The notes under the pieces are model-generated. The model was not told the origin of the DNA, did no database searches, and saw only the letters and a program-made list of their open reading frames with translations. This document shows, piece after piece, positions 1 through 55,838 of a DNA stretch of 55,838 nt. The position numbers and the translations under genes were made by a program. How positions within the stretch are numbered: position 1 is the stretch's first letter; each line of letters starts with the position of its first letter. The stretch comes from a virus. Taxonomy: Duplodnaviria; Caudoviricetes. The DNA lies in IMG/VR virus record IMGVR_UViG_3300030329_002466, positions 1-55,838 of that record. One strand, given 5' to 3'.

Positions 1-483
1 GGGGCGATTGAGCAAGATTTAAGAATGGCTTGTATACCAGATAGTATACATTTTATAGGATTTGTATTTACTGGAGGTCCAAAAGGTACAAAAACTCAAG
101 TTTATAGAGATTATGTGTCATATATTCAAAAAGGACAGGTAAAAGTACCAAATTTTAAGAAATTACCCGAAAATGAGTCGAAATTAGTGAGAAAATGGCT
201 AAGAGAGCATACAGATTTAGAATATGTTATGGATATAGCCAATAAAACAGAGAAAATATCTGCTCCAGATACAAAACATGATGATTATTGTGATAGTTCA
301 GTTATGGGCATACACGCAGCACTTTCTATGCTTCCAGCAGAGGGTTCATTCGCTTCTGTTAGTGTAGAAAACAAAAAAAGCTATAAAAACAGCACTTTAG
401 GGAAGGCTAGTGGAAATATGGGAGTATTTACATCCAAAACACGTAATAAACCCTTCTCTAAGCGCCGTATAAGGTGGTTATAG
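1..483 (+). CDS. terL: Terminase large subunit, C-terminal nuclease domain (5'-partial)
   Basis: Frame is open from base 1; KHDDYCDS matches the HDD..D motif of TerL nuclease domains; lies directly upstream of the portal. Confidence 0.8.
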   Translation, partial: GAIEQDLRMACIPDSIHFIGFVFTGGPKGTKTQVYRDYVSYIQKGQVKVPNFKKLPENESKLVRKWLREHTDLEYVMDIANKTEKISAPDTKHDDYCDSSVMGIHAALSMLPAEGSFASVSVENKKSYKNSTLGKASGNMGVFTSKTRNKPFSKRRIRWL

Positions 484-484
484 G

Positions 485-500
485 GAAAACCTTTATATAG
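485..500 (+). promoter_or_regulatory. Archaeal BRE+TATA promoter (GAAAACCTTTATATAG) for the head operon
   Basis: Purine-rich BRE then TTTATATA about 30 nt before the portal ATG; the same motif recurs at 10 other gene-block starts. Confidence 0.75.
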
Positions 501-528
501 TAACAGTAGATATATATTTGTGAATTAA

Positions 529-1788
529 ATGGCTCTCCGCGATTATTGGCCTTTTAGTAGGCGCTCGTTCGCTACCGTTGGTAGCAATCCGTCATATGCG
601 AAAGACGAACCTCGCAGTTACGGTGAAGGTGTTATAAGAAGACTACGTTTACAGCAAGGAAGGTTCGGAAATGACTATGAAAGGCACATAGGTGATGGTA
701 AAGCATATATGGATGTTTACCTTAGTGACCCTTTAGTTAGAACATTAATAGACTTACCATGTCTTTATGCAAGTAAGGATGGTTGGGATATAGTTACAGA
801 TGATGAAAATTTAAGAGATTCTATAACTGAAATGTTTAATGAAATAAATATAGACCAACTTATTTATGGTTGGTTACGTAATGCTAGAATATTCGGTACG
901 AGCTATTTAGAGTGGACGGGTGACAACCTAGTTCTACGCTCTTCACAAAATATGTATATACAGAGGGATGAAAATGGACAAATTAAGTACTATTACCAAA
1001 AAGTTGGCTCCCCAGATGAAGATATACGATTTGAAGAAGACGAAATGGTACACTTACTTAACAACACGTTCGATGATTACGCTTATGGTCTTTCTGACAT
1101 CCACCCAATTCTTTATTTGGTTGACCTTAAAGATTATGCAGAACGAGATGTCGGCACTGCTCTCAATAAATACGCTGTTAGTAGGTTTGATATTAGCGCT
1201 GGACTCCCCGATATGCCTTATGGTCCTGATAAAATTAACGAAATTGTGGACGCATTCAATTCCTTGGAACCCGGCGAAGACATTATTCATGGTAACGATA
1301 TTGTTGTCAAGGAACTTCAAGGTACCCAAAGAGCATTCGAATATGGTAAATATATGGATGATATTACAAAAAAGATTCATATGGCACTTAAAGTACCGAT
1401 AACCATGTGGGAAAAGCCAGAACAAGCTCGACCTATTTTCGAACCTTATGTTAAATATTTACAAGCGTCCGTGGAAGCTGCACTCAATTCGCAGTTACTT
1501 CCGCAACTTGGGGACGCACAATTTAAGTTCCGCCAAATCAATGTTGATGACGCTTTTGTTAAAGCAAAGACAGATATGGTTTACCTCGCTGAAGGTGTGC
1601 TTTCACCTGAAGAGGTAAGAATGGAACGTGGTATGAATCCTGCAGGAGTACAAGAACTACAGGACACTGCTGAAAACGTTAATGTTTCTGGTGGTAAAGA
1701 CCAAGATAAGAAAGAAGAAAGCAAGAGAACCGAGAACAGAGGTAATCAACCAGCGGCAAATGCCACAGGAGATAGAAAGAATGAGTGA
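529..1788 (+). CDS. Portal protein
   Basis: 419 aa, between terminase and protease; RNARIFGTSYLEW, YGLSDI and C-terminal GVLSPEEVR motifs typical of portals. Confidence 0.85.
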   Translation: MALRDYWPFSRRSFATVGSNPSYAKDEPRSYGEGVIRRLRLQQGRFGNDYERHIGDGKAYMDVYLSDPLVRTLIDLPCLYASKDGWDIVTDDENLRDSITEMFNEINIDQLIYGWLRNARIFGTSYLEWTGDNLVLRSSQNMYIQRDENGQIKYYYQKVGSPDEDIRFEEDEMVHLLNNTFDDYAYGLSDIHPILYLVDLKDYAERDVGTALNKYAVSRFDISAGLPDMPYGPDKINEIVDAFNSLEPGEDIIHGNDIVVKELQGTQRAFEYGKYMDDITKKIHMALKVPITMWEKPEQARPIFEPYVKYLQASVEAALNSQLLPQLGDAQFKFRQINVDDAFVKAKTDMVYLAEGVLSPEEVRMERGMNPAGVQELQDTAENVNVSGGKDQDKKEESKRTENRGNQPAANATGDRKNE

Positions 1789-3001
1789 GTACGAAAAGTG
1801 CAAGTTAGAGACAGCCCAAACTCTTAAAAAGAGAGGGTTTGAAAATTATGAGTCTATGGCAGCAGGAATGTGTAAACTATGGGCTGATGATAATGGTGTA
1901 GAGCGAAATTTCGCTAGAGATAGAGCAAATGAGGAACAAACAAGAAGTTTTGCTGTAGGAGTTGGAGAGCTTACCACAGTTGAAGATTTTGTAGAATTCC
2001 CTGTTACAGCTATAACATCAGGGCTACATGATGCTGACGGAGACCAAAAGGTTTATATAGAACCGTCCATTATACATAATAGTGTAGGAAATTTTAACGA
2101 ATTACCTATATATTATACGCACCAGCGTACACCAGAGGATTTAATTGGTAAAGCAGTAAGTCCCGAGGTAATTGAAACGGACGATGGTAAGACAGCTATT
2201 AAAATGTTGGCTAAAATCGACAAAAATGCAAATGAAAGAGCACGTGAGGTGCTAAATAAGGTTGATGACGGCGATATTACGCATGTCAGCATTGACTGGG
2301 CCTCAAATGACGTTGATGTCATGGGAGAACCATTCGCTACTGATATACGACCCGCCGAAATAAGTTTTATTGATAATGAAATTGCGACTCCAGTCTGTGA
2401 GTCTTGCACTATTGATGGTCAATGTGACGACCACGAAGGAAGTGAAGAAGAAACTTGCTGCGATGATTGCAAGGAAGGAAAGGAATGTGAAGACTCAAAC
2501 GAGGATTTAAATATGACTGAAGAAACAGTAAATAAGTCAGAAGCCGAGTCAATAGTCGAGCGAGAGTTCGCCTCAGTTAAGAATGAACTTGCAGAGATGA
2601 AAACATCTTTCGAAGAAGTAAATTCAAAATACTCTGAAGCATTAGACACAATCGCTACTTTCGAAAAGGAAGCTGAAGAACGCGCAGTTGCAGAAGCAAA
2701 AGCACGTAAAGGAGCATTCATTTCAAAGATTGTATCTAAAGAGTTAGTTCTCAACTCAATCGACGAAGAAGCAAAGGAAGCACGGGAAAAAGAACTATCA
2801 GCTTGGGAAGAAACCAAACTAGATGGTTTTGCAGCTGCATTGGAAGCAATTCCAGAGCCAGAAGCAACCGAGCGAACTTTTGGAAAAGGCAAGGCCCACG
2901 ATGACGAAGAAAGCCCAGTAGAGGCTGAAGAAACAAGCCGTTTATTCGCAATGGATAACGGAAACATGGTGCTCAATAAAGATGCACTAAGGAGAAACTA
3001 A
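1781..3001 (+). CDS. Prohead protease fused to coiled-coil scaffold (likely start ATG 1781)
   Basis: AGGAGA SD before ATG 1781, overlapping the portal stop; PIYYTH, HVSID and AEISFI match HK97-type protease motifs; acidic coiled-coil C-terminus. Confidence 0.75.
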   Translation: MSEYEKCKLETAQTLKKRGFENYESMAAGMCKLWADDNGVERNFARDRANEEQTRSFAVGVGELTTVEDFVEFPVTAITSGLHDADGDQKVYIEPSIIHNSVGNFNELPIYYTHQRTPEDLIGKAVSPEVIETDDGKTAIKMLAKIDKNANERAREVLNKVDDGDITHVSIDWASNDVDVMGEPFATDIRPAEISFIDNEIATPVCESCTIDGQCDDHEGSEEETCCDDCKEGKECEDSNEDLNMTEETVNKSEAESIVEREFASVKNELAEMKTSFEEVNSKYSEALDTIATFEKEAEERAVAEAKARKGAFISKIVSKELVLNSIDEEAKEAREKELSAWEETKLDGFAAALEAIPEPEATERTFGKGKAHDDEESPVEAEETSRLFAMDNGNMVLNKDALRRN

Positions 3002-3003
3002 AT

Positions 3004-3447
3004 ATGGCAACAGAAATTTTAGTAAATGATGGTGGTGCACCAGCTAGGATTATGAATCTTGGTGTTGGAAACGCAGCTATTGATGCAGGTACATTCGTTG
3101 ATATCGCCAGTACCGGTAAAATTGTCGCAGCAGGAACTGGATATGCAGATGCAGAACAAGGTTCTACCGGACAAACCGTGGCTTTAGGTGTTTTATTAAC
3201 AGATGCAGCCGCTAACGCAGCAACTTCTATCATAACAGGAAAAGGTGTAATCTGTAACGTAATAGCTGGAGAAGCTTTATCAACTATTGGTACAGAAGTT
3301 ACTATTAATGAAGCTGGTCTTGTTGAAGCAACAGATGACGCAGATAATCACCGAGCAGTAGGTATAACCCTAGCAGCAAGTGTAACCACAGCAACAAAAT
3401 CTGATGGTAGCGCAATACCTCACATGGTAAAGGTACTTTTAGTATAA
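3004..3447 (+). CDS. Head decoration / cement protein
   Basis: 147 aa, Ala/Gly/Thr-rich beta protein between protease and major capsid, the usual position for a decoration protein. Confidence 0.6.
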   Translation: MATEILVNDGGAPARIMNLGVGNAAIDAGTFVDIASTGKIVAAGTGYADAEQGSTGQTVALGVLLTDAAANAATSIITGKGVICNVIAGEALSTIGTEVTINEAGLVEATDDADNHRAVGITLAASVTTATKSDGSAIPHMVKVLLV

Positions 3448-3460
3448 GGAGAAATAAAAT

Positions 3461-4558
3461 ATGGTAACAGCAAACACAGGTATTCTCACATCTGCTAATG
3501 CAGGAGACGGCACGACAAGCACTATTGCAAATCGTGTACTCGTTGATTTCAAAGATGCATTACAAGATTACAGGACAACATCAATGGATGTATTGTCTAT
3601 GTTCGCAGAGAATATGGAAACAGACACAGGTGGGGACATTGATTTGACTATCGCAAAACCAAGCATGTCTATGGAAGAGATAGATGAAGGTACCACACCA
3701 GCATATCAACACACCTCTCTACGTAACGAGCGTATCAACGTTAAAGAATGGGGTCTAGCAGTCGCGGTAACCCGCAGAATGATTGAAGATTCAAGATTTA
3801 ATGAAGTTGAATTAGCTTTGAACGAAGCAAAGAGAGCAGTTGAGAGACACGTAACGAAACACGCTATGTATGCATTAATGGGAGTAGGAAACGCTACACT
3901 AAGAACAGGTGTATCTAATACTACTATTACTACTGGTGTAGAAACAGCAGTAACATCTTTCGCTAACAATCCGCACGGTGCTTTCTACGGAAAAACACCA
4001 GAAGATGGTTCAAGATTGGTTGAGTACGGAGACAACACAGCAGCAGAGTTAGGAGCTTTAGCTTGGGCTAGTGGAAGCAATACTGGTTCACACTATCAAC
4101 CAAGTGGAGGTTCACAGACCGCTCCCGGTCAAATAGCTCTTTCTGATGTTACAGGCGCTATAGAATTCATGTCACTTAAAGGTGCAAACCCAGATACTAT
4201 TTTAGTATCACCTTCGCACTACAAGTCTTTACTTGATTTGGCAGACTTCACAACTGCTTTAACCACTGGTACAACTATTGGTGAGTTTGGTGGTTCAGAT
4301 GCTCAACACTTACAGAGTGCAGCACAGAACGGCGTGATTGGTAATCTTTTCGGTCTTAGAGTCGTATCTAATGCTTGGGTTCCAACCGATAGATACGGTA
4401 TTTTCGATACAAACATAAAACCAATGGCTTATGTTCAAAGACGTGGTTTAACTGTAGAAGAAGCTACCCCCGGATTCGGAATCGTCGGTTCATACTTATC
4501 TATGAGATATGGTATGAAAATCGTACGTCCTGAAGCTGGAATGATTATTTACGATTAA
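3461..4558 (+). CDS. Major capsid protein (HK97 fold)
   Basis: 365 aa, strong AAGGAG SD; EIDEGT..., KEWGLAVAVTRRMIED, PDTILVSP and GNLFGLRVVSNAWVP are typical of HK97-fold capsids. Confidence 0.88.
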   Translation: MVTANTGILTSANAGDGTTSTIANRVLVDFKDALQDYRTTSMDVLSMFAENMETDTGGDIDLTIAKPSMSMEEIDEGTTPAYQHTSLRNERINVKEWGLAVAVTRRMIEDSRFNEVELALNEAKRAVERHVTKHAMYALMGVGNATLRTGVSNTTITTGVETAVTSFANNPHGAFYGKTPEDGSRLVEYGDNTAAELGALAWASGSNTGSHYQPSGGSQTAPGQIALSDVTGAIEFMSLKGANPDTILVSPSHYKSLLDLADFTTALTTGTTIGEFGGSDAQHLQSAAQNGVIGNLFGLRVVSNAWVPTDRYGIFDTNIKPMAYVQRRGLTVEEATPGFGIVGSYLSMRYGMKIVRPEAGMIIYD

Positions 4559-4575
4559 AGTTAAATAATCAAAAT

Positions 4576-4647
4576 CATACGCAAGGTTATGGGGAAGAGC
4601 CTTAAGTCTTCCCCAAAATATGTCGATTCATTCCGAAAGGATGCGAC
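4576..4647 (+). terminator. Intergenic hairpin cluster after the capsid gene (attenuator or mRNA stabiliser)
   Basis: TGGGGAAGA(4590-4598)/TCTTCCCCA(4607-4615) 9-bp stem; GTCG..CC-GAAA-GG..CGAC hairpin (4622-4647) with a GNRA loop. Confidence 0.55.
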
Positions 4648-4670
4648 GTTAAAAAGTAAAAAGGTAAAAA

Positions 4671-5120
4671 ATGGCATTAAAAGATAATCGCGGAGGACGC
4701 GAATTTGATAAGTTTGTAGCTGATGGTTCAGGTAATACTTCGTTGAGAGTTACAACTACAACTGCAGTAACAACATCAGCTAGCGCAGCAACTGTTACGG
4801 TCGCAGCTACTAGTGGAACCGGTACAGAAATTCTTGGAGCTACAGATGTTGAAGGAAAATCCCGTATGGGTATACAATTTTTCAATGTTACAGCAAGTGG
4901 AGATTATACATTTAAAGTTTGGGGTAGTTTAGTATCAAGTCCGGGTTCAGTAGGTGGAGCTAACTGGACTCAAATTGGAGATGATATTGCAGTTGCAGCA
5001 TCAACACCCAATGCTTATAAGGCAATATCCACAACCCCTATTAAATCTGTAGGAGTTACTTGTTATAAGACTGGTGGTGCTGGAACTCAAACAGCTACAG
5101 TATATTTAATGGCAGACTAA
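4671..5120 (+). CDS. Putative virion structural protein (beta-sandwich)
   Basis: 149 aa, Thr/Ala/Gly-rich, directly after the capsid gene. Confidence 0.5.
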   Translation: MALKDNRGGREFDKFVADGSGNTSLRVTTTTAVTTSASAATVTVAATSGTGTEILGATDVEGKSRMGIQFFNVTASGDYTFKVWGSLVSSPGSVGGANWTQIGDDIAVAASTPNAYKAISTTPIKSVGVTCYKTGGAGTQTATVYLMAD

Positions 5121-5199
5121 GGAGTAAGTTCTTGGAATTTATTTACAGTCCAGCCAGTCGCCCCCCAATGAGTGTAAGCTTTTGTGAGGAGGTGGCATA

Positions 5200-8100
5200 A
5201 TGGCTGTAGTAACGTGGGATGGCTCAAGTTCTACTGATTGGAATACTGCGGCTAACTGGGATACAAATGCAGTACCGACATCATCAGATGATGTAATTAT
5301 ACCAGATACATCAAGTATAAACAACTGTGAATTATCAGCAACTGGCGGTAATCCTAAAAATGTTCATTCTTTAAAATTAGAAGCAAACGGGACTTTAGTT
5401 GGTAATGACATTGCAATAAGAGTATATGGTGAAGGTGATGGTTCAAGTGGAACTACTAACGGTTATGCAGTAGATTTAGATGGTATTGTGTCAGGCCTTT
5501 TACATCTAACAATACAGACAGATGACACTACTAATTTAGATATTATACCTTCATCTGGAAATGTACACGATTTAACTATTAATTTAGGTGATGCGGCTAG
5601 AATTGCAAAAATACAAACAGGCGGGCCAACACTTACTGGAGACCTTACAATAACGTCAGGTCAACTAAGCACAGAAAACAATGCACTTACAGTAACAGGA
5701 AGCACAACAATAGGGCCGAACAGTGGTGCAGCAGACCAAGCAACATTAACTTGTAATGCTTCAACTTGTAGTTTTGGTGCAGCCGTAACGTCAGGTTATG
5801 CTTTAGATGTAAAACGGGGTGGAACATTTAATGGAGGAAGTGGAACTCATACCAGTGGGGCTGTTAAAGTTACAACAGATTCTAATGCTGATGCTAAATT
5901 AGATTTTACAAGTGGAACGCACGTTATTAGCTCAGAATACACAAGTGAAGATAGATTTTTTGAACTTACAACAGGAACGGTTACACATAGTAATGGAACT
6001 ATTTTACTTAATGCAGCAGTAACGTCAGCTATACAATGGACTACAACTACTGGAGATAATGGCCCGTATAATCTTACTTTAAGTCACGCTTCTAACACTA
6101 CAAAACCAAGAAATGCATTAACGATATTAAATAATCTGACAATAACATCAGGAACATTTAATACACAATATGATGGTTCTGATAAAGACCTTACAGTAAC
6201 AGGACATTGTAGTGTTGGCACTGCTGGTACATTAACATGTAATACTTCTACTTGTCAATTTGGTAGTCTGCAAGTAACTAATAGTGGTTCCGCTACGATG
6301 AATTTTTCATCAGGTACAACAACTATAGATTGTTCAACAGCGGGTGATGGTACTTGGGCTACCCAATTTGGAAGTTCTGCTACTATAAATTTTAATAATG
6401 GAATAATCAAGTTTGCTAAAACAGATAGTGGGACAAGATATCTTAATTTTTCACAAACTCATCCTCTGAATAATGTAATAGTAGACACAAATTATGATAT
6501 ACCTTTCGCAGGACAATTTAATACAACTGGGTATTTAGATATACAAGATGGCACATTAAAATCATATGGTGGTTCATCAGATATGGCTATAAGTGGAGAC
6601 CTTACAGTAGGAAATGGTACTGATGCAGCTAGACTAGAGTACACAAGTGACGCAAATGGATTCCACAATCAATCTTTTGGTAGTGTAACAGTGAATGCTA
6701 ATGGAACGTTTGATGCAAGTAATCGAATTACTACTATTAATGGCGGCTTTCACAATAATGGTACTTTTAATGATAATGGTGGTAAAATAGAAATGGGCGG
6801 AACTGGTTCAGTAGTTAATGAGCTCGTTCCGAATTTGAATATTAATAATGAAGCTGTTTATGGTAATTTTAATGCCACAACATCTTCACTGACATCTGCT
6901 GCAGGTGGTTTTGATAATATATGGCAATATGATGGAGGATGTTTTGCAGCTTGGGTTTATCCTAAAGGAGTAGGAGAAGGAAGTTATGGCCGATTGTTTC
7001 AAAAGGGAGCTAATTACTGCCATATTGGTTCTTTATCAGGTGGTTTTGTAAATATTAGTTTTGGCATAGACCATAGCACAACTGCTGGTGCTTGGACTAC
7101 AACAAATAACGTTCTTCCTGTTGATAGTTGGTCACACGTTGCTATTGTATACGATTCTGATTCAACAAGTAACAACCCTGTAATATATGTAAACGGAGTT
7201 AGCGTTGCTGTAACAGAAGGCACAACACCTGCTGGAAGTTATAATAGTGATGCTTCAAGCGATTTGTATATTGGCAATAAATCAGATGGCTCAAAAACTT
7301 GGGATGGTTACCTAATGGATATTAAAATTTACAAGAATGTAGCAATTACAGCAACCAATGTAGCAAAGATGGCATCTAAGATTAATGTAGATAAAGATGC
7401 TCCAGATATGGCAGACTCTACAAAATTATTTGGATGGTATAAATTTACATCTGATGCAACTACAGATTCAAGCGGTAACAACCATACACTTACAGCATCT
7501 AATATGGGCAGTGTAGTTTACGATGCATTCACTTCAACTTTACTACCAACTATGACAGAGGTTGACTCATTAGAAGTTAGCTCTGGTGTATTAGATTTAG
7601 ATAATAGAAATTATGTCGATTTCGATGGTAGTGCAGATTATATTACTATTGCTGATGCGGCATCTTTAGACCCTACTGATGGATATTTGACTCTATCGGC
7701 TTGGATATATCCAGATAATATTTCAGCAGGAGCAAGAGGTATAATAGCTAAAAGAGCAGCTACCGAACAGACAGGTGCATATCACTTTGGACAAAACGGT
7801 GATGAACTTAATTTTAGGATTTATGCCAGCGATGGCGCATCAACTACTGTAACAACTACTAGTTCTCCACTTGTAGCAAGTCAATGGCAACACATAGTTG
7901 TAACAATGGACGATGTAGCTGATGATGTTTATTTTTATGTTGACGGTGTTCAGGTTGGAAGTGACACTTCTACTATAACTGTTGCCTTTACAGATTCCTC
8001 TCATCCTTTACTAATAGGTTGGTCAGGTCAAGGAAGTGAATACTTTAATGGTCGTATTAGAGATGTACGATTTTACGATTATAACTTAAGTGCTGAGCAA

Positions 8101-8304
8101 GTTAAAAGTTTATACTTAGGTAGATATTTACCTACACCTTTACACTGGTGGAAGATAAATGAAGGCACAGGTGCAACAGCAACTATAGAAGATTATGGCA
8201 CAGGAACTGATGCCGATGGAACTGGTGTTAGCTTAACTTGGGCAGGAACTGACAATTTCAAAGTAAACGGAAGTGCTCGAATAGGCACTAACGGGAGCAT
8301 ATAA
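5200..8304 (+). CDS. Giant adhesin/spike protein 1 with beta-helix scaffold and 2 LamG domains
   Basis: N-terminal TWDGSSSTDWNTAANW..VPTSSDDV motif; two LamG units (AAWVYP..WSHVAIVYD..IYVNG; SAWIYP..WQHIVVT..FYVDG..FNGRIRDVRFY). Confidence 0.8.
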   Translation: MAVVTWDGSSSTDWNTAANWDTNAVPTSSDDVIIPDTSSINNCELSATGGNPKNVHSLKLEANGTLVGNDIAIRVYGEGDGSSGTTNGYAVDLDGIVSGLLHLTIQTDDTTNLDIIPSSGNVHDLTINLGDAARIAKIQTGGPTLTGDLTITSGQLSTENNALTVTGSTTIGPNSGAADQATLTCNASTCSFGAAVTSGYALDVKRGGTFNGGSGTHTSGAVKVTTDSNADAKLDFTSGTHVISSEYTSEDRFFELTTGTVTHSNGTILLNAAVTSAIQWTTTTGDNGPYNLTLSHASNTTKPRNALTILNNLTITSGTFNTQYDGSDKDLTVTGHCSVGTAGTLTCNTSTCQFGSLQVTNSGSATMNFSSGTTTIDCSTAGDGTWATQFGSSATINFNNGIIKFAKTDSGTRYLNFSQTHPLNNVIVDTNYDIPFAGQFNTTGYLDIQDGTLKSYGGSSDMAISGDLTVGNGTDAARLEYTSDANGFHNQSFGSVTVNANGTFDASNRITTINGGFHNNGTFNDNGGKIEMGGTGSVVNELVPNLNINNEAVYGNFNATTSSLTSAAGGFDNIWQYDGGCFAAWVYPKGVGEGSYGRLFQKGANYCHIGSLSGGFVNISFGIDHSTTAGAWTTTNNVLPVDSWSHVAIVYDSDSTSNNPVIYVNGVSVAVTEGTTPAGSYNSDASSDLYIGNKSDGSKTWDGYLMDIKIYKNVAITATNVAKMASKINVDKDAPDMADSTKLFGWYKFTSDATTDSSGNNHTLTASNMGSVVYDAFTSTLLPTMTEVDSLEVSSGVLDLDNRNYVDFDGSADYITIADAASLDPTDGYLTLSAWIYPDNISAGARGIIAKRAATEQTGAYHFGQNGDELNFRIYASDGASTTVTTTSSPLVASQWQHIVVTMDDVADDVYFYVDGVQVGSDTSTITVAFTDSSHPLLIGWSGQGSEYFNGRIRDVRFYDYNLSAEQVKSLYLGRYLPTPLHWWKINEGTGATATIEDYGTGTDADGTGVSLTWAGTDNFKVNGSARIGTNGSI

Positions 8305-11300
8305 TGGCAACAATAGAATTTAACGGCACTGGCGGACTTATGGAAGGAGACTTCGGTACGAATAATATTAATGTGAATCTTGACGCTGCTTTAGAATTAG
8401 ACGGAAGTGCAGATTATCTTAAAAATTCAACAGCAGATTTTAGAACGGATGATACTGCTGGATTTATTACCGCTTGGGTTAGGTCTGACGATTGGAATCG
8501 AGGAACTCAACAACATTGGTTTTCAGCTACAGATGAAGCAACTGGTAATTATTATATAAGGACATTTTTCAATACAGATGGTAAACTATACATTAAATGT
8601 ATGGATAGTTCTGTTGTTTATGATTTAAAAAGCACAAATGCAGTAACAGATGATGGTAATTGGCATCACATTGCAGTAGGAAGCACTGGAACTGCAATTA
8701 AAATGTATATTGACGGTATTGAAGAAACTGTAGTTGTAGCAAGTGGAAGTAACAACGGTGATTGGTTTGGAGATATGACAGACAGTAAATTAGACCACGT
8801 TGTTGTTGGAGCATTGCACGATAACGCAGGAGTAAGGTCGATGTTTGATGGATATATTGCAGACGTAAGATATTACTCAGACACACTTACAGATGCAGAA
8901 GTTTTAAAATTGTCAAGTAAAATTAATGCAACCACTTCAGACATAGATAATTTACAACATTGGTGGAAATTAAACAGCACTACAATAGATTCTTCTAATT
9001 TAGGAGAAGATTTTGGAGATGCTACAGATTTAGATTTAACACCGACAAGTATTGTTGCATCTAATATTCATACTGACGAATACTATGTAGATGTTCAGGA
9101 CAACAGCACAACGACAGATGGGACGTTTACAGTAACACAAGGAAGGGTAGAGTGTAAGGCTTTGACATCTGGATTGTTTGATGGCACCGATGATTTTGTA
9201 AATCCCGGCAATGCGTTACAATCTCAGTTAAGAACTTCGCATACTTTCGCTGCTTGGATTAAATTAGATGACGGCGACCCTGCTGCAAATAACACTATTT
9301 TTGGGGCGTTTAACGGCGGTAATGATAGAATTTTGTTTTATATTGGAACAGATGCTAAATTGACATATTTGTATCAAGCAGATGGAACTAGTAAATATGC
9401 ACAAGCCGCATCTGCTAGCTTTGTTGATGGTGCAAATCCGTGGCATCACGTTGTTGCTACAATGTCTTACACAGATAGTTCAAATGCAGTAATGAAACTT
9501 TATCTTGATGGTGTTGAGCTTGCTTTAGGTAGTTCAAATAACGGTTTGTTTAGTGGCAATATGGGTGATTACACGTCAAGCACTGCAGTGCATTTAGGAG
9601 CTGAAAACAACAATGGAAGTAATAATTGGGAATTTGATGGTAATGCTCGTGATTTTAGATTTTATGATTATGCTTTAAGTGCAGACCAAGTAGCTTCATA
9701 CTATTCAAATACGTTTCCAGTAACGCCATTACATCGGTGGAAAATGGATGAGGGTTCTGATAATCTTTATGTTGATGGTTTTCCAGATGGCGACACAGGA
9801 ACTGGTGCAGACAATTTTGATTCAGGAACCGCAGGTTCAGCACATGGTTATAATCAAAACGGAGCTACTTACACAAACGGCACTCTTGAGCTTGACGGTA
9901 AACTTACAATAGGTAGTTCTGGAGATTCTTCTGTTAAAGCTACTGTATCTGCACCACGAGGTATTTTACATTTAAAACACGATTTACAAAGTTTTGGAAC
10001 ATTAATACATAACAATGGCACATTCAAGTTAGATAATCATTCTTCGATGCACACATATAATGCATTAGGAGGAGGTAATCAAAGGGAACTTACTTTTTAC
10101 AATGTTACAATGGAAGGAACACATGGAGACGGTTACAGAATATCTGCGCCTATAACTATAGAAAAAGATTGGATAATTAATAACACACGAACTTCAGTAT
10201 CTAATAATGCTGGAGGAGGTCATAACTCTGGAGTAGTAGTTACTATTGGTAAAAGCACAGCGACAACGGTTGCTGAAGGAGGAAGTATAACTATAAATTC
10301 TGGAAAGGAATTAGAAACATACACCTATGCAAATACTCACAGCTGTACTTATCAAGGAGCTTCAACAATATTTCCAGCTGTATTTACAAACAATGGAACC
10401 TTTGAAGAAACATTAGGGTCTTTGTTAGAAACAACTCCCGAAGTTAAATTTGGTAATATGAAATTTGCTACGAACTTTGCTACAAGACCTGAAGATGGTC
10501 AAGCTGGCGGCGGTTCTAAAATTACACTTATTGGAGATTGTGAGTTTGAAGCTTTTACTTTAACAGTAGGAGATGACACTTTAGATATAAATGGACAGAG
10601 GTGCCAAATCAATGGAGATATGACTTGTGCTACTAGTAGTTCTTTAGACTGGGAGGATTCTTTAGTAATTATTAAAGGACACGTTGATTTAAACGGTGTA
10701 ATAACTACAGCAAATTCAGGAACTCAAATAATTCACGATACCGCTTCTGAGAAAAATTGGCGTTCACTATATGCAGATGCAGGAGTGTTTATGTCAAATG
10801 GTTCACAAACTACTTTGACTGGTTATGGTTGGACAAGCTCAGGAAATGAAGTAACGACAATAATACCTGCTGCTACAATTAACACAAACAATGTAAACAT
10901 TAATACTACAAATATGACAATACCTACGGGAGGAACTTTTCAAGGGCAAGCTCAGACACTTACCTGTGCAGGAGATTTTACTACCAGTGGTGGTTTGCTT
11001 GGCGCAAGTTGTTTAGATATAAATGCGTCAACTTCTTCACAAGAACATTATTCAACTGTAAGTGCAGTGGCAGTAGGAACTAATGCAGCTTGGACTATAG
11101 AAGGTTGGATAAAACGGGATAATGGGTCTACAGGTAATAGTGTGTTTGTTGAACTTAGAGTAGACGGTTCTAATGCTAATAGAGTTTTTGTTAATGTTGA
11201 TACCGATGATATACAATTTTTAGTTTGGAGCAATGGAGGTAGTGGAGGTGAAATAGCTACAGTTGGAGCAGGATTAAATGATGGCAAATGGCATCACATT

Positions 11301-13046
11301 GCTTGTACTTACGACAGCACTACAGCACAAGTTTTCATAGATGGTAAATTGTCTGCACAAGGTGACATAAATAAAACAATGGACAACACAGATGACCGAA
11401 TTATTAATGTTGGAGCAAACGTAGGAACTTATGATAATGAATTTTTAGGAGCTATGGATGACATTAGAATATGGGATGATGTAAGAACTCCAACAGAAAT
11501 TAGAAGCAATATGTTTAATGAAGTATCTACAGGTGATGGTTTAGTTCAATATTGGAAATTTAACGAAGGCACAGGAGATACTGCTAATGCTACCGTTGGT
11601 ACTAGTTTGAATGCGAGAGTGGGTGGCAATTCAGCATCTTCACAGAGTGCAAGTCTATGGGCAGGAGCAGGAACATTTACTCGTGCGGATGACTCATCAG
11701 TTCCATCAACTTTAAAAATGACTGGAGCTGGAAAATCACTTAATTATTTATCAGGAGAAGAACTAGGTCATTTACTTATTGATAATTCTAGCGGTACAGT
11801 TACAGCCAGTGTATTAACTGGTACAAATAATCTTACTGTTTCATCTTTAACGATAAACGACAGCAGTGCGTCATTTACTGCACCGTCAGGTACACTTACA
11901 ATTGATAACAAGGTTGGCGACTATGCATATGATAACGATGGAGCATTCGTTCATAGTAGCGGAACAATGTCTATAACTACATCAGGAACTTCCCGTATAG
12001 ACTCAAATGGTACATCGGGAAATATTAATAATTTAATTTATAACAGTTCAGGCAATACGCTCGAAACACATACTGCTACGACTCTTGATGGAAACCTTAC
12101 AATAACAGCGGGAACTATTGATACATTAAGCAGTGATAATCTTGCACTTACTGTAGCAGGAGAGTTATATATGGGTGGTGGAACATTAAATTGTAATGCT
12201 TCAGATGTAATTGTAAGAAACATTTACGGACACGCTGGAACTTTGTCAGCACCGTCAAATTCAAGTACAAATGGTTTAGAAATTACAGGAAAACAACCGG
12301 GTGGAGGCTTAAATAACAGTAATTATTCTATATATTTTGTTGGTACTACATTAACAAATAATGATGGTCTTATAGTTTTATCAGCCGATGAGAACACTTT
12401 CATAAGAATGCCACAAACTTTAGCTAATTTTAAAATAAGAAATGACGGCAGTTCAACAACTAGAGTTCACGAATTTACAATGAATTTTGCTTGTGACCAT
12501 AATTTAACTTTAGAAAATGGTTCGTTTCAATCATATGGGGCAACTCAAACTTTAACAATAGGTGATGATGTTTTACTTACAAAAGGAACACTTGGTAGAA
12601 CTTCAAATACCGCAGATTATTCATTCCAAAGTCTTACATTAGCAGCTAACGGAATATTTATAGCACCAAGCGGAACTACTACTCTGACTGGTGAAGCAGC
12701 AGGATATGTATTAGATAACGGTGGAACATTTACACACAATAATGGAACCGTAAAAATTACTTGTGCAACACAAACATCCGCTCGAGGATTGAGTGGAACT
12801 AGCGGTCTTTACAATTTAACTTATGCAGGCTCTGGAACTAATGAGGATTTAGTTTTAGGTGCTAATACAGACTTTTATGGTCAATTTATTATTGATAGTG
12901 CTAATTCAGCAGTTCAAGCCCAAGGGCATACGTTTAATTATTATGGTCCTGTAATTATCAAACAAGGTAAATGGGAAATAGGAAGCACTACTCAAAATTG
13001 TTATAGTGGAGTTAGAAATATAGGAGGGTCAGTAGACATAACATAG
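8304..13046 (+). CDS. Giant adhesin/spike protein 2 with 3 LamG domains
   Basis: Three units of DG..D / W..WHH / Y.DG / G.I.D.R; paralogous to the next gene; TAATG-coupled to the previous gene. Confidence 0.8.
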   Translation: MATIEFNGTGGLMEGDFGTNNINVNLDAALELDGSADYLKNSTADFRTDDTAGFITAWVRSDDWNRGTQQHWFSATDEATGNYYIRTFFNTDGKLYIKCMDSSVVYDLKSTNAVTDDGNWHHIAVGSTGTAIKMYIDGIEETVVVASGSNNGDWFGDMTDSKLDHVVVGALHDNAGVRSMFDGYIADVRYYSDTLTDAEVLKLSSKINATTSDIDNLQHWWKLNSTTIDSSNLGEDFGDATDLDLTPTSIVASNIHTDEYYVDVQDNSTTTDGTFTVTQGRVECKALTSGLFDGTDDFVNPGNALQSQLRTSHTFAAWIKLDDGDPAANNTIFGAFNGGNDRILFYIGTDAKLTYLYQADGTSKYAQAASASFVDGANPWHHVVATMSYTDSSNAVMKLYLDGVELALGSSNNGLFSGNMGDYTSSTAVHLGAENNNGSNNWEFDGNARDFRFYDYALSADQVASYYSNTFPVTPLHRWKMDEGSDNLYVDGFPDGDTGTGADNFDSGTAGSAHGYNQNGATYTNGTLELDGKLTIGSSGDSSVKATVSAPRGILHLKHDLQSFGTLIHNNGTFKLDNHSSMHTYNALGGGNQRELTFYNVTMEGTHGDGYRISAPITIEKDWIINNTRTSVSNNAGGGHNSGVVVTIGKSTATTVAEGGSITINSGKELETYTYANTHSCTYQGASTIFPAVFTNNGTFEETLGSLLETTPEVKFGNMKFATNFATRPEDGQAGGGSKITLIGDCEFEAFTLTVGDDTLDINGQRCQINGDMTCATSSSLDWEDSLVIIKGHVDLNGVITTANSGTQIIHDTASEKNWRSLYADAGVFMSNGSQTTLTGYGWTSSGNEVTTIIPAATINTNNVNINTTNMTIPTGGTFQGQAQTLTCAGDFTTSGGLLGASCLDINASTSSQEHYSTVSAVAVGTNAAWTIEGWIKRDNGSTGNSVFVELRVDGSNANRVFVNVDTDDIQFLVWSNGGSGGEIATVGAGLNDGKWHHIACTYDSTTAQVFIDGKLSAQGDINKTMDNTDDRIINVGANVGTYDNEFLGAMDDIRIWDDVRTPTEIRSNMFNEVSTGDGLVQYWKFNEGTGDTANATVGTSLNARVGGNSASSQSASLWAGAGTFTRADDSSVPSTLKMTGAGKSLNYLSGEELGHLLIDNSSGTVTASVLTGTNNLTVSSLTINDSSASFTAPSGTLTIDNKVGDYAYDNDGAFVHSSGTMSITTSGTSRIDSNGTSGNINNLIYNSSGNTLETHTATTLDGNLTITAGTIDTLSSDNLALTVAGELYMGGGTLNCNASDVIVRNIYGHAGTLSAPSNSSTNGLEITGKQPGGGLNNSNYSIYFVGTTLTNNDGLIVLSADENTFIRMPQTLANFKIRNDGSSTTRVHEFTMNFACDHNLTLENGSFQSYGATQTLTIGDDVLLTKGTLGRTSNTADYSFQSLTLAANGIFIAPSGTTTLTGEAAGYVLDNGGTFTHNNGTVKITCATQTSARGLSGTSGLYNLTYAGSGTNEDLVLGANTDFYGQFIIDSANSAVQAQGHTFNYYGPVIIKQGKWEIGSTTQNCYSGVRNIGGSVDIT
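9091..9170 (+). repeat. Conserved linker A, copy 1 (copy 2 starts at 13753)
   Basis: 31 nt identical (atgttcaggacaacagcacaacgacagatgg) at 9091-9121 and 13753-13783, within about 80 nt of high similarity. Confidence 0.9.
10971..11015 (+). repeat. Conserved linker B, copy 1 (copy 2 at 15495-15539)
   Basis: 45 nt with 1 mismatch, encoding GDFTTSGGLLGASCL directly before a LamG domain. Confidence 0.9.
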
Positions 13047-16000
13047 ATGGCAGGAATCGAATTAAAAGGCACGGGCGGAATAATAGAAGGAAATCTTGGA
13101 GCAGCAAACGTTAATGTAAATCTTGACAGTTCTTTACAGTTTGATGGTTCTGATGATAAAATAGATGTTGGCGATGTTACTGTATTAGATGGCGATGGCT
13201 CAATCACAGTTGCAGCTTGGGTAAATTTTGATTCAGATAGTAGTGATGACCAACGGTTTGTATGGAAAACTGATGCTTTTGGTTTAGGTTATTTTAGTGG
13301 CCAACTTAGAGGTTACATTTATTACAGTGGAGGGGATTCTAATGCACAAGCTTCACACACAGTTAAAGGAGAAGGTTGGAAGCACGTTGCTATGACTTAC
13401 GATGGAACTACATTAAGGTTATACATAAATGGAAATGAAGCTGCTACAACTTCAATATCGTCAAAAACAATTAGTAACACTTCTAACAATTTAAGATTAG
13501 GAGGCACAGGCACTAGTTCTGAACATTTAAAAGGCAAACTTGCAGATGTGAGACTTTACAGTTCTACACTTACAGATGCAGAAATTAAAACACTTGCTTC
13601 TAAAATAAATATTGCTAATGAATCTGTACAATCTACTAGCACGTTAGTTGGCTGGTGGAAATTAAATAACAACAGTATTACAGATAGTTCTACTAATTCT
13701 AACAATGGCACAGCTACAGGGACAACACAAGTTTACGATGCCTTTAGTGTAAATGTTCAGGACAACAGCACAACGACAGATGGAAACTTTACAGTAACAC
13801 AAGGAAAGGTAGAGGGTTTGGCTTTGTCATGTTTGACATTAGATGGTACTGGAGATAACGTAGGATGTGGAACAAGCAGTAATATTATATCAGATTTTGA
13901 CGGTGGTGATTTTACTGTATCGGCTTGGTTTAATCCCGATAGCACAACTAAAATGTGTATATTTTCGTGTGGTGATGATGACAATGACCATCTCCAAGTG
14001 TTAAGTAAAGATAATGATATATTTTATTCGCACGAAATTGATGGCACATTAGTTAGAGAGCAATTTGCTACAGGTGCTTTAGTCACAACAGATAAATGGC
14101 ATCACATAACAGTTACTAAAACAGGTTCAACTTTTAAATTTTATTTGAATGGAGTACAGTTAACGGGAGCAACATCTCAAAGTTCAACAGCAGGACAGCA
14201 CGGAGGCAATTTTGAAATTGGAGATAATTTTAATGACGATTTCTTTGATGGGACTATTCGAGATGTTAGAGTTTATGATGGCGTTACTTTATCTGAAGAA
14301 CAAGTAGCTTCACTATATTCTAACACTTTTGTTGTAACTCCAACACATATGTGGAAGATGGATGAAGGCACTGGCCAAAACCCAAATGATACTGGAACTG
14401 GTACTACAAGAAATGGAACTGGCACTGGTAACGCAGATTTAATTAGTGGTAACGGCACTCTTGACCTTGACGGAACACTTACGGTAGACGCTACTGGATT
14501 TTTGTCAGCACCAAGAGGTGATTTAGAGTTAGCAGCAACTACATCCTTCGCACAATCATCTGCGTCAGATACTAATGATACGTTTATTCATAATAATGGC
14601 AGAGTAGTTTTAACTAATTCAGGAACAGTAACATATAATTTTAGTAGCGATAACGCAGGTTCAGACAATCCGTTATATGACCTTCAAAATCAAGCAAGTG
14701 GTCAAGTAAGATTTGGAAATGGTTTTATTATAGAAAATAGTCATTCTCGTTCAGGTGGTAATAATTATAATTATTTAACTGGAGGAAGGCAATACAATTA
14801 TGGAACTACAAGCAGTCCCGCAGCTATAACTGCTCAACTTCGAGTTGCATTATCTGGTGGTGATAATATAGCCCATATATATGGTGTGAGTTCACTTCAT
14901 CCTGTTACGATGGATAATTGGGATGACCTTCCTATGACTTATGATGTATCTCTTAAAAATATAAATGTTACAACTGATGTTACAACTAATGTTATTCCTT
15001 CAGGTAGAAAAGTTATATTAGATGGAGATTGTGAGTTCGATGCCTTTACAGTAGAGGCTGGAGGCACTTTAGATTTGAATGGACAGAGGGCTGAAGCATC
15101 AGGTAATTTAAGAATAGAGTCTGGAGGAGCTATGAAATCTACAGGAGGAGGTCTAATTGTAGGGGCTGCTGATGTAAAGATTTTAGGTTCTGCGGAAGGT
15201 ATGCACGATGGTGATGTAAATATGATTGTAAGTGGAGGCACTCACGATTGGAGAAATGGTGCAGCAGATGGAGCAGCACCTTGGTGTAGAACAGTCCTTG
15301 TTAATGGTAATGTAACTCACCAAGACCAATTAGGTCCAAGTTCAGGAAGTTCAATTTATAATCCAGAAAGCGTTATTGTAGGAAACGGAAAATTAACTCA
15401 ATCAGGTGGTCACGCATACTTAAAAGATTTAACAATAGCCACAGGAGGAGATTTGGAAATGACTCACGGTAGTAGCAAGACGATAGACTTGTATGGAGAT
15501 TTTACTACCAGTGGTGGTCTGCTTGGCGCAAGTTGTTTAAAGTTTGATGGAAGTAATGATACAGTTACTATTCCAATAAGTGCTTCTCAAAATGACCACA
15601 TCAAAGGAGCTTTTGCTGACGGCATATTTACAGTAGAAGGTTGGATAAAAATGGAATCTGATTTTGCTGGTGGAAATTGGGTTATGAAAAATCAAGAGTT
15701 TGCAGTTGACATAGCAAGAGATAGTGCAACTCAGTGGGCTTTGGCAGATGGAGGTTCTTGGAATTTTGGTGCTAATCCTTTTACAATGCCTAATTTAGAA
15801 GACGGTAAATGGCATCATTTAGCATTTTGCAGAAGATATACAGGTTCACAGGCTTATTATGATATTTATGTAGATGGTAAATTAGAGACGGTCCATACGA
15901 TGCCAGCAGATAGTGCAACGTGGACAGCAAATGATGATGATTTGTATATAGGCTCGTATAACGGAAGTAGTAGTTTTCTTGGTGAAGGTGCTGACGACAC

Positions 16001-17744
16001 TTTTGTAGAAAATATCCGTATATGGGGAACAACGAGAACGGCAGCTCAGATAAGAGCAGATATGTTTAATTCAACACCAACGTCAAGTGCATCTGATTGC
16101 ATAGCTAATTTTACATTTAATGAGGGAACTGGAACTGCAATAACGGCATCCGACCCTAACAATGCATCAAGCAACGAAACCGCAGGAACTTGGAATGGAA
16201 GTTGGGCAGGAGCAGGAACATTCACTTATAGCACTTCTACGCTTGTCATGGCTAAAGCTGGAACTCAGACTATTTCTTGTTTACATTCTGAGGATATTTA
16301 CAATCTTACAATTAATGATGGCTCTACAACTCAATTATTTACACCAAACCTTACTTCAGGAATATTAGATATATTTGGAAACTTAACAGTTCATGGAATA
16401 TTTAATAATCATTCAAGTTCATCGTCTGGTAGAACTCGAATGAAAGCAGCTAAGAAAATATATGTTCCTCAAGCGTTAGAATTTAATGGTTCTAATCAAT
16501 ATATTAATTTAGGAAACGAACTTGATTATGAAGATAACATTACAGTTAGTGGTTGGATGAGAAGACACAATGATGTCCCTACTGAAATTGTTATGTTCCA
16601 TAATGGAGGTGGAGAAGTAGATGCTTCTTTAATTCAAACAAGAAGTACATCTGGAATAAGAGCAGCTCATAATTATCAAGGGACTTATTACCTTATAGAT
16701 TATACAACTGGTAGTCCAATAAAAGCACATGAATGGAATCATGTAGCTATAGTATTTGATAAAGACGGAAGTAGCAATGCAGATAAATTTAAATTATATA
16801 TTAACGGAACTAGCGTAGGAAGTGTTACTACAGGAAGTGCAGGTCGAGATGCAGATAGTGCAAGAATAGGAACTTATGCTTACAATTTAGAAAAATATTG
16901 GAATGGAGAGTTAGCAGATATTAGGGTATATAATGCATCATTATCAGCATCAGAAATTACAACATTAGCAACTCAAATAGTTCCTAATCAAGCACGAACT
17001 GCAAATCTTGTAGGACATTGGAAATTAGACGAAACTTCAGGAACTACTGCAACAGATAGTGGAACAGGAGGAAACAACGGCACTCATGTTAATACTCCGA
17101 CTCACGTTGGTAATAGGACAACTGCATTAGCAAATATGGCTCAAATGGTTTTTGATTTTAATGGAAATATACATATACCTGAATTAACTACACCTAAATT
17201 AATTTTAGAAACAAATTCAAATTCAGGCATAATTGCAACAGGAGACCTTACAATTAACGCAGAAATAGAAGTAAACGCTACAACATCCTTCACTGGTAAT
17301 GGTAATACAATAGATGTAGATATTTTAGATGTAAATGGTGGAACTTTAGATATGAGAGATTCTGATTTTACTATACAAAGCGGTGGTGCTGTTGCTTGGC
17401 ATGATACAAGCTCTACAATATTATCAGGAAATACAACACTTACAGGATATTCCAAAGCTAATAAAGCAGATACTTATGTTCCATCAGCAGGTAATTATGA
17501 AATAGTTGGAAATGTTAAATGGTTAAAATTAGACGCAGGAGCTACAGATGATTATGACCTTACAGTAATTGGTTCTGTAATAGATTGTGAAATACCTCAA
17601 GATGCGGTAAAAGCTAATATAAGACAATTTCATCACGCCTTAGACACTCAACAGTTATTGGATGCAGATGAAGAAGGAGATGATGATGTGAAATTACCAA
17701 AACCATCACTTGATAATGCACATGAATTACAATTAGGAGGCTAG
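13047..17744 (+). CDS. Giant adhesin/spike protein 3 with 4 LamG domains
   Basis: Four LamG units; N-terminus MAGIELKGTGGIIEG matches MATIEFNGTGGLMEG of the previous gene. Confidence 0.8.
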   Translation: MAGIELKGTGGIIEGNLGAANVNVNLDSSLQFDGSDDKIDVGDVTVLDGDGSITVAAWVNFDSDSSDDQRFVWKTDAFGLGYFSGQLRGYIYYSGGDSNAQASHTVKGEGWKHVAMTYDGTTLRLYINGNEAATTSISSKTISNTSNNLRLGGTGTSSEHLKGKLADVRLYSSTLTDAEIKTLASKINIANESVQSTSTLVGWWKLNNNSITDSSTNSNNGTATGTTQVYDAFSVNVQDNSTTTDGNFTVTQGKVEGLALSCLTLDGTGDNVGCGTSSNIISDFDGGDFTVSAWFNPDSTTKMCIFSCGDDDNDHLQVLSKDNDIFYSHEIDGTLVREQFATGALVTTDKWHHITVTKTGSTFKFYLNGVQLTGATSQSSTAGQHGGNFEIGDNFNDDFFDGTIRDVRVYDGVTLSEEQVASLYSNTFVVTPTHMWKMDEGTGQNPNDTGTGTTRNGTGTGNADLISGNGTLDLDGTLTVDATGFLSAPRGDLELAATTSFAQSSASDTNDTFIHNNGRVVLTNSGTVTYNFSSDNAGSDNPLYDLQNQASGQVRFGNGFIIENSHSRSGGNNYNYLTGGRQYNYGTTSSPAAITAQLRVALSGGDNIAHIYGVSSLHPVTMDNWDDLPMTYDVSLKNINVTTDVTTNVIPSGRKVILDGDCEFDAFTVEAGGTLDLNGQRAEASGNLRIESGGAMKSTGGGLIVGAADVKILGSAEGMHDGDVNMIVSGGTHDWRNGAADGAAPWCRTVLVNGNVTHQDQLGPSSGSSIYNPESVIVGNGKLTQSGGHAYLKDLTIATGGDLEMTHGSSKTIDLYGDFTTSGGLLGASCLKFDGSNDTVTIPISASQNDHIKGAFADGIFTVEGWIKMESDFAGGNWVMKNQEFAVDIARDSATQWALADGGSWNFGANPFTMPNLEDGKWHHLAFCRRYTGSQAYYDIYVDGKLETVHTMPADSATWTANDDDLYIGSYNGSSSFLGEGADDTFVENIRIWGTTRTAAQIRADMFNSTPTSSASDCIANFTFNEGTGTAITASDPNNASSNETAGTWNGSWAGAGTFTYSTSTLVMAKAGTQTISCLHSEDIYNLTINDGSTTQLFTPNLTSGILDIFGNLTVHGIFNNHSSSSSGRTRMKAAKKIYVPQALEFNGSNQYINLGNELDYEDNITVSGWMRRHNDVPTEIVMFHNGGGEVDASLIQTRSTSGIRAAHNYQGTYYLIDYTTGSPIKAHEWNHVAIVFDKDGSSNADKFKLYINGTSVGSVTTGSAGRDADSARIGTYAYNLEKYWNGELADIRVYNASLSASEITTLATQIVPNQARTANLVGHWKLDETSGTTATDSGTGGNNGTHVNTPTHVGNRTTALANMAQMVFDFNGNIHIPELTTPKLILETNSNSGIIATGDLTINAEIEVNATTSFTGNGNTIDVDILDVNGGTLDMRDSDFTIQSGGAVAWHDTSSTILSGNTTLTGYSKANKADTYVPSAGNYEIVGNVKWLKLDAGATDDYDLTVIGSVIDCEIPQDAVKANIRQFHHALDTQQLLDADEEGDDDVKLPKPSLDNAHELQLGG

Positions 17745-17758
17745 AAAGCTTTAAATAG
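17744..17758 (+). promoter_or_regulatory. Archaeal BRE+TATA promoter (GAAAGCTTTAAATAG), probably leaderless transcript
   Basis: Consensus match ending about 20 nt before ATG 17779, which has no SD. Confidence 0.7.
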
Positions 17759-17778
17759 CACACTATACTAAGTTAAAT

Positions 17779-17988
17779 ATGGACGACTGGGAAAGAGAAG
17801 AACTATTAATTCGAATGGACGAAAGGATTAAAACTATCTATAATAGGATGGATAAGTTTGAAACTCTTTTCACAAACCATTTATCACACCACGAAATGTG
17901 GGAAAATGACATAAAAGCATCGCTACAACGTTGGTTAGCTGTTATAGTTACAGCGGCTGGTGGAGCAGGTGCAATGGGGATGATGTAA
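17779..17988 (+). CDS. Small coiled-coil protein with C-terminal hydrophobic helix (XhlA/holin-like)
   Basis: LIRMDERIK..NHLSHH followed by WLAVIVTAAGGAGAMG. Confidence 0.45.
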   Translation: MDDWEREELLIRMDERIKTIYNRMDKFETLFTNHLSHHEMWENDIKASLQRWLAVIVTAAGGAGAMGMM

Positions 17989-17989
17989 A

Positions 17990-18448
17990 ATGACAACATT
18001 AACGACAGCAACAAGAAGGACTCGCGTTAGATTATTAGCAGGTGTCGAAGCGGAAGAGATGAGCAATGACGATTTAGATGTTTTCATTACAATGGCAGAG
18101 GAATGGTTTAATGAACAGACTGGTCTTACCTTTGCTTTGAATACAGCAGATGCTTATAACAATGCCACTATATATTATGCTTGTTATTTAGTTTCTGTCG
18201 CTCAAAATGGTCTTGGAGTAGAATCTATGAGACTTGGTGACTTCTTTATTGAGTATGATACCGATAAAGGATATACTGAATTTGAAACAAAAGCTAGACA
18301 AGAAATAATGGCTAAGTTAGGATTAAGTATAAAAAGAAGCACTTACAATGCTGATTCTTCACTTGGTGACGTAGACTGGAAAAAGAATATAGATGGTAGT
18401 GACAGTACGCTCACTATGAAAACAAACCCTGCTAACACAAGGAATTAA
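17990..18448 (+). CDS. Head-tail adaptor (gp6/gp15-like)
   Basis: 152 aa helical; VRLLAG..DDLDVFITMAEEW..ATIYYACYL..SMRLGDFFIEY pattern; position in the neck module. Confidence 0.65.
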   Translation: MTTLTTATRRTRVRLLAGVEAEEMSNDDLDVFITMAEEWFNEQTGLTFALNTADAYNNATIYYACYLVSVAQNGLGVESMRLGDFFIEYDTDKGYTEFETKARQEIMAKLGLSIKRSTYNADSSLGDVDWKKNIDGSDSTLTMKTNPANTRN

Positions 18449-18450
18449 TT

Positions 18451-19377
18451 ATGGTTAAGATGGGTTCGATAAATATGGCAAAAGCCATACGTCGCATTGG
18501 ACATAGGAGCGGACAAGCTCGAAAAATGACTTTCTATCGTGACGCTATTGAATCCAAAGATGATTATGGAGTTGAAATTGACACAATTGCGGCAGGAAAT
18601 GAGGGTTTAACAATACCAAATATAGACGCTTTTATATCACCTATAACAACTTCTTCAGACGCTTTAACTCGTGCTGGACATACAGTAATGGGTAAAGCAA
18701 GTCTTTATATACCCTCTCTTTCAACTATAAAAAATAACATTTTAGGAATTAGTGATTCTGGAGTACATAATGCTAGACTTTCTTCTTTTAATGAATTAGA
18801 AAGTAAAGACATTCTTTATGATATGGAAAAAATAATTTTTTCTCAAGATTCAGCTAGTTCTGATGCTACTAATAGTGAAACTTACACTTTGACTGCTAAC
18901 ACTTCCTGTTTTGAAGGAGATAGGTTACAATTTAAAGTTACAGATGATGGTGGAACTAATAGAGTCACCACTGTAGTTCTTAATGCTAGCGGTGGTAAAA
19001 CATTAACATGGACATTTGATTCTAATACTAATTTTGACAATGCAAAATATCATATTATTGACTTACCATTGAGTGGAGTCTCTGCTAGTGATAAAGCATA
19101 CTATATATATGTGCCATCTAGCGGGGCGACTGGAATTCGTACAGCTACGGCAACTATAGGTAGTTCATTTGATATTACAGATATAGACGGTGAAACGAAT
19201 ACATTAACTAATGTTGTTATCACTTCTAATAGCACTGGAATGACTACAAAAGACTTACGTATATATAAAGCGGGTGAATGGCGCATTGATGAAATAAAAG
19301 AATATCGCGATGAATTTATGGAACTCCAATGTAGTAAAATACGAGGAGAGCGAGGTAGTCGCAGGAAGGCATACTAA
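18451..19377 (+). CDS. Head closure/stopper protein with inserted beta domain
   Basis: SKDDYG, GKASLYI and C-terminal GEWRIDEIK..MELQC resemble head-closure proteins; central Thr/Ser-rich insertion. Confidence 0.5.
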   Translation: MVKMGSINMAKAIRRIGHRSGQARKMTFYRDAIESKDDYGVEIDTIAAGNEGLTIPNIDAFISPITTSSDALTRAGHTVMGKASLYIPSLSTIKNNILGISDSGVHNARLSSFNELESKDILYDMEKIIFSQDSASSDATNSETYTLTANTSCFEGDRLQFKVTDDGGTNRVTTVVLNASGGKTLTWTFDSNTNFDNAKYHIIDLPLSGVSASDKAYYIYVPSSGATGIRTATATIGSSFDITDIDGETNTLTNVVITSNSTGMTTKDLRIYKAGEWRIDEIKEYRDEFMELQCSKIRGERGSRRKAY

Positions 19378-19952
19378 TGGCAGACAATAACAGGGACTAT
19401 TTAAATGTAATAGAAAGGAAAATAATAGATGAATTAAGAATATTTTTCAATACTGTGAATAGCAGTGCAAACGATGGAAAAGTCCATGTATCAGGACAGT
19501 TTCCAGAGACGGAAGAATTAAGCTTTCCTTCAGTTATAGTGCAACAAATTGGTAGTGGCTTTGAAGAACAATTTATTGGTGAAAAGGTAACATTCGGCGG
19601 TAATAAATATAGTGGAGAAATATATGGCATTGGTTTCCTTATACATATCTTTATAGATAAAGAAGCACAGCTAGACGTAGGCACTACTCCACAAGGCTCA
19701 TCTAAGTATAGGCAAAGGAGGTTGCTTAATTGGATGATGCTTAATATAGCCAATGTGCTTAATGATATAGATTGGGCTACAGAAGTTACATCTCAGCCTG
19801 CTGGGTTGAGCTATAATCCTAATTATGACGCTAGTGTAGATGTACAAGAGAGACATTTACAAGCTTGGAGAGATGTAGGTTATTCTACTTCTATGCAGTG
19901 GTGGGGAGCCAGTGCACAGTTTATGTTAACATTTTTGAATTACAGGAGTTAA
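19377..19952 (+). CDS. Tail terminator / tail completion protein
   Basis: GQFPE..FPSVIVQ..IHIF pattern and position before the tail-tube genes. Confidence 0.55.
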   Translation: MADNNRDYLNVIERKIIDELRIFFNTVNSSANDGKVHVSGQFPETEELSFPSVIVQQIGSGFEEQFIGEKVTFGGNKYSGEIYGIGFLIHIFIDKEAQLDVGTTPQGSSKYRQRRLLNWMMLNIANVLNDIDWATEVTSQPAGLSYNPNYDASVDVQERHLQAWRDVGYSTSMQWWGASAQFMLTFLNYRS

Positions 19953-19953
19953 T

Positions 19954-21915
19954 GTGGCTCAGAAACGTAACAACATGGTTTATGGTATAAATTATGGTTT
20001 CAGAGCATTATTAGATTGGCAAGCTGGAAAGCCCAAAAGACGAAGAAATATAAATGATTTACTTTTAAAAACTTTCCCTCCTGAAAAAAAACCTATAGAA
20101 AAACAAGGACAGACTTCTCGAAGAATACCCGGTAAGCGTGGTATGTTTTTTGATGTTTCAAATATTAAAAGACCACCAATGCAAAAAAATGAAGATAAAG
20201 AAAAAGCTTTAGCAGGAAATGTTGGACAGTGGGTGTATTTACTTGCTGAAAAAATGAAGACAGAATCTTTACAAGCTGTGTTAGATTCTATGGAAGATTC
20301 TAGAAAAAGGTGGGAAATAGAAGACGAAGAAATGAAACAATTAGAAGCTATAGCATTTGACCCTGTTGTAACTTTTGGAAGTACAGATTTAAAAACAGGT
20401 TATAAAAAACAAGTTGAGAATAGTCCTATGTTTCAACAAATGTTTACTGGTTTAGGTACTGGTAGTAATTGGATGCAATCTTATGTAGCTAATGTTGCTT
20501 CTAGAGGTCCTACTGAAATAAAAAAAATGAGTAAATTAGTTGAAAAACATTTAGTTTCATTCCGTGGGTCAGTACTTGGTAAAGAAACATTTGCTAAAGG
20601 TCCAGAAATTGATATAAATGATGTAGGACAAACAATTCAAGAAAAGATTATAACTGGTCGTAAAAGTGACAAAACAGGCGGATTTATAGCTACATCTCCT
20701 GATGCTATAAATTGGGGACCTGATTTTGAATCCAAAAGAAAAGATTATAGTAAACCTATTGATTTGGAATTTACAGAAGAAATTCAAGTCCCTAGAGGTC
20801 CTACGTTTAAACGTATGGATGTTACTTCTTCATTTTTCTTAGACCCACAAACAGGGGCAACTACAGGTCATCACGGAACAGGTAAAGGCTATAGATTCGA
20901 TATGGCTTGGACTACTAAACATGAAGCTGAAGAAGGAATAGAAAGAATGCAAAGTAACCAATTAACTACATATAATAATATAATGAAACTTATTATAGAT
21001 TGGGCTAAAAGGACTGGTAGGGCAGGTGCAGGTAAAACTCCTAATCTTCAACAATTGAGAGATTATTTACCCACTAAAAGTAGGATTGATGGTTGGGTTA
21101 AACAAAATTTAATACCTAATTTAGGAGACCCTGCTTTAGATGGTATACGAGCAGAAATAGGTAATATGACTAAAGGAGATTTAGTAGATACCTTTATTTG
21201 GGTAATGCACCACATGGGTAATATGTTACCCGGACAAGCAGAAAATTATGCTAATACTATGTCAATTGTTATAAATGGGCAGCATGCCACTTTAATATTA
21301 GTTTATGAAATTGATGATAAGGGTATGTATCAAAAAGTTCACGCGAATATATTTGAAGAAGAAACACCTTTACAATGGTTAGTTAGTAAAGCACACGAGT
21401 TGGGCGTTGAAGGAACTTTTGAGGAAATATTACAAGAAGCTAATGCAAGTTTAGCAGCAGAAGGTTTACAAGGTGTTAAATCTTATGGTGTTTTAAGTCA
21501 AGTGGCTGAAGCATTTCTTAACTCAGTACACCCAAGAATTTCTATGACTAAATTAATGGAACCTAAGTTTAGTGCAGTTTTAGAAAATGTTGTTAATAAA
21601 GTTTTTGAGAATATACATAAATCTCTCCATGAATCTATGGTTAAAGGTTTAAGAGAGCAAACACTTACCTTTTCTAAATGGGCAGCAAATCCTTCTAATT
21701 TAGGAGATATACCTGAATGGTATGAATGGGCCGCTTCTACTATTTTAACAGATAATTCAGATGCACCAGATATGAAAGGTGACCCTTTCTGGTTTTTATG
21801 GGCTGCTCCTTATGTTTCTGGAGGATTTAGAGGAGTTGGTGGTGGTATACAAACAACTGGAGACCATCCAAGAATGGCTAAACTTACAGATAAAGGTAGC
21901 ATCACTATAGGTTAA
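19954..21915 (+). CDS. Hypothetical 653 aa protein in the neck-tail module (GTG start)
   Basis: Long ORF, AGGAG SD, coupled to the previous gene; no motif recognised. Confidence 0.6.
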   Translation: MAQKRNNMVYGINYGFRALLDWQAGKPKRRRNINDLLLKTFPPEKKPIEKQGQTSRRIPGKRGMFFDVSNIKRPPMQKNEDKEKALAGNVGQWVYLLAEKMKTESLQAVLDSMEDSRKRWEIEDEEMKQLEAIAFDPVVTFGSTDLKTGYKKQVENSPMFQQMFTGLGTGSNWMQSYVANVASRGPTEIKKMSKLVEKHLVSFRGSVLGKETFAKGPEIDINDVGQTIQEKIITGRKSDKTGGFIATSPDAINWGPDFESKRKDYSKPIDLEFTEEIQVPRGPTFKRMDVTSSFFLDPQTGATTGHHGTGKGYRFDMAWTTKHEAEEGIERMQSNQLTTYNNIMKLIIDWAKRTGRAGAGKTPNLQQLRDYLPTKSRIDGWVKQNLIPNLGDPALDGIRAEIGNMTKGDLVDTFIWVMHHMGNMLPGQAENYANTMSIVINGQHATLILVYEIDDKGMYQKVHANIFEEETPLQWLVSKAHELGVEGTFEEILQEANASLAAEGLQGVKSYGVLSQVAEAFLNSVHPRISMTKLMEPKFSAVLENVVNKVFENIHKSLHESMVKGLREQTLTFSKWAANPSNLGDIPEWYEWAASTILTDNSDAPDMKGDPFWFLWAAPYVSGGFRGVGGGIQTTGDHPRMAKLTDKGSITIG

Positions 21916-21916
21916 G

Positions 21917-21933
21917 GCATAACCTTTATATAC
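21917..21933 (+). promoter_or_regulatory. BRE+TATA promoter (GCATAACCTTTATATAC) for the tail operon
   Basis: Consensus match in the intergenic gap before the tail-tube genes. Confidence 0.7.
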
Positions 21934-22004
21934 TACCCCATACTATATATAATCTGAATGTAATGTAACTCTTATCTGAGAGAGAAGATTAGGAGAAAAT
22001 AACA

Positions 22005-23024
22005 ATGGCATATTTTGTAGGAAGAGATGTCGATATTGCGATAACGACAGAACACCCAACACAAGGAGTAATGGTCCGTGAACCGGACTCAGCAACAGGA
22101 GCGTTGCAAGACAAGCATATAGCTATAGCAGTAGATTTTGCTCATGGTTCAACAGTATACGACTACGCTAATTCAACAGATTACGATTTTCTGTTTGCTG
22201 GTCCTAGAGCTTTAAGTACTGCAGCAGGATGTGACGCTAACGCAGCTTTTGAAGAATTGAATGGTGACGGTTCCACTTTAATAAATGGACAAGATTGGAA
22301 CATTAATCCAAACAACATTACTGGTTTAGAACTATCCCTTGGTGTTCAAGACGAAGATGTGGCTTTTATCGGCCAACGTAATATCTTAAAGGCAGAAATT
22401 AAGAAAGATAACAGCGTGACATTAACACGTAAGAAGTCAGACAAAGTCTGGGACGGTATTTATAATGATGCTCGTTTCGGAATTAAAGAAAGCAATACAG
22501 TTGCAGCACCAACAGCAGATGAACCCCTACCGGGATTATTTACAGGACTAAGCGCACCTGATTTTGTAACATGTGGTTACAGAGTCATTATAAGGTTTGC
22601 TGCAAAAACCCCTGTTGATTCAGGTTCTACTGTAGACGATGGAGGAGGTAATTTTGGTGCATCAGACACAACTCTTACATGCGGCGCTAATAGCATTGAC
22701 AACAATGATTATATTCAAATAGAAGAAGAAATATTAAAGGTTACTGGAGGTGGCGGAACTACAACATTAACTGTAGCTAGAGGACAATTAGGAACACAAG
22801 ACGTAACTCATTCTAACGGTATTAAGATTTATGACCTTGGACCCGGTGGTGAAGGTGAAGTTTTAGTTTTAAGAAACTGTTATGTAACTGAACACACAGT
22901 AACTCTTTCAGCAGATGGCAGCCAAGAAGAGTCTTTAACTCTTCAAAGTTATACTGACCCTAAAATTTACGATGGAATAGAAAATGGTTTGTGGGATGAC
23001 GCCACAACTTCAGCGGAGCTCTGA
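22005..23024 (+). CDS. Tail tube protein paralog 1 (with inserted beta domain)
   Basis: Strong SD; ITGLELSLGVQDEDV..IKKDNSVTLTRKK..LRNCYVTEHTVT..EESLTL; upstream of chaperone and tape measure. Confidence 0.7.
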   Translation: MAYFVGRDVDIAITTEHPTQGVMVREPDSATGALQDKHIAIAVDFAHGSTVYDYANSTDYDFLFAGPRALSTAAGCDANAAFEELNGDGSTLINGQDWNINPNNITGLELSLGVQDEDVAFIGQRNILKAEIKKDNSVTLTRKKSDKVWDGIYNDARFGIKESNTVAAPTADEPLPGLFTGLSAPDFVTCGYRVIIRFAAKTPVDSGSTVDDGGGNFGASDTTLTCGANSIDNNDYIQIEEEILKVTGGGGTTTLTVARGQLGTQDVTHSNGIKIYDLGPGGEGEVLVLRNCYVTEHTVTLSADGSQEESLTLQSYTDPKIYDGIENGLWDDATTSAEL

Positions 23025-23029
23025 ATAAT

Positions 23030-23800
23030 ATGGCATATTTTGTAGGAAAAGATGTAGACGTTTGGATTACTACCGAACATTATAATGATTGCGTAGGAGT
23101 GGTTGATAACGAGATACAAGTAGTTTCATCTCAAGCAACACTAACCGCAGCAAGAGCAGCAAAACCATCAACAGCAATATTGTCAGGAGCATTAGGTAAC
23201 GCTGGTTCCCCTGCTAATAGAATTACTGATATCACAGGTTGTGATTTAAGTGTAGGTGCAGTTGATGAAGATTTAACTTTCTTTGGACTACGTAATGTAG
23301 GTAAAATAGAAGTTAAGAAAGAAACTAGTATTACTATAACTAGGAAGAAATCGGACAATAAGAACATGGTTCTTTTCCAAGGTTCGACAACAGCTTCTGC
23401 AACACATTCTAACACAGGTGGAGGACACAGTGGTAGATGGGGACTTATAAATAAGACTGGTGGAGGCGCCACTGTTGTAGCAGATGGTTCTGTTGACCCT
23501 AAAAGTACCCTAGATGACACAAGTACTCAATCTTATGGTTATAGAGTGTTTTTAGAATTGAAAGGAACTTCCGATGATACTGGTACAGTTTTGATTATTC
23601 CTAACTGTACAATGATGGAATATTCTGGAAGCGTTTCTAACGAAACAGCTAACGAAGAAACTTTCACCTTTACTTCAATGGTTAAACCAATATTAATGAA
23701 TGACACGAAAGTCGAAGTCTCTGGTGTAGATTATTTCGGTCATACAGGCGCAGGCACAGTCGCTCCTGCTGTAACAAAAACAGCAGCAGCAGATATGTGA
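23030..23800 (+). CDS. Tail tube protein paralog 2
   Basis: Shares MAYFVG(R/K)DVD, ITG.DLS.G..DED, TRKKSD and GYRV with paralog 1. Confidence 0.7.
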   Translation: MAYFVGKDVDVWITTEHYNDCVGVVDNEIQVVSSQATLTAARAAKPSTAILSGALGNAGSPANRITDITGCDLSVGAVDEDLTFFGLRNVGKIEVKKETSITITRKKSDNKNMVLFQGSTTASATHSNTGGGHSGRWGLINKTGGGATVVADGSVDPKSTLDDTSTQSYGYRVFLELKGTSDDTGTVLIIPNCTMMEYSGSVSNETANEETFTFTSMVKPILMNDTKVEVSGVDYFGHTGAGTVAPAVTKTAAADM

Positions 23801-23808
23801 GGTGAATA

Positions 23809-23964
23809 ATGGAATACGATGAATTAAAGAAAGAACTTGAGGACCTAGGATATAATGCGAAATCAATAGAAACTAGATTAGCTAATTGGTTAGAAGCAAA
23901 TCCAGATAAGGCTCCTAAAGCTAAAGCTAAGAAAACAGCTAAGAAAGAAGAAAAGAAAGAGTAA
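23809..23964 (+). CDS. Small Lys-rich protein (51 aa, MEYDELKKELEDLGY...KKEEKKE); not in the ORF track
   Basis: GAGGTGA SD, ATG 23809, TAA ending 23964. Confidence 0.65.
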   Translation: MEYDELKKELEDLGYNAKSIETRLANWLEANPDKAPKAKAKKTAKKEEKKE

Positions 23965-23980
23965 TCTTTCTAAAGAAATA

Positions 23981-24001
23981 GGGAGGGTGAAATTCCCTCC
24001 C
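23981..24001 (+). terminator. GC-rich hairpin after the tail-tube cluster
   Basis: GGGAGGG-TGAAATT-CCCTCCC, perfect 7-bp stem. Confidence 0.55.
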
Positions 24002-24008
24002 AATATGA

Positions 24009-24392
24009 ATGGAGAAATATATGACAGAAAATGTATGGAGTATAGAAGAATTAGTTGCACTCACAGATGAAGTGCAAAAAAAAGAAACGGAATACAACGG
24101 TAAGAAACTTGTTTTTCAATACTGTGAATTGACAGAAGGAGAAGAACCAAAATTTAGTTTCCCCGGTGCAGGAGCTTCAGAAGAAGAACAAAATGAGGCA
24201 TATAAACAAATAGGCGAAGCTAGGATTTTAGCTATGATAGAAAAAGCTAATAAAAAGAATCCTGACGGAGCAACTGTTTCCGAAGAGAATTGGAGTAAAT
24301 TACCATCCACGGTAAGGTGGGGTATATCTAATTCTGTTTTAGGAAGTGGTGATGGTGCCTCTTTTCGTGGAGTGGATGAAGACAGCGCCTGA
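24009..24392 (+). CDS. Tail assembly chaperone (gpG-like; likely start ATG 24020)
   Basis: Acidic, about 125 aa, between tail tube and tape measure; GGAGA SD before the second Met. Confidence 0.7.
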   Translation: MEKYMTENVWSIEELVALTDEVQKKETEYNGKKLVFQYCELTEGEEPKFSFPGAGASEEEQNEAYKQIGEARILAMIEKANKKNPDGATVSEENWSKLPSTVRWGISNSVLGSGDGASFRGVDEDSA

Positions 24393-24675
24393 AGCTGTAT
24401 ATTTATACATACCGTTAATGAAAGAACTCGGTCTAAGTTGGACTGAGATAAAAAATAGCACCAAAAAAGAACTTGAAGGTTTATTATTTGGTCTTTCTCA
24501 GTACAATACTTTACACCAGTTTGATGGATATGACGAAAAAGACATTAATCAATTGTCTAAAGAAAAGCCCCAAATAAGGTCAGATTATTACAATTACATG
24601 AATGTAAAACGAGAATATGACGACAGAATGGGAAAAACAAAAAAACAACAATCACTTGAAGAAATAATAAGTTAA
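24346..24675 (+). CDS. Tail assembly chaperone extension (gpT-like), reached by +1 frameshift
   Basis: Overlaps the previous ORF in the +1 frame; LGLSWTEIKN motif; slippery TCT TTT CGT at 24360-24368. Confidence 0.65.
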   Translation: MVMVPLFVEWMKTAPEAVYLYIPLMKELGLSWTEIKNSTKKELEGLLFGLSQYNTLHQFDGYDEKDINQLSKEKPQIRSDYYNYMNVKREYDDRMGKTKKQQSLEEIIS

Positions 24676-24676
24676 T

Positions 24677-27571
24677 ATGGCAGGAGACTCATTACTCAGT
24701 ATAAAAGGTAAGGTTAGCTGGCTCGCAGGAGACCACAGTAACGTTATTAATTCTACAAAGAGAATGATGAGTGGAATGAATCAAGCCATAACTGGGGAAA
24801 TGAGAAGTGGCCAACGAGCTCGAGAAGGCGTTATTCAAAGTGGTTTAAATAAAATAGAAAAAGAAGAACAAGCTTCAGCAAAAAGACTTTTAAAGAATAA
24901 ACAAGCTGATGCTCAAAGGTTATCTGAGGTTAGAGTTAACCAAAGAAAACCTCCTAAAGTTACAAGTCGTTCTTCTGACGAAGTTAAAAAGCGTGCAAAT
25001 GATATTAAACAGTTGGTAAAAGCTGGTGAAGAAGCTCATGCTAAATTAAAACAAATACAAGAACGAGCTGGTTCTAAAGTTTCTAAAGCTAAAGCTTGGT
25101 CTGCGACTGAATTTGCTGGCATGGAAGCTGGTGAAAGAGCTGGTACTATAGGTAGAATGAAACAAGCTACCGCAGAATTAACAGAAGAAATAGGCCAATT
25201 AGAAGAAGCGAAGAGTAAATTAGATTATCATAAAGACCGTAGAGAATATATAGCAGTTACTAGAGCAATTGAAGATAAAAATAGAGCGATAGAAGAAAGT
25301 AAAGATGCAACTGGCGAGGCAATAAAGTTAGATAAACAATGGTCTCGTTACGAATTTGAACATAGAGAAGAACTTAAGAAAACTTCTGAAGCTAAAAGAA
25401 AACTATATAGGCTAGATAAAGAAATATACAGAACTACTATCCAAATGGAAAATGATTTAAGAAATGCTTCTAGAGAAGTAGCTGAAGAAATAGGAAGAGT
25501 TCGTCAAGAAGCTGGCGAAGGTTTAAGAAATGCTTTTATGTTTGCTACAGTAGCTATTACAGCATTTTGGTATAAATTACAACCACTTACTGAAACTTTT
25601 AAGGAATTTGAAGCTGAACTTGTTAACGCTCAATCTATTTGGCAAAACAGCCAAGAAGATTTAAATGAATTATCAGACCAAGTCGTTCAATTTGGTCAAA
25701 AATTTGGTATAGAAATGGGTAAGGCCACAGAAGGTCTCTACCAGTATGCATCCGCAGGTGTAGAAGCCGCAGAAGCGATGCAAATGTTAAATCACACTTT
25801 AACTCTATCTATGGCTGTTCAAGGTGACCATAATACTTTGGCTAAACTAACCACCCAGACAATTATGGGTTTCGGTATGGAGTTTAATCAAGCAGCAGAA
25901 GTAACAGATAAGTTTGCTCATGCTATTAACATGTCTTTGATAGAATGGGATGACTTAGCAAGCTCTATTAAGTTTGCTTTACCTTTCTTTACATCTACAG
26001 GGCAAAGTCTAGACCAATTACTGGGAGCTCTATCTGTATTGACCAATAGAGCCCTAGAGGCAGGTATAGCTGGTAGGGGTCTACGTCAAGCCCTAGCGGA
26101 GTTTACACAACACGCTGAAGATAATGCTGCTGCATTTAGAAAAATGGGAGTAGAAATATTAGACACTGAAGGTAATATGCATCAGCTTACAGATATTGCT
26201 GCTCAATTCCAAGAAGCTATGGGTGATGGAGTTAAAGATATGGACATCATGATGGCATTAATGGAAGATTTAAACATTCGTGGTGCTACTGCTTTCGTTC
26301 ACTTGGTTCAGAATGCTGATGAATTCCAAGAGCAGGTTGACGACCTTCAAAATGCATCCGGTGCTGCAGCTAAAATGGCAGAAATTCAGCAGAAATCTTT
26401 AGCTAACCAAATTCAGTTAGTTAAGAACGCGTTAGAAGCTCCGTTTTTAATGTCTGATAAAGTAGGAGAAGCAGCCGGATATACAAATGAATTTGCTTTA
26501 CAATTACATAGTATGACTAAAGCTTTTGAATCTTTAATTGTCGTTGAAGAAAATGGAACAAAAAAACTGACAGAATTTGGTCAGTTTATAAAAGATTTCG
26601 TTATACTTGCTATGCGGGAATTACATGTATTAATAGTAAATGTTAGAGACGCATTATTAAGTTTTGGTAATCAGTCTGAAAGTGCGGCATCTTTACTTCA
26701 TATGTTTACAATTCCTTTAAATGCAGTTGTTAAGTTATTTGGTGCTATAGGTCCCGGACTTATGCAAGTAATAATAATGTATAAACTTTTGAATAAGGTT
26801 TTACCAATAAGTATAGTTAATACAATGAAAATGATAATGGCAGAAAAGAAACAATTATTATCTAAAAGAGCAACACTTATGGCGCAACTTATGGAAATAA
26901 AAGGAATAGGTAAAATAAGAGCGGCTAAGATAGTAGAAGAAATGGGTTATAATAATGTCACAAAGGCTGTGTGGGGTCAAGTTGTAGCTCAAGCAGCTTT
27001 ACAAGTTGGTTTGTTTGCTATAATAGGAGCAGTTAAGAAATGGGGAATGGACAGTCACGAGGCAGCATTTGGTGTAGGAGCTTTAGCTGGTATGTTTACT
27101 TATTTAGCTTATGCCATGACAGCAGCCGTTATAGCTGGTACAAATGCTCTAAACCCGGGTAATTGGGCTACTTTTGGTTCTTTAGGTGTAGCCAGTACAA
27201 TAGCTGGTGTAGCTGCTGTTTCAGGAGCTATGGGTGTGGCTACTCGTTCTATGATGAAAACAGATGATATTATAGGAGAACCACCAAGTTATACCGCTGA
27301 TGAATTTGCTACAGGAGGAAGAGTTATGGCTATGAGGTCTTACGCAACAGGAGGGAGAGCTACTGGAGGTATAGGTGGTACACATTTCCCTGTTATGGTA
27401 GAATCGGGAGAATCTATTATATCTAAAACACAAAACATGGCAAATGGCGGGGTAGGTGGAGTTACAATACAAATCCACGGAGATGTTTATGATGGTGAAA
27501 ACTTCGCTGATAAAGTAGGCCAAGCTTTACCAAACGCACTTAGAAACGCACAAGATAGAGGTACATTTTAA
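24677..27571 (+). CDS. Tape measure protein (TP901-like core)
   Basis: FEAELVNAQSI..GLYQYASAG..DKFA..EAGIAGRGLRQ..MGVEILDTEGNM core; C-terminal FATGG/YATGG motifs. Confidence 0.9.
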   Translation: MAGDSLLSIKGKVSWLAGDHSNVINSTKRMMSGMNQAITGEMRSGQRAREGVIQSGLNKIEKEEQASAKRLLKNKQADAQRLSEVRVNQRKPPKVTSRSSDEVKKRANDIKQLVKAGEEAHAKLKQIQERAGSKVSKAKAWSATEFAGMEAGERAGTIGRMKQATAELTEEIGQLEEAKSKLDYHKDRREYIAVTRAIEDKNRAIEESKDATGEAIKLDKQWSRYEFEHREELKKTSEAKRKLYRLDKEIYRTTIQMENDLRNASREVAEEIGRVRQEAGEGLRNAFMFATVAITAFWYKLQPLTETFKEFEAELVNAQSIWQNSQEDLNELSDQVVQFGQKFGIEMGKATEGLYQYASAGVEAAEAMQMLNHTLTLSMAVQGDHNTLAKLTTQTIMGFGMEFNQAAEVTDKFAHAINMSLIEWDDLASSIKFALPFFTSTGQSLDQLLGALSVLTNRALEAGIAGRGLRQALAEFTQHAEDNAAAFRKMGVEILDTEGNMHQLTDIAAQFQEAMGDGVKDMDIMMALMEDLNIRGATAFVHLVQNADEFQEQVDDLQNASGAAAKMAEIQQKSLANQIQLVKNALEAPFLMSDKVGEAAGYTNEFALQLHSMTKAFESLIVVEENGTKKLTEFGQFIKDFVILAMRELHVLIVNVRDALLSFGNQSESAASLLHMFTIPLNAVVKLFGAIGPGLMQVIIMYKLLNKVLPISIVNTMKMIMAEKKQLLSKRATLMAQLMEIKGIGKIRAAKIVEEMGYNNVTKAVWGQVVAQAALQVGLFAIIGAVKKWGMDSHEAAFGVGALAGMFTYLAYAMTAAVIAGTNALNPGNWATFGSLGVASTIAGVAAVSGAMGVATRSMMKTDDIIGEPPSYTADEFATGGRVMAMRSYATGGRATGGIGGTHFPVMVESGESIISKTQNMANGGVGGVTIQIHGDVYDGENFADKVGQALPNALRNAQDRGTF

Positions 27572-30500
27572 TGGCAATATTTAAGAGAGAATTGAAAATT
27601 ACGACTGAAGAACAGGGCGATGAAATCAAACACGCAGCATTAAGTCCATTGTTAGGAGACTATTTCGATGGTGAAATAAATGTTTTACCTGCAGTAGAAA
27701 ATAATATATATGGTGAAATAGGACCACAAGAGATACCATTAGGTAATAGCGTAGCTAATAGTTTTTATTTATTAGAAACTCCTGTTAAACGTCCTCCAAT
27801 ATTTGGTGAAGCAAAATTAGTTGGAATGGATTTACATGTTAAACATAGTAATATTAATTATAAACAAGAAAATAATTTAGCAGATATAGAAGTTTATAAA
27901 TTTGATAAAGAAATACCTTCTTTAGGTGTATTTCCAAAATTATCATCGGATGGTTCTAAAGTAATAGTTGGTTCAACAGGTCCTAGTACCAGTAAAATGG
28001 TGGAGAAATTTGATGGCCAGACTGGTTGGGGTGGAATTGAAAATTTGAATACCACTTCTAAATCTTCTAGCTCGAGACGTTCGGATGATGATTTATATAT
28101 AACTTTGGAAGATGCTTGGTATATACAAGAGAATGAATCTTCAGGAGTTCCTGATGGTAATCAACATGCAGATGGTTTAAGTAGTAAATCATCATTTAGG
28201 AAACAATATTGCCATTGGGATGATAATATAGGAGCTTATATTATGCCATTAGAGAAGACTGGTTATATAAGAAAAGATATGTTGTCACCGAAAAATGGTA
28301 TGAGATGGAGTAAAGATTTTGCTATTAGTCGAGCGTATTATGATTATGAATTTGCTGTGGCAGAAGATAGAGAAAAGGATTTTAAACGACCTGTTGTAAA
28401 ACATACAGGAGATTGGAGAACTACACTTACTAAAGAAACAGAATTTGCAGACGCTCCAGTTATTACAACCGAACATACTATGCTTAGTGATGTTAGACAC
28501 ACACCTAATGTCTTAGGAACTGTAAAGGAAGACGGTCAAGATGTTAATGTTCTATTTGGAGAATCTACACCTGTATTTTCAACAGAAGGAGAACCACCTT
28601 CTGGACAAGCTTGTGTAATGAGAAATAGATGGACCAGTAGGTTAGATAAAGAGCATAAATTTTCCTTTGGAGAAACAAGTATACCATATCAATCTCAAAT
28701 GATTCAAATGCGTTTACCTTATCCATTACACATAGCAAGACAAATAGATACTGACCAAGCTCTTGATTCAATGTGTGTTTCTATAAAATTCTCTATATTA
28801 GCTTTAACTAAATATCATAGAAGTAATGTCAATCAGGGTTTAAAAGCAGATGGTTCAGCCTCTGCTGTTACCGGATGGGAATTCGGTGCTTGGGAGGATA
28901 AGTGGCCTAATGTAGGCAATTACGGACACGAATGTCAGGAAGGTCATAATCTATTACGTTCTATTATAATGATGACTTCTACAAGTCCTCCTGCTCAAGA
29001 CGAATGTTTCGCTCAATATATTTATCGTTTAAATAAAACTGGCGTATCCCCGGGTAATCCAAATCATATAGCTGACCAATATAATACAACAGCTAATTGT
29101 AAACAGTATTATAATGGTATAGGTTTTGTAAGATGGGGTCAAGGCGCTTCAGACGATACTGAAGAAGGTGAAATTAAAATAATTAATTCTGGTAAAACTC
29201 TAACAGGTAATGATTCTCAATATTGGCAATCAAACTGCGTTACACCAGTTAGTACTAAGGGAAAGAATTTTGGACCTTATACTAATCCACCATTTATTAA
29301 GAAAGCCACAACAGGTAATGGTGGAGAATTCGTTCTAAATACTGCAACAATACCAGCAAATGATGCAACCGTACCTTTAAGTTCACCTACTGATAAAGTT
29401 AGAATTGGTTCATATATACTTAACGATGCTGACGGAGGGGGGAATCAAATAAGATTTGTTCCACACACCGAACAACATGGTAGCGGAAGTCGCTCTTCAA
29501 CAAAAATTTACTTTGATAGAACTGTTTCAATTGTTGGTAACTCAACTTATGACTCTAATGGTGGAAAATTTATGGTTAAGTTTGTAGAAGGTGATATGAA
29601 TGGATATATAGCTAAAATTGCAAGTTCTACCGCAGAGAGCGGCACAGGTAGCGGCGACGACGCAGCATATATAACTCTTGATGATAGTGTTTATCAAACA
29701 ATAAATCAAAGTGATGAATTTATTATAATTAATGGTAAATGGCCTAAAACATCTGTATCAGGTAAAGATTATATGAGAGAGAAGCCATGTTATGTAGAAA
29801 GTATAAATACAGGTTTAGATGGTAATGCTGTTGAATCTTTTGAAATGTCTTCGTCCACAGGAACAGGGCCCGATTCTGCCGAAAGAGTTGGTGGCAGTGA
29901 TAAAATAGTATTTAATCGTGGCTACCCTTATCCAGACGCTATAGAAAGTGTAGTTGGTCCCGGCAATAAAAAACTGATGAAAACTGAAGAATGGTATACA
30001 CTTAAAATGTTCTTCAATGATAGGAGTGAACGCCATGACGGTACATCAGTCACAGAAGGTGGATATATTCGATATGTTTTGTTAGACTCTAATAATAAAG
30101 TAGTTTGGACTAGAAGACAACAACATCAAGGTATAGCACAAACAGAAGAAGCTGTAGGTGGAGACCAAAATACTAATAATGGGTACGCTTTTCCATCTTA
30201 TTTAACTTTATGGGTTAATAATGTAGCAGTAAATGGTGCAACTGGTGAAGGTTCAAATAAAGAATGTGTGGAATCTAAAGGTCCAACACAACAGGGAAAA
30301 TCACATGCTTTATGGAAGACTGATTCTGATATGGACACAGAAGTTACATTAGCAGTAAGTTCTATTTCATGTGAAGGTTATGAACCAGACACTAAAAATG
30401 CATCTTTAATAGGTAGTACAACAAGGGAAGAAATAAAAATATCAGAAAGCACAGATGCACCACTTATTGATACTGTCACTGGACAAAGTGTTGGTACTGG

Positions 30501-33228
30501 AGATGATGTAGCTAAAGGTTGGTTCCCTCCAGCAGGTTCTTTAGCCGTACATAATACAGATTATTCAGATGTTGCTTCTTTGAATTTACCCGAAGCTATA
30601 GGTGAAGGTATGCCAACCTATTTAGACGATGCAACTACTCCTAAAATAGCTCCTACATATTTAAGTTTTGGTTTAACTGATATACTTAGAAATGATATAG
30701 AATCTGGCATTATGAAGGAAGATTTACATTTCTATATGGGTAATTACACTGTTGGAAATGGTACGCAAAATGATATTACTGATGATACAAAAAGAATTCG
30801 AATAAGAGATTATGGCACTGACGGTTACGAAGGATTAAATGGTGTGGATAATAATACTTCCGATGTTATAGCTTTTGTTTCTACTGACACAGACGCCGTA
30901 GCTATGGGACAATGGTTTATAAAAAGAGATACTAATTTAAGCGCTGACCCACATATTAATAATTTGTGTGTATTTGGAGGTGCTGAAACAGGTCAAAAGT
31001 TAAGTGTCGATGGTTTTACGAAAAAGGGTTTCTGGACTTTAAAGAGTGGAGTGCAAACTATGGACACTGTTCTTAATTCTGCTACTTGGACTAAACGTGA
31101 AAATCCAGCATTTTCTACTAAAATAGTTAAAGTAGATGATGCTAGTAACGGTAGAATAACTGTTAGTAATCCACGGGTATTAGAAGCTTGGGAAGATGAA
31201 GAATATATAATATATAGGGCAGGTTTACCTTGGAGTGTAACCGCAGCTAGAGATACAGGAGTAAAAATACAAGCGCAAAATCCAGCTAATTTAAGTGAAA
31301 ATATACAATTAAAAACTGGAACCTTCAATAAACAATTTCTTAATAGGGCTAGCGAAAGGTGGTTACATGATTTATATATATCTCCATATAGATATTGGAT
31401 TATTTTAGAAATATATAATCAGGCTGAGAATGGCGATGCTATATTACCAACTAAATCATATGATTATTGTACCGTACATGGAGGTACAGCTAGAAATAGT
31501 ATACCACCCACTTCTGCTAAACTAGGCGTTACTTACAATGAAACTCTTTACTCTGACACTACTGTAAATAGTAATAGATGGCATGTTACAAAAGGTTCTA
31601 TGGGAGGTTTAATACATGATGCTACTGATTATGGTTATGGCTCAAAAGCTCAAGGAGATTCAGATAAGTTTTCATCAGATTCTGAAACTGGTAGTGGTTA
31701 TATAAATAAATATACTCCAGCTAAAGGTTGGAATACTATAAATTTAAATCCTTATATAGAACAGGAAACTAGATTATCTAGAAAGGGAGAAAAAATAAAT
31801 TTAGCTTTAGTAGCTTCTCAAGAAAGTAAAGGTAGTTCTACAGTTTTAGGTTTAAAATATTACGACACTGGCCTTGGAGAAGATGTAGATGGTAATCTTA
31901 TAGATAAAACTAAAGGTCGTAATGAACCTTATTTTACATTTTATTATGAAGATGAGTTACCAACGATTGATAATTTTAGAGTGCAACCAGATGAAGCTAA
32001 CCCATTTTTACCTAGATTTAAATGGGAAAGTGGTGATGATGATTTGTGGTATGGGTTTATTATGATAGATAATAAAGAAATAAAACATCAATATGAGAAT
32101 GCTGTAGCCCACATACCTCTTAATGAATCGACAGATGAACTTACACATTTAAGCTCTCAAAGGTATGGAACCTCTGGAAAAAATATATCAGGTCCGACAT
32201 TACTTCCTTATAGATTATATAAATATGATGGTAGTACAGATTCTGAATCTAAACCTTCCAGATATGCTTACGCTAAAAATACTAATGCTGGCGCAGATAT
32301 AACTTCAATAGGAACTTATGGGTGGACTGGTCAACAAACTGAAGAAGGTTTAGCGGGACCAGCTTTAAACTGTACTGGCAATTCTACAGACCAAGGAATA
32401 TCAACCAGTAGATTTATAGAATTTTATGCAGCAGGTTCAAAAAGTGGAGGTGGTTTACATCCAACGAGTAGGAGCACTGCTAAAGGTATGGCCCGACAAG
32501 GTGGTTATTATCAACCTAATGATAATTTTAGTATATCTCTTATATTTTCTTGTGATGATATATCGGCACAAAGAACATTATTGTCTAAATATAATGAATA
32601 TGAAATATATATAGGAACGGACGGTTTAGTATATGCTAAACTTTGGCCCGCTTCTGGTACCACAGTTCTTTTAACAAGTTCTTCTATAATACAAACAGGA
32701 GAAACTCCTTATAATGTTATAGTAACATTTGCAGAAGGTTTATCCACAGGTAATGCTAAATTGTATATTAATGGTAAATTAGAAGACCAAACTGGTAAAA
32801 AGACAACGGCAGGTTCAGAAAATAATTGGAAAAATGGACAAAAATTAGCCAGAACATTCGCTACAATAAGCGCTAATGGATTGGATGATAATTCAAATAC
32901 AACAGGAACCTCTTTAACTATAGGTTGTCAGGGAGTGGCGGCTGGCGCTGGTCCGGCAGTTGGAACAAACCCTCATTCTGGTACTTTAGAAGAAATAGTA
33001 CTATATGACACTGTTATTTATCCAGTAGTTCCTACCACAGGAGAAATGTTAGGTTTAACACCATTTAAAGAATTAACTTCTAACAGTGATATCGCCACAG
33101 GACAAACTGTAGGAGCAAAATTATTTGTGAAAGATTATCATAATATTAGAGGAACTTCTGTTTCAGAAGTAGCTTCCTCAAGTTTAATATCAATTAAGAA
33201 GGGAGGTCTGGGTCTTTACACCAGTTAA
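27571..33228 (+). CDS. Large tail tip / fibre protein (1885 aa) with C-terminal LamG domain
   Basis: Follows the tape measure; C-terminal FSISLIF..YNVIVTF..AKLYINGKL..HSGTLEEIVLYD. Confidence 0.65.
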   Translation: MAIFKRELKITTEEQGDEIKHAALSPLLGDYFDGEINVLPAVENNIYGEIGPQEIPLGNSVANSFYLLETPVKRPPIFGEAKLVGMDLHVKHSNINYKQENNLADIEVYKFDKEIPSLGVFPKLSSDGSKVIVGSTGPSTSKMVEKFDGQTGWGGIENLNTTSKSSSSRRSDDDLYITLEDAWYIQENESSGVPDGNQHADGLSSKSSFRKQYCHWDDNIGAYIMPLEKTGYIRKDMLSPKNGMRWSKDFAISRAYYDYEFAVAEDREKDFKRPVVKHTGDWRTTLTKETEFADAPVITTEHTMLSDVRHTPNVLGTVKEDGQDVNVLFGESTPVFSTEGEPPSGQACVMRNRWTSRLDKEHKFSFGETSIPYQSQMIQMRLPYPLHIARQIDTDQALDSMCVSIKFSILALTKYHRSNVNQGLKADGSASAVTGWEFGAWEDKWPNVGNYGHECQEGHNLLRSIIMMTSTSPPAQDECFAQYIYRLNKTGVSPGNPNHIADQYNTTANCKQYYNGIGFVRWGQGASDDTEEGEIKIINSGKTLTGNDSQYWQSNCVTPVSTKGKNFGPYTNPPFIKKATTGNGGEFVLNTATIPANDATVPLSSPTDKVRIGSYILNDADGGGNQIRFVPHTEQHGSGSRSSTKIYFDRTVSIVGNSTYDSNGGKFMVKFVEGDMNGYIAKIASSTAESGTGSGDDAAYITLDDSVYQTINQSDEFIIINGKWPKTSVSGKDYMREKPCYVESINTGLDGNAVESFEMSSSTGTGPDSAERVGGSDKIVFNRGYPYPDAIESVVGPGNKKLMKTEEWYTLKMFFNDRSERHDGTSVTEGGYIRYVLLDSNNKVVWTRRQQHQGIAQTEEAVGGDQNTNNGYAFPSYLTLWVNNVAVNGATGEGSNKECVESKGPTQQGKSHALWKTDSDMDTEVTLAVSSISCEGYEPDTKNASLIGSTTREEIKISESTDAPLIDTVTGQSVGTGDDVAKGWFPPAGSLAVHNTDYSDVASLNLPEAIGEGMPTYLDDATTPKIAPTYLSFGLTDILRNDIESGIMKEDLHFYMGNYTVGNGTQNDITDDTKRIRIRDYGTDGYEGLNGVDNNTSDVIAFVSTDTDAVAMGQWFIKRDTNLSADPHINNLCVFGGAETGQKLSVDGFTKKGFWTLKSGVQTMDTVLNSATWTKRENPAFSTKIVKVDDASNGRITVSNPRVLEAWEDEEYIIYRAGLPWSVTAARDTGVKIQAQNPANLSENIQLKTGTFNKQFLNRASERWLHDLYISPYRYWIILEIYNQAENGDAILPTKSYDYCTVHGGTARNSIPPTSAKLGVTYNETLYSDTTVNSNRWHVTKGSMGGLIHDATDYGYGSKAQGDSDKFSSDSETGSGYINKYTPAKGWNTINLNPYIEQETRLSRKGEKINLALVASQESKGSSTVLGLKYYDTGLGEDVDGNLIDKTKGRNEPYFTFYYEDELPTIDNFRVQPDEANPFLPRFKWESGDDDLWYGFIMIDNKEIKHQYENAVAHIPLNESTDELTHLSSQRYGTSGKNISGPTLLPYRLYKYDGSTDSESKPSRYAYAKNTNAGADITSIGTYGWTGQQTEEGLAGPALNCTGNSTDQGISTSRFIEFYAAGSKSGGGLHPTSRSTAKGMARQGGYYQPNDNFSISLIFSCDDISAQRTLLSKYNEYEIYIGTDGLVYAKLWPASGTTVLLTSSSIIQTGETPYNVIVTFAEGLSTGNAKLYINGKLEDQTGKKTTAGSENNWKNGQKLARTFATISANGLDDNSNTTGTSLTIGCQGVAAGAGPAVGTNPHSGTLEEIVLYDTVIYPVVPTTGEMLGLTPFKELTSNSDIATGQTVGAKLFVKDYHNIRGTSVSEVASSSLISIKKGGLGLYTS

Positions 33229-33230
33229 TT

Positions 33231-36200
33231 ATGGCAATATATACACCAACAGATTTTGTTATATCAGTTTATGAAACAAAAACCTTAGCAGAACAAGGAG
33301 ATGAAACAAATGCATTATATGTATTTAGAAATGTAGGAGATGGAGCTTCGGATTCCTCTAACCCCGCAGTATCTAATGGGTCTCAATTTATAGCAGGCAC
33401 TGCAGATGGAAACACCGTAAATAAACTTATAGATAGTGCAGCAGGTTTTAGTGATAGATTATTAGGTAAAACTGCTAGAAATTTAACAGATAATACAGAA
33501 GCTGTAATCACTAGTGTTGATAGCGCAACTCAATTAGGTTTTGCTTCTGATGTATTCCCTGATGGTAATGAAATATATCATATAGAAAAACCCGGTTTCT
33601 ATTTTACTTTTACTAAATATTATTATCGTATACAAGCTAATGATATAGTTAAAGGATTTATAATTGATTGGGATGATGGTGAAGATAATTCCCCAGAAAA
33701 AGCTAATAGACAAACTATTATGTTAGATGAACCTAATAGTTGGGTGGTTGTAGAGCACACTTATACAAAACATGGTAAGTTTTATCCAATGATTCGTACT
33801 ATAAGTGTTGACGGTTTTTATTCGAAATGGTATGTATCTCACGATGCTAAGAATAGTTTAAGTTCTATTGAAGAACAATATAGTAATCTTTCTGCAGGAC
33901 AAAATGATTGGTCTAATATTTCTTTAGATGTTCAACATTCTGTAAGTACTTCATCTAAACCCCGTATTCCAGAATTTGTTCCAGCTAATGTACCTCCTAT
34001 TGCTAACTTACAAGTTGACCGAAAGAGTGTCTTTTCTGGAATAGATAATTCTAAAATAAGTGGTAATGCTATAGGTTATATTCATAGTCCTCGAAATGTT
34101 TCGAATTTTACAGACGCTTTAGAAGTTATATATAAAACTACTACTGGTAGAATACTTAAAGAAACTATAGATGGTATAAACAATACCCAATTTCCTTCTG
34201 ACACGTCAACAAATGGTTATTTATCAGAGGTATTGAGTGTTAAAATAATAAAAATGAAGGAAGGTACTTCTACAAGTACAGATTTATTAGGACCTGACCA
34301 ACGTATATACATATTATATCATACTTCTTCACCTTCTGTTACTTCAGATGAAGTAATAACTATGGTTTCTTTAGGAAATCCTATTCAAACCCTCGATAGA
34401 CCGGGCTTTTCTGTTTTAGCAGACGGGTCTATGTCACAAACAAAATGTTCTAACGTTAGTATTTCTAAATATATATTTGATACTGGTAAGTTACAAACTT
34501 CTACCGACACTGGCGAATGGTTTGTAAAAAGTGACCCTGATGAAATTTCTGATGTTATAATAGGTAACGGTACTTCAGACTCAGAATTTGCACAAACTAA
34601 TGACAAAAAGAGAATACATTATTCATTTAAACCTAATACATCTGGAGGTCACGTTATTGATAGTGATAATAAAAGATTTTATAATGAAGAACGTCTGATT
34701 AGATTACAAGTTAAAGATTCTTCTGAAGATACCTTTGCGGATACATCTACTCTTTATTACGATGCGGATAGTGTACAAGATACTAGTTTAGATGTTGGTA
34801 ACCAAACTGGTATGGGTAATTTACGAGGTTGGAAATATAAATGGACTTCTGGTACAGCATTGGCAGCAGATATGACTGGTATAATAGTTGCTTATGGTTC
34901 CTCTAGTCTATATAGTCAAATTTATTACAATTTCTGGGGAGTAACACATTTAAAAATTGGTAGTGAATATATGAGATTTTGGGGTCTTAGTAGGAGGAGG
35001 CATTCATCTACTGGCGCTTGGTATTATATATTAGCGGTTAGACGTGGAGTAGGTGGCACAACTGCAGCTTCTCATGCAGCAGGTACACAGATAAATAAAA
35101 TATCTAGAAGATGGAGAACGCCTGATACTACCAAATATTCTTTTATAGAACATTTCCAATATAGTATGTATGCAGACGAAGTTAACAGACCAGAAAATTT
35201 AAGAAGTCGAGGTTTATTATTAAAGGCTCATTCAGCTAGCGCATCAGGAGCTAATACACTTGGAGATGAGGTTTGGGCTCTTAAGAGTTCGGAAAATAAC
35301 CAGAATTATTTTGCAGAAGAAGGTGCAGCTGATGGTAATGACGGATTATTATTTGGTGGTATAAAAAAGTCAGCTGATTATTCAACTATAAATGCCACTC
35401 AATTAACTCATGGTGGTACAAATGGACATAGGAAACGCCCTTCTAATTGGCTGCTATGTTGTAAAACAGATAAATTTAATAAATTATTTTTTAGAATGAC
35501 TAATGAATATGTTACAATAGACACTGAGAAATTTTCTAATGATATATGGCCAGATAAAACTGACGCTAATATAATTTTATATTACACTGCACTAGAAGAC
35601 GAAACAGGTAGTACTTATATATGGAAACCTTTACCTTTTGTTGATGGTACTTCTAGTAATAATCAAGAAGGTCAATCTTTAAGAAAATCTGGTAGTATAA
35701 CCTTTAATATGCCTAACGATTGGGTTAAAGTTAAATCTTCTGATATAACAAGTTGGGCAGGTGATACAGGTAATCCAGTGCCTGAACAAGAAGCTGGTAG
35801 TGTTGGAACAGAAGAAGAGTCTCCTGCTAATTATTGGCAAGATGACATGTATGGTCTTTTAATAGGTATAGCTGTCAATGGAGAATTAACAGATTGGCAA
35901 GATAAGGTAAATTGTAATTATATGTTACCTTATAATAATTCACATTCAAGTGTAATCACTATTAAAGACCCTCATCATAAATCTTTAAATGATATAACAA
36001 TAGCTCAAAGTATTTCATGGAATAGACAGTCCAGATTAATGAATATAACAGATAGGTTAGGAAGAAATGAAATTCGTAAAATAGGAGCCGAAGGAGGTAA
36101 AATAACATTTGGAGGTGTAGAATTGGGAGGAGACAGTTATACAACCACTAAAGCAGCTATTATGCGTTATCAAGAAGAATCTGTACCAGTTTATTTAGAT

Positions 36201-36410
36201 GTAGAAAGGACAAATGGGGATTTTATAAGATTTTATGGCGTTATAGCTAGTTTAAGTGAGGACGTACCTGCCGGTAAAGCTACACCTAAATGGGGAGTTA
36301 GCATGCAAGTAGAATATATAGCTCAATTTACATCTAGTGGTTCTTGGATTAATAATGGATTGATTTCCCTTGGTGGTGAGGTTATAGATGAGCCAAAATA
36401 CTTATTGTAA
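33231..36410 (+). CDS. Tail protein with PKD-like domain (1059 aa)
   Basis: IDWDDG..EHTYTKHGKFYP is a PKD-type motif; also contains a VRRGVGGTTAASH module. Confidence 0.6.
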   Translation: MAIYTPTDFVISVYETKTLAEQGDETNALYVFRNVGDGASDSSNPAVSNGSQFIAGTADGNTVNKLIDSAAGFSDRLLGKTARNLTDNTEAVITSVDSATQLGFASDVFPDGNEIYHIEKPGFYFTFTKYYYRIQANDIVKGFIIDWDDGEDNSPEKANRQTIMLDEPNSWVVVEHTYTKHGKFYPMIRTISVDGFYSKWYVSHDAKNSLSSIEEQYSNLSAGQNDWSNISLDVQHSVSTSSKPRIPEFVPANVPPIANLQVDRKSVFSGIDNSKISGNAIGYIHSPRNVSNFTDALEVIYKTTTGRILKETIDGINNTQFPSDTSTNGYLSEVLSVKIIKMKEGTSTSTDLLGPDQRIYILYHTSSPSVTSDEVITMVSLGNPIQTLDRPGFSVLADGSMSQTKCSNVSISKYIFDTGKLQTSTDTGEWFVKSDPDEISDVIIGNGTSDSEFAQTNDKKRIHYSFKPNTSGGHVIDSDNKRFYNEERLIRLQVKDSSEDTFADTSTLYYDADSVQDTSLDVGNQTGMGNLRGWKYKWTSGTALAADMTGIIVAYGSSSLYSQIYYNFWGVTHLKIGSEYMRFWGLSRRRHSSTGAWYYILAVRRGVGGTTAASHAAGTQINKISRRWRTPDTTKYSFIEHFQYSMYADEVNRPENLRSRGLLLKAHSASASGANTLGDEVWALKSSENNQNYFAEEGAADGNDGLLFGGIKKSADYSTINATQLTHGGTNGHRKRPSNWLLCCKTDKFNKLFFRMTNEYVTIDTEKFSNDIWPDKTDANIILYYTALEDETGSTYIWKPLPFVDGTSSNNQEGQSLRKSGSITFNMPNDWVKVKSSDITSWAGDTGNPVPEQEAGSVGTEEESPANYWQDDMYGLLIGIAVNGELTDWQDKVNCNYMLPYNNSHSSVITIKDPHHKSLNDITIAQSISWNRQSRLMNITDRLGRNEIRKIGAEGGKITFGGVELGGDSYTTTKAAIMRYQEESVPVYLDVERTNGDFIRFYGVIASLSEDVPAGKATPKWGVSMQVEYIAQFTSSGSWINNGLISLGGEVIDEPKYLL

Positions 36411-37428
36411 TCCTAAAATTTTTATTGATGATGAAGAAATAAAAACAGTATCTAGTATTTCATATAGTACTAGTGTAGGTACTATGAGCTCTTTAAGTGT
36501 AACTTTTTCTAATACAAATTTAGAAAATAAAGATTTTTTTAATAAAAGTATAGAATTTTTCCTTAATGATGGTTCTGAAGATAGTTCTCCTATGTTTAGA
36601 GGGTTGGTAAAAAGTTCTACACTTGCTACAGAAAGTATTAGTGTTAGAGCAGTAGACATTAGAACTCTTATTTCTGGTAATGATTCTTTTAAAGTTGTTA
36701 TAGATGATACAAAAAATTATGATGGACAAACTATTATGCAATTTTTAATAGACGTTATAGACAATGAAATGGAAAATAAACCTTCTTGGTTTTCAACACA
36801 CGCTACAAATGATATGGATAAACCAGTTTTTATGACTGGTGAGAGAGGAGTTATATCTCCTTATGACAAAGTTAAAGAGTTACTTTCTAAAAAATTAGAT
36901 TCAGATGATTTAACTGATGTAGGTGAATATTTCTTTGATGTATTTCACGATGGTGAAAAAAGTAGTATTATAGTGAAAAAAACTAGAAAAGCGGATATAA
37001 ATAATTACGATTATAGTTTAACTTATTATTCAGGTATAATTGAAGATAATATTACTAATAGACCTTCTCCTAGTTATGCTATAGGTGAGTCAGAGGATGG
37101 TTCTAGAGTTAGATTAGATTATGGTAATGCCCCTCAAGGTAGTTACGGAACTACAATAACTGGTAATTTTTCTAGTAGAGGTGAAGCAAGAGAGAAAATG
37201 TTACCCTTTTTATTATCTAAACAAGATTCCGAAAAGGAAATATCTTTAAAAATTAGTTCACATTATTATGCTGAGTTAGGAAATATTATTAATATAGATG
37301 TGCCAAATGAAAATTTAGCAGGACAATATAGAATAACCTCGAAGAATATATCTTTTAATAATGATTCGGTAGACTGTCGTTTATCGTTAAATAAGAAACC
37401 AGCTACAATAAAAGATTATTTAACTTAA
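36388..37428 (+). CDS. Baseplate hub / late control D-like tail protein
   Basis: PMFRGLVKS..ISVRAVD and C-terminal LGNIINIDVP..GQYRITSK pattern of hub proteins. Confidence 0.6.
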   Translation: MSQNTYCNPKIFIDDEEIKTVSSISYSTSVGTMSSLSVTFSNTNLENKDFFNKSIEFFLNDGSEDSSPMFRGLVKSSTLATESISVRAVDIRTLISGNDSFKVVIDDTKNYDGQTIMQFLIDVIDNEMENKPSWFSTHATNDMDKPVFMTGERGVISPYDKVKELLSKKLDSDDLTDVGEYFFDVFHDGEKSSIIVKKTRKADINNYDYSLTYYSGIIEDNITNRPSPSYAIGESEDGSRVRLDYGNAPQGSYGTTITGNFSSRGEAREKMLPFLLSKQDSEKEISLKISSHYYAELGNIINIDVPNENLAGQYRITSKNISFNNDSVDCRLSLNKKPATIKDYLT

Positions 37429-37914
37429 TTATACACTAGCTACTAAAATTTCTACATCTATATTTTCAGAAAGAGGGTCTACTAGAAGACTTTCTAAATC
37501 GTTTAAAGACGTTACTATACCAGCAGCGTCATCATCTAATGATATACCGTCGTGAACAGTTCCTAATATAAAACTCTCACCTGCTTTAACTAGAACAGTT
37601 GTAGAAGCGTTTGCCGTAGCATTTTCAGCTAACGCTACTTGTAAAGAAAGATTCATAGGATTAGTATCGTCTAAATTTGTTACTCTTATATATCTTACAT
37701 TTTCCAAATCTATAGCGCCGTCAGCTGTGTGTGTATCAGTTCTAAAAGTAGCAATAGTACAATCACTATCGTCCACACATCTTACTATTCTTTTGTAAAC
37801 TTCCTTTATACTTGCGAAGGTTACAGTGTTTGTAGCACCTTGGTCTGTTCCATTTAAACTAATAGATTCCGTTACTGTTACAGTTAATGTAGCAGGCGTT
37901 ACCGTAGTTGCCAT
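37429..37914 (-). CDS. Putative virion structural protein
   Basis: 161 aa, Thr-rich beta protein (VRYIRVTNLDDTN); own promoter and AAGGAG SD; its stop abuts the convergent hub-gene stop. Confidence 0.55.
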   Translation of the reverse strand: MATTVTPATLTVTVTESISLNGTDQGATNTVTFASIKEVYKRIVRCVDDSDCTIATFRTDTHTADGAIDLENVRYIRVTNLDDTNPMNLSLQVALAENATANASTTVLVKAGESFILGTVHDGISLDDDAAGIVTSLNDLESLLVDPLSENIDVEILVASV

Positions 37915-37935
37915 ATTTATTTATAACTCCTTGTA

Positions 37936-37951
37936 GTATTTAAAGCTTTCC
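37936..37951 (-). promoter_or_regulatory. BRE+TATA promoter (GGAAAGCTTTAAATAC)
   Basis: Consensus match upstream of ATG 37914. Confidence 0.7.
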
Positions 37952-38173
37952 CTATCTAGTCCAAGATTTACTTCTAATAGCACTATTTCCACTACCAGTT
38001 CTAGGAACCATACTCCCTGTATCTGCTTCACCGGGATTAATGGTGCGTAAAACTATAGAACCAGCTTCTGCGTTAGCATTCATATTCGCACTATCATTAG
38101 TTCCATCGCTACGTATACCAGCTGTTCTTCCCATTTTTCGAGCTTGACCAGTTATATCATTTTCAGATGTCAC
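37952..38173 (-). CDS. Small hypothetical protein (73 aa; likely GTG start at 38173)
   Basis: GGTGA SD precedes an in-frame GTG within the RNR 3' end, removing most of the overlap in the track ORF. Confidence 0.5.
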   Translation of the reverse strand: MTSENDITGQARKMGRTAGIRSDGTNDSANMNANAEAGSIVLRTINPGEADTGSMVPRTGSGNSAIRSKSWTR

Positions 38174-40028
38174 ACTTATCACCAGTGCAAGCGTATTCCT
38201 TAGAACCGCCAGTTTCGTCCTGTAGTTCATAATCGGAAAGCTTGCTATAGTTAATTACGGGGAGGTCCTTTATAAGCCTTTTGTAAGTTCTAGCGTCAAT
38301 TTCTTCATAAGGAGCTAGTTCATAATGACCACCATCGTAAGGTAAAAATGAGACACCATTTATAATATCCCAATTCTTATATACCCAATTACCTACTTCA
38401 AACCACTCATCTTCCCTAACATACACAGTCATACTAGCGTTATGTTCACACCAATTATGTTGAAGGTTTTTATAATGTCTTAATTGTTCTAAAGCAGTTA
38501 CATCTTTACGAGTAATACAACCATCAGGTGATTTAACTGGAAATTCTAAAACCCAAGTAGAAGCGTCTTCTTTTGTTTGTCCTACTTCAGGAGTTGCTTT
38601 TATTCCACTATCTTTCATTAATCGAAATAATGGGTCACGGGAAGATATCCTATAACGACGGATATAGTATTGAGAGTATCTCGGATGTACTCCAGACGCA
38701 GAGTCAACAAGTTGTGAAACTGTACCACTAGGCTTCACACAGGTAGTCGCAACTGGCACATTTATATCTAAGACTTTAGCAGCCTTTCGAGAAATGCGCA
38801 AAACACGGCTTCTAAGGGCCTTTAAAGCGTCCGATGTCAATACCGAAGGGTTATCCATTTGACCTGTTAAACTAACGCCTAAAAGCCGTTCTACGTCACA
38901 ATTCTTTTTCCATGAATCCCTGAGATAGGGAAAATAGGTAAAAGTGCTTTGTATGACACCAAGCCATGTGGCAGTCTCAACTTTGTCTAAGAGCGAATCT
39001 AAGTCATCGTCTTCTCTCACCACTACTTCCGAAAGGTTACAGAATTCCATATCCCGCAACATTATTTCTCCACAGGGGTTTGTACCCTGTATTAGAGGAG
39101 CGTAACGTCTTGATGGAGCTTTGCTTTGTGCAGCATTTAGATTAAATATACCTCTTTCACCAGTGCCTGATAGAGCTAAGGAGCCCCATTCTCTTAAAAA
39201 TTCAGCAGCGGAAGGCTTTTCCCTGTATATAGCGCTGTTATTTGCCATAGCGCGTTTAATAGGGAAAGGCCAAACCTTTGCATGTCGCATGTCATCGTCA
39301 TCAAGGTCACTCAAAGAGATTTGTGAGCTGCGACGTACTCCACCCACTACTACGATTTCAGCAATCTGATTACAAATATCGTGAGCTTCTAACGTTGTGA
39401 GCTTTCGACCTTGGGCGTTGTGCATGGTTTCACGAATGAAATCATGTAACTTTATTAAGGGTGCAGGGCCTGATGCTCTACCACCCATTGTTCTGAGGCG
39501 AGCCCCCTCTGGTCTTATTATTGAATAATCAAAATATATATTTTGCCCATCATATAGGTTCTGCATGAGCATTTTTACAGAGTCCGCCCACCCCGCTTTA
39601 GAGTCAAATATAGGTATTTTTTCTAAAGCCTGTCCTGATTTAATAACTGGTATAATAGGTAATTGTTCTACCTCTTCTTTCTCTACTGAGAAACCAAAAC
39701 CAGTTCCACACATGAGTATATATAGACATTCTGCGAAAGCCTCTACAGAGTTAATTTTTGCAAATGCACAATTATAAATACAAGTGTTATCAAATTGAGC
39801 TGCTGGACCTGCTGCCCATAAAAATCTCATAGAAGGCATGACTGAAAATTCTGTCATATACTTTCTAATTTTACTTATTGTTTTCTCTGGAATATCTGGT
39901 CTTTTTGAAATTAAAAAAGTTATTAATCTTTCTATAGTTTCTGGCCAGTCTTCCCTTCTATTTTCCTCTTCCATCCATCTGGAATAGGTTCTTTTATATA
40001 TGAATTCTGCTACTTCGTTCTTAAACAT
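38163..40028 (-). CDS. nrdJ: Class II (adenosylcobalamin-dependent) ribonucleotide reductase
   Basis: PSMRFL, YNC, GTGFG, GGVRRS, TNPCGEI, CNLSE, TCVKPSGTVSQL and C-terminal ACTGDKC. Confidence 0.93.
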   Translation of the reverse strand: MFKNEVAEFIYKRTYSRWMEEENRREDWPETIERLITFLISKRPDIPEKTISKIRKYMTEFSVMPSMRFLWAAGPAAQFDNTCIYNCAFAKINSVEAFAECLYILMCGTGFGFSVEKEEVEQLPIIPVIKSGQALEKIPIFDSKAGWADSVKMLMQNLYDGQNIYFDYSIIRPEGARLRTMGGRASGPAPLIKLHDFIRETMHNAQGRKLTTLEAHDICNQIAEIVVVGGVRRSSQISLSDLDDDDMRHAKVWPFPIKRAMANNSAIYREKPSAAEFLREWGSLALSGTGERGIFNLNAAQSKAPSRRYAPLIQGTNPCGEIMLRDMEFCNLSEVVVREDDDLDSLLDKVETATWLGVIQSTFTYFPYLRDSWKKNCDVERLLGVSLTGQMDNPSVLTSDALKALRSRVLRISRKAAKVLDINVPVATTCVKPSGTVSQLVDSASGVHPRYSQYYIRRYRISSRDPLFRLMKDSGIKATPEVGQTKEDASTWVLEFPVKSPDGCITRKDVTALEQLRHYKNLQHNWCEHNASMTVYVREDEWFEVGNWVYKNWDIINGVSFLPYDGGHYELAPYEEIDARTYKRLIKDLPVINYSKLSDYELQDETGGSKEYACTGDKCDI

Positions 40029-40068
40029 TTTATCATTCCTTTGCGGTTCATTATTATAGTTTTTGAGA

Positions 40069-40084
40069 CTATAAAAGGGTTTGC
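40069..40084 (-). promoter_or_regulatory. BRE+TATA promoter (GCAAACCCTTTTATAG) for nrdJ
   Basis: Variant of the consensus upstream of nrdJ. Confidence 0.55.
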
Positions 40085-40167
40085 TTACTTGTAATTAGTT
40101 AAAGTTCTTTTAACACAACCACAAGGTTTTTTACAGTTGCATTTAGCTGATTGAGTTGTTGTAACCA

Positions 40168-40527
40168 TTATACTACAGTTCCAACCGAATATGCTACTGC
40201 AGTTATATGGGGGAATACATCACTTTCAACACTTACAGTTATAAATGTTTTACTTTCATCCACCATTCTTGTTATAATATTATCTAAAGTTTCACTACAA
40301 GCTTCTGCTCCGCCTTCAACAGTTATAGTAATTTTATCATCACTGACAGCAGATGCAGTTGAACCTGAAACAGGGACAGGTACACTAACAGTGCCTGTAG
40401 GATTCGTAGCATTTCTAACATATACATCTATATTAGTTGCACTTGTTACATATAAAGCTGTTACATCTTCTATACGATATGCATGTTGGTCAGTATCGCT
40501 ATCTACGAATTTAATAAATCTTACCAT
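40168..40527 (-). CDS. Hypothetical protein (119 aa)
   Basis: TAATG-coupled to the upstream gene; on the locally coding strand. Confidence 0.6.
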   Translation of the reverse strand: MVRFIKFVDSDTDQHAYRIEDVTALYVTSATNIDVYVRNATNPTGTVSVPVPVSGSTASAVSDDKITITVEGGAEACSETLDNIITRMVDESKTFITVSVESDVFPHITAVAYSVGTVV

Positions 40528-40922
40528 TATTTCTTTTTCCTAGTGTATTTACGTTTAGTAGTTTTACGTTTAGCTGGTGCTTTGCGTTTTTTGTTATTAC
40601 GTTTTCTAGCTGCTGCAGCTTTACGTCCTTTCTCAGGGTGTAATTTATTATGTTGTGCTGGTGTAACCTTCTTTAGATTACTTTTTCTAGCAGTTCTAGC
40701 GTTGTGTACTCCGGGTTTACCTTTTCCACCTTTACCACCACTCTTGTGGTGTACTACTTCACCTTTTCCTGCATTAGCTTTTCTTCTATAATAGTGAGCG
40801 GATTTACCACCTTTCCATGCACCATTCTGTTTACCAGTACGGGCCATTGGGGATTTTTTATTCCATCTCTTTTTTCTATTTGCGCTTGTATCTTTGAACT
40901 TTTTTCGTGCCACGTTTGGCAC
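40527..40922 (-). CDS. Very basic HNH-like protein
   Basis: GKQNGAWKGG, EVVHHK..N..SNL..HNKLH, and a Lys/Arg-rich tail. Confidence 0.55.
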   Translation of the reverse strand: MPNVARKKFKDTSANRKKRWNKKSPMARTGKQNGAWKGGKSAHYYRRKANAGKGEVVHHKSGGKGGKGKPGVHNARTARKSNLKKVTPAQHNKLHPEKGRKAAAARKRNNKKRKAPAKRKTTKRKYTRKKK

Positions 40923-40936
40923 CCCCTTTTTTAGCT

Positions 40937-41302
40937 TTACTCTTCACTTTCTTCGGGAGCTTCTTGTTCTTCGGTGTCTTCTTCGACCACTTCTTCGCCA
41001 TTTTCGGCTTCTTCTTGTACAGATACTTCCTCTGGGCTTGACTCTTGAACGGCATTTTCTTGCTCTCTTGTTCTTATAAATTCATTCCATTGGTCCATCG
41101 CTTCTGTTTCATTTAAATATTCAGATAGATAATTTTGAAGTTGATTCAAATGCGCTTGCAATGATTCATAGTTTCTAGTCCTTTGTATAAGATAATTGAA
41201 TGTATCCAATGTACCTTCCGGACCTGCTATTGCTTCATTTTCATCTACCCATTGCTCTAACGTTTCAATACGTTTTTTCAGTCTTGTTAAATTTGCTGAC
41301 AT
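40937..41302 (-). CDS. Coiled-coil protein with acidic tail
   Basis: 121 aa; own promoter; Glu-rich C-terminus. Confidence 0.6.
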   Translation of the reverse strand: MSANLTRLKKRIETLEQWVDENEAIAGPEGTLDTFNYLIQRTRNYESLQAHLNQLQNYLSEYLNETEAMDQWNEFIRTREQENAVQESSPEEVSVQEEAENGEEVVEEDTEEQEAPEESEE

Positions 41303-41322
41303 ATTTATATACCTCTTTATTG

Positions 41323-41339
41323 CTATTTAAAGCTTTTCC
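41323..41339 (-). promoter_or_regulatory. BRE+TATA promoter (GGAAAAGCTTTAAATAG)
   Basis: Consensus match ending about 20 nt upstream of ATG 41302. Confidence 0.7.
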
Positions 41340-42413
41340 TTATTTACAGGTTTCATCCGTACAAATACCCATATCTTTCAAACGGGCACGTCCGTATCTT
41401 TTCACTTCTTTCATTTGCATCAGTCGTATTTGCTTACCTGCACGAGTTGGGTCATCTTCATACCACCCATAATCTCCTGCTGGTTCTTTGTAAATACTAC
41501 GAAATACAAAAGATATATCGGAGTCTCTCCAACCTGCATTGAGTAACTCCATAGCAATCACATTATTTTCTTCGTGACTGCTGTGACCTTCATCTATTTT
41601 TCGCTCTATTAGTTCCATTACACATTTTCTTGGAGGTTTAATGTATTGTCCTCTTCTAATATAACTACTTTCGTGAGTGTCTTTTTTTCTAATTTCACTC
41701 AATAAATATTCTACACTATTACTAACTGTGTGTGGAATATCATGTAAATCACACACGAAATCTAAAAAATCTCGTAATGCTCTTTTACTTTTACTTGTTT
41801 CTATTTCTTCTACGTTAGGAAGCTTAGAAGCCTCCATAATTTCATCCATGCTAAGACTAAGTATTTCCTTAGATGGAAACTGACGACAGTAATATCCATT
41901 TCTTTCTCCTGTTAATTTAGATACATAAGCAGTATTAGGATAACGCCTCATACATGAAACAGTGTTTTTAATACATACTTCATCTAAAGTTTTTAACTTA
42001 AATTTATTTTTTATGTGTGTGAGATATTCTCGTATAGCTTGTCTTTTTAGACTATTAGGTAGTTCTAATGGACACCAAAAATCTATATTCATTTGAAAAC
42101 CTCTACCACCTGTAAAATAAATACGTGGTTCTATATTATTAGGTTTACAGTATTTTCTATAAAACTTTCTTACATCTCTTAAACAATTTTCTATCTTTTT
42201 ATTATCATCAAAATCAAACCATATGGTATTCAGAACTGCACTTGTGTAATCTGTTTTACCCCCTTTTTCATATAAATCATCAAAGGTATATACACTTACA
42301 TAACAGTTTTTCTTTCCATCATACTGTTTCTTTTGTTCCTCAGCTTCTTCTACACTAAAACATCTAGCTATTCTTGCTGGTATTCCGAATTCTCTGTAAT
42401 ACATTTTTTCCAT
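41340..42413 (-). CDS. Archaeo-eukaryotic primase with fused PriL/PriX-like C-terminal domain
   Basis: CYVSVY, WFDFD (DxD), YFTGGRGFQ and RRYPNT; C-terminal PP..C..H..LLNAGW..F..DY..MGIC. Confidence 0.78.
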   Translation of the reverse strand: MEKMYYREFGIPARIARCFSVEEAEEQKKQYDGKKNCYVSVYTFDDLYEKGGKTDYTSAVLNTIWFDFDDNKKIENCLRDVRKFYRKYCKPNNIEPRIYFTGGRGFQMNIDFWCPLELPNSLKRQAIREYLTHIKNKFKLKTLDEVCIKNTVSCMRRYPNTAYVSKLTGERNGYYCRQFPSKEILSLSMDEIMEASKLPNVEEIETSKSKRALRDFLDFVCDLHDIPHTVSNSVEYLLSEIRKKDTHESSYIRRGQYIKPPRKCVMELIERKIDEGHSSHEENNVIAMELLNAGWRDSDISFVFRSIYKEPAGDYGWYEDDPTRAGKQIRLMQMKEVKRYGRARLKDMGICTDETCK

Positions 42414-42757
42414 TCCTCAAATAATTCTGCAATTATACTTACATTCTCATCATAATTATAATATTTTGCATTAGCTGGTGTTTCATTAACAAAAACTGGA
42501 TAGTCTGGTCTGTCGAATATTAATCTATCATAAGGTATTTCGTTTAATTCTAACCAAGTTTCAGTAGCCAATTTAACAGCTAAATCATTTGGTCTATTAC
42601 ACCATATAACTATGAGATGATTATTTCCTTTTAACCAATGCATAAATTGTGATACATTAGCTATAGGTTTACAACTTTTTATATAATCAACTATACCAAA
42701 CTGTATACCTTTGGCTGGGGTGCATATAACTCCATCTAAATCAAAAACAAAATGCAT
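42368..42757 (-). CDS. HAD-superfamily phosphatase
   Basis: FVFDLDGVIC (DxD motif I) and TETWLELNEIPYDRLIFDRP. Confidence 0.75.
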   Translation of the reverse strand: MHFVFDLDGVICTPAKGIQFGIVDYIKSCKPIANVSQFMHWLKGNNHLIVIWCNRPNDLAVKLATETWLELNEIPYDRLIFDRPDYPVFVNETPANAKYYNYDENVSIIAELFEEWKKCITENSEYQQE

Positions 42758-42963
42758 TATTCTGCAGCAGCCTTAATAGCAATAATATCTTTTTTATTTA
42801 CTATGACAGTTCCTTTCTCTCCAGTTAAATAGACGAAGTTCTCATCGTCTTGTGTTATCTTTCCTCTTCCAACTTTCGTTTTATCTTCTTCTTTCCATAC
42901 TACCTTACAGTCACCTAAATCTTGCAAAGGTGGCGTTAGGGATTTCGCTTCTTTCTCTTCCAT
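42757..42963 (-). CDS. Small Sm/Hfq-like beta-barrel protein
   Basis: KVVW..GRGKITQDDENFVYL..GTVIVNKKDIIAIK follows the Sm1/Sm2 pattern (G.I..D..F..L, then V.K..I..I). Confidence 0.5.
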   Translation of the reverse strand: MEEKEAKSLTPPLQDLGDCKVVWKEEDKTKVGRGKITQDDENFVYLTGEKGTVIVNKKDIIAIKAAAE

Positions 42964-43007
42964 ATGTATTCACCGACCATAAGGTCATATATTTATAATG
43001 AACAGTA

Positions 43008-43023
43008 CTATATAAAGCTATCG
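43008..43023 (-). promoter_or_regulatory. BRE+TATA promoter (CGATAGCTTTATATAG)
   Basis: Consensus match upstream of the Sm-like, HAD and primase genes. Confidence 0.7.
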
Positions 43024-43026
43024 TCG

Positions 43027-45246
43027 TTAAATAAACTCCATCAAACTCTTTTGTTTACTGTCTATTAAGGTCAAAGGTGGGTTTTTCTTACACCAATCGT
43101 CTAATTGAAATTTTTTCAGTAACTTAGTAATTACATCCCAATGATACTTCACATCAAGGTCTACTTTACTACTAACCAACTGTTCTATTTTATATCCATT
43201 CTTTGTTTTGTAATAGGAGAATGTTGTACCAATTTCAGGATTCATACCTATTTCTTCTCCTTGAGTAATCATTTGAACTATAAGGTCATTTTCAGATTTA
43301 TAGTCTTCTTTATTTCTATTCATACTTCTTCGTTGTAAGAAGTCTTCTAACTCATAATCATCCATAGAATATAAATTCTCTATAAATGTTGTATTAATTT
43401 TATTATCTAAACGAGCTTCTATAAGTTTGTCTAATGTTTTTATATAGAATTTAGAACGTGAACGACTTTTGAAAGTGCTACCATGTTTAGTTAAACTTCC
43501 ATCTTCATTTCTAAGAACGTAATTACCTATTTGTAACCAAAATCCTTCTTTGAATACGTCTTTATCCATTCTAATCCATTCGTCATTAGAATCAGGGAAT
43601 TTATTTTTTAATAATAATCTTAATCTATTTGTTAACCAGTCTACATCTATATCGCAATTTGTATTTATACCATCTGTGTGTACATATACAACACTATCTT
43701 CACCATACTTATTTCTTATTAATTCTACACCAGATAGTAATAACCATCTAGCTACAGCGGTTATAGTTATACCTACTCCCATATCTCCATAAGAAATATA
43801 AGGATTTGTATTTGCACCATAGAATGTATTTACCATTATCTTTAATGCGTTACTTTTACTATTAGCTTCTTTAGTTTTTAGTTTTTTCCAAGGCTTTCTC
43901 ATTTCCATGAACTGCTCAGAAATTTTATATAATACGCTTTTATCGCTGAAATCTAGTTTAACTAATACTCTTTTATTTATTTTATTATCTGGTATATACG
44001 CTATATCATCTTTAAATTCTATTTCATCCTTGTAATCTTCATAACCTACTATTTCACTCTTATCTGGTCCTAAGTTTAAAGCCATAGCAATAGAAGGATA
44101 GAAACCAGAAAAATCAGCTTTATAATTATCTTTATGGAATCCCGGACTATATAACTCTATATGCGCTGCTTGAAAATTACCCCTATCTGATTTAAATATC
44201 TCAGGATGTCTTTCTTTATTAAAATCTAATGTGAGTATATCTTGTTCAAATAATCCTCTTCCTTGAAGTATTTTAGTAATGAAACTAGCTGGGGCATTTA
44301 CATATGTTTCCAATGGAACGCCTAAAATTTCAGCTGTATATTCTATCTGAGGGAAGTAATGTTCGTATAGATGCTTTGTACAATCTACATCAGACAATAC
44401 ATACTCTTCTATTTCTTCTATAGAGTAGTCTAATAAATCTTTTCCATCGAAAGAGAGTTCTACTGGTGTTAAACCAAAAGCTTTCGAAACGCTTTTCAAT
44501 CCGCGGGGTAACCCGGATAAAGAATAATCAAGTCTAGCCCACCTGAGTAAATCAATATGCACTCTACCTCCTGCTTTCATTTTAAGGTCGTGTTGATTCT
44601 TAGGTGGTTCCCAACCATACTCAGTACCATCTCTATTTAGTAATTTCTTATAGTTTTCTAATCCATGGTATCTTGCTCTATGTAATATCTGCGGAATATC
44701 ATACCCTACATGATTCCAACCATATATAATATCTGGGTCATACTCTTTTATATATTCTGCAAATTTAATTATAACATTTTTATCGTCTTCTCCATCCCAT
44801 AATAGGACGTCCCTCTCTCCTGTTGAGGTGACAATTCCGATTGCCACCACTGGGTACTTTTCCCCGAACGGAAAACTACCATCAGGGCTATGCGTTTCAA
44901 TATCAAACCCTAAGCATTTTAATGGGGCTTCATTAGGGAAGTCTAAAAAGAACTCAGGATGCTCAATACAGAGTCTCTCAAGTAGATGCTCCCTACCACC
45001 TTCGAATAAAGCATTAGGAGCTATGATATCTCTATTAGGCACATAGGGGACCTTAGTTAAGCTCTGTGGCTCTGTATAGCCTAATACTCTCTTAGTAGAG
45101 CCCTCGGGGTGCGATACGTAGTAATAAGGTTGATACGGAACAGTTGCAGCCTGTTTATGACCGTTACGATACATAAGGCACTGGAGTTCGCCTGTCTTCA
45201 TATTGCGTGTGTTAGGGGATAGTATCCCGATTAATGGTACTTTCAA
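43027..45246 (-). CDS. polB: Family B DNA polymerase with 3'-5' exonuclease (TTG start)
   Basis: ExoI FDIET, ExoII WNHVGYD, ExoIII YVLSD, motif A DFSGFYPS, motif B KIMVNTFYG, motif C YVHTDG; C-terminal QKSLMEFI PIP-box. Confidence 0.93.
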   Translation of the reverse strand: MKVPLIGILSPNTRNMKTGELQCLMYRNGHKQAATVPYQPYYYVSHPEGSTKRVLGYTEPQSLTKVPYVPNRDIIAPNALFEGGREHLLERLCIEHPEFFLDFPNEAPLKCLGFDIETHSPDGSFPFGEKYPVVAIGIVTSTGERDVLLWDGEDDKNVIIKFAEYIKEYDPDIIYGWNHVGYDIPQILHRARYHGLENYKKLLNRDGTEYGWEPPKNQHDLKMKAGGRVHIDLLRWARLDYSLSGLPRGLKSVSKAFGLTPVELSFDGKDLLDYSIEEIEEYVLSDVDCTKHLYEHYFPQIEYTAEILGVPLETYVNAPASFITKILQGRGLFEQDILTLDFNKERHPEIFKSDRGNFQAAHIELYSPGFHKDNYKADFSGFYPSIAMALNLGPDKSEIVGYEDYKDEIEFKDDIAYIPDNKINKRVLVKLDFSDKSVLYKISEQFMEMRKPWKKLKTKEANSKSNALKIMVNTFYGANTNPYISYGDMGVGITITAVARWLLLSGVELIRNKYGEDSVVYVHTDGINTNCDIDVDWLTNRLRLLLKNKFPDSNDEWIRMDKDVFKEGFWLQIGNYVLRNEDGSLTKHGSTFKSRSRSKFYIKTLDKLIEARLDNKINTTFIENLYSMDDYELEDFLQRRSMNRNKEDYKSENDLIVQMITQGEEIGMNPEIGTTFSYYKTKNGYKIEQLVSSKVDLDVKYHWDVITKLLKKFQLDDWCKKNPPLTLIDSKQKSLMEFI

Positions 45247-45354
45247 TTATTCTCCTAGATTTCTTTGGTATTCCATTTCTCTACATTCGAAACAAACGTC
45301 GTCATCAAAGTTTGTATTATGTTGTCCACATTTAGTACACTTTCTAAATTTCAT
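45247..45354 (-). CDS. Zn-finger microprotein (35 aa, MKFRKCTKCG..CFEC)
   Basis: ATGA-coupled to MazG; two CxxC pairs; not in the ORF track. Confidence 0.6.
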   Translation of the reverse strand: MKFRKCTKCGQHNTNFDDDVCFECREMEYQRNLGE

Positions 45355-45710
45355 CTCTTGTCTCCAGAACCCTTCAATACATCTCGAGCTTTTCTGTCTG
45401 CGAGTTTTTGAAAGTTTCTGTGGAGCACTTCCTGATGAGTTAAATCATAGTGGTCCATTAACCTTGCGAGATACCAACATACATCACCTAACTCATCAAG
45501 TTTGTCAGTAACCTTCTTTCCATCTCCACGTATTTCTTTTTTAAATTTACCAAGTAGTTCACCTACTTCACTAGCCAATCCGAGCATTAAATACTCTTCT
45601 TCTTTTTCTTCAGGGTAGACCGCAGTTGTTTTGGTCCAGTCCTGATATGTTGCCCAATCCATTTCTCTTTGTTCCTGTGTTAATTTTGCATAATGTTCTA
45701 ATTCTGTCAT
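45351..45710 (-). CDS. mazG: MazG-like NTP pyrophosphohydrolase
   Basis: LGLASEVGEL..KK..DELGDVCWYLA..N..KL..R. Confidence 0.88.
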   Translation of the reverse strand: MTELEHYAKLTQEQREMDWATYQDWTKTTAVYPEEKEEEYLMLGLASEVGELLGKFKKEIRGDGKKVTDKLDELGDVCWYLARLMDHYDLTHQEVLHRNFQKLADRKARDVLKGSGDKR

Positions 45711-46324
45711 TTTTCACCTAATATTTCTTCTGCTATTTTGTTATACATTTTGTTTGCCATTAATATAGGTTGTCTTAATTTAGGGTCTATATAATGTAAA
45801 CCTTCCATACCTTTCTTAAGTTCTTCTCTAAACATATTAGCATATAGAGTATGGTTATCTGTTATATAATGGTATCCCTTTGCTACATCTTCTTTATAAT
45901 CTCTCACAAAGTTAATTATTTGGTATGCCCTACCTAAAGACCTAGCGTATTGGTCTGCTTGAGAAGGACAACCAAGTATACGAGCCATCATTAAACCTAC
46001 TGATTCAGAAGACCCTTTACAATATTCTAACATAGATTGTACTGTATGCTCTTTTTGAACTAAATCAGTAAACATAGATTGATGAAAGTCTTGAAGCCAT
46101 TCTCCCTTGAATTCATATTTATCACTTACTTCGTGAAAATTTTCTATTACCTTTCTCCATTCCTTAGTGTTAAATAAATCTCCACCTTCAACCATTTCGT
46201 CTATTACTCTCAGGTAAGAGTAAAGTTTATATATATCTTCCTGTATATTTTCAGGCCATTCCTTTACGCACTCAATAAATGTAGTGCTATATTTTTTCAT
46301 TATTTCTTCCATTCCAATCTCCAT
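45707..46324 (-). CDS. crtB: Phytoene/squalene synthase-like protein, compact (true start may be 46300-46324)
   Basis: YSTTF, LYSYLRVIDEMVE (first Asp-rich motif), YCKGSSESVGLM, LGRAYQIINFVRDYKED (second motif). Confidence 0.8.
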   Translation of the reverse strand: MEIGMEEIMKKYSTTFIECVKEWPENIQEDIYKLYSYLRVIDEMVEGGDLFNTKEWRKVIENFHEVSDKYEFKGEWLQDFHQSMFTDLVQKEHTVQSMLEYCKGSSESVGLMMARILGCPSQADQYARSLGRAYQIINFVRDYKEDVAKGYHYITDNHTLYANMFREELKKGMEGLHYIDPKLRQPILMANKMYNKIAEEILGEK

Positions 46325-46419
46325 AATACATATTCAGTCATAATAAATGTCCAAAACATTCCAAATATAATTATATCTAAATGGTTAGGACTATTATATT
46401 CAGTTAACCAATTTATCAT
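46300..46419 (-). CDS. Small membrane peptide (39 aa, MINWLTEY..IIIFGMFWTFIMTEYVLWRLEWKK)
   Basis: Coupled by ATGA/TAATG overlaps on both sides; one hydrophobic helix. Confidence 0.5.
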   Translation of the reverse strand: MINWLTEYNSPNHLDIIIFGMFWTFIMTEYVLWRLEWKK

Positions 46420-46589
46420 AATTTTATATCTCTATATTCGTCTGCAGATAAAAAACCTGACAGTGTTCCTCTTCCTGCTATATTTCTTCTCATATATCTA
46501 ATAAAGTCTATTGTTACTTCTAATCCTTTATCTTCTAATTCTTCATTTATAAACTGCAAATGATTTATTAAATCTTCTATTACTATCAT
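46416..46589 (-). CDS. Hypothetical protein (57 aa)
   Basis: ATGA-coupled ORF filling the gap between neighbours. Confidence 0.5.
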   Translation of the reverse strand: MIVIEDLINHLQFINEELEDKGLEVTIDFIRYMRRNIAGRGTLSGFLSADEYRDIKL

Positions 46590-46864
46590 CCTGCTGGTCC
46601 TTTATTATATTGTGGCATATCATCGAACATACCTTGGTCTGCTGCTATCTGTATTAATAATATAGCATCTTCTATAGCTGACGAACAAGCAAGATGAAAC
46701 ATTTCTTCTGAATTTGGTTCAGCACCAAGTATTTCACTCTTATGTTCCATAGCCATTTGCTGATGAAACATACTAGAATGTTCTAATAAGGAAAGCCACT
46801 TGCCTCTTTCTTCTTCTGTATTATCTGCTGTCAATTTTTTTGATTTTTTCGATATCTTTTTCAT
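46586..46864 (-). CDS. Hypothetical protein (92 aa)
   Basis: AGGAGA SD; within the operon. Confidence 0.55.
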   Translation of the reverse strand: MKKISKKSKKLTADNTEEERGKWLSLLEHSSMFHQQMAMEHKSEILGAEPNSEEMFHLACSSAIEDAILLIQIAADQGMFDDMPQYNKGPAG

Positions 46865-48299
46865 TGTAGTCTCCTGTTGCTAATAATAAAAACTTTGTCA
46901 TATCTCCATCCCAAAGCTTCTCGTCGTCTTTACTTTTAAAAGGAGGTGTAACGTCTTTATCTATAGTTTCTATATCTATCGCTGTCTTTGCTCCTTTACC
47001 CAGTTTAATGTTGTCCCCACTAAACGGGTCAACAATCTCGAAACTGCCACAAAAGCGCCCAGTGTATTCGCTACTGATTTCAGGCCACTTTTCTCGTACA
47101 AACTCTTCTGTTTTTTCAATTAACTCACTCCATTGTATCTTTTTTGAAGGGTCACTAATTAAAGGACTCTTAAAATATTTAGTCTTACCTTTCTCAGTTT
47201 CATCCATTTCTAAGAAACCAGTCATCACTAATGCGGAAAGGACTGGTCTTAATTTAGTGAAAGGTAATCCTGCTCTTTTTGCTTCTTTCTTTATTTCTGC
47301 TTCTGTTAATTTAACAACGTCAGCAGACATCCCAAATTTGTCTAATGATGTATCTGGGAATAACTGTAATATATCTGTACCATGACTAGGCATATGAAGA
47401 CATTCGGAGATAAAAGTGTCTAAATATATGCGTAGCGCCAACCAATTATGTTTAGGTGTAACTAAACCATAAGTCACACCATCCCGTTCTACCCGTAATA
47501 TTTCATCGTCATAGAACCTAGCCACAGCGTTTATTAGTTTTAATAAGTATTGAACCTTAGAACGTGATACTGGAAATATAGATGGTATTGCTTCCATTAG
47601 GAAAGGCGCACAGGGATTGCGTAGTTGCATAGCGCGTTCATCGTCCCTGCGTCCTATTGCGTCTAACATATGCTGTTTCAAACCACTGATTTCATCATCA
47701 CTCATAGTGAGTAACTCTTTCTTAGGAAGAGCAACATGCATCAACTTATGTTTAATAACGCTTTCTGTTTGTTTAGCAGTAGGATTAGTGTGCCCAATCA
47801 TACATCTGCGTTCCAATTCAGCGTCAAAATACGCTGAACCTTTATCATTTTCCACTGCTACACACATAAAGACAAATTTTGGATGTAACGTCTGTTCCAC
47901 CGTTTCACCAATAGTGACATCCGTTCTTTTCCTGAACGCTGGACGGCCATCACCCCATGTCTTTATAACTTCCATTACACCTTCTGGTAATTTCTGAGCT
48001 TCAGGTATCGCTACAAAGCGCGCCCTGTTTATCTTCTCAGCTTCATACCATACGGCCGTTTCGGAAAGGTGTTCTATTGTGTGGTAATATTCAGTCGGTA
48101 GTAGATTGAAGACGGCATCCATTATCACTGTCTTTCCAGTTCCACTATACGCTTTAATTACCATATTGTTATCCTCTAATAAGTAAGCTAAAGCAGAAGT
48201 AACTGCTAATTTATCTTCACCTATTATAGGATTAAGTTCACCTTTCTTATTACGTACATTATGAAAGTATCGTACTAAGTCATGTAATTCGTATTTCAT
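46821..48299 (-). CDS. AAA+ ATPase / divergent MCM-like replicative helicase with C-terminal wHTH
   Basis: IIGED..Walker A AYSGTGKT, degenerate Walker B FVAIPE, arginine finger ELERR; in the replication module. Confidence 0.6.
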   Translation of the reverse strand: MKYELHDLVRYFHNVRNKKGELNPIIGEDKLAVTSALAYLLEDNNMVIKAYSGTGKTVIMDAVFNLLPTEYYHTIEHLSETAVWYEAEKINRARFVAIPEAQKLPEGVMEVIKTWGDGRPAFRKRTDVTIGETVEQTLHPKFVFMCVAVENDKGSAYFDAELERRCMIGHTNPTAKQTESVIKHKLMHVALPKKELLTMSDDEISGLKQHMLDAIGRRDDERAMQLRNPCAPFLMEAIPSIFPVSRSKVQYLLKLINAVARFYDDEILRVERDGVTYGLVTPKHNWLALRIYLDTFISECLHMPSHGTDILQLFPDTSLDKFGMSADVVKLTEAEIKKEAKRAGLPFTKLRPVLSALVMTGFLEMDETEKGKTKYFKSPLISDPSKKIQWSELIEKTEEFVREKWPEISSEYTGRFCGSFEIVDPFSGDNIKLGKGAKTAIDIETIDKDVTPPFKSKDDEKLWDGDMTKFLLLATGDYNEKDIEKIKKIDSR

Positions 48300-48493
48300 T
48301 CTTTCTCATTTAAATATTTAGACACTAATTTTATACTATCTCTCAATGATTCATTATCGGTATTTTCAGCTACTTCAAAATCTAAATCCGCTAACATCAT
48401 TTTAGCTACCTTTGGTGTCATATAATTTAATATAATACTCATTATATGTATTGCTTCAAGTCTTGTTGTTACCATATACCTATAACCCCGCAA
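48296..48493 (-). CDS. Hypothetical protein
   Basis: Coupled ORF between the methyltransferase and the ATPase. Confidence 0.5.
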   Translation of the reverse strand: MRGYRYMVTTRLEAIHIMSIILNYMTPKVAKMMLADLDFEVAENTDNESLRDSIKLVSKYLNEKE

Positions 48494-49247
48494 CTCTATT
48501 TAAAGCTACCTGTAAGTAATTATCTGACTGGTCAATAGTAATAATCCCTCTACCAAGTCTCAATGCTGATGCAGCTGTGCTACCTGTTCCACAGAACGGG
48601 TCAAGCACTACATCGCCTTCATTACTAGAAGCTTTGATTAATATATCTAATAACTCTTCAGGTATTTGATTCATTGATGAAATACCGTCAGGAGTTCTAA
48701 ACTTCTGCTTCTCAGGATGAGTATGTTGCACTACATTAATGTCTGTAAACCAATCATAACTTGGCCTTCCGGCTCTACCATGCTTTTTAATTGCTTCCTG
48801 AACGTGCTTCTGCTTTAATGAGCTTTCAGGATAAGGGATTAGTATATCTTCCCCATTAAATGTATAGTCTTTCTTATTCTTGGTAAAGTATAAAACACCT
48901 CGTTGAGCTTGAACATAATTATTCAATGTATGTCCATAGTTCATCTTATAAGGCCACGTTAACCATCTTCGGAAATGCCCATGTTCCATACATGGTTCCC
49001 AATAATAGTTAGCCAATGTCTCCTGATAGGCTATTACATATAGACTACCAGTTGGTTTTAACACTCTAAAACACTCTTCAATCCATTCTGCGACCCAAGT
49101 GTCATAGTCTTTTCTGCGGTCGTCGATACCACCAGCATACTTCCACCCTATATTATAAGGTGGGTCAGTGACAATCAGGTCTATACTTTCACTTTCGATA
49201 GTTTTAATTCTATCTGTTACTTCTCCACATAGGAATTCTCTTTTCAT
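48480..49247 (-). CDS. DNA N6-adenine/N4-cytosine methyltransferase (beta class)
   Basis: IDLIVTDPPYN (motif IV) precedes VLDPFCGTGST (motif I). Confidence 0.92.
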   Translation of the reverse strand: MKREFLCGEVTDRIKTIESESIDLIVTDPPYNIGWKYAGGIDDRRKDYDTWVAEWIEECFRVLKPTGSLYVIAYQETLANYYWEPCMEHGHFRRWLTWPYKMNYGHTLNNYVQAQRGVLYFTKNKKDYTFNGEDILIPYPESSLKQKHVQEAIKKHGRAGRPSYDWFTDINVVQHTHPEKQKFRTPDGISSMNQIPEELLDILIKASSNEGDVVLDPFCGTGSTAASALRLGRGIITIDQSDNYLQVALNRVAGL

Positions 49248-49915
49248 TCTACACTCTCCACTGCCTTTCTCAAATCTAAAACGCCATTCTCACATAGTTT
49301 AATAGCGTATTTTCTAATATCATTTTCATCTACCCTCGGAAAGTCGTTTTTGATTTTCAAAAACAAGTCTATCATATTCATAGGCTCACCATCCAATGGA
49401 CGTAAAGCAGATACTATTTCTTGGGGCATGAGGTATTTCCCTTCTGTAAATAATGATGGTCTTTCTCTTTCACTTTTGAACACTGGTTCATCTGTGGCTT
49501 CAAGAGAATATCCATTAACTGATTCTCCAGCTACAATTTCTATCTTACCCCGATTAACTTTAAAAAGTATATCACAGGGGTTCTTACCTTCATCCAGAAT
49601 TTGTCTAAACAATGTCTGAAATACAGTATGAGTAGACAGAGTTGTGCTGAGATAGTGTATCTCAGACCCAACACTGGGATAAATCCCATAAGTGTATTCT
49701 TTAATCTGAGGAACATTTTTTTCACAGTGGAAACACCTCTTCCCTTCGTCTATCCAACATTTTACACGTCTGCTATCTTTTTCATACCAATGCATTACCT
49801 TATATAAAGGATTAATGTATGCGAATTGGGTCAAAGCCGTCATAGAATCTGCTAACCAGACTCTCTTACTTTGTTTCGATTTTATCCAATCCGAATACCC
49901 CGCAGTCATGCTCAT
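49244..49915 (-). CDS. Putative Zn-binding ssDNA-binding protein (gp32-like)
   Basis: HW..C..CFHC followed by OB-fold-like strands; position in the replication block. Fold assignment is tentative. Confidence 0.4.
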   Translation of the reverse strand: MSMTAGYSDWIKSKQSKRVWLADSMTALTQFAYINPLYKVMHWYEKDSRRVKCWIDEGKRCFHCEKNVPQIKEYTYGIYPSVGSEIHYLSTTLSTHTVFQTLFRQILDEGKNPCDILFKVNRGKIEIVAGESVNGYSLEATDEPVFKSERERPSLFTEGKYLMPQEIVSALRPLDGEPMNMIDLFLKIKNDFPRVDENDIRKYAIKLCENGVLDLRKAVESVE

Positions 49916-50277
49916 TTGATATTTATACTTACACCCTTATCTGCTACTGCCTTTTTCAATTTAACATCTAAAACGCCGTTCTTATATGTAGCTTTAGAGG
50001 AGTCTGCATCAACCTTACAAGGCAATCTTTTAGTTGAGTTGTGTTTTCTCTCATCTTGTTCTGCCTTAATGGTGATGTGGTTTTCGTTTACCTTTAACTC
50101 TAGATTCTTCTTATCGAATCCGGGTAAGTCAATAGTAACGAAGACTTCATCCTCGCTTTGCTCTATAGTTCCGGGCCATTTAGATTGTGAAAAGGGCTTG
50201 GTTATACTCTTATGTGGGACTTGTGCCTCAATAAGGTCTAACCATGCATCAAGGAGATTATCTATATCTCTTATCAT
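49912..50277 (-). CDS. Small heat-shock protein (Hsp20)
   Basis: VTIDLPGFDKKNLELKV..LPCKVD..KATYKNGVLDVKL. Confidence 0.92.
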   Translation of the reverse strand: MIRDIDNLLDAWLDLIEAQVPHKSITKPFSQSKWPGTIEQSEDEVFVTIDLPGFDKKNLELKVNENHITIKAEQDERKHNSTKRLPCKVDADSSKATYKNGVLDVKLKKAVADKGVSINIK

Positions 50278-50287
50278 ATTTCACCTC

Positions 50288-50500
50288 TTAGTCGTTCTGT
50301 GTTCCTGAACCGACGGGTATTCGCTTGTGCAATCGGAAGTAAGGCTTGTTATCGTCACCTTCTTTCCAGTAAGCGTTGCGGAATAGGATATAATGTTCTC
50401 CTGATTCACTCTTTCCAGAGTAATACACATCGCCTTTCTTGCTCTTGTTACGGAATAGTCCGCCAATCAGTACTAATTCAGTTTTTTCATTTTCTGCCAT
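50288..50500 (-). CDS. Small DUF736-like / OB-fold protein
   Basis: IGGLFRNKSKKGDVYYSG..F.N..KPYFRL pattern. Confidence 0.45.
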   Translation of the reverse strand: MAENEKTELVLIGGLFRNKSKKGDVYYSGKSESGEHYILFRNAYWKEGDDNKPYFRLHKRIPVGSGTQND

Positions 50501-50535
50501 TTTTAGTTACCTCTTTCTTTACCATAGTTTATGGT

Positions 50536-50552
50536 CTATTTAAAGCTTTTGC
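50536..50552 (-). promoter_or_regulatory. BRE+TATA promoter (GCAAAAGCTTTAAATAG) overlapping the upstream stop codon
   Basis: Consensus match; heads the Hsp20-SSB-MTase-helicase-PolB block. Confidence 0.65.
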
Positions 50553-50829
50553 TTCCTTTTATCTTTACTAGTTTACCAGTTTTAGGATTCATAGTCCATC
50601 CATGTTCCTTAACTTTATCTAGTAAAGCATCTTTGTATAAAGACTCTTCTTCTTTCTTAGCGACGAACGCTTCTAAAGATGGGTCTCTCAACTCTAATAA
50701 ACAGTTCCCACACACAATCTTACTATTTTTAAAAACTGCTTGGGAATGTTGTATTGATGCTTCTGAATTATAAATCACATCTCTACAAAAGACACATCTA
50801 CCTAATTCTGCACCATTATTCTCTTTCAT
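50536..50829 (-). CDS. Zn-finger protein (97 aa)
   Basis: CVFC..CGNC. Confidence 0.6.
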   Translation of the reverse strand: MKENNGAELGRCVFCRDVIYNSEASIQHSQAVFKNSKIVCGNCLLELRDPSLEAFVAKKEEESLYKDALLDKVKEHGWTMNPKTGKLVKIKGSKSFK

Positions 50830-50956
50830 GTAAATTACTAATCTCCGTTACGAAATGTTTCCCACATGGTTCACATTCCCATTTATGTGTTCCACCACCA
50901 TAATAAACTTTGTCGAGTGGATGTCCACATATAGGACAATTATCAGTATAACTCAT
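50816..50956 (-). CDS. Zn-ribbon microprotein (MSYTDNCPICG..CEPCG)
   Basis: Two CxxC pairs; likely start at the internal Met, ATGA-coupled. Confidence 0.55.
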   Translation of the reverse strand: MSYTDNCPICGHPLDKVYYGGGTHKWECEPCGKHFVTEISNLHERE

Positions 50957-51071
50957 GCCCAAATGAACATCCACATCCATATCATCATAAAAAATGATAA
51001 TAACATATACCACATAGCTTCATTCATAGAGGTGGGATAATTCCATAACCATTTTATAGTTTCTGTTCTTT

Positions 51072-51179
51072 TCATAAAATCCATACACCAACAATCATAC
51101 CTATACAATATCCAAATATCATACCTGATATATAGTCTACTACTCTTTGCTTTCTATCTTCAGTCCAGAATTTACTCAT
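51072..51179 (-). CDS. Membrane microprotein (35 aa)
   Basis: MSKFWTEDRKQRVVDYISGMIFGYCIGMIVGVWIL; overlap-coupled. Confidence 0.45.
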   Translation of the reverse strand: MSKFWTEDRKQRVVDYISGMIFGYCIGMIVGVWIL

Positions 51180-51258
51180 TTCCACCACAATGTGGGCAGT
51201 TAAAATTATGTGATTTTTTCATACCAACATAATCTCTACCACACCTCACACATCTCAT
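51172..51258 (-). CDS. Zn-ribbon microprotein (28 aa, MRCVRCG..CPHCGGNE)
   Basis: Two CxxC pairs; ATGA-coupled. Confidence 0.55.
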   Translation of the reverse strand: MRCVRCGRDYVGMKKSHNFNCPHCGGNE

Positions 51259-51371
51259 ATTAACAGCCTCTGATAACATACGTGACAATATGCATTACCA
51301 GCAGTGTCCCTATATCTTACATAATTCAGAGCTAATCTGCATTTACAAGTATTACAAGCTGTGAATTCCAT
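51255..51371 (-). CDS. Zn-finger microprotein (38 aa, CNTC..CHVC)
   Basis: Two CxxC pairs; coupled to neighbours. Confidence 0.55.
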   Translation of the reverse strand: MEFTACNTCKCRLALNYVRYRDTAGNAYCHVCYQRLLI

Positions 51372-51372
51372 T

Positions 51373-51657
51373 TTATCCGTGCATGTGTGCTGAAGGTTTC
51401 TTTCGTCCACCTTCATCGTGTAAAATCCTAGCTTTTAAAACTTCTTCACCGTATAAGTTGTGAAGTTTCTCTATCATGTGGTCGAAGAACTTAGTTACAT
51501 CGCTACCATCCGGCACTACTTCAATTTCACATACGCCTAATCTTAATCTATGAACTGCTGATAATTCAGCTTGAGCTGCATCCATTTTAGCTTGTAAAAC
51601 ATCATGCACTAAGTCTGCTATCAACTTCTCGTCATTTTCAGAAGATGAATCTGTCAT
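51373..51657 (-). CDS. Hypothetical protein (94 aa)
   Basis: GAGGT SD; in the operon. Confidence 0.55.
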   Translation of the reverse strand: MTDSSSENDEKLIADLVHDVLQAKMDAAQAELSAVHRLRLGVCEIEVVPDGSDVTKFFDHMIEKLHNLYGEEVLKARILHDEGGRKKPSAHMHG

Positions 51658-51868
51658 CTATAACCTCTAGTTTAATTAATATTTTTCTCAAATTTTTCAC
51701 CATTCCGGTTGTTTCGCCAATCATATTTTCTAAATCGTTTAACTCTTCTTTAAGAACTTTCATCTCAGCTAATATATCTTCCATATTCTGAACGAAAGGC
51801 CACCAATCACTTGCTAGGTCTGCGTTTCTTTTTCTTATTTGTTCTCGTAAATCTTCTTGGTTTTCCAT
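51638..51868 (-). CDS. Coiled-coil hypothetical protein (76 aa)
   Basis: Heptad-like pattern; in the operon. Confidence 0.5.
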   Translation of the reverse strand: MENQEDLREQIRKRNADLASDWWPFVQNMEDILAEMKVLKEELNDLENMIGETTGMVKNLRKILIKLEVIDDRFIF

Positions 51869-52091
51869 ATTTATCTTTTCCTAATCTTCTCATTAAGCTT
51901 TGACTTTTCATAGGATTACAATGAACAGTAGTCCCTCTATCATTAAAAGGACGAATATAACCCATATAATAATCTCGACAGTTCTCTTTAGTTGGTTCTA
52001 AACCTCGACAGATTACTTTTTGCATTATAGTCTGTCTAGATTTAGGACTTTCCTTATTCCAAATGATATCGAAGTCGTTCCACTTACTCAT
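51807..52091 (-). CDS. Basic hypothetical protein (94 aa)
   Basis: ATGA-coupled to the WYL gene. Confidence 0.5.
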   Translation of the reverse strand: MSKWNDFDIIWNKESPKSRQTIMQKVICRGLEPTKENCRDYYMGYIRPFNDRGTTVHCNPMKSQSLMRRLGKDKYGKPRRFTRTNKKKKRRPSK

Positions 52092-52417
52092 ACTATCATT
52101 CTGTCAATACGATAGGAACGTGGGTGGTCATTTTTATATTGACTTTGGTATTGTTTAAGGTTATATCTATTCTCATAACCTCTTACCAAAATATCTCCAC
52201 TACCACTAACATATAGTTCTTCAGGTAAAATCATTCTAGGACTATCTTCTTGACTGTCATGTTTCCATGATGAAAAGTCAAAAGGAGTTCTCTTTTCTGC
52301 TTTGTATCTGAAAACTACTTGCTTGTGTTTTCCTGTCTTATTGTAGTGATTAATAGCCTCTACAATAGTCTTTAACATTCCGTTAATTTTTCTTGGTTCG
52401 CTTTTCATTTTTTTCAC
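52088..52417 (-). CDS. Stand-alone WYL-domain protein
   Basis: VVFRY..PRMILPEEL..LVRGY..PRSYRIDRMI matches the WYL RxFRLDRI signature. Confidence 0.65.
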   Translation of the reverse strand: MKKMKSEPRKINGMLKTIVEAINHYNKTGKHKQVVFRYKAEKRTPFDFSSWKHDSQEDSPRMILPEELYVSGSGDILVRGYENRYNLKQYQSQYKNDHPRSYRIDRMIV

Positions 52418-52447
52418 CTCTTGGTCTAAATTACCATTACTTTCGAG

Positions 52448-52463
52448 GTATATAAAGCTTTCG
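52448..52463 (-). promoter_or_regulatory. BRE+TATA promoter (CGAAAGCTTTATATAC)
   Basis: Consensus match upstream of the WYL gene. Confidence 0.7.
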
Positions 52464-52540
52464 CTATGTATATCGTCGTTTGTAATGCGTAAATCTTAAT
52501 TTGGTCTTTATATGATACTTCTAAAGGTATTATATCCATA

Positions 52541-52636
52541 TTATTCTTCCTTTAAAGGACTACAATGAACACATCTCTTTTTACCATCGTATGTCCATAC
52601 GAAAGCATTTTTTAAACATCTTGGGCATTCTGTCAT
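52541..52636 (-). CDS. Zn-finger microprotein (31 aa, MTECPRC..CVHC)
   Basis: Two CxxC pairs. Confidence 0.55.
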   Translation of the reverse strand: MTECPRCLKNAFVWTYDGKKRCVHCSPLKEE

Positions 52637-52638
52637 AT

Positions 52639-52902
52639 TTATTTAAACCACAAATAGTATGCGATTACTCCTAAACATAAGATATTACCAATACTATAAA
52701 ATATTATTTCCCTCAGCGTAAAATCGCTCCGGCCCTGTTTCTTCGTGGGGCGTTTGGTGATAGGAACCTGTGCTTTGAAATGAGGTAAGGTTGTCCAACA
52801 ATCATCGCATAGGTATGCTTTAAGATGTGGAGCTTCACTTGTATAATGTGTTTTACATCTATTACAATTGTGCCACAATACTTTATAATAAGTAGGTTTC
52901 AT
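52639..52902 (-). CDS. Zn-finger protein with C-terminal TM helix
   Basis: CNRC..CDDC and IIFYSIGNILCLGVIAYYLWF. Confidence 0.55.
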   Translation of the reverse strand: MKPTYYKVLWHNCNRCKTHYTSEAPHLKAYLCDDCWTTLPHFKAQVPITKRPTKKQGRSDFTLREIIFYSIGNILCLGVIAYYLWFK

Positions 52903-53026
52903 CTTCTCTTTATTTTAACTTTTTTAATTGGTTTGATAACTCTATTAAAATCTATAAATCTACCACCCTTTTCTGAACTTGGTGGTAATTCATATCCTTC
53001 ATAAGGTATCTTCGCTGCTTTTTTCT

Positions 53027-53539
53027 TCATATTAAATCGTTAAATAACTTCGTTAAATTCCATCTAACTGGCTTTGCCAGTCTATCAAGCTCAGTGCAAT
53101 TTTCTTCAAACCAACTCCACGGCACTGATTTTCTTTTCTTTCCATATTCATTATAAAGATATTTGGCTTGACTTGGCATCAATGCGAAACATCTCTTATT
53201 TCGTGGCTCTTCACGTCTAACTAATATCATTCCAACTCCTCCATGTCTCTCAATTCTCTCTCCAGCTTGGATTTGATGTAAAGGAATACTACGAGTGGAG
53301 CCATAGTAAAGAGGGAAAGCAGTAAGATTTCTGGTTGTTTTGCATTCCATAAGATAAGGCTTACCACGATACACAGCCATAAAATCGCCCGGCTGTTTCT
53401 CGGCAATAGCTTGTTTAACAAAACGGCTAACATCATTTGTATCTTGTATCCTAAACCAAAAACATTTCATACGTTTATCTTGTAGGCTTCTTCTAACCTC
53501 AGCTTCAAAATTCTTGCCTGTCGATTTCATTTTATCCAT
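53027..53539 (-). CDS. Holliday junction resolvase (RecU/Hjc-like PD-(D/E)XK nuclease)
   Basis: GKNFE..PGDF..LMECKT..HQI. Confidence 0.8.
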   Translation of the reverse strand: MDKMKSTGKNFEAEVRRSLQDKRMKCFWFRIQDTNDVSRFVKQAIAEKQPGDFMAVYRGKPYLMECKTTRNLTAFPLYYGSTRSIPLHQIQAGERIERHGGVGMILVRREEPRNKRCFALMPSQAKYLYNEYGKKRKSVPWSWFEENCTELDRLAKPVRWNLTKLFNDLI

Positions 53540-53588
53540 TCACCCCACATTGTTGCTCAATGTAGATAGTATAGTATATACATTGGCT

Positions 53589-53604
53589 CTATATAAAGAT
53601 TTGC
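53589..53604 (-). promoter_or_regulatory. BRE+TATA promoter (GCAAATCTTTATATAG)
   Basis: Consensus match upstream of the resolvase. Confidence 0.65.
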
Positions 53605-53612
53605 ATTGTATA

Positions 53613-53927
53613 TCATAGATTAATTAAATAAATAAGGGATATTAGTAGAGCCACAGACCACATTACAGCACCTATAAGCATCCGTTCTTGCCAATCGAGA
53701 ATTCCTAAACCAAATTCTATCCTTTCTAATTCTAACTGTGGTCTTACTCTTCTCTCAGCCCAATCTGTTATATTACCTCTAAAATCATTTGCTGGTATGT
53801 ATTCATCAATTATTTTGTCTACTCTATCGTGCCATTCGGGAGCTGTATCTCCTTCATACACTTCACTTTCCATTTCAGCTAATTTTTCTCTGTGTAAAAT
53901 ATCTTCTAATGTTTCTATATCTGTCAT
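53613..53927 (-). CDS. Membrane-anchored hypothetical protein (104 aa)
   Basis: C-terminal MLIGAVMWSVALLISLIYLINL. Confidence 0.55.
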   Translation of the reverse strand: MTDIETLEDILHREKLAEMESEVYEGDTAPEWHDRVDKIIDEYIPANDFRGNITDWAERRVRPQLELERIEFGLGILDWQERMLIGAVMWSVALLISLIYLINL

Positions 53928-54127
53928 TTACTTCCTCTACGTTTTGACCTCGGATTTTTTCTTACTCTATGTCCATGAAAACAAAAAATTATATCCTTGG
54001 TGTGTAAGGTTTGACATTTAGGACACCAATTCCATCTCTCATACCCACCAACTGACTGTGGTGGACCTGAATGATAGGATGGAAGTTCAGCTTCACTCTT
54101 TGTGTCTCTCTTTGCGGTCGATTCCAT
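53924..54127 (-). CDS. Small Zn-binding protein (67 aa)
   Basis: WCPKC..C.HGH; own promoter. Confidence 0.55.
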   Translation of the reverse strand: MESTAKRDTKSEAELPSYHSGPPQSVGGYERWNWCPKCQTLHTKDIIFCFHGHRVRKNPRSKRRGSK

Positions 54128-54149
54128 GAGTTATTCATACGTGACCTCA

Positions 54150-54166
54150 GTATTTAAAGTTTTCGG
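54150..54166 (-). promoter_or_regulatory. BRE+TATA promoter (CCGAAAACTTTAAATAC)
   Basis: Consensus match ending about 22 nt before ATG 54127 (leaderless spacing). Confidence 0.7.
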
Positions 54167-54255
54167 TCTTTCGTATCCGAAACACCACCAACTATGTCCA
54201 TCGTAATTCGGGGTATGTTCTATCTCAACCCAACGACATATACGTGTCTGGTTGT

Positions 54256-54372
54256 TTAAATCGTCTTTGGGGAACATTGTTGACAATAACCTCCGTATAA
54301 ATCAAATTCGGCTGGCGATATTCTTCTCGCACAACCTAAACATATTTTGTCGTGAAATTTATATGTTCTCAT
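54256..54372 (-). CDS. Zn-finger microprotein (38 aa, CLGC..CQQC)
   Basis: ATGA-coupled; two CxxC pairs. Confidence 0.55.
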   Translation of the reverse strand: MRTYKFHDKICLGCARRISPAEFDLYGGYCQQCSPKTI

Positions 54373-54884
54373 TTTTTCTTACTCCAAAAATTAGTTCCAT
54401 CTTTTCTCAATCTAACTGTGTATGTCCAACCATCATTACCTTTCATCCTTGTTCCAACATCGAAACAACATGCTGATACTAATGGTGACTTTCTAGATAC
54501 AACTTCACCCTTTCTTCTTGATGATGAGTTCTTCCACACTTTTGTTGTATGTCTTTTCCAATAAGGAACGCCCTTACTTTCCTGATAGTCATTCATCCTG
54601 TATTTCAGTATTCTGTCTAAGTTCCTTTTTATAGTGTGGTCTAGATACCACATACCATCGACACTTCTATCCTTTAAATAGGGCCACCTATCAAAGACTT
54701 CTTCATCAAACTCAAATCTATCTAGCCTCTCGCCCATATATCTCTCATCATGCCATTCAGCTAACTCTTTTCTAATATCATAGAGTTGCCTTGTTTCATT
54801 ACACATTTTACATTCCTCTTCATCGGGAGGCATTCCATCTCGCTTACAACTTTTACATTTCAATCTCGCAGTTTCTTCTTCCAT
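54369..54884 (-). CDS. Zn-finger protein with C-terminal RKSP..KGNDG..W domain (likely start Met28 of the track ORF)
   Basis: TAGGAGA SD before ATG 54884; CKSC..CKMC; RKSPLVSA..VGTRMKGNDGWTY..W. Confidence 0.6.
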   Translation of the reverse strand: MEEETARLKCKSCKRDGMPPDEEECKMCNETRQLYDIRKELAEWHDERYMGERLDRFEFDEEVFDRWPYLKDRSVDGMWYLDHTIKRNLDRILKYRMNDYQESKGVPYWKRHTTKVWKNSSSRRKGEVVSRKSPLVSACCFDVGTRMKGNDGWTYTVRLRKDGTNFWSKKK

Positions 54885-54904
54885 TATTTTATCTCCTAAT
54901 AAAT

Positions 54905-55535
54905 CTTTTAGACCATGATGTGATGGTCTTTTATGGTAGTCATCCATTACTCCATATTTCCTCATTTGGTGGGCCGATAGCAGTTAAGAATAAAGGAGGA
55001 TAAAACATGAGTCAAAAACAAAAGTTTTAAACTACTACCGACCTTTCACCGTGAGGGCTGATAAGAGAGAGTGTATATGAATCTTTACCACGTTAGTAAA
55101 TCTTGGGTTCCTACTGTGCTTCTCACGAACTAAAATCGGTCCAGCTTTACGGAAGGGTAATTTACAATCACGTGTTGTCCTCGGCGGTATCTAGTGACCT
55201 TGTTTATCGCTCACGATGAGCTTACTCCTTGTCCTTGATACCCAAAAAGGCATGAATCATGCTTGACTTAAAGGTAGACGCATTATGATTAGCTAATCTC
55301 CTAAAATTGGTTCAGCGTATATGTCCCTGCCACTAAAGGCGTCGGGATTCAGTCCATCCGCATAATGCGTTCAGGTGTTTATATACGGAGTAGCACCACA
55401 TCGCTACTCATTCATCTGCTTTCGACGTTATCAGATTCTCTAATCTCCCCGAGTTTTCCAGAGTCTCTAAACTCACGTTCGGGTTTATCTGATTATCTAT
55501 CGAACTTCTCAGTCTGATTCAACACTCAAAGTCTT
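54905..55535 (-). ncRNA. Candidate large structured non-coding RNA (~600 nt)
   Basis: By far the longest gap without a credible gene in a densely packed genome; at least 10 nested stems; G-U wobbles pair only on the minus strand. Boundaries are approximate. Confidence 0.65.
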
Positions 55536-55536
55536 A

Positions 55537-55713
55537 TCAACCTTTAATGTCACCTTCCTCCTCACCATAGTGAGGGTCAAATAATCCATTTTCGATTACA
55601 TTCTCAAGCCATTTGTCTTGATATCTCAATGGTAATTGCATATGTATTATATCTGCTATAATCCATATACAATCTCTCAAAGCTTCTATTTCTTTATCTT
55701 TCTTTTCTTCCAT
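55537..55713 (-). CDS. Hypothetical protein (58 aa, MEEKKDKEIEALRDCIWII..)
   Basis: GGAGA SD, ATG 55713, TGA ending 55537; not in the ORF track. Confidence 0.55.
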   Translation of the reverse strand: MEEKKDKEIEALRDCIWIIADIIHMQLPLRYQDKWLENVIENGLFDPHYGEEEGDIKG

Positions 55714-55838
55714 TCTTTCTCCGTTAATTTATATTTCGATATAACTGTTAATATTTCATCGGCTGTCCAATTCCTGTCACCATATTCTTTTAGACAGCCT
55801 TTACTGATTCGTTCGAGTCTACTCATCTGCGGGGCTTA

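Follow-up and report, generated by a model that had tools for sequence, protein, structure and literature searches.

A large structured RNA probably encoded beside an uncharacterised gene family in uncultured marine tailed viruses

What is encoded by a 575-nt stretch without genes in an uncultured marine tailed virus (Caudoviricetes), and does its product act alone or together with the genes that flank it? The stretch lies in the early region, close to one end of a linear contig that is incomplete, of IMG/VR record IMGVR_UViG_3300030329_002466, which we analysed over positions 1-55,838 (this whole piece of DNA, 55,838 nt, is referred to as the window). An initial annotation, made from the sequence alone, had proposed that positions 54905-55535 give rise to a free-standing large non-coding RNA of an archaeal virus, probably released by processing of the early polycistronic transcript.

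Coding capacity, homologs and covariation

The long gene-free gap that drew attention to this locus is real, although its boundaries are 54968-55542 rather than those first proposed. Between an ORF of 198 aa (o198; 54369-54965, minus strand) and an ORF of 58 aa (55537-55713, minus strand) there is no ORF of at least 60 aa, and all six frames over 54968-55542 carry stop codons (10-16 per frame). Recoded stop codons were rejected as an explanation because recoding any single codon type opens no frame in 54968-55542. This is the longest stretch without genes found in the window; the second big gap between ORFs of at least 80 aa (50829-51373) is occupied by a chain of small zinc-ribbon ORFs. As the initial annotation had suspected, the element is also more GC-rich than its surroundings, with 42.3% against a window mean of 36.1% (s.d. 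3.2%), a value equalled by 3% of 575-nt windows. Among 13 relatives examined, a conserved ORF inside the element was absent, and descent from the relatives' syntenic 90-aa gene as a pseudogene was rejected because the homolog of that gene sits elsewhere in the window (48317-48475).

Searching with o198, we collected 36 metagenome loci, of which 30 contain the element (E 1.6e-8 or better), while the remaining six have no upstream DNA on their contigs; counting the window, there are 31 instances. The homologs, none of which is coding, are 284-590 nt long and fall into two diverged groups; 20 are full-length, and the distinct full-length sequences number only nine per group and are mutually related. 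Mean pairwise identity in group 1 is 93.7% over the 3' 150 nt and 79.5% over the rest, compared with 69.2% at codon position 3 of o198. Between the groups the interior can scarcely be aligned, whereas the hairpin beside the start codon hardly varies. In six related viral records (PolB 62-79% identical, RecU 55%), the RNA and o198 both lack a homolog, at the syntenic position and elsewhere; the DNA of the element region matched none of 50,697 phage records; and a bipartite pattern of the hairpin loop and 3' strand had no match in IMG/VR. Matches to a 20-mer of the hairpin (one viral, three in genomes) were rejected as chance because the rest of the element is absent and the covariance model does not pick them up. 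Separately, a 1427-nt contig of a relative covers the small ORF, the RNA and o198; that the run it comes from is of RNA is a guess, and neither transcription, strand nor ends can be read from it.

Base pairing is kept through sequence change in both groups. In group 1, 98.5% of 893 cells pair and 15/100 pairs show double changes, compared with 0-5 in six slid controls and with 0/500 shuffles reaching 15; in group 2, 95.0% of 585 cells pair and 18/67 pairs show double changes, compared with 3-6 in slid controls and 0/500 shuffles. The structures were predicted from the same alignments in which these changes were counted, and the shuffle controls overstate significance because each group holds only nine distinct, related full-length sequences. 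The changes also assign the strand. RNAalifold energies favour the minus over the plus strand in three alignments (-162/-147, -140/-121 and -42/-31), and G.U cells outnumber A.C cells 80 to 0 and 57 to 9, which confirms the earlier remark that mismatches resolve as G.U pairs on the minus strand only. The covariation among homologs that the initial annotation had demanded is thus present in both groups, and with it the claim of a large structured minus-strand RNA is supported. The nested helices from which that claim started fared less uniformly: five of the twelve proposed stems are conserved, while the single-sequence fold is no better than that of shuffles (z -1.66 on the minus strand, with 4/100 shuffles as good; z -1.36 on the plus strand, with 10/100).

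Searches for known RNA families agreed with the novelty proposed earlier. No Rfam 15 family matched at its gathering score anywhere in the window, or at E<=1 in 11 homologous loci; models of ROOL, GOLLD, OLE and raiA found nothing at E<=10 in 54700-55838; and those of 6S RNA, phi29-type pRNA, RNase P, tmRNA and SRP RNA matched neither the window nor the 11 homologous loci. Group I and II introns likewise gave no Rfam match, and relatives that lack the element contain neither a fused ORF nor o198. ARAGORN detected no tRNA or tmRNA over the 55.8-kb window. The initial statement that signatures of RNase P, tmRNA, SRP and introns are lacking holds as well. A search of the literature in full text returned no description of such an RNA; the IMG/VR-wide survey PMC10690425 concerns candidates of 29-151 nt, each required in at least three IMG/VR regions, and its lists may contain a short motif overlapping the element. 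We conclude that the minus strand of 54968-55542 very probably encodes a large structured RNA of a class not catalogued before.

An archaeal host is a different matter, as no analysis that we ran points to one. The class II ribonucleotide reductase is nearest (~48-49%) to those of Alphaproteobacteria phages, the family B polymerase matches cyanophages only (23-27%), and the sole match with an archaeal flavour, to PriS, is below threshold (E 0.006). A GGAG/GAGG Shine-Dalgarno sequence precedes 20/47 genes.

Architecture of the element

The structured RNA spans all 575 nt, beginning with the 5' strand of P1 and ending at the base of a 3' hairpin, and all its parts described here lie on the minus strand. 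A multibranched domain (P2-P9), in which P4 is conserved and the arms vary in length, is enclosed by the long-range helix P1, and the 3' hairpin follows; common to both groups are P1, the multibranched interior with variable arms and a near-invariant 17-bp bulged hairpin. Folded under the constraints of the consensus, the window sequence reaches -160.7 kcal/mol compared with -162.8 kcal/mol unconstrained, within 2 kcal/mol of the minimum free energy.

P1 was recognised as an inverted repeat and from duplex energies. Its 5' strand, GGUUGAUAAGA (55532-55542), includes the UGA stop codon (55537-55539) of the 58-aa ORF, and its 3' strand is UCUUAUCAGCC (55056-55066). The duplex forms in 16/16 distinct sequences at -11 to -29 kcal/mol, compared with -6 to -13 kcal/mol for shuffles; the helix sequence is unlike between the groups and complementarity is kept, with two double and two one-sided changes within group 2. 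Next to it, P2 joins GAGUG and UGAAUC (55516-55527) to CACUC and GAUUCA (55069-55083), with a swap between A-U and G-C in 3/9 sequences. In group 1, P1 alone has only 11 bp, and P1 and P2 together make an interrupted stem of ~22 bp that encloses the RNA.

Within this stem, the P3 arm (55416-55512) consists of CUG/CAG, UUCGAU/GUCGAA and AUCAGA/UCUGAU, the last with three double-change pairs, and ends in a tip (~55436-55487) that varies in length and sequence among homologs. P4 is a long-range helix of AUGAAU (55410-55415) and AUUCAU (55252-55257) present in both groups; in group 2, GUGAAU/AUUCAC is replaced by GUAAAU/AUUUAC in 3/9 distinct sequences. The P5 hairpin (GAGUAGC...GCUACUC, 55388-55409) keeps its pairing across differing stems, namely five group-1 variants (UAGC/GCUA, UAUC/GAUA, G(A)CC/GGCC, UGUC/GACA and GAC/GUC) and a sixth, in locus L033, in which five pairs are kept. 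P6 (GUAUA/UAUAC, 55317-55386) has double changes in 4/5 pairs and encloses an insertion specific to the window: seven of the other eight full-length group-1 homologs are without this stretch, and locus L027 has unrelated sequence there. P7 (55261-55316) contains the near-invariant GGAGAUUAGCUAAUCAUNAUGCGUCUAC and two double-change pairs, and P8 (55179-55250) combines CCUU/GAGG and GGUAUC/GAUACC, again with two double-change pairs, below a variable tip. P9 (55089-55174), with a variable insert of 29-86 nt, is formed by CACGU/ACGUG and GUAAAU/AUUUAC, for which CACAC/GUGUG and CCAAU/AUUGG, respectively, are substituted in homologs.

Conservation peaks in the 3' hairpin (54968-55050). It is built from GGUG, a 3-nt bulge, 13 bp, an inner stem and the return strand, and the R1 covariance model scores it at 105-132 bits in 30 instances. 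With the helix taken from the window sequence, 100% of 306 cells are paired in 18 distinct sequences from both groups, in which three pairs show double changes and five show changes of the G.U type. The loop region (54992-55013) is unpaired in both consensus folds and carries CCUCCUUU (54992-54999) and CAU (55007-55009); in 30/30 sequences these lie 5-7 nt apart with CAU upstream, while the flanking bases are slightly variable and the spacer length is unlike between the two groups. The loop is thereby the exact complement of AAAGGAGG-N5-7-AUGAG in 30/30 sequences, and on the plus strand of the window it reads AAAGGAGG-N7-ATG. Several other readings were considered and rejected. A tRNA-like CCA end is ruled out by group 2, which frequently has CACUAA; and on reading the alignments, pairing of the CCUCC in the loop with purine runs in the RNA or the upstream ORF is not conserved, and an archaeal bulge-helix-bulge site is not shared by the two groups, nor is a sigma-70 or TATA promoter in the loop.

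Set against this architecture, the twelve stems drawn from the single sequence fall into three sets. Four of them are conserved with covariation or G.U-type changes (ATCAGAT/ATCTGAT, GAGTAGC/GCTACTC, GGTATC/GATACC and the 14-bp stem 54972-54985/55030-55043), and TTCGA/TCGAA is simply kept, without covariation. CCCGA/TCGGG, GAGT/ACTC and GCTCA/TGAGC are located in lineage-specific tips of variable arms. The last four lack support from the homologs. Of these, the 10-bp pair ACGCATTATG/CATAATGCGT is a real repeat, yet one of its arms falls inside the P6 insertion that the other eight full-length group-1 homologs lack. As for the other three, GCATG/CATGC is broken in most homologs and its bases belong to the long-range P4, the hairpin at 55084-55100 is superseded by the long-range pairs of P9 and P2, and AGACCAT/ATGGTCT lies within the coding sequence of o198.

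Position between the flanking genes and possible roles

The element fits base for base between two ORFs. Upstream, the stop codon of the preceding ORF lies inside P1 in 20/20 full-length sequences; in the window this is the 58-aa ORF (55537-55713, minus strand), which has homologs elsewhere in the relatives, and in 18/20 (not the window or L027) the RNA is adjoined on its 5' side by the family of a 46-aa ORF (55686-55826, minus strand). Downstream, 2 nt separate the end of the hairpin from the start codon in group 2 and from the first ATG of the window, and 5 nt in the other group-1 sequences; this start codon is without a Shine-Dalgarno sequence. The downstream gene is always o198 (54369-54965, minus strand) or its relative. 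Its ATG conserved among homologs is at 54945-54947, and in the window an 18-nt insertion adds the in-frame ATG at 54963-54965. Further in, o198 contains AGGAG-N8-AUG (54882-54897, minus strand), the nucleotides of which are conserved in 15/15 distinct group-1 sequences; the Met is invariant in the protein alignment and marks where the group-2 protein begins. In group 2 the RNA and the o198-like gene are separated by a basic ORF of 53-59 aa with a Lys/Arg-rich tail. The RNA is upstream of and co-oriented with o198 or an o198-like gene in 31/31 instances with upstream DNA, and this linkage is strict down to ~30% amino-acid identity, although using o198 to collect the loci introduces an ascertainment bias.

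The o198 protein itself offers few clues. No domain, including RNA-binding and nuclease domains, was recognised above threshold in Pfam, PHROGs or NCBIfam; comparison with PDB sequences gave nothing below E 3, the ESM Atlas gave no usable match, and neither the single sequence nor the alignment found a relative in IMG/VR contigs. A profile search returned 97 representatives, most of which share only a C-terminal module of ~45 residues; this module is unnamed by Pfam, with one weak 2C_adapt match among 40 representatives scanned.

Because the upstream ORF stops in P1, a start codon lies 2-5 nt past the last helix and the downstream family is constant, a role in cis or with a protein partner is at least as likely as that of a free RNA of the ROOL/GOLLD kind. 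The free-standing non-coding RNA of the initial annotation therefore survives as a large structured RNA, but one tied tightly to the ORFs on either side and to a single gene family downstream. The reading that we tentatively favour is that the element acts in cis on translation of the o198 module, where we infer both its transcription and its effect on translation. Specifically, the RNA would be co-transcribed with the early genes as a control region of this module, and initiation at the start codon would be gated by the hairpin just before it. The loop, an antisense image of a ribosome-binding site and AUG, could mask an internal or downstream o198 start led by a Shine-Dalgarno sequence, and the large upstream domain might be a platform for a ligand or a protein, perhaps o198, which would then close an autoregulatory loop.

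Beyond the placement of stop and start codons, cis action is consistent with conservation being by far highest nearest the start codon and with the candidate targets of the loop. In group 2, the best downstream partner of the loop is the Shine-Dalgarno-AUG of the o198-like gene in 14/15 distinct rows, ~135-160 nt away; in group 1, where AGGAG-AUG is conserved within o198 (~70 nt downstream in the window), this internal translation initiation region is the best site in few sequences only. These duplexes are, however, only ~1-2 s.d. better than those of shuffled loops (for example, -18.5 versus -15.0 +/- 1.8). The element also exceeds known leaders in size, as the cis leaders known to us are much shorter than 430-590 nt; the stop in P1 may be incidental, given that UGA/UAA/UAG is part of the helix sequence; 27/47 viral genes are without a core Shine-Dalgarno sequence anyway; and the ascertainment bias weighs on the o198 linkage here too.

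We consider it nearly as likely, by analogy with ROOL/GOLLD or HEARO/IscB, that a free-standing ornate RNA is cut from the early transcript and acts in trans or as a ribonucleoprotein with o198. P1-P2 and the 3' hairpin would then be processing stems, and in group 2 the ribonucleoprotein would also include the basic 53-59-aa protein. The size, the multibranched fold and the variable peripheral arms resemble large non-coding RNAs more than leaders, the ~22-bp interrupted stem of P1 and P2 encloses the RNA much as processing stems of rRNAs or of T7 do, the Lys/Arg-rich tail of the small group-2 protein fits such a particle, and so does the strict linkage with one protein family to ~30% identity. 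This reading is harder to reconcile with a near-invariant hairpin on the start side next to a barely alignable interior, which would be unusual for a ribozyme-like core, with an o198 protein in which no RNA-binding or nuclease domain is recognisable, and with the absence of tRNA genes nearby.

A counterpart in prokaryotic viruses of a ribosome shunt or IRES appears improbable by comparison. The 284-590-nt fold would appose the stop codon in P1 with the start codon lacking a Shine-Dalgarno sequence, such that ribosomes might re-initiate across the structure or, once the RNA had been excised, begin translation on an almost leaderless mRNA, and the exposed anti-Shine-Dalgarno/anti-AUG loop could time the Shine-Dalgarno-led start in o198. 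An equally bold idea is that the RNA scaffolds or guides a ribonucleoprotein of a new type assembled with o198.

Given that C-rich loops of Gram-positive sRNAs pair with Shine-Dalgarno regions, we also considered that the CCUCCUUU...CAU loop pairs with the Shine-Dalgarno sequence and AUG of host or viral mRNAs in trans and thereby shuts off or re-programs translation. The exact complementarity in 30/30 sequences and the unpaired state of the loop in both consensus folds would suit such a regulator; nevertheless, we regard it as quite unlikely, as the 22-mer of the loop is unique in the window with no second site at <=3 mismatches, the spacer lengths differ between the groups, and only ~25 nt of the 575-nt element would be accounted for.

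We give very little credence to a plus-strand unit, in which the same loop would be the start of a small ORF (MSQ...) with a perfect Shine-Dalgarno sequence and ATG, possibly forming a cis-antisense couple. Invariant as AAAGGAGG, 5-7 nt and ATGAG(T/C)CA are in 30/30 sequences, the 29 ORFs that no contig end truncates vary in length between 7 and 41 aa, the frame is not kept and only 'MSQ/MSH' is common; moreover, G.U pairs of the helices turn into A.C on the plus strand, and alifold prefers the minus strand in 3/3 alignments. Finally, a DNA element (replication origin, packaging site, promoter or operator) or a decaying gene remnant, to which the position near the contig end, a sigma-70-like TTGACT-17-TATTCT within the hairpin loop and the lack of the entire stretch in relatives at 62-79% PolB identity might point, is highly improbable in view of compensatory and G.U-only changes confined to one strand, conservation exceeding that of synonymous sites, raised GC with no iterons, tandem repeats or AT-rich unwinding region (the repeats are only chance-sized pairs), a -10-like hexamer that on reading the alignment is not kept in group 2, and two promoter-like sites found where 5.3 are expected.

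Comparison with known RNA systems

To our knowledge, few structured RNA classes larger than ~400 nt are known beyond rRNA, introns and RNase P, and large RNA classes have opened new biology, as with the OLE ribonucleoprotein, the guides of HEARO/IscB and the cages of ROOL/GOLLD. The element adds a new covariation-supported RNA class from uncultured marine viruses with an unusual, testable layout, in which a base-for-base fit between two ORFs is combined with an exposed mimic of the anti-Shine-Dalgarno sequence and strict linkage to a single protein family that is uncharacterised. Should it regulate or bridge translation, it would be unusually large among such RNA devices in prokaryotic viruses; should it be a free RNA or ribonucleoprotein, it would enlarge the set of ornate RNAs by one that has a candidate partner protein. 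The covariance model and two seed alignments permit a wider search and submission to Rfam.

The element shares features with four known systems and is identical to none. Like cis-acting translational leaders, it abuts a start codon, exposes an anti-Shine-Dalgarno-like CCUCC and is most conserved in its start-proximal part; unlike them, it is several times larger than is typical, the adjacent start codon has no Shine-Dalgarno sequence to sequester, and the pairing energy is only marginally better than that of shuffles. Long-range stems bracket rRNAs, and RNase III hairpins separate the early genes of T7. In a similar manner the flanks of this large RNA pair as an interrupted stem of ~22 bp, and a long bulged hairpin separates two early cistrons; in contrast to those stems, the ones described here are only putative processing sites, P1 alone has only 11 bp in group 1 and no bulge-helix-bulge motif is conserved.

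With HEARO, the omega-RNA of IscB, the element has in common that a large RNA lies directly 5' of one ORF family, in the same orientation and through deep divergence. The Rfam library includes HEARO, yet no Rfam family matched; neither RuvC/HNH nor any further domain was recognised in o198, neither transposon ends nor a guide segment came to light, and in group 2 a small ORF intervenes between the RNA and the o198-like gene.

ROOL and GOLLD resemble the element in being RNAs of hundreds of nucleotides, multibranched, with conserved helices and variable arms, and carried by tailed viruses. They frequently adjoin tRNA genes in phage or prophage DNA, whereas the element has no neighbouring tRNA genes and no match to their covariance models. 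As described in PMC12286853, ROOL, GOLLD and OLE form cage-like homo-oligomeric RNA assemblies. What sets the element apart from ROOL and GOLLD is its tight attachment to the neighbouring ORFs, the upstream one ending inside P1 and the next beginning after the final helix, and to a single family of genes downstream.

A gene-free stretch in the early block

The virus record is linear (55,838 bases, estimated completeness 81%) and includes structural genes for a portal and an HK97-type capsid protein. Very large tail-region proteins are encoded on the plus strand (1-37428), and the minus strand from 37429 to the end holds a replication and early block with a family B DNA polymerase (PolB), a class II ribonucleotide reductase, a RecU-like resolvase, and a DNA methylase. 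This block also contains a 205-aa ORF (45707-46324, minus) that matches Pfam SQS_PSY (squalene/phytoene synthase; E 3e-28), an unusual auxiliary metabolic gene in a replication block that is also found in the related viruses G002-G005, and a 357-aa ORF (41340-42413, minus) whose match to PriS, the small subunit of the archaeo-eukaryotic primase, is weak and falls below threshold (E 0.006). The initial annotation assigned the virus to an archaeal host, yet no feature tested was specifically archaeal: the reductase is nearest to those of phages of Alphaproteobacteria (about 48-49%), PolB matches cyanophages only (23-27%), searches with the capsid and the neighbouring structural protein gave no match, and a GGAG/GAGG Shine-Dalgarno sequence precedes 20 of 47 genes.

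The element (54968-55542, minus, 575 nt) sits within the early block, 300 bases from the contig end. No notable ORF lies between the 198-aa ORF downstream of it (o198; 54369-54965, minus) and the 58-aa ORF upstream (55537-55713, minus); over 54968-55542 all six frames have 10-16 stop codons each, and no single stop-codon recoding, each of which was tried, opened a frame across it. The stretch is therefore, as initially described, a gap without a credible gene, and its GC content is indeed raised (42.3% versus 36.1% +/- 3.2% in 575-nt windows; top 3%). The description of it as packed with nested helices did not hold on the single sequence, which folds no better than chance (z-scores: minus strand -1.66, plus strand -1.36), so that the original list of stems was by itself unremarkable. 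Among ORFs of at least 80 aa, one other comparable gap exists (50829-51373), and this apparent second gap is occupied by an overlapping chain of small CxxC zinc-ribbon ORFs (50816-51416, minus; 65, 38, and 53 aa).

Homologous stretches beside o198

Six related viral records were found (PolB 62-79% identical or RecU 55% identical), and the element is absent from all of them; the syntenic place holds a homolog of the 58-aa ORF, a 90-95-aa gene, a small zinc-ribbon gene, and RecU, with neither gap nor o198. That the element is a decayed copy of the relatives' 90-aa gene was ruled out, the window having its own homolog of that gene at 48317-48475. In one related IMG/VR contig, G001, there are two PolB genes that have diverged (4797-7031, minus, and 11358-13463, plus; 65% and 79% identity to that of the window), each with its own helicase-like and methylase genes and in opposite orientation; this arrangement may reflect either chimeric assembly or inverted duplication of the replication module.

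The protein collection yielded 33 o198 homologs, and an alignment of o198 homologs used as query retrieved 36 metagenome loci. The DNA upstream of o198 in these loci is homologous to the gap: L027 is 89% identical, and the other loci of group 1, one of two diverged sets of homologs, are 67-78% identical. An 88-nt piece beside the start codon keeps 72-74% identity even at loci whose o198-like protein has only ~30%. No conserved ORF was present in the homologous stretch of 13 relatives examined. A covariance model of the 3' part of the RNA (R1) found 31 instances, the window and 30 loci, at E 1.6e-8 or better, and the six loci lacking a match are contigs without DNA upstream of o198. Neither the six related viruses nor four matches from pattern scans, rejected as chance, contained an R1 instance.

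In group 1 (window, L027-L040) a small 46-aa-type ORF is followed by the RNA (425-590 nt) and o198; in group 2 (L043-L059) the order is ATP-dependent DNA ligase, 46-aa-type ORF, RNA (284-441 nt), a basic 53-59-aa ORF, the o198-like gene, and a 58-aa-type ORF. The window and L027 have the extra 58-aa ORF before the RNA, and in other relatives it lies 3' of o198 (1436-1556 in L032). The small basic protein of group 2 (PYEGY.LP.S.EKG...KIRRKK) is also encoded elsewhere in the window (52899-53030, minus) and in the related virus G006.

According to the homolog alignment, the conserved o198 start is the ATG at 54945-54947. The protein bears a CxxC...CxxC pattern at its N terminus and, at its C terminus, a conserved module of ~45 residues; its family is absent from Pfam, PHROGs, and NCBIfam, and no solved relative was found. 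Most of the 97 cluster representatives from a profile search have only this module in common with o198 (residues about 140-192; P0038-P0127; consensus R.SP..SA....GT...GNDG..Y.V...K.G...W.K), which occurs alone, in tandem, or fused to varied domains and has no Pfam name.

Fold, covariation, and strand

RNAalifold, applied to each group separately, yielded one common plan. The long-range closing helix P1 is formed in the window by the inverted repeat GGUUGAUAAGA (55542-55532) with UCUUAUCAGCC (55066-55056; both minus); the group-2 strands differ in sequence yet pair (GAUUAGCGGAGAGA with UCUCUUUCCGUUAAUC, plus four further pairs), and in all 16 distinct sequences the P1 duplex reaches -11 to -29 kcal/mol versus -6 to -13 with shuffled partners. 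P1 encloses helices P2-P9, whose tips and inserts vary in length (the P9 insert spans 29-86 nt, and P6 carries a window-specific insertion). P4 (GUGAAU/AUUCAY) is common to both groups, with a G-C to A-U swap in three of nine distinct group-2 sequences; P5 has five stem sequences with pairing always kept and a sixth that keeps five pairs; and in P9 CACGU/ACGUG is replaced by CACAC/GUGUG and GUAAAU/AUUUAC by CCAAU/AUUGG. Held to the consensus helices, the window folds at -160.7 kcal/mol versus -162.8 for the unconstrained minimum.

Covariation among homologs, which the initial annotation had named as a check, is present. In group 1, 98.5% of 893 cells are paired and 15 of 100 pairs show double-sided changes (0-5 in six slid controls); in group 2 these values are 95.0% of 585 cells and 18 of 67 pairs (3-6 in slid controls), and in neither group did any of 500 shuffles equal the count, which comes from just nine distinct, related sequences per group with structures predicted from the same alignments. 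A cleaner test is the last helix, the 3' hairpin (55050-54968), whose stem was taken from the window's own sequence (the initially listed 14-bp stem plus GGUG/CACC): it is paired in 100% of 306 cells over 18 distinct sequences of both groups, with double changes in three pairs and G.U-type single changes in five.

The earlier observation that mismatches resolve as G-U only on the minus strand was borne out: G.U versus A.C cells number 80 versus 0 in group 1 and 57 versus 9 in group 2, a count that is partly circular, and consensus energies re-predicted on the reverse complement were worse in three of three alignments (-147 vs -162, -121 vs -140, and -31 vs -42). Mean identity of the aligned group-1 RNA is 83.6% (93.7% in the 3' 150 nt, 79.5% in the rest), and for the adjacent o198 it is 84.7% at codon position 1, 87.7% at position 2, and 69.2% at position 3. 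Together with the strand-specific changes, this comparison shows that purifying selection acts on the stretch as a nucleic acid, on the strand of the genes.

Possible roles and relation to known RNAs

The element is a conserved, strand-specific, covarying RNA fold that fits base-for-base between two ORFs, with the o198 family always directly or closely downstream of it. Each of the 20 full-length sequences has the upstream ORF's stop codon within the 5' strand of P1 (UGA 55537-55539 in the window). The 58-aa ORF is differently placed among relatives, yet its own stop codon falls in P1 as well, so the module boundaries are recombination points. Between the end of the 3' hairpin and the next start codon, which has no Shine-Dalgarno sequence, lie 2 nt in group 2 and for the first in-frame ATG of the window (54963-54965), and 5 nt in the remaining group-1 sequences. 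An 18-nt insertion found in this window only (54948-54965, minus) adds that upstream ATG and a GGAG before the conserved ATG.

The internal loop of the hairpin exposes CCUCCUUU (54999-54992) and, 5-7 nt upstream, CAU, both kept in 30 of 30 sequences examined; read on the plus strand, they form a textbook AAAGGAGG-N5-7-ATG. Over the 330 nt that follow, the loop pairs best with the Shine-Dalgarno-AUG of the o198-like gene in 14 of 15 distinct group-2 rows, with energies only ~1-2 sd better than those of shuffled loops. Group-1 o198 contains a conserved internal AGGAG-N5-8-AUG at the Met matching the group-2 start (54897-54882 in the window), with which the loop can pair, but which is usually not the loop's best site. 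This internal site (AGGAG-N8-AUG in the window, minus) is conserved at the nucleotide level in all group-1 homologs; two forms of o198 may be produced, or the first 20 codons may serve as a leader ORF.

Three features lead us tentatively to favor an RNA that is made within the early minus-strand transcript and influences expression of the genes that follow it: the segment abutting the start codon is far better conserved than the interior, that start codon has no Shine-Dalgarno sequence, and the loop mirrors a ribosome-binding site. The large interior would then serve as a platform for folding, sensing, or protein binding, to which o198 itself may bind. An almost equally likely reading, suggested by the element's size, its architecture, and a HEARO-like linkage of RNA and ORF, is a free ornate RNA or RNP cut out at the P1-P2 stem and the 3' hairpin. 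A regulator acting in trans through the loop on Shine-Dalgarno sequences is a minor alternative, as is a plus-strand mini-ORF: reading frames from the loop ATG span 7-41 aa where uncut by the contig and the frame is not conserved, so we read the motif as a minus-strand 'anti-ribosome-binding-site'. A DNA element, also minor, conflicts with both the strand-specific compensations and the lack of iterons and AT-rich stretches.

Rfam 15 gave no match over the whole window at gathering score and, at E<=10 around the region, just five chance-level matches (10-15 bits versus cut-offs of 36-55), in line with the novelty proposed initially; ARAGORN detected neither tRNA nor tmRNA in the window. We found no description of such an RNA in the full-text literature. 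The motifs reported in the accessible text of an IMG/VR-wide survey (PMC10690425) are all 29-151 nt long, each seen in at least three IMG/VR regions; pattern scans placed the element in no other IMG/VR record, and a short motif overlapping it may still be among those of the survey. The core idea of a new large structured RNA stands, while the archaeal host, processing, and several of the stems were not established. We conclude that the element represents a genuinely new class among the large structured RNAs of viruses. It had no covariance-model match to ROOL, GOLLD, other large RNAs, introns, RNase P, tmRNA, or pRNA, and is like ROOL and GOLLD in kind only. Its ORF-embedded layout is unusual. 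Like HEARO, the RNA precedes its ORF, but it does not share HEARO's nuclease partner, its own being o198.

Follow-up and report, generated by a model that had tools for sequence, protein, structure and literature searches.

A conserved hairpin of marine phages, probably the 3' domain of a large structured RNA, with a loop antisense to a translation-initiation region

Large, well-folded non-coding RNAs are rare, and every new class of them has repaid study. In IS10 RNA-OUT and similar cis-antisense hairpins, the loop is antisense to the SD and AUG of a gene on the opposite strand, and DicF-type prophage sRNAs, excised from an early operon transcript, act by blocking a host mRNA at its start region. 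Among phages, translational operators and split ribosome-binding sites are exemplified by the MS2 replicase operator and by T4 genes 25 and 38. Stem P6 of OLE RNA has been described as mimicking the 16S anti-SD and binding the ribosomal protein bS21 (PMC12054373), and ROOL and GOLLD have been described as large, ornate phage-associated RNAs (PMC12286853).

The window analysed here is the whole 55,838-nt stretch of the phage record IMGVR_UViG_3300030329_002466; the features considered are collected in Table 1. The hairpin very probably forms the 3'-terminal domain of a structured minus-strand RNA of ~440-600 nt, which matches no catalogued family, lies in an early-gene operon of uncultured marine phages and always directly precedes a 192-aa ORF. 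As in RNA-OUT, the loop of a stable hairpin is antisense to a full initiation region encoded at the same site on the opposite strand; unlike RNA-OUT, which is a free 70-nt RNA, the hairpin described here ends a structured RNA of ~500 nt. Its place among small early phage genes, immediately ahead of an ORF, and its single-stranded pyrimidine tract complementary to an SD region recall the DicF type, from which it differs in having no Rfam match and in being embedded in a much larger RNA. With ~440-600 nt, many covarying helices and a phage origin, the parent RNA resembles ROOL and GOLLD as they are described (PMC12286853), but it has no Rfam match, occurs in tight linkage with one ORF and is so far confined to one marine phage lineage.

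Table 1. Coordinates of the hairpin, its parent RNA and neighbouring features in the window.
Feature	Position (nt)	Strand	Remarks
Conserved ORF	54369-54965	minus	Immediately 3' to the hairpin; 198 aa if read from M1, 192 aa from M7 (54947)
Spacer between hairpin and M7	54948-54967	minus	Specific to the window; a 16-nt insertion adds GAGG and GGAG
Hairpin	54968-55050	minus	Basal 4-bp helix, 14-bp stem, upper 6-bp A/U stem, apical loop and 3' bulge
3' bulge (15 nt), UCCUCCUUUAUUCUU	54986-55000	minus	Contains the anti-SD-like CCUCC (54999-54995); predicted unpaired
Apical loop (17 nt)	55007-55023	minus	CAU (55009-55007) at its end; complement of the plus-strand ATG
Mini-ORF MSQKQKF	55007-55030	plus	Present; preceded by AAAGGAGG (54992-54999)
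Body of the large RNA	55056-55542	minus	Closing helix 55542-55532 with 55066-55056; internal long-range helices and variable hairpin insertions

On the minus strand, the 14-bp stem is formed by GGUCGGUAGUAGUU (55043-55030) and AACUGCUAUCGGCC (54985-54972), with three G-U pairs, and is separated by a 3-nt AAA bulge from a basal helix of GGUG (55050-55047) and CACC (54971-54968). The stem encloses 44 nt (55029-54986), including CAU and CCUCC, whose complement reads AAAGGAGG-N7-ATG AGT CAA AAA CAA AAG TTT TAA. In all of these respects, the letters agree with a preliminary description of the locus, which had reported the stem, its GGUG/CACC extension and the CAU/CCUCC loop. The 44-nt stretch is predicted to be further subdivided by an upper stem of 6 bp (UAAAAC/GUUUUA) placed between the apical loop and the 3' bulge, and the 4+14+6 bp with the asymmetric 3' bulge amount to about two helical turns. 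Because CATG is palindromic, the minus strand too reads AUG at the CAU site of the apical loop. Folding of a 101-nt minus-strand stretch including the hairpin gave a minimum free energy of -32.6 kcal/mol (z -4.91), a value matched by none of 200 shuffles (mean -17.5, sd 3.1), compared with -20.5 kcal/mol (z -0.96) on the plus strand, which 40 of 200 shuffles equalled. Across the 13 folded sequences, the predicted unpaired probability was 0.83-1.00 for CCUCC and 0.74-0.99 for UUUAUUC in every case; for CAU it was 0.87-0.97 with one exception, locus L020 (0.37). The bulge sequence CCUCCUU is identical to part of the 3' end of E. coli 16S rRNA, whose tail may differ from that of the phage host.

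Of the marine metagenome contigs with a homologous 192-aa ORF, 13 include sequence upstream of it, and the hairpin was present in every one: it is whole in the 12 loci whose upstream sequence reaches ~135 nt or more, and its 3' 56 nt are kept in L011, where the contig ends. A covariance model matched it once in the window and once per locus in the 13 loci, and exact-pattern scans for the hairpin returned no match in the viral collection or the species genomes. Its 24 pairs were 98.9% paired (13 sequences, 8 distinct), compared with 27-51% in slid controls. None of the 24 pairs showed a compensatory double change and three showed one-sided G-U/A-U changes, so that the hairpin taken alone displays conservation and strand asymmetry only. 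This asymmetry is informative, since all three variable stem positions are G-U/A-U on the minus strand and would include A-C mismatches on the plus strand, which identifies the minus strand as the folded RNA; the consensus fold (-25.0 kcal/mol, against -10.2 for its reverse complement) and the z-scores given above uphold the same strand assignment, as had been proposed earlier.

Conservation was highest in the core of the enclosed region. The 22-nt core CAUGU(U/A)UUA(U/A)CCUCCUUUAUUC showed a mean pairwise identity of 97.2% (minimum 90.9%), with 95.1% for the stems and 88.5% for the 5' part of the apical loop, the most variable stretch of the hairpin; the corresponding values for the adjacent ORF were 83-85% at codon positions 1-2 and 67.8% at position 3. 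No change affects CCUCC, CAU or the 7-nt distance between them in the window or in any of the 13 homologous loci, and the only two substitutions in the core both fall in the 7-nt spacer, none in CCUCC or CAU. The near-invariance covers the entire 3' domain, beyond the anti-SD and CAU. The preliminary description had suggested examining whether homologs keep the stem, CCUCC and CAU while varying the rest. The first part was found throughout, with no homolog lacking the anti-SD or the anti-AUG; the variation was absent from the core, and the associated notion of a guide-like, variable part of the large RNA has to be abandoned, the loop being its most conserved piece. Inversion of the loop DNA between the stem arms was also considered and dropped, one orientation occurring in all sequences and no strand-changing joint being reported.

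Covariation places the hairpin in a larger context. The parent RNA extends from about 55542 to 54968 (~440-600 nt), with the hairpin as its 3' domain just outside the closing helix, and the 586 nt including the hairpin folded with a z-score of -3.45. In the large RNA, 48 pairs were 98.2% paired, and 11 of them carried compensatory double changes, compared with 1-3 in slid controls; the covariation score was reached by none of 500 shuffles. The closing helix comprises 20 pairs, 100% paired, with one G-C/A-U swap. The earlier assignment of the hairpin to a large RNA is thereby substantiated. A search of the window against Rfam 15, whose families include group I/II introns, tmRNA, DicF, OLE, ROOL, GOLLD and riboswitches, gave no match at the gathering threshold; positions 54800-55838 gave three matches with E values of 0.46-8.1, all far under threshold, and eight homologous loci gave nine weak matches, none of them common across the RNA. 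ARAGORN found no tRNA or tmRNA, and a 701-nt region had no match among GenBank phages. The locus thus combines a large RNA with clear covariation, outside any Rfam family and recurring in marine viromes from several studies, with a terminal hairpin that carries a near-invariant and, by prediction, exposed antisense copy of a consensus ribosome-binding site.

Homologs of the ORF numbered 33 among about 5.8 billion proteins, and no further ones were found in the viral collection or species genomes. The methionine at 54947 (M7) is probably the true start, since 14/14 aligned homologs begin MD(D/K/E)Y. The 192-aa protein matched no PHROG family at E values up to 0.001 and no Pfam family near threshold; its structural model was of moderate quality (mean pLDDT 66) and produced no PDB fold match at E 0.001 or better, and the protein gave no lead in the Atlas.

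Of the readings weighed here, we tentatively favour one in which the hairpin is a base-pairing element directed against the initiation region of an mRNA outside the window. Two invariant patches are predicted to be single-stranded: CCUCCUUUAUUC, within the 3' bulge, and CAU, where the apical loop ends. They lie seven nucleotides apart, are together an exact antisense copy of a strong SD-N7-AUG start and provide the conserved seed complementary to SD and AUG that is expected of a trans-acting sRNA. We propose that pairing would begin at these patches and engage the start region of a single conserved mRNA, either a host transcript or a message encoded in the 19% of the phage genome that is missing; this pairing would block translation of that target, as known anti-initiation-region RNAs do. 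Since the foot of the hairpin lies 5-7 nt before an ORF start lacking an SD in 12 of 13 full sequences, such pairing could also loosen the hairpin and couple translation of the ORF to capture of the target. The link between hairpin and ORF may be trivial, about half of this phage's genes being SD-less and phage genes in general being tightly packed. If the proposed pairing does involve a host start region, it would reveal a host gene whose silencing these phages require and thereby assist in naming the host.

The search for a partner bears on this proposal. At up to three mismatches, the 18-mer matched only itself in the window, in keeping with the earlier statement that no exact target is found there. 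The same description had suggested pairing with the capsid start; at -18.1 kcal/mol, this region ranks fourth of 46 start regions and lies within reach of shuffled loops, for which the best value averaged -20.8 (sd 2.3), so the suggestion is not supported. Over the 46 window start regions, the native loop gave a mean of -12.7 kcal/mol and a best of -21.3, compared with a mean of -11.8 for shuffled loops on the same regions, and the best non-self duplex in the window (-26.8 kcal/mol) involved coding purine runs. No start region stood above chance in the window, and ten neighbouring loci held no conserved target for the loop. Three exact 22-mer matches in the species genomes came from unrelated organisms and are attributable to chance. 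Every exact 22-mer match, each in an unrelated organism, lies directly 5' of a long stop-free run on the same strand (2/2 in the viral collection, 3/3 in the species genomes); in this respect, the complement of the core has the behaviour of a genuine strong start site. As that complement is a generic strong ribosome-binding site, complementarity to one start or another costs little. Pairing of the loop with E. coli 16S rRNA (-26.4 kcal/mol; shuffled -25.6, sd 2.2) and 23S rRNA (-26.6; shuffled -25.2, sd 2.1) was rejected, as was pairing with an internal AGGAGA strand of the large RNA. The latter is weak (-3.3 to -8.5 kcal/mol), is lost in L008 (-3.3 kcal/mol) and competes with a UCUCU partner at -11.2 to -12.3 kcal/mol, with which the AGGAGA strand pairs instead.

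Explanations confined to the hairpin's own transcript assign the antisense likeness to chance. One of these, somewhat unlikely in our estimate, regards the hairpin as a cis-acting translational operator that gates the SD-less start of the ORF, its invariant loop binding the ORF product or a host factor such as S1 and its resemblance to an anti-ribosome-binding site being incidental. The 5-7-nt gap described above holds no SD, and in the minimum free energy folds of 8/12 loci a weak helix, CC(C)UNA/UNAUGG, can cover the AUG and shows G-U, A-U and U-A at one position; to open the start region of the homologous ORFs takes 10.6-14.6 kcal/mol, compared with 6.0 as the median over 46 genes of the window. 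In the window, the cost is 19.8 kcal/mol at M1 and 7.2 at M7, where the 16-nt insertion supplies an SD of its own and an accessible AUG, as if this copy had escaped from the gate; its spacer also contains a two-codon ORF, AUG GAG UAA, whose stop overlaps the M7 AUG, and its UGAGG (54964-54960) pairs with CCUCA (55056-55052). The joint travel of RNA and ORF also fits an operator. As in the MS2 and T4 examples, the hairpin lies at or just before a start codon, could gate initiation and has an SD-like AAGGUGA at its 5' foot; unlike those small hairpins, it spans 83 nt with an invariant 44-nt top, and AAGGUGA is 11 nt plus a helix end from the AUG. A split ribosome-binding site using AAGGUGA seems unlikely at this spacing, which is too long, and both sides are invariant; a minus-strand upstream ORF from the loop AUG (MFYPPLF) was rejected as not conserved, reading MF-stop where UAUCC is UAACC. 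Against the operator, the AUG-covering helix is a short, irregular one that gives way to other pairings in L007, L008, L012 and L018, SD-less starts are common in this phage, the ORF product belongs to no recognisable RNA-binding family, a covarying RNA of ~500 nt far exceeds the needs of an operator, and the perfect anti-SD-N7-anti-AUG loop is left unexplained. A purely structural or processing role is a still weaker candidate: the hairpin would end or stabilize the large RNA, or form an RNase III-type site separating it from the ORF mRNA, with the loop kept for tertiary or oligomer contacts and the anti-initiation look coincidental. The two helical turns, the position just outside the closing helix and the near-invariance of the whole 3' domain are compatible with this, and GGAGG-N4-10-ATG does occur by chance elsewhere, nine times in the window, eight of them outside the hairpin; only one of the nine coincides with the first ATG of a long ORF. 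That rate, 9 per 111,676 positions, nevertheless predicts the pattern in a 44-nt loop in only ~0.4% of cases, and the match here, AAAGGAGG, is even longer; the case rises above chance because the SD-N7-ATG complement sits in the unpaired, near-invariant part of a conserved hairpin. Among the sequences, no conserved partner emerged for a tertiary contact. Nor is the hairpin an intrinsic terminator, since CCACCAAAU and no U tract follows it, and a terminator scan does not list it.

We consider it improbable that the exposed CCUCCUU is a decoy of the 16S tail that binds a factor such as bS21 or diverts an attacker of that tail, and the extended form of this idea is given equally little weight: that the terminal hairpin imitates an initiating 30S subunit, presenting both the anti-SD tail (CCUCCUU) and the initiator anticodon (CAU) at natural spacing, and captures SD-led host messages or diverts a factor or nuclease acting on the 16S tail. 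Were the latter true, it would amount to takeover or protection of translation by RNA alone, from which the phage's own genes, whose SDs are mostly shorter, would escape. The invariance and predicted exposure of CCUCCUU and its identity with part of the E. coli 16S end, whose host counterpart may differ, all accord with mimicry, and a precedent is the OLE RNA of ~600 nt, likewise a large conserved RNA, described as having a bS21-binding CCUCCU identical to the 16S 3' tail (PMC12054373). That tract is described as paired with an SD-like strand (PMC12054373), whereas the present one is predicted to be unpaired, keeps no internal SD-like partner and is accompanied by a conserved CAU at start-codon spacing, which mimicry does not require; the Rfam scans gave no sequence or structure match to OLE. 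If the tract does copy the 16S tail, it would join OLE RNA as only the second anti-SD mimic found in nature, and as the first from a virus. Read on the opposite strand, AAAGGAGG-N7-ATG would be a real initiation region on an antisense transcript, yielding a short peptide of no fixed sequence from a minigene or ribosome-loading site, a prospect to which we attach little probability. The invariant SD, spacing and ATG, the confinement of both core substitutions to the spacer and the placement of 5/5 exact 22-mer matches elsewhere before long stop-free runs speak in its favour. The ORF from the conserved plus-strand ATG, however, encodes 7 aa in four sequences, 15 in one, 17 in three, 24 in one, 32 in one and 34 in three, and runs in three frames with peptides unrelated between frames. 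With these lengths and frames, the peptide is not conserved, and the alternative raised earlier, that MSQKQKF is a coding minigene, is not supported; neither a conserved short-ORF length or peptide, as in a leader peptide, nor a conserved opposite-strand gene, as in RNA-OUT or type I toxin-antitoxin systems, was found in the 13 sequences. Where RNA-OUT faces a conserved transposase gene, there is accordingly no gene here for the hairpin to regulate from the opposite strand. The structure and G-U pattern moreover point to the minus strand as the selected RNA, the neighbouring genes are all on that strand, and no plus-strand gene follows. Least credible of all is a sigma-70-type promoter for the 192-aa ORF within the loop (TTGACT, 17 nt, TATTCT; minus strand, 55015-54987). 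It matches the consensus at 9/12 positions, but 65 window sites score equally, and a 1.5-kb region contains two such sites against 5.3 in shuffles. The -35 box is ATGACT in L014, L015, L016 and L018 and absent in L020 (5/13 altered), and CCUCC in the supposed spacer is invariant; a variable -35 with an invariant spacer is the reverse of what a promoter should show, and no conserved -35/-10 with a free spacer was found in the 13 sequences.

The RNA has been found so far in one lineage of marine phage contigs only. It was absent, by BLAST and covariance model, from the related contigs L002-L006, which were recovered through a 492-aa protein and a resolvase, and the syntenic place in L005 and L006 holds other genes. 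No RNA-type run holding the element was present among the sequencing runs listed; a relative's 1427-nt contig, which carries no strand or end information, spans the upstream ORF, the RNA and the ORF and stems from a sequencing run guessed to be RNA. Across this lineage, the RNA and the ORF have been gained, lost and moved together, forming a compact two-part cassette suited to reporter systems.

The window, a linear viral contig, has an estimated completeness of 81%, and its minus-strand block contains a single long ORF-free stretch, within which the hairpin lies. In the structural block on the plus strand, two of the six giant ORFs match phrog_8510, a virion structural protein family, several times each.

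Positions of the hairpin, the large RNA and neighbouring features in the window
Feature	Position	Strand	Remarks
Plus-strand genes	up to 37.4 kb	+	portal, major head protein, very large virion proteins
Giant ORFs of the structural block	5200-17744 and 24677-36410	+	six ORFs, 964-1885 aa
Minus-strand genes	37.4 kb to right end	-	all genes; include ribonucleotide reductase, DNA polymerase, Holliday-junction resolvase
58-aa ORF	55713-55537	-	flanks ORF-free stretch
ORF-free stretch	54966-55536		
Closing helix, 20 pairs	55542-55532 with 55066-55056	-	joins 5' end to stretch just before hairpin
Region of the alternative pairings	55056-55542	-	
Terminator-like site	55250-55262	-	mid-RNA; GCAUGAUUCAUGC then CUUUUUGG
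Hairpin	55050-54968	-	3' domain of the large RNA
AUG in hairpin loop	55001-55009	-	
Spacer with 16-nt insertion	54948-54967	-	window copy
198-aa ORF	54965-54369	-	flanks ORF-free stretch, other side
Shared C-terminal part of the 198-aa protein	54369-54500		SPLVSACCF...GNDGW...LRKDGT..W

A search of about 5.8 billion proteins yields 33 relatives of the 198-aa protein, all metagenomic, and all 14 of those aligned start at the window's M7, with MD(D/K/E)Y. Scanning metagenome contigs with this 14-relative protein alignment yielded 17 loci, four of which start within the ORF; all 13 that extend upstream match the ORF-free region of the window at 66-86% identity, one of them (L011) contributing only the last 56 nt. 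Searched for with a covariance model, the 3' domain occurs exactly once in the window and once in each of these 13 loci, and not at all in nine other loci or in four phage contigs that are more distantly related; the distant contigs carry different genes at the syntenic position.

The hairpin sequence agreed base for base with the preliminary description, and the observation is confirmed, beyond chance. On the minus strand its minimum free energy (MFE) is -32.6 kcal/mol (z -4.91), with none of 200 shuffles as stable, whereas the plus-strand counterpart reaches -20.5 kcal/mol (z -0.96), with 40 of 200 shuffles as stable. The 44-nt loop is split by a predicted 6-bp A/U stem, with a 17-nt apical loop that ends in CAU on one side and a 15-nt 3' bulge, UCCUCCUUUAUUCUU, on the other. 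The hairpin stem varies at three positions, each of which alternates between G-U and A-U and would be an A-C mismatch on the plus strand; G-U is also frequent among the predicted pairs, and the 3' domain has a consensus fold of -25.0 kcal/mol as given versus -10.2 kcal/mol as reverse complement. The structure under selection is therefore that of the minus-strand RNA, as the proposal of a folded RNA on this strand had anticipated. Compensatory double changes occur in none of the 24 hairpin pairs, and the support for the hairpin is its stability, conservation and strand asymmetry. Because no U tract lies 3' of it, an intrinsic terminator is ruled out. Owing to a CATG palindrome, the loop has an AUG of its own on the minus strand, which has no preceding SD, opens either MFYPPLF-stop or MF-stop depending on the homolog, and is probably meaningless.

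The hairpin had also been suggested to belong to a large RNA, and covariation upstream of it bears this out. In an alignment of 11 sequences, 48 base pairs predicted upstream of the hairpin can form in 98.2% of cases, and 11 of them show compensatory double changes, compared with 1-3 after a shift of the partners by 1-3 columns; the observed score was reached by none of 500 shuffles. The 586-nt region as a whole has z -3.45 on the minus strand and z -1.99 on the plus strand. The closing helix, whose 5' strand overlaps the stop codon of the upstream ORF, is 100% paired and includes one G-C/A-U swap (3 versus 5 of 8 sequences). Its UCUUAUCAGCC strand is contested between this helix and two internal helices, the mutually exclusive partners being the 5'-terminal GGYUGA(A)UAAGA and the internal GCUGA...AGGAGA, both fully paired in all sequences; the dual pairing could reflect a conformational switch or a model still ambiguous at this point. 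The length of the RNA ranges from ~440 to 600 nt across homologs because several internal hairpins are variable insertions. At the terminator-like site the U run is invariant and the stem is just 3 bp in most homologs, so that it is probably no terminator. The RNA has no family match in Rfam 15 and is new relative to that release. A full-text literature search found no published description of it; the supplements of PMC10690425, which catalogues more than ten thousand candidate RNAs from viruses, could include it.

Mean pairwise identity, calculated per region, is highest in the 22-nt core carrying CAU and CCUCC, CAUGU(U/A)UUA(U/A)CCUCCUUUAUUC (97.2%, minimum 90.9%), followed by the hairpin stems (95.1%), the 5' part of the apical loop (88.5%), and ORF codon positions 1 and 2 (83-85%) and 3 (67.8%). 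The loop is thus not the variable guide that had been envisaged. The window and the 13 homologous loci all keep CCUCC, CAU and their 7-nt spacing; the core admits two substitutions in total, both within the spacer. Partition-function folding of the longest sequences at hand (n=13) predicts CCUCC to be unpaired with probability 0.83-1.00 in all 13 and CAU with 0.87-0.97 in 12 (0.37 in L020), and it places most of the spacer in pairs of the upper stem.

No pairing target was found in the window, which lacks about a fifth of the genome, in ten neighbouring loci, none of which has a conserved target site, or in E. coli 16S and 23S rRNA, which pair no better than with shuffled loops. With up to three mismatches, the 18-mer complement matches itself alone in the window, which confirms the lack of an exact target first noted, and scanning both strands for duplexes turned up nothing past -26.8 kcal/mol, in purine-rich coding sequence (self-complement, -67.2 kcal/mol). 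Against the 46 start regions of the window the loop averages -12.7 kcal/mol (best -21.3), and shuffled loops average -11.8 kcal/mol (best -20.8, sd 2.3); the capsid start, earlier put forward as a partner, ranks fourth of 46 at -18.1 kcal/mol and does not stand out. The AGGAGA strand of the large RNA itself was rejected as loop partner, preferring UCUCU.

Every exact 22-mer match elsewhere is followed immediately, on the same strand, by a long stop-free run, in unrelated organisms (two of two in the viral collection, being the same gene on two contigs, and three of three in species genomes), so the plus-strand site looks exactly like a true start. Across 13 sequences, however, the ORF from the conserved ATG has no conserved product: it spans 7 aa in four, 15 in one, 17 in three, 24 in one, 32 in one and 34 in three, with three frames in use owing to small indels in the apical loop, which leaves the suggested minigene MSQKQKF unsupported as a coding gene. 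Accordingly, the tract would be one of two things: a consensus start region copied in antisense, or a start region whose purpose is not its peptide. We consider it unlikely that a plus-strand start site explains the element, and grant about the same standing to an anti-SD mimic. CCUCCUU is identical to part of the E. coli 16S 3' end, and OLE RNA, as described in PMC12054373, carries an anti-SD mimic binding bS21; in that description, however, the OLE tract is paired with an SD-like strand, unlike that of the phage hairpin. A promoter in the loop is very improbable: the match scores 9/12, the window contains 65 such sites, and 5 of 13 sequences have an altered or missing -35 hexamer, with no variation in the 'spacer'.

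Ranked first, if only tentatively, is a function in base pairing with initiation regions, possibly coupled to the ORF. An operator acting only in cis comes second and seems a good deal less probable, and a processing or structural hairpin, ranked third, is rather unlikely. Of the original interpretation, the minus-strand element, its place in the large RNA and the conserved, exposed anti-initiation image stand; the guide-like character does not, the loop being invariant, and no target was found. Taken as a whole, that interpretation is partly supported.

The RNA and the 198-aa ORF behave as one cassette. In L012 (1436-1556) the 58-aa ORF follows both, on the opposite side relative to the window, and in the other loci reaching that far the match passes from a 46-aa ORF directly into the RNA; one contig of sequencing run X11 joins 54373 to 55570, omitting RNA and ORF, and two more distant phage contigs lack both. 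The GGUG/CACC helix ends 5-7 nt upstream of the ORF AUG in 12 of 13 full sequences, with no SD in between. About half of the phage's genes lack an SD, so an SD-less start alone says little. Opening the ORF start region costs 10.6-14.6 kcal/mol, versus a median of 6.0 for 46 window genes, and in 8 of 12 loci the MFE fold has room for a short additional helix over the AUG. The exception is the window copy, where a 16-nt insertion found nowhere else adds GAGG and GGAG, creating a local SD and a two-codon ORF (AUG GAG UAA) with a stop overlapping the AUG of M7; here opening costs 7.2 kcal/mol at M7 (accessible) and 19.8 at the upstream M1 AUG (buried). The 5' flank of its hairpin is also altered, CCUCA pairing with UGAGG.

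The features of the 198-aa protein do not reveal the role of the RNA. Besides a CxxC...CxxC pair, it has a middle portion that is helical and a C-terminal part that is basic and very conserved. No family in PHROG or Pfam matches it, and no PDB fold matches its model, which is of moderate quality (pLDDT 66). A profile search covering 1.84 billion representatives returned 81 matches, of which the 27 scanned gave sub-threshold Pfam hints only, such as a 2-cysteine adaptor domain. Most matches are limited to the last 40-60 residues, in proteins of 52-608 aa, and this shared part occurs N-terminally, C-terminally or internally in many otherwise different proteins.
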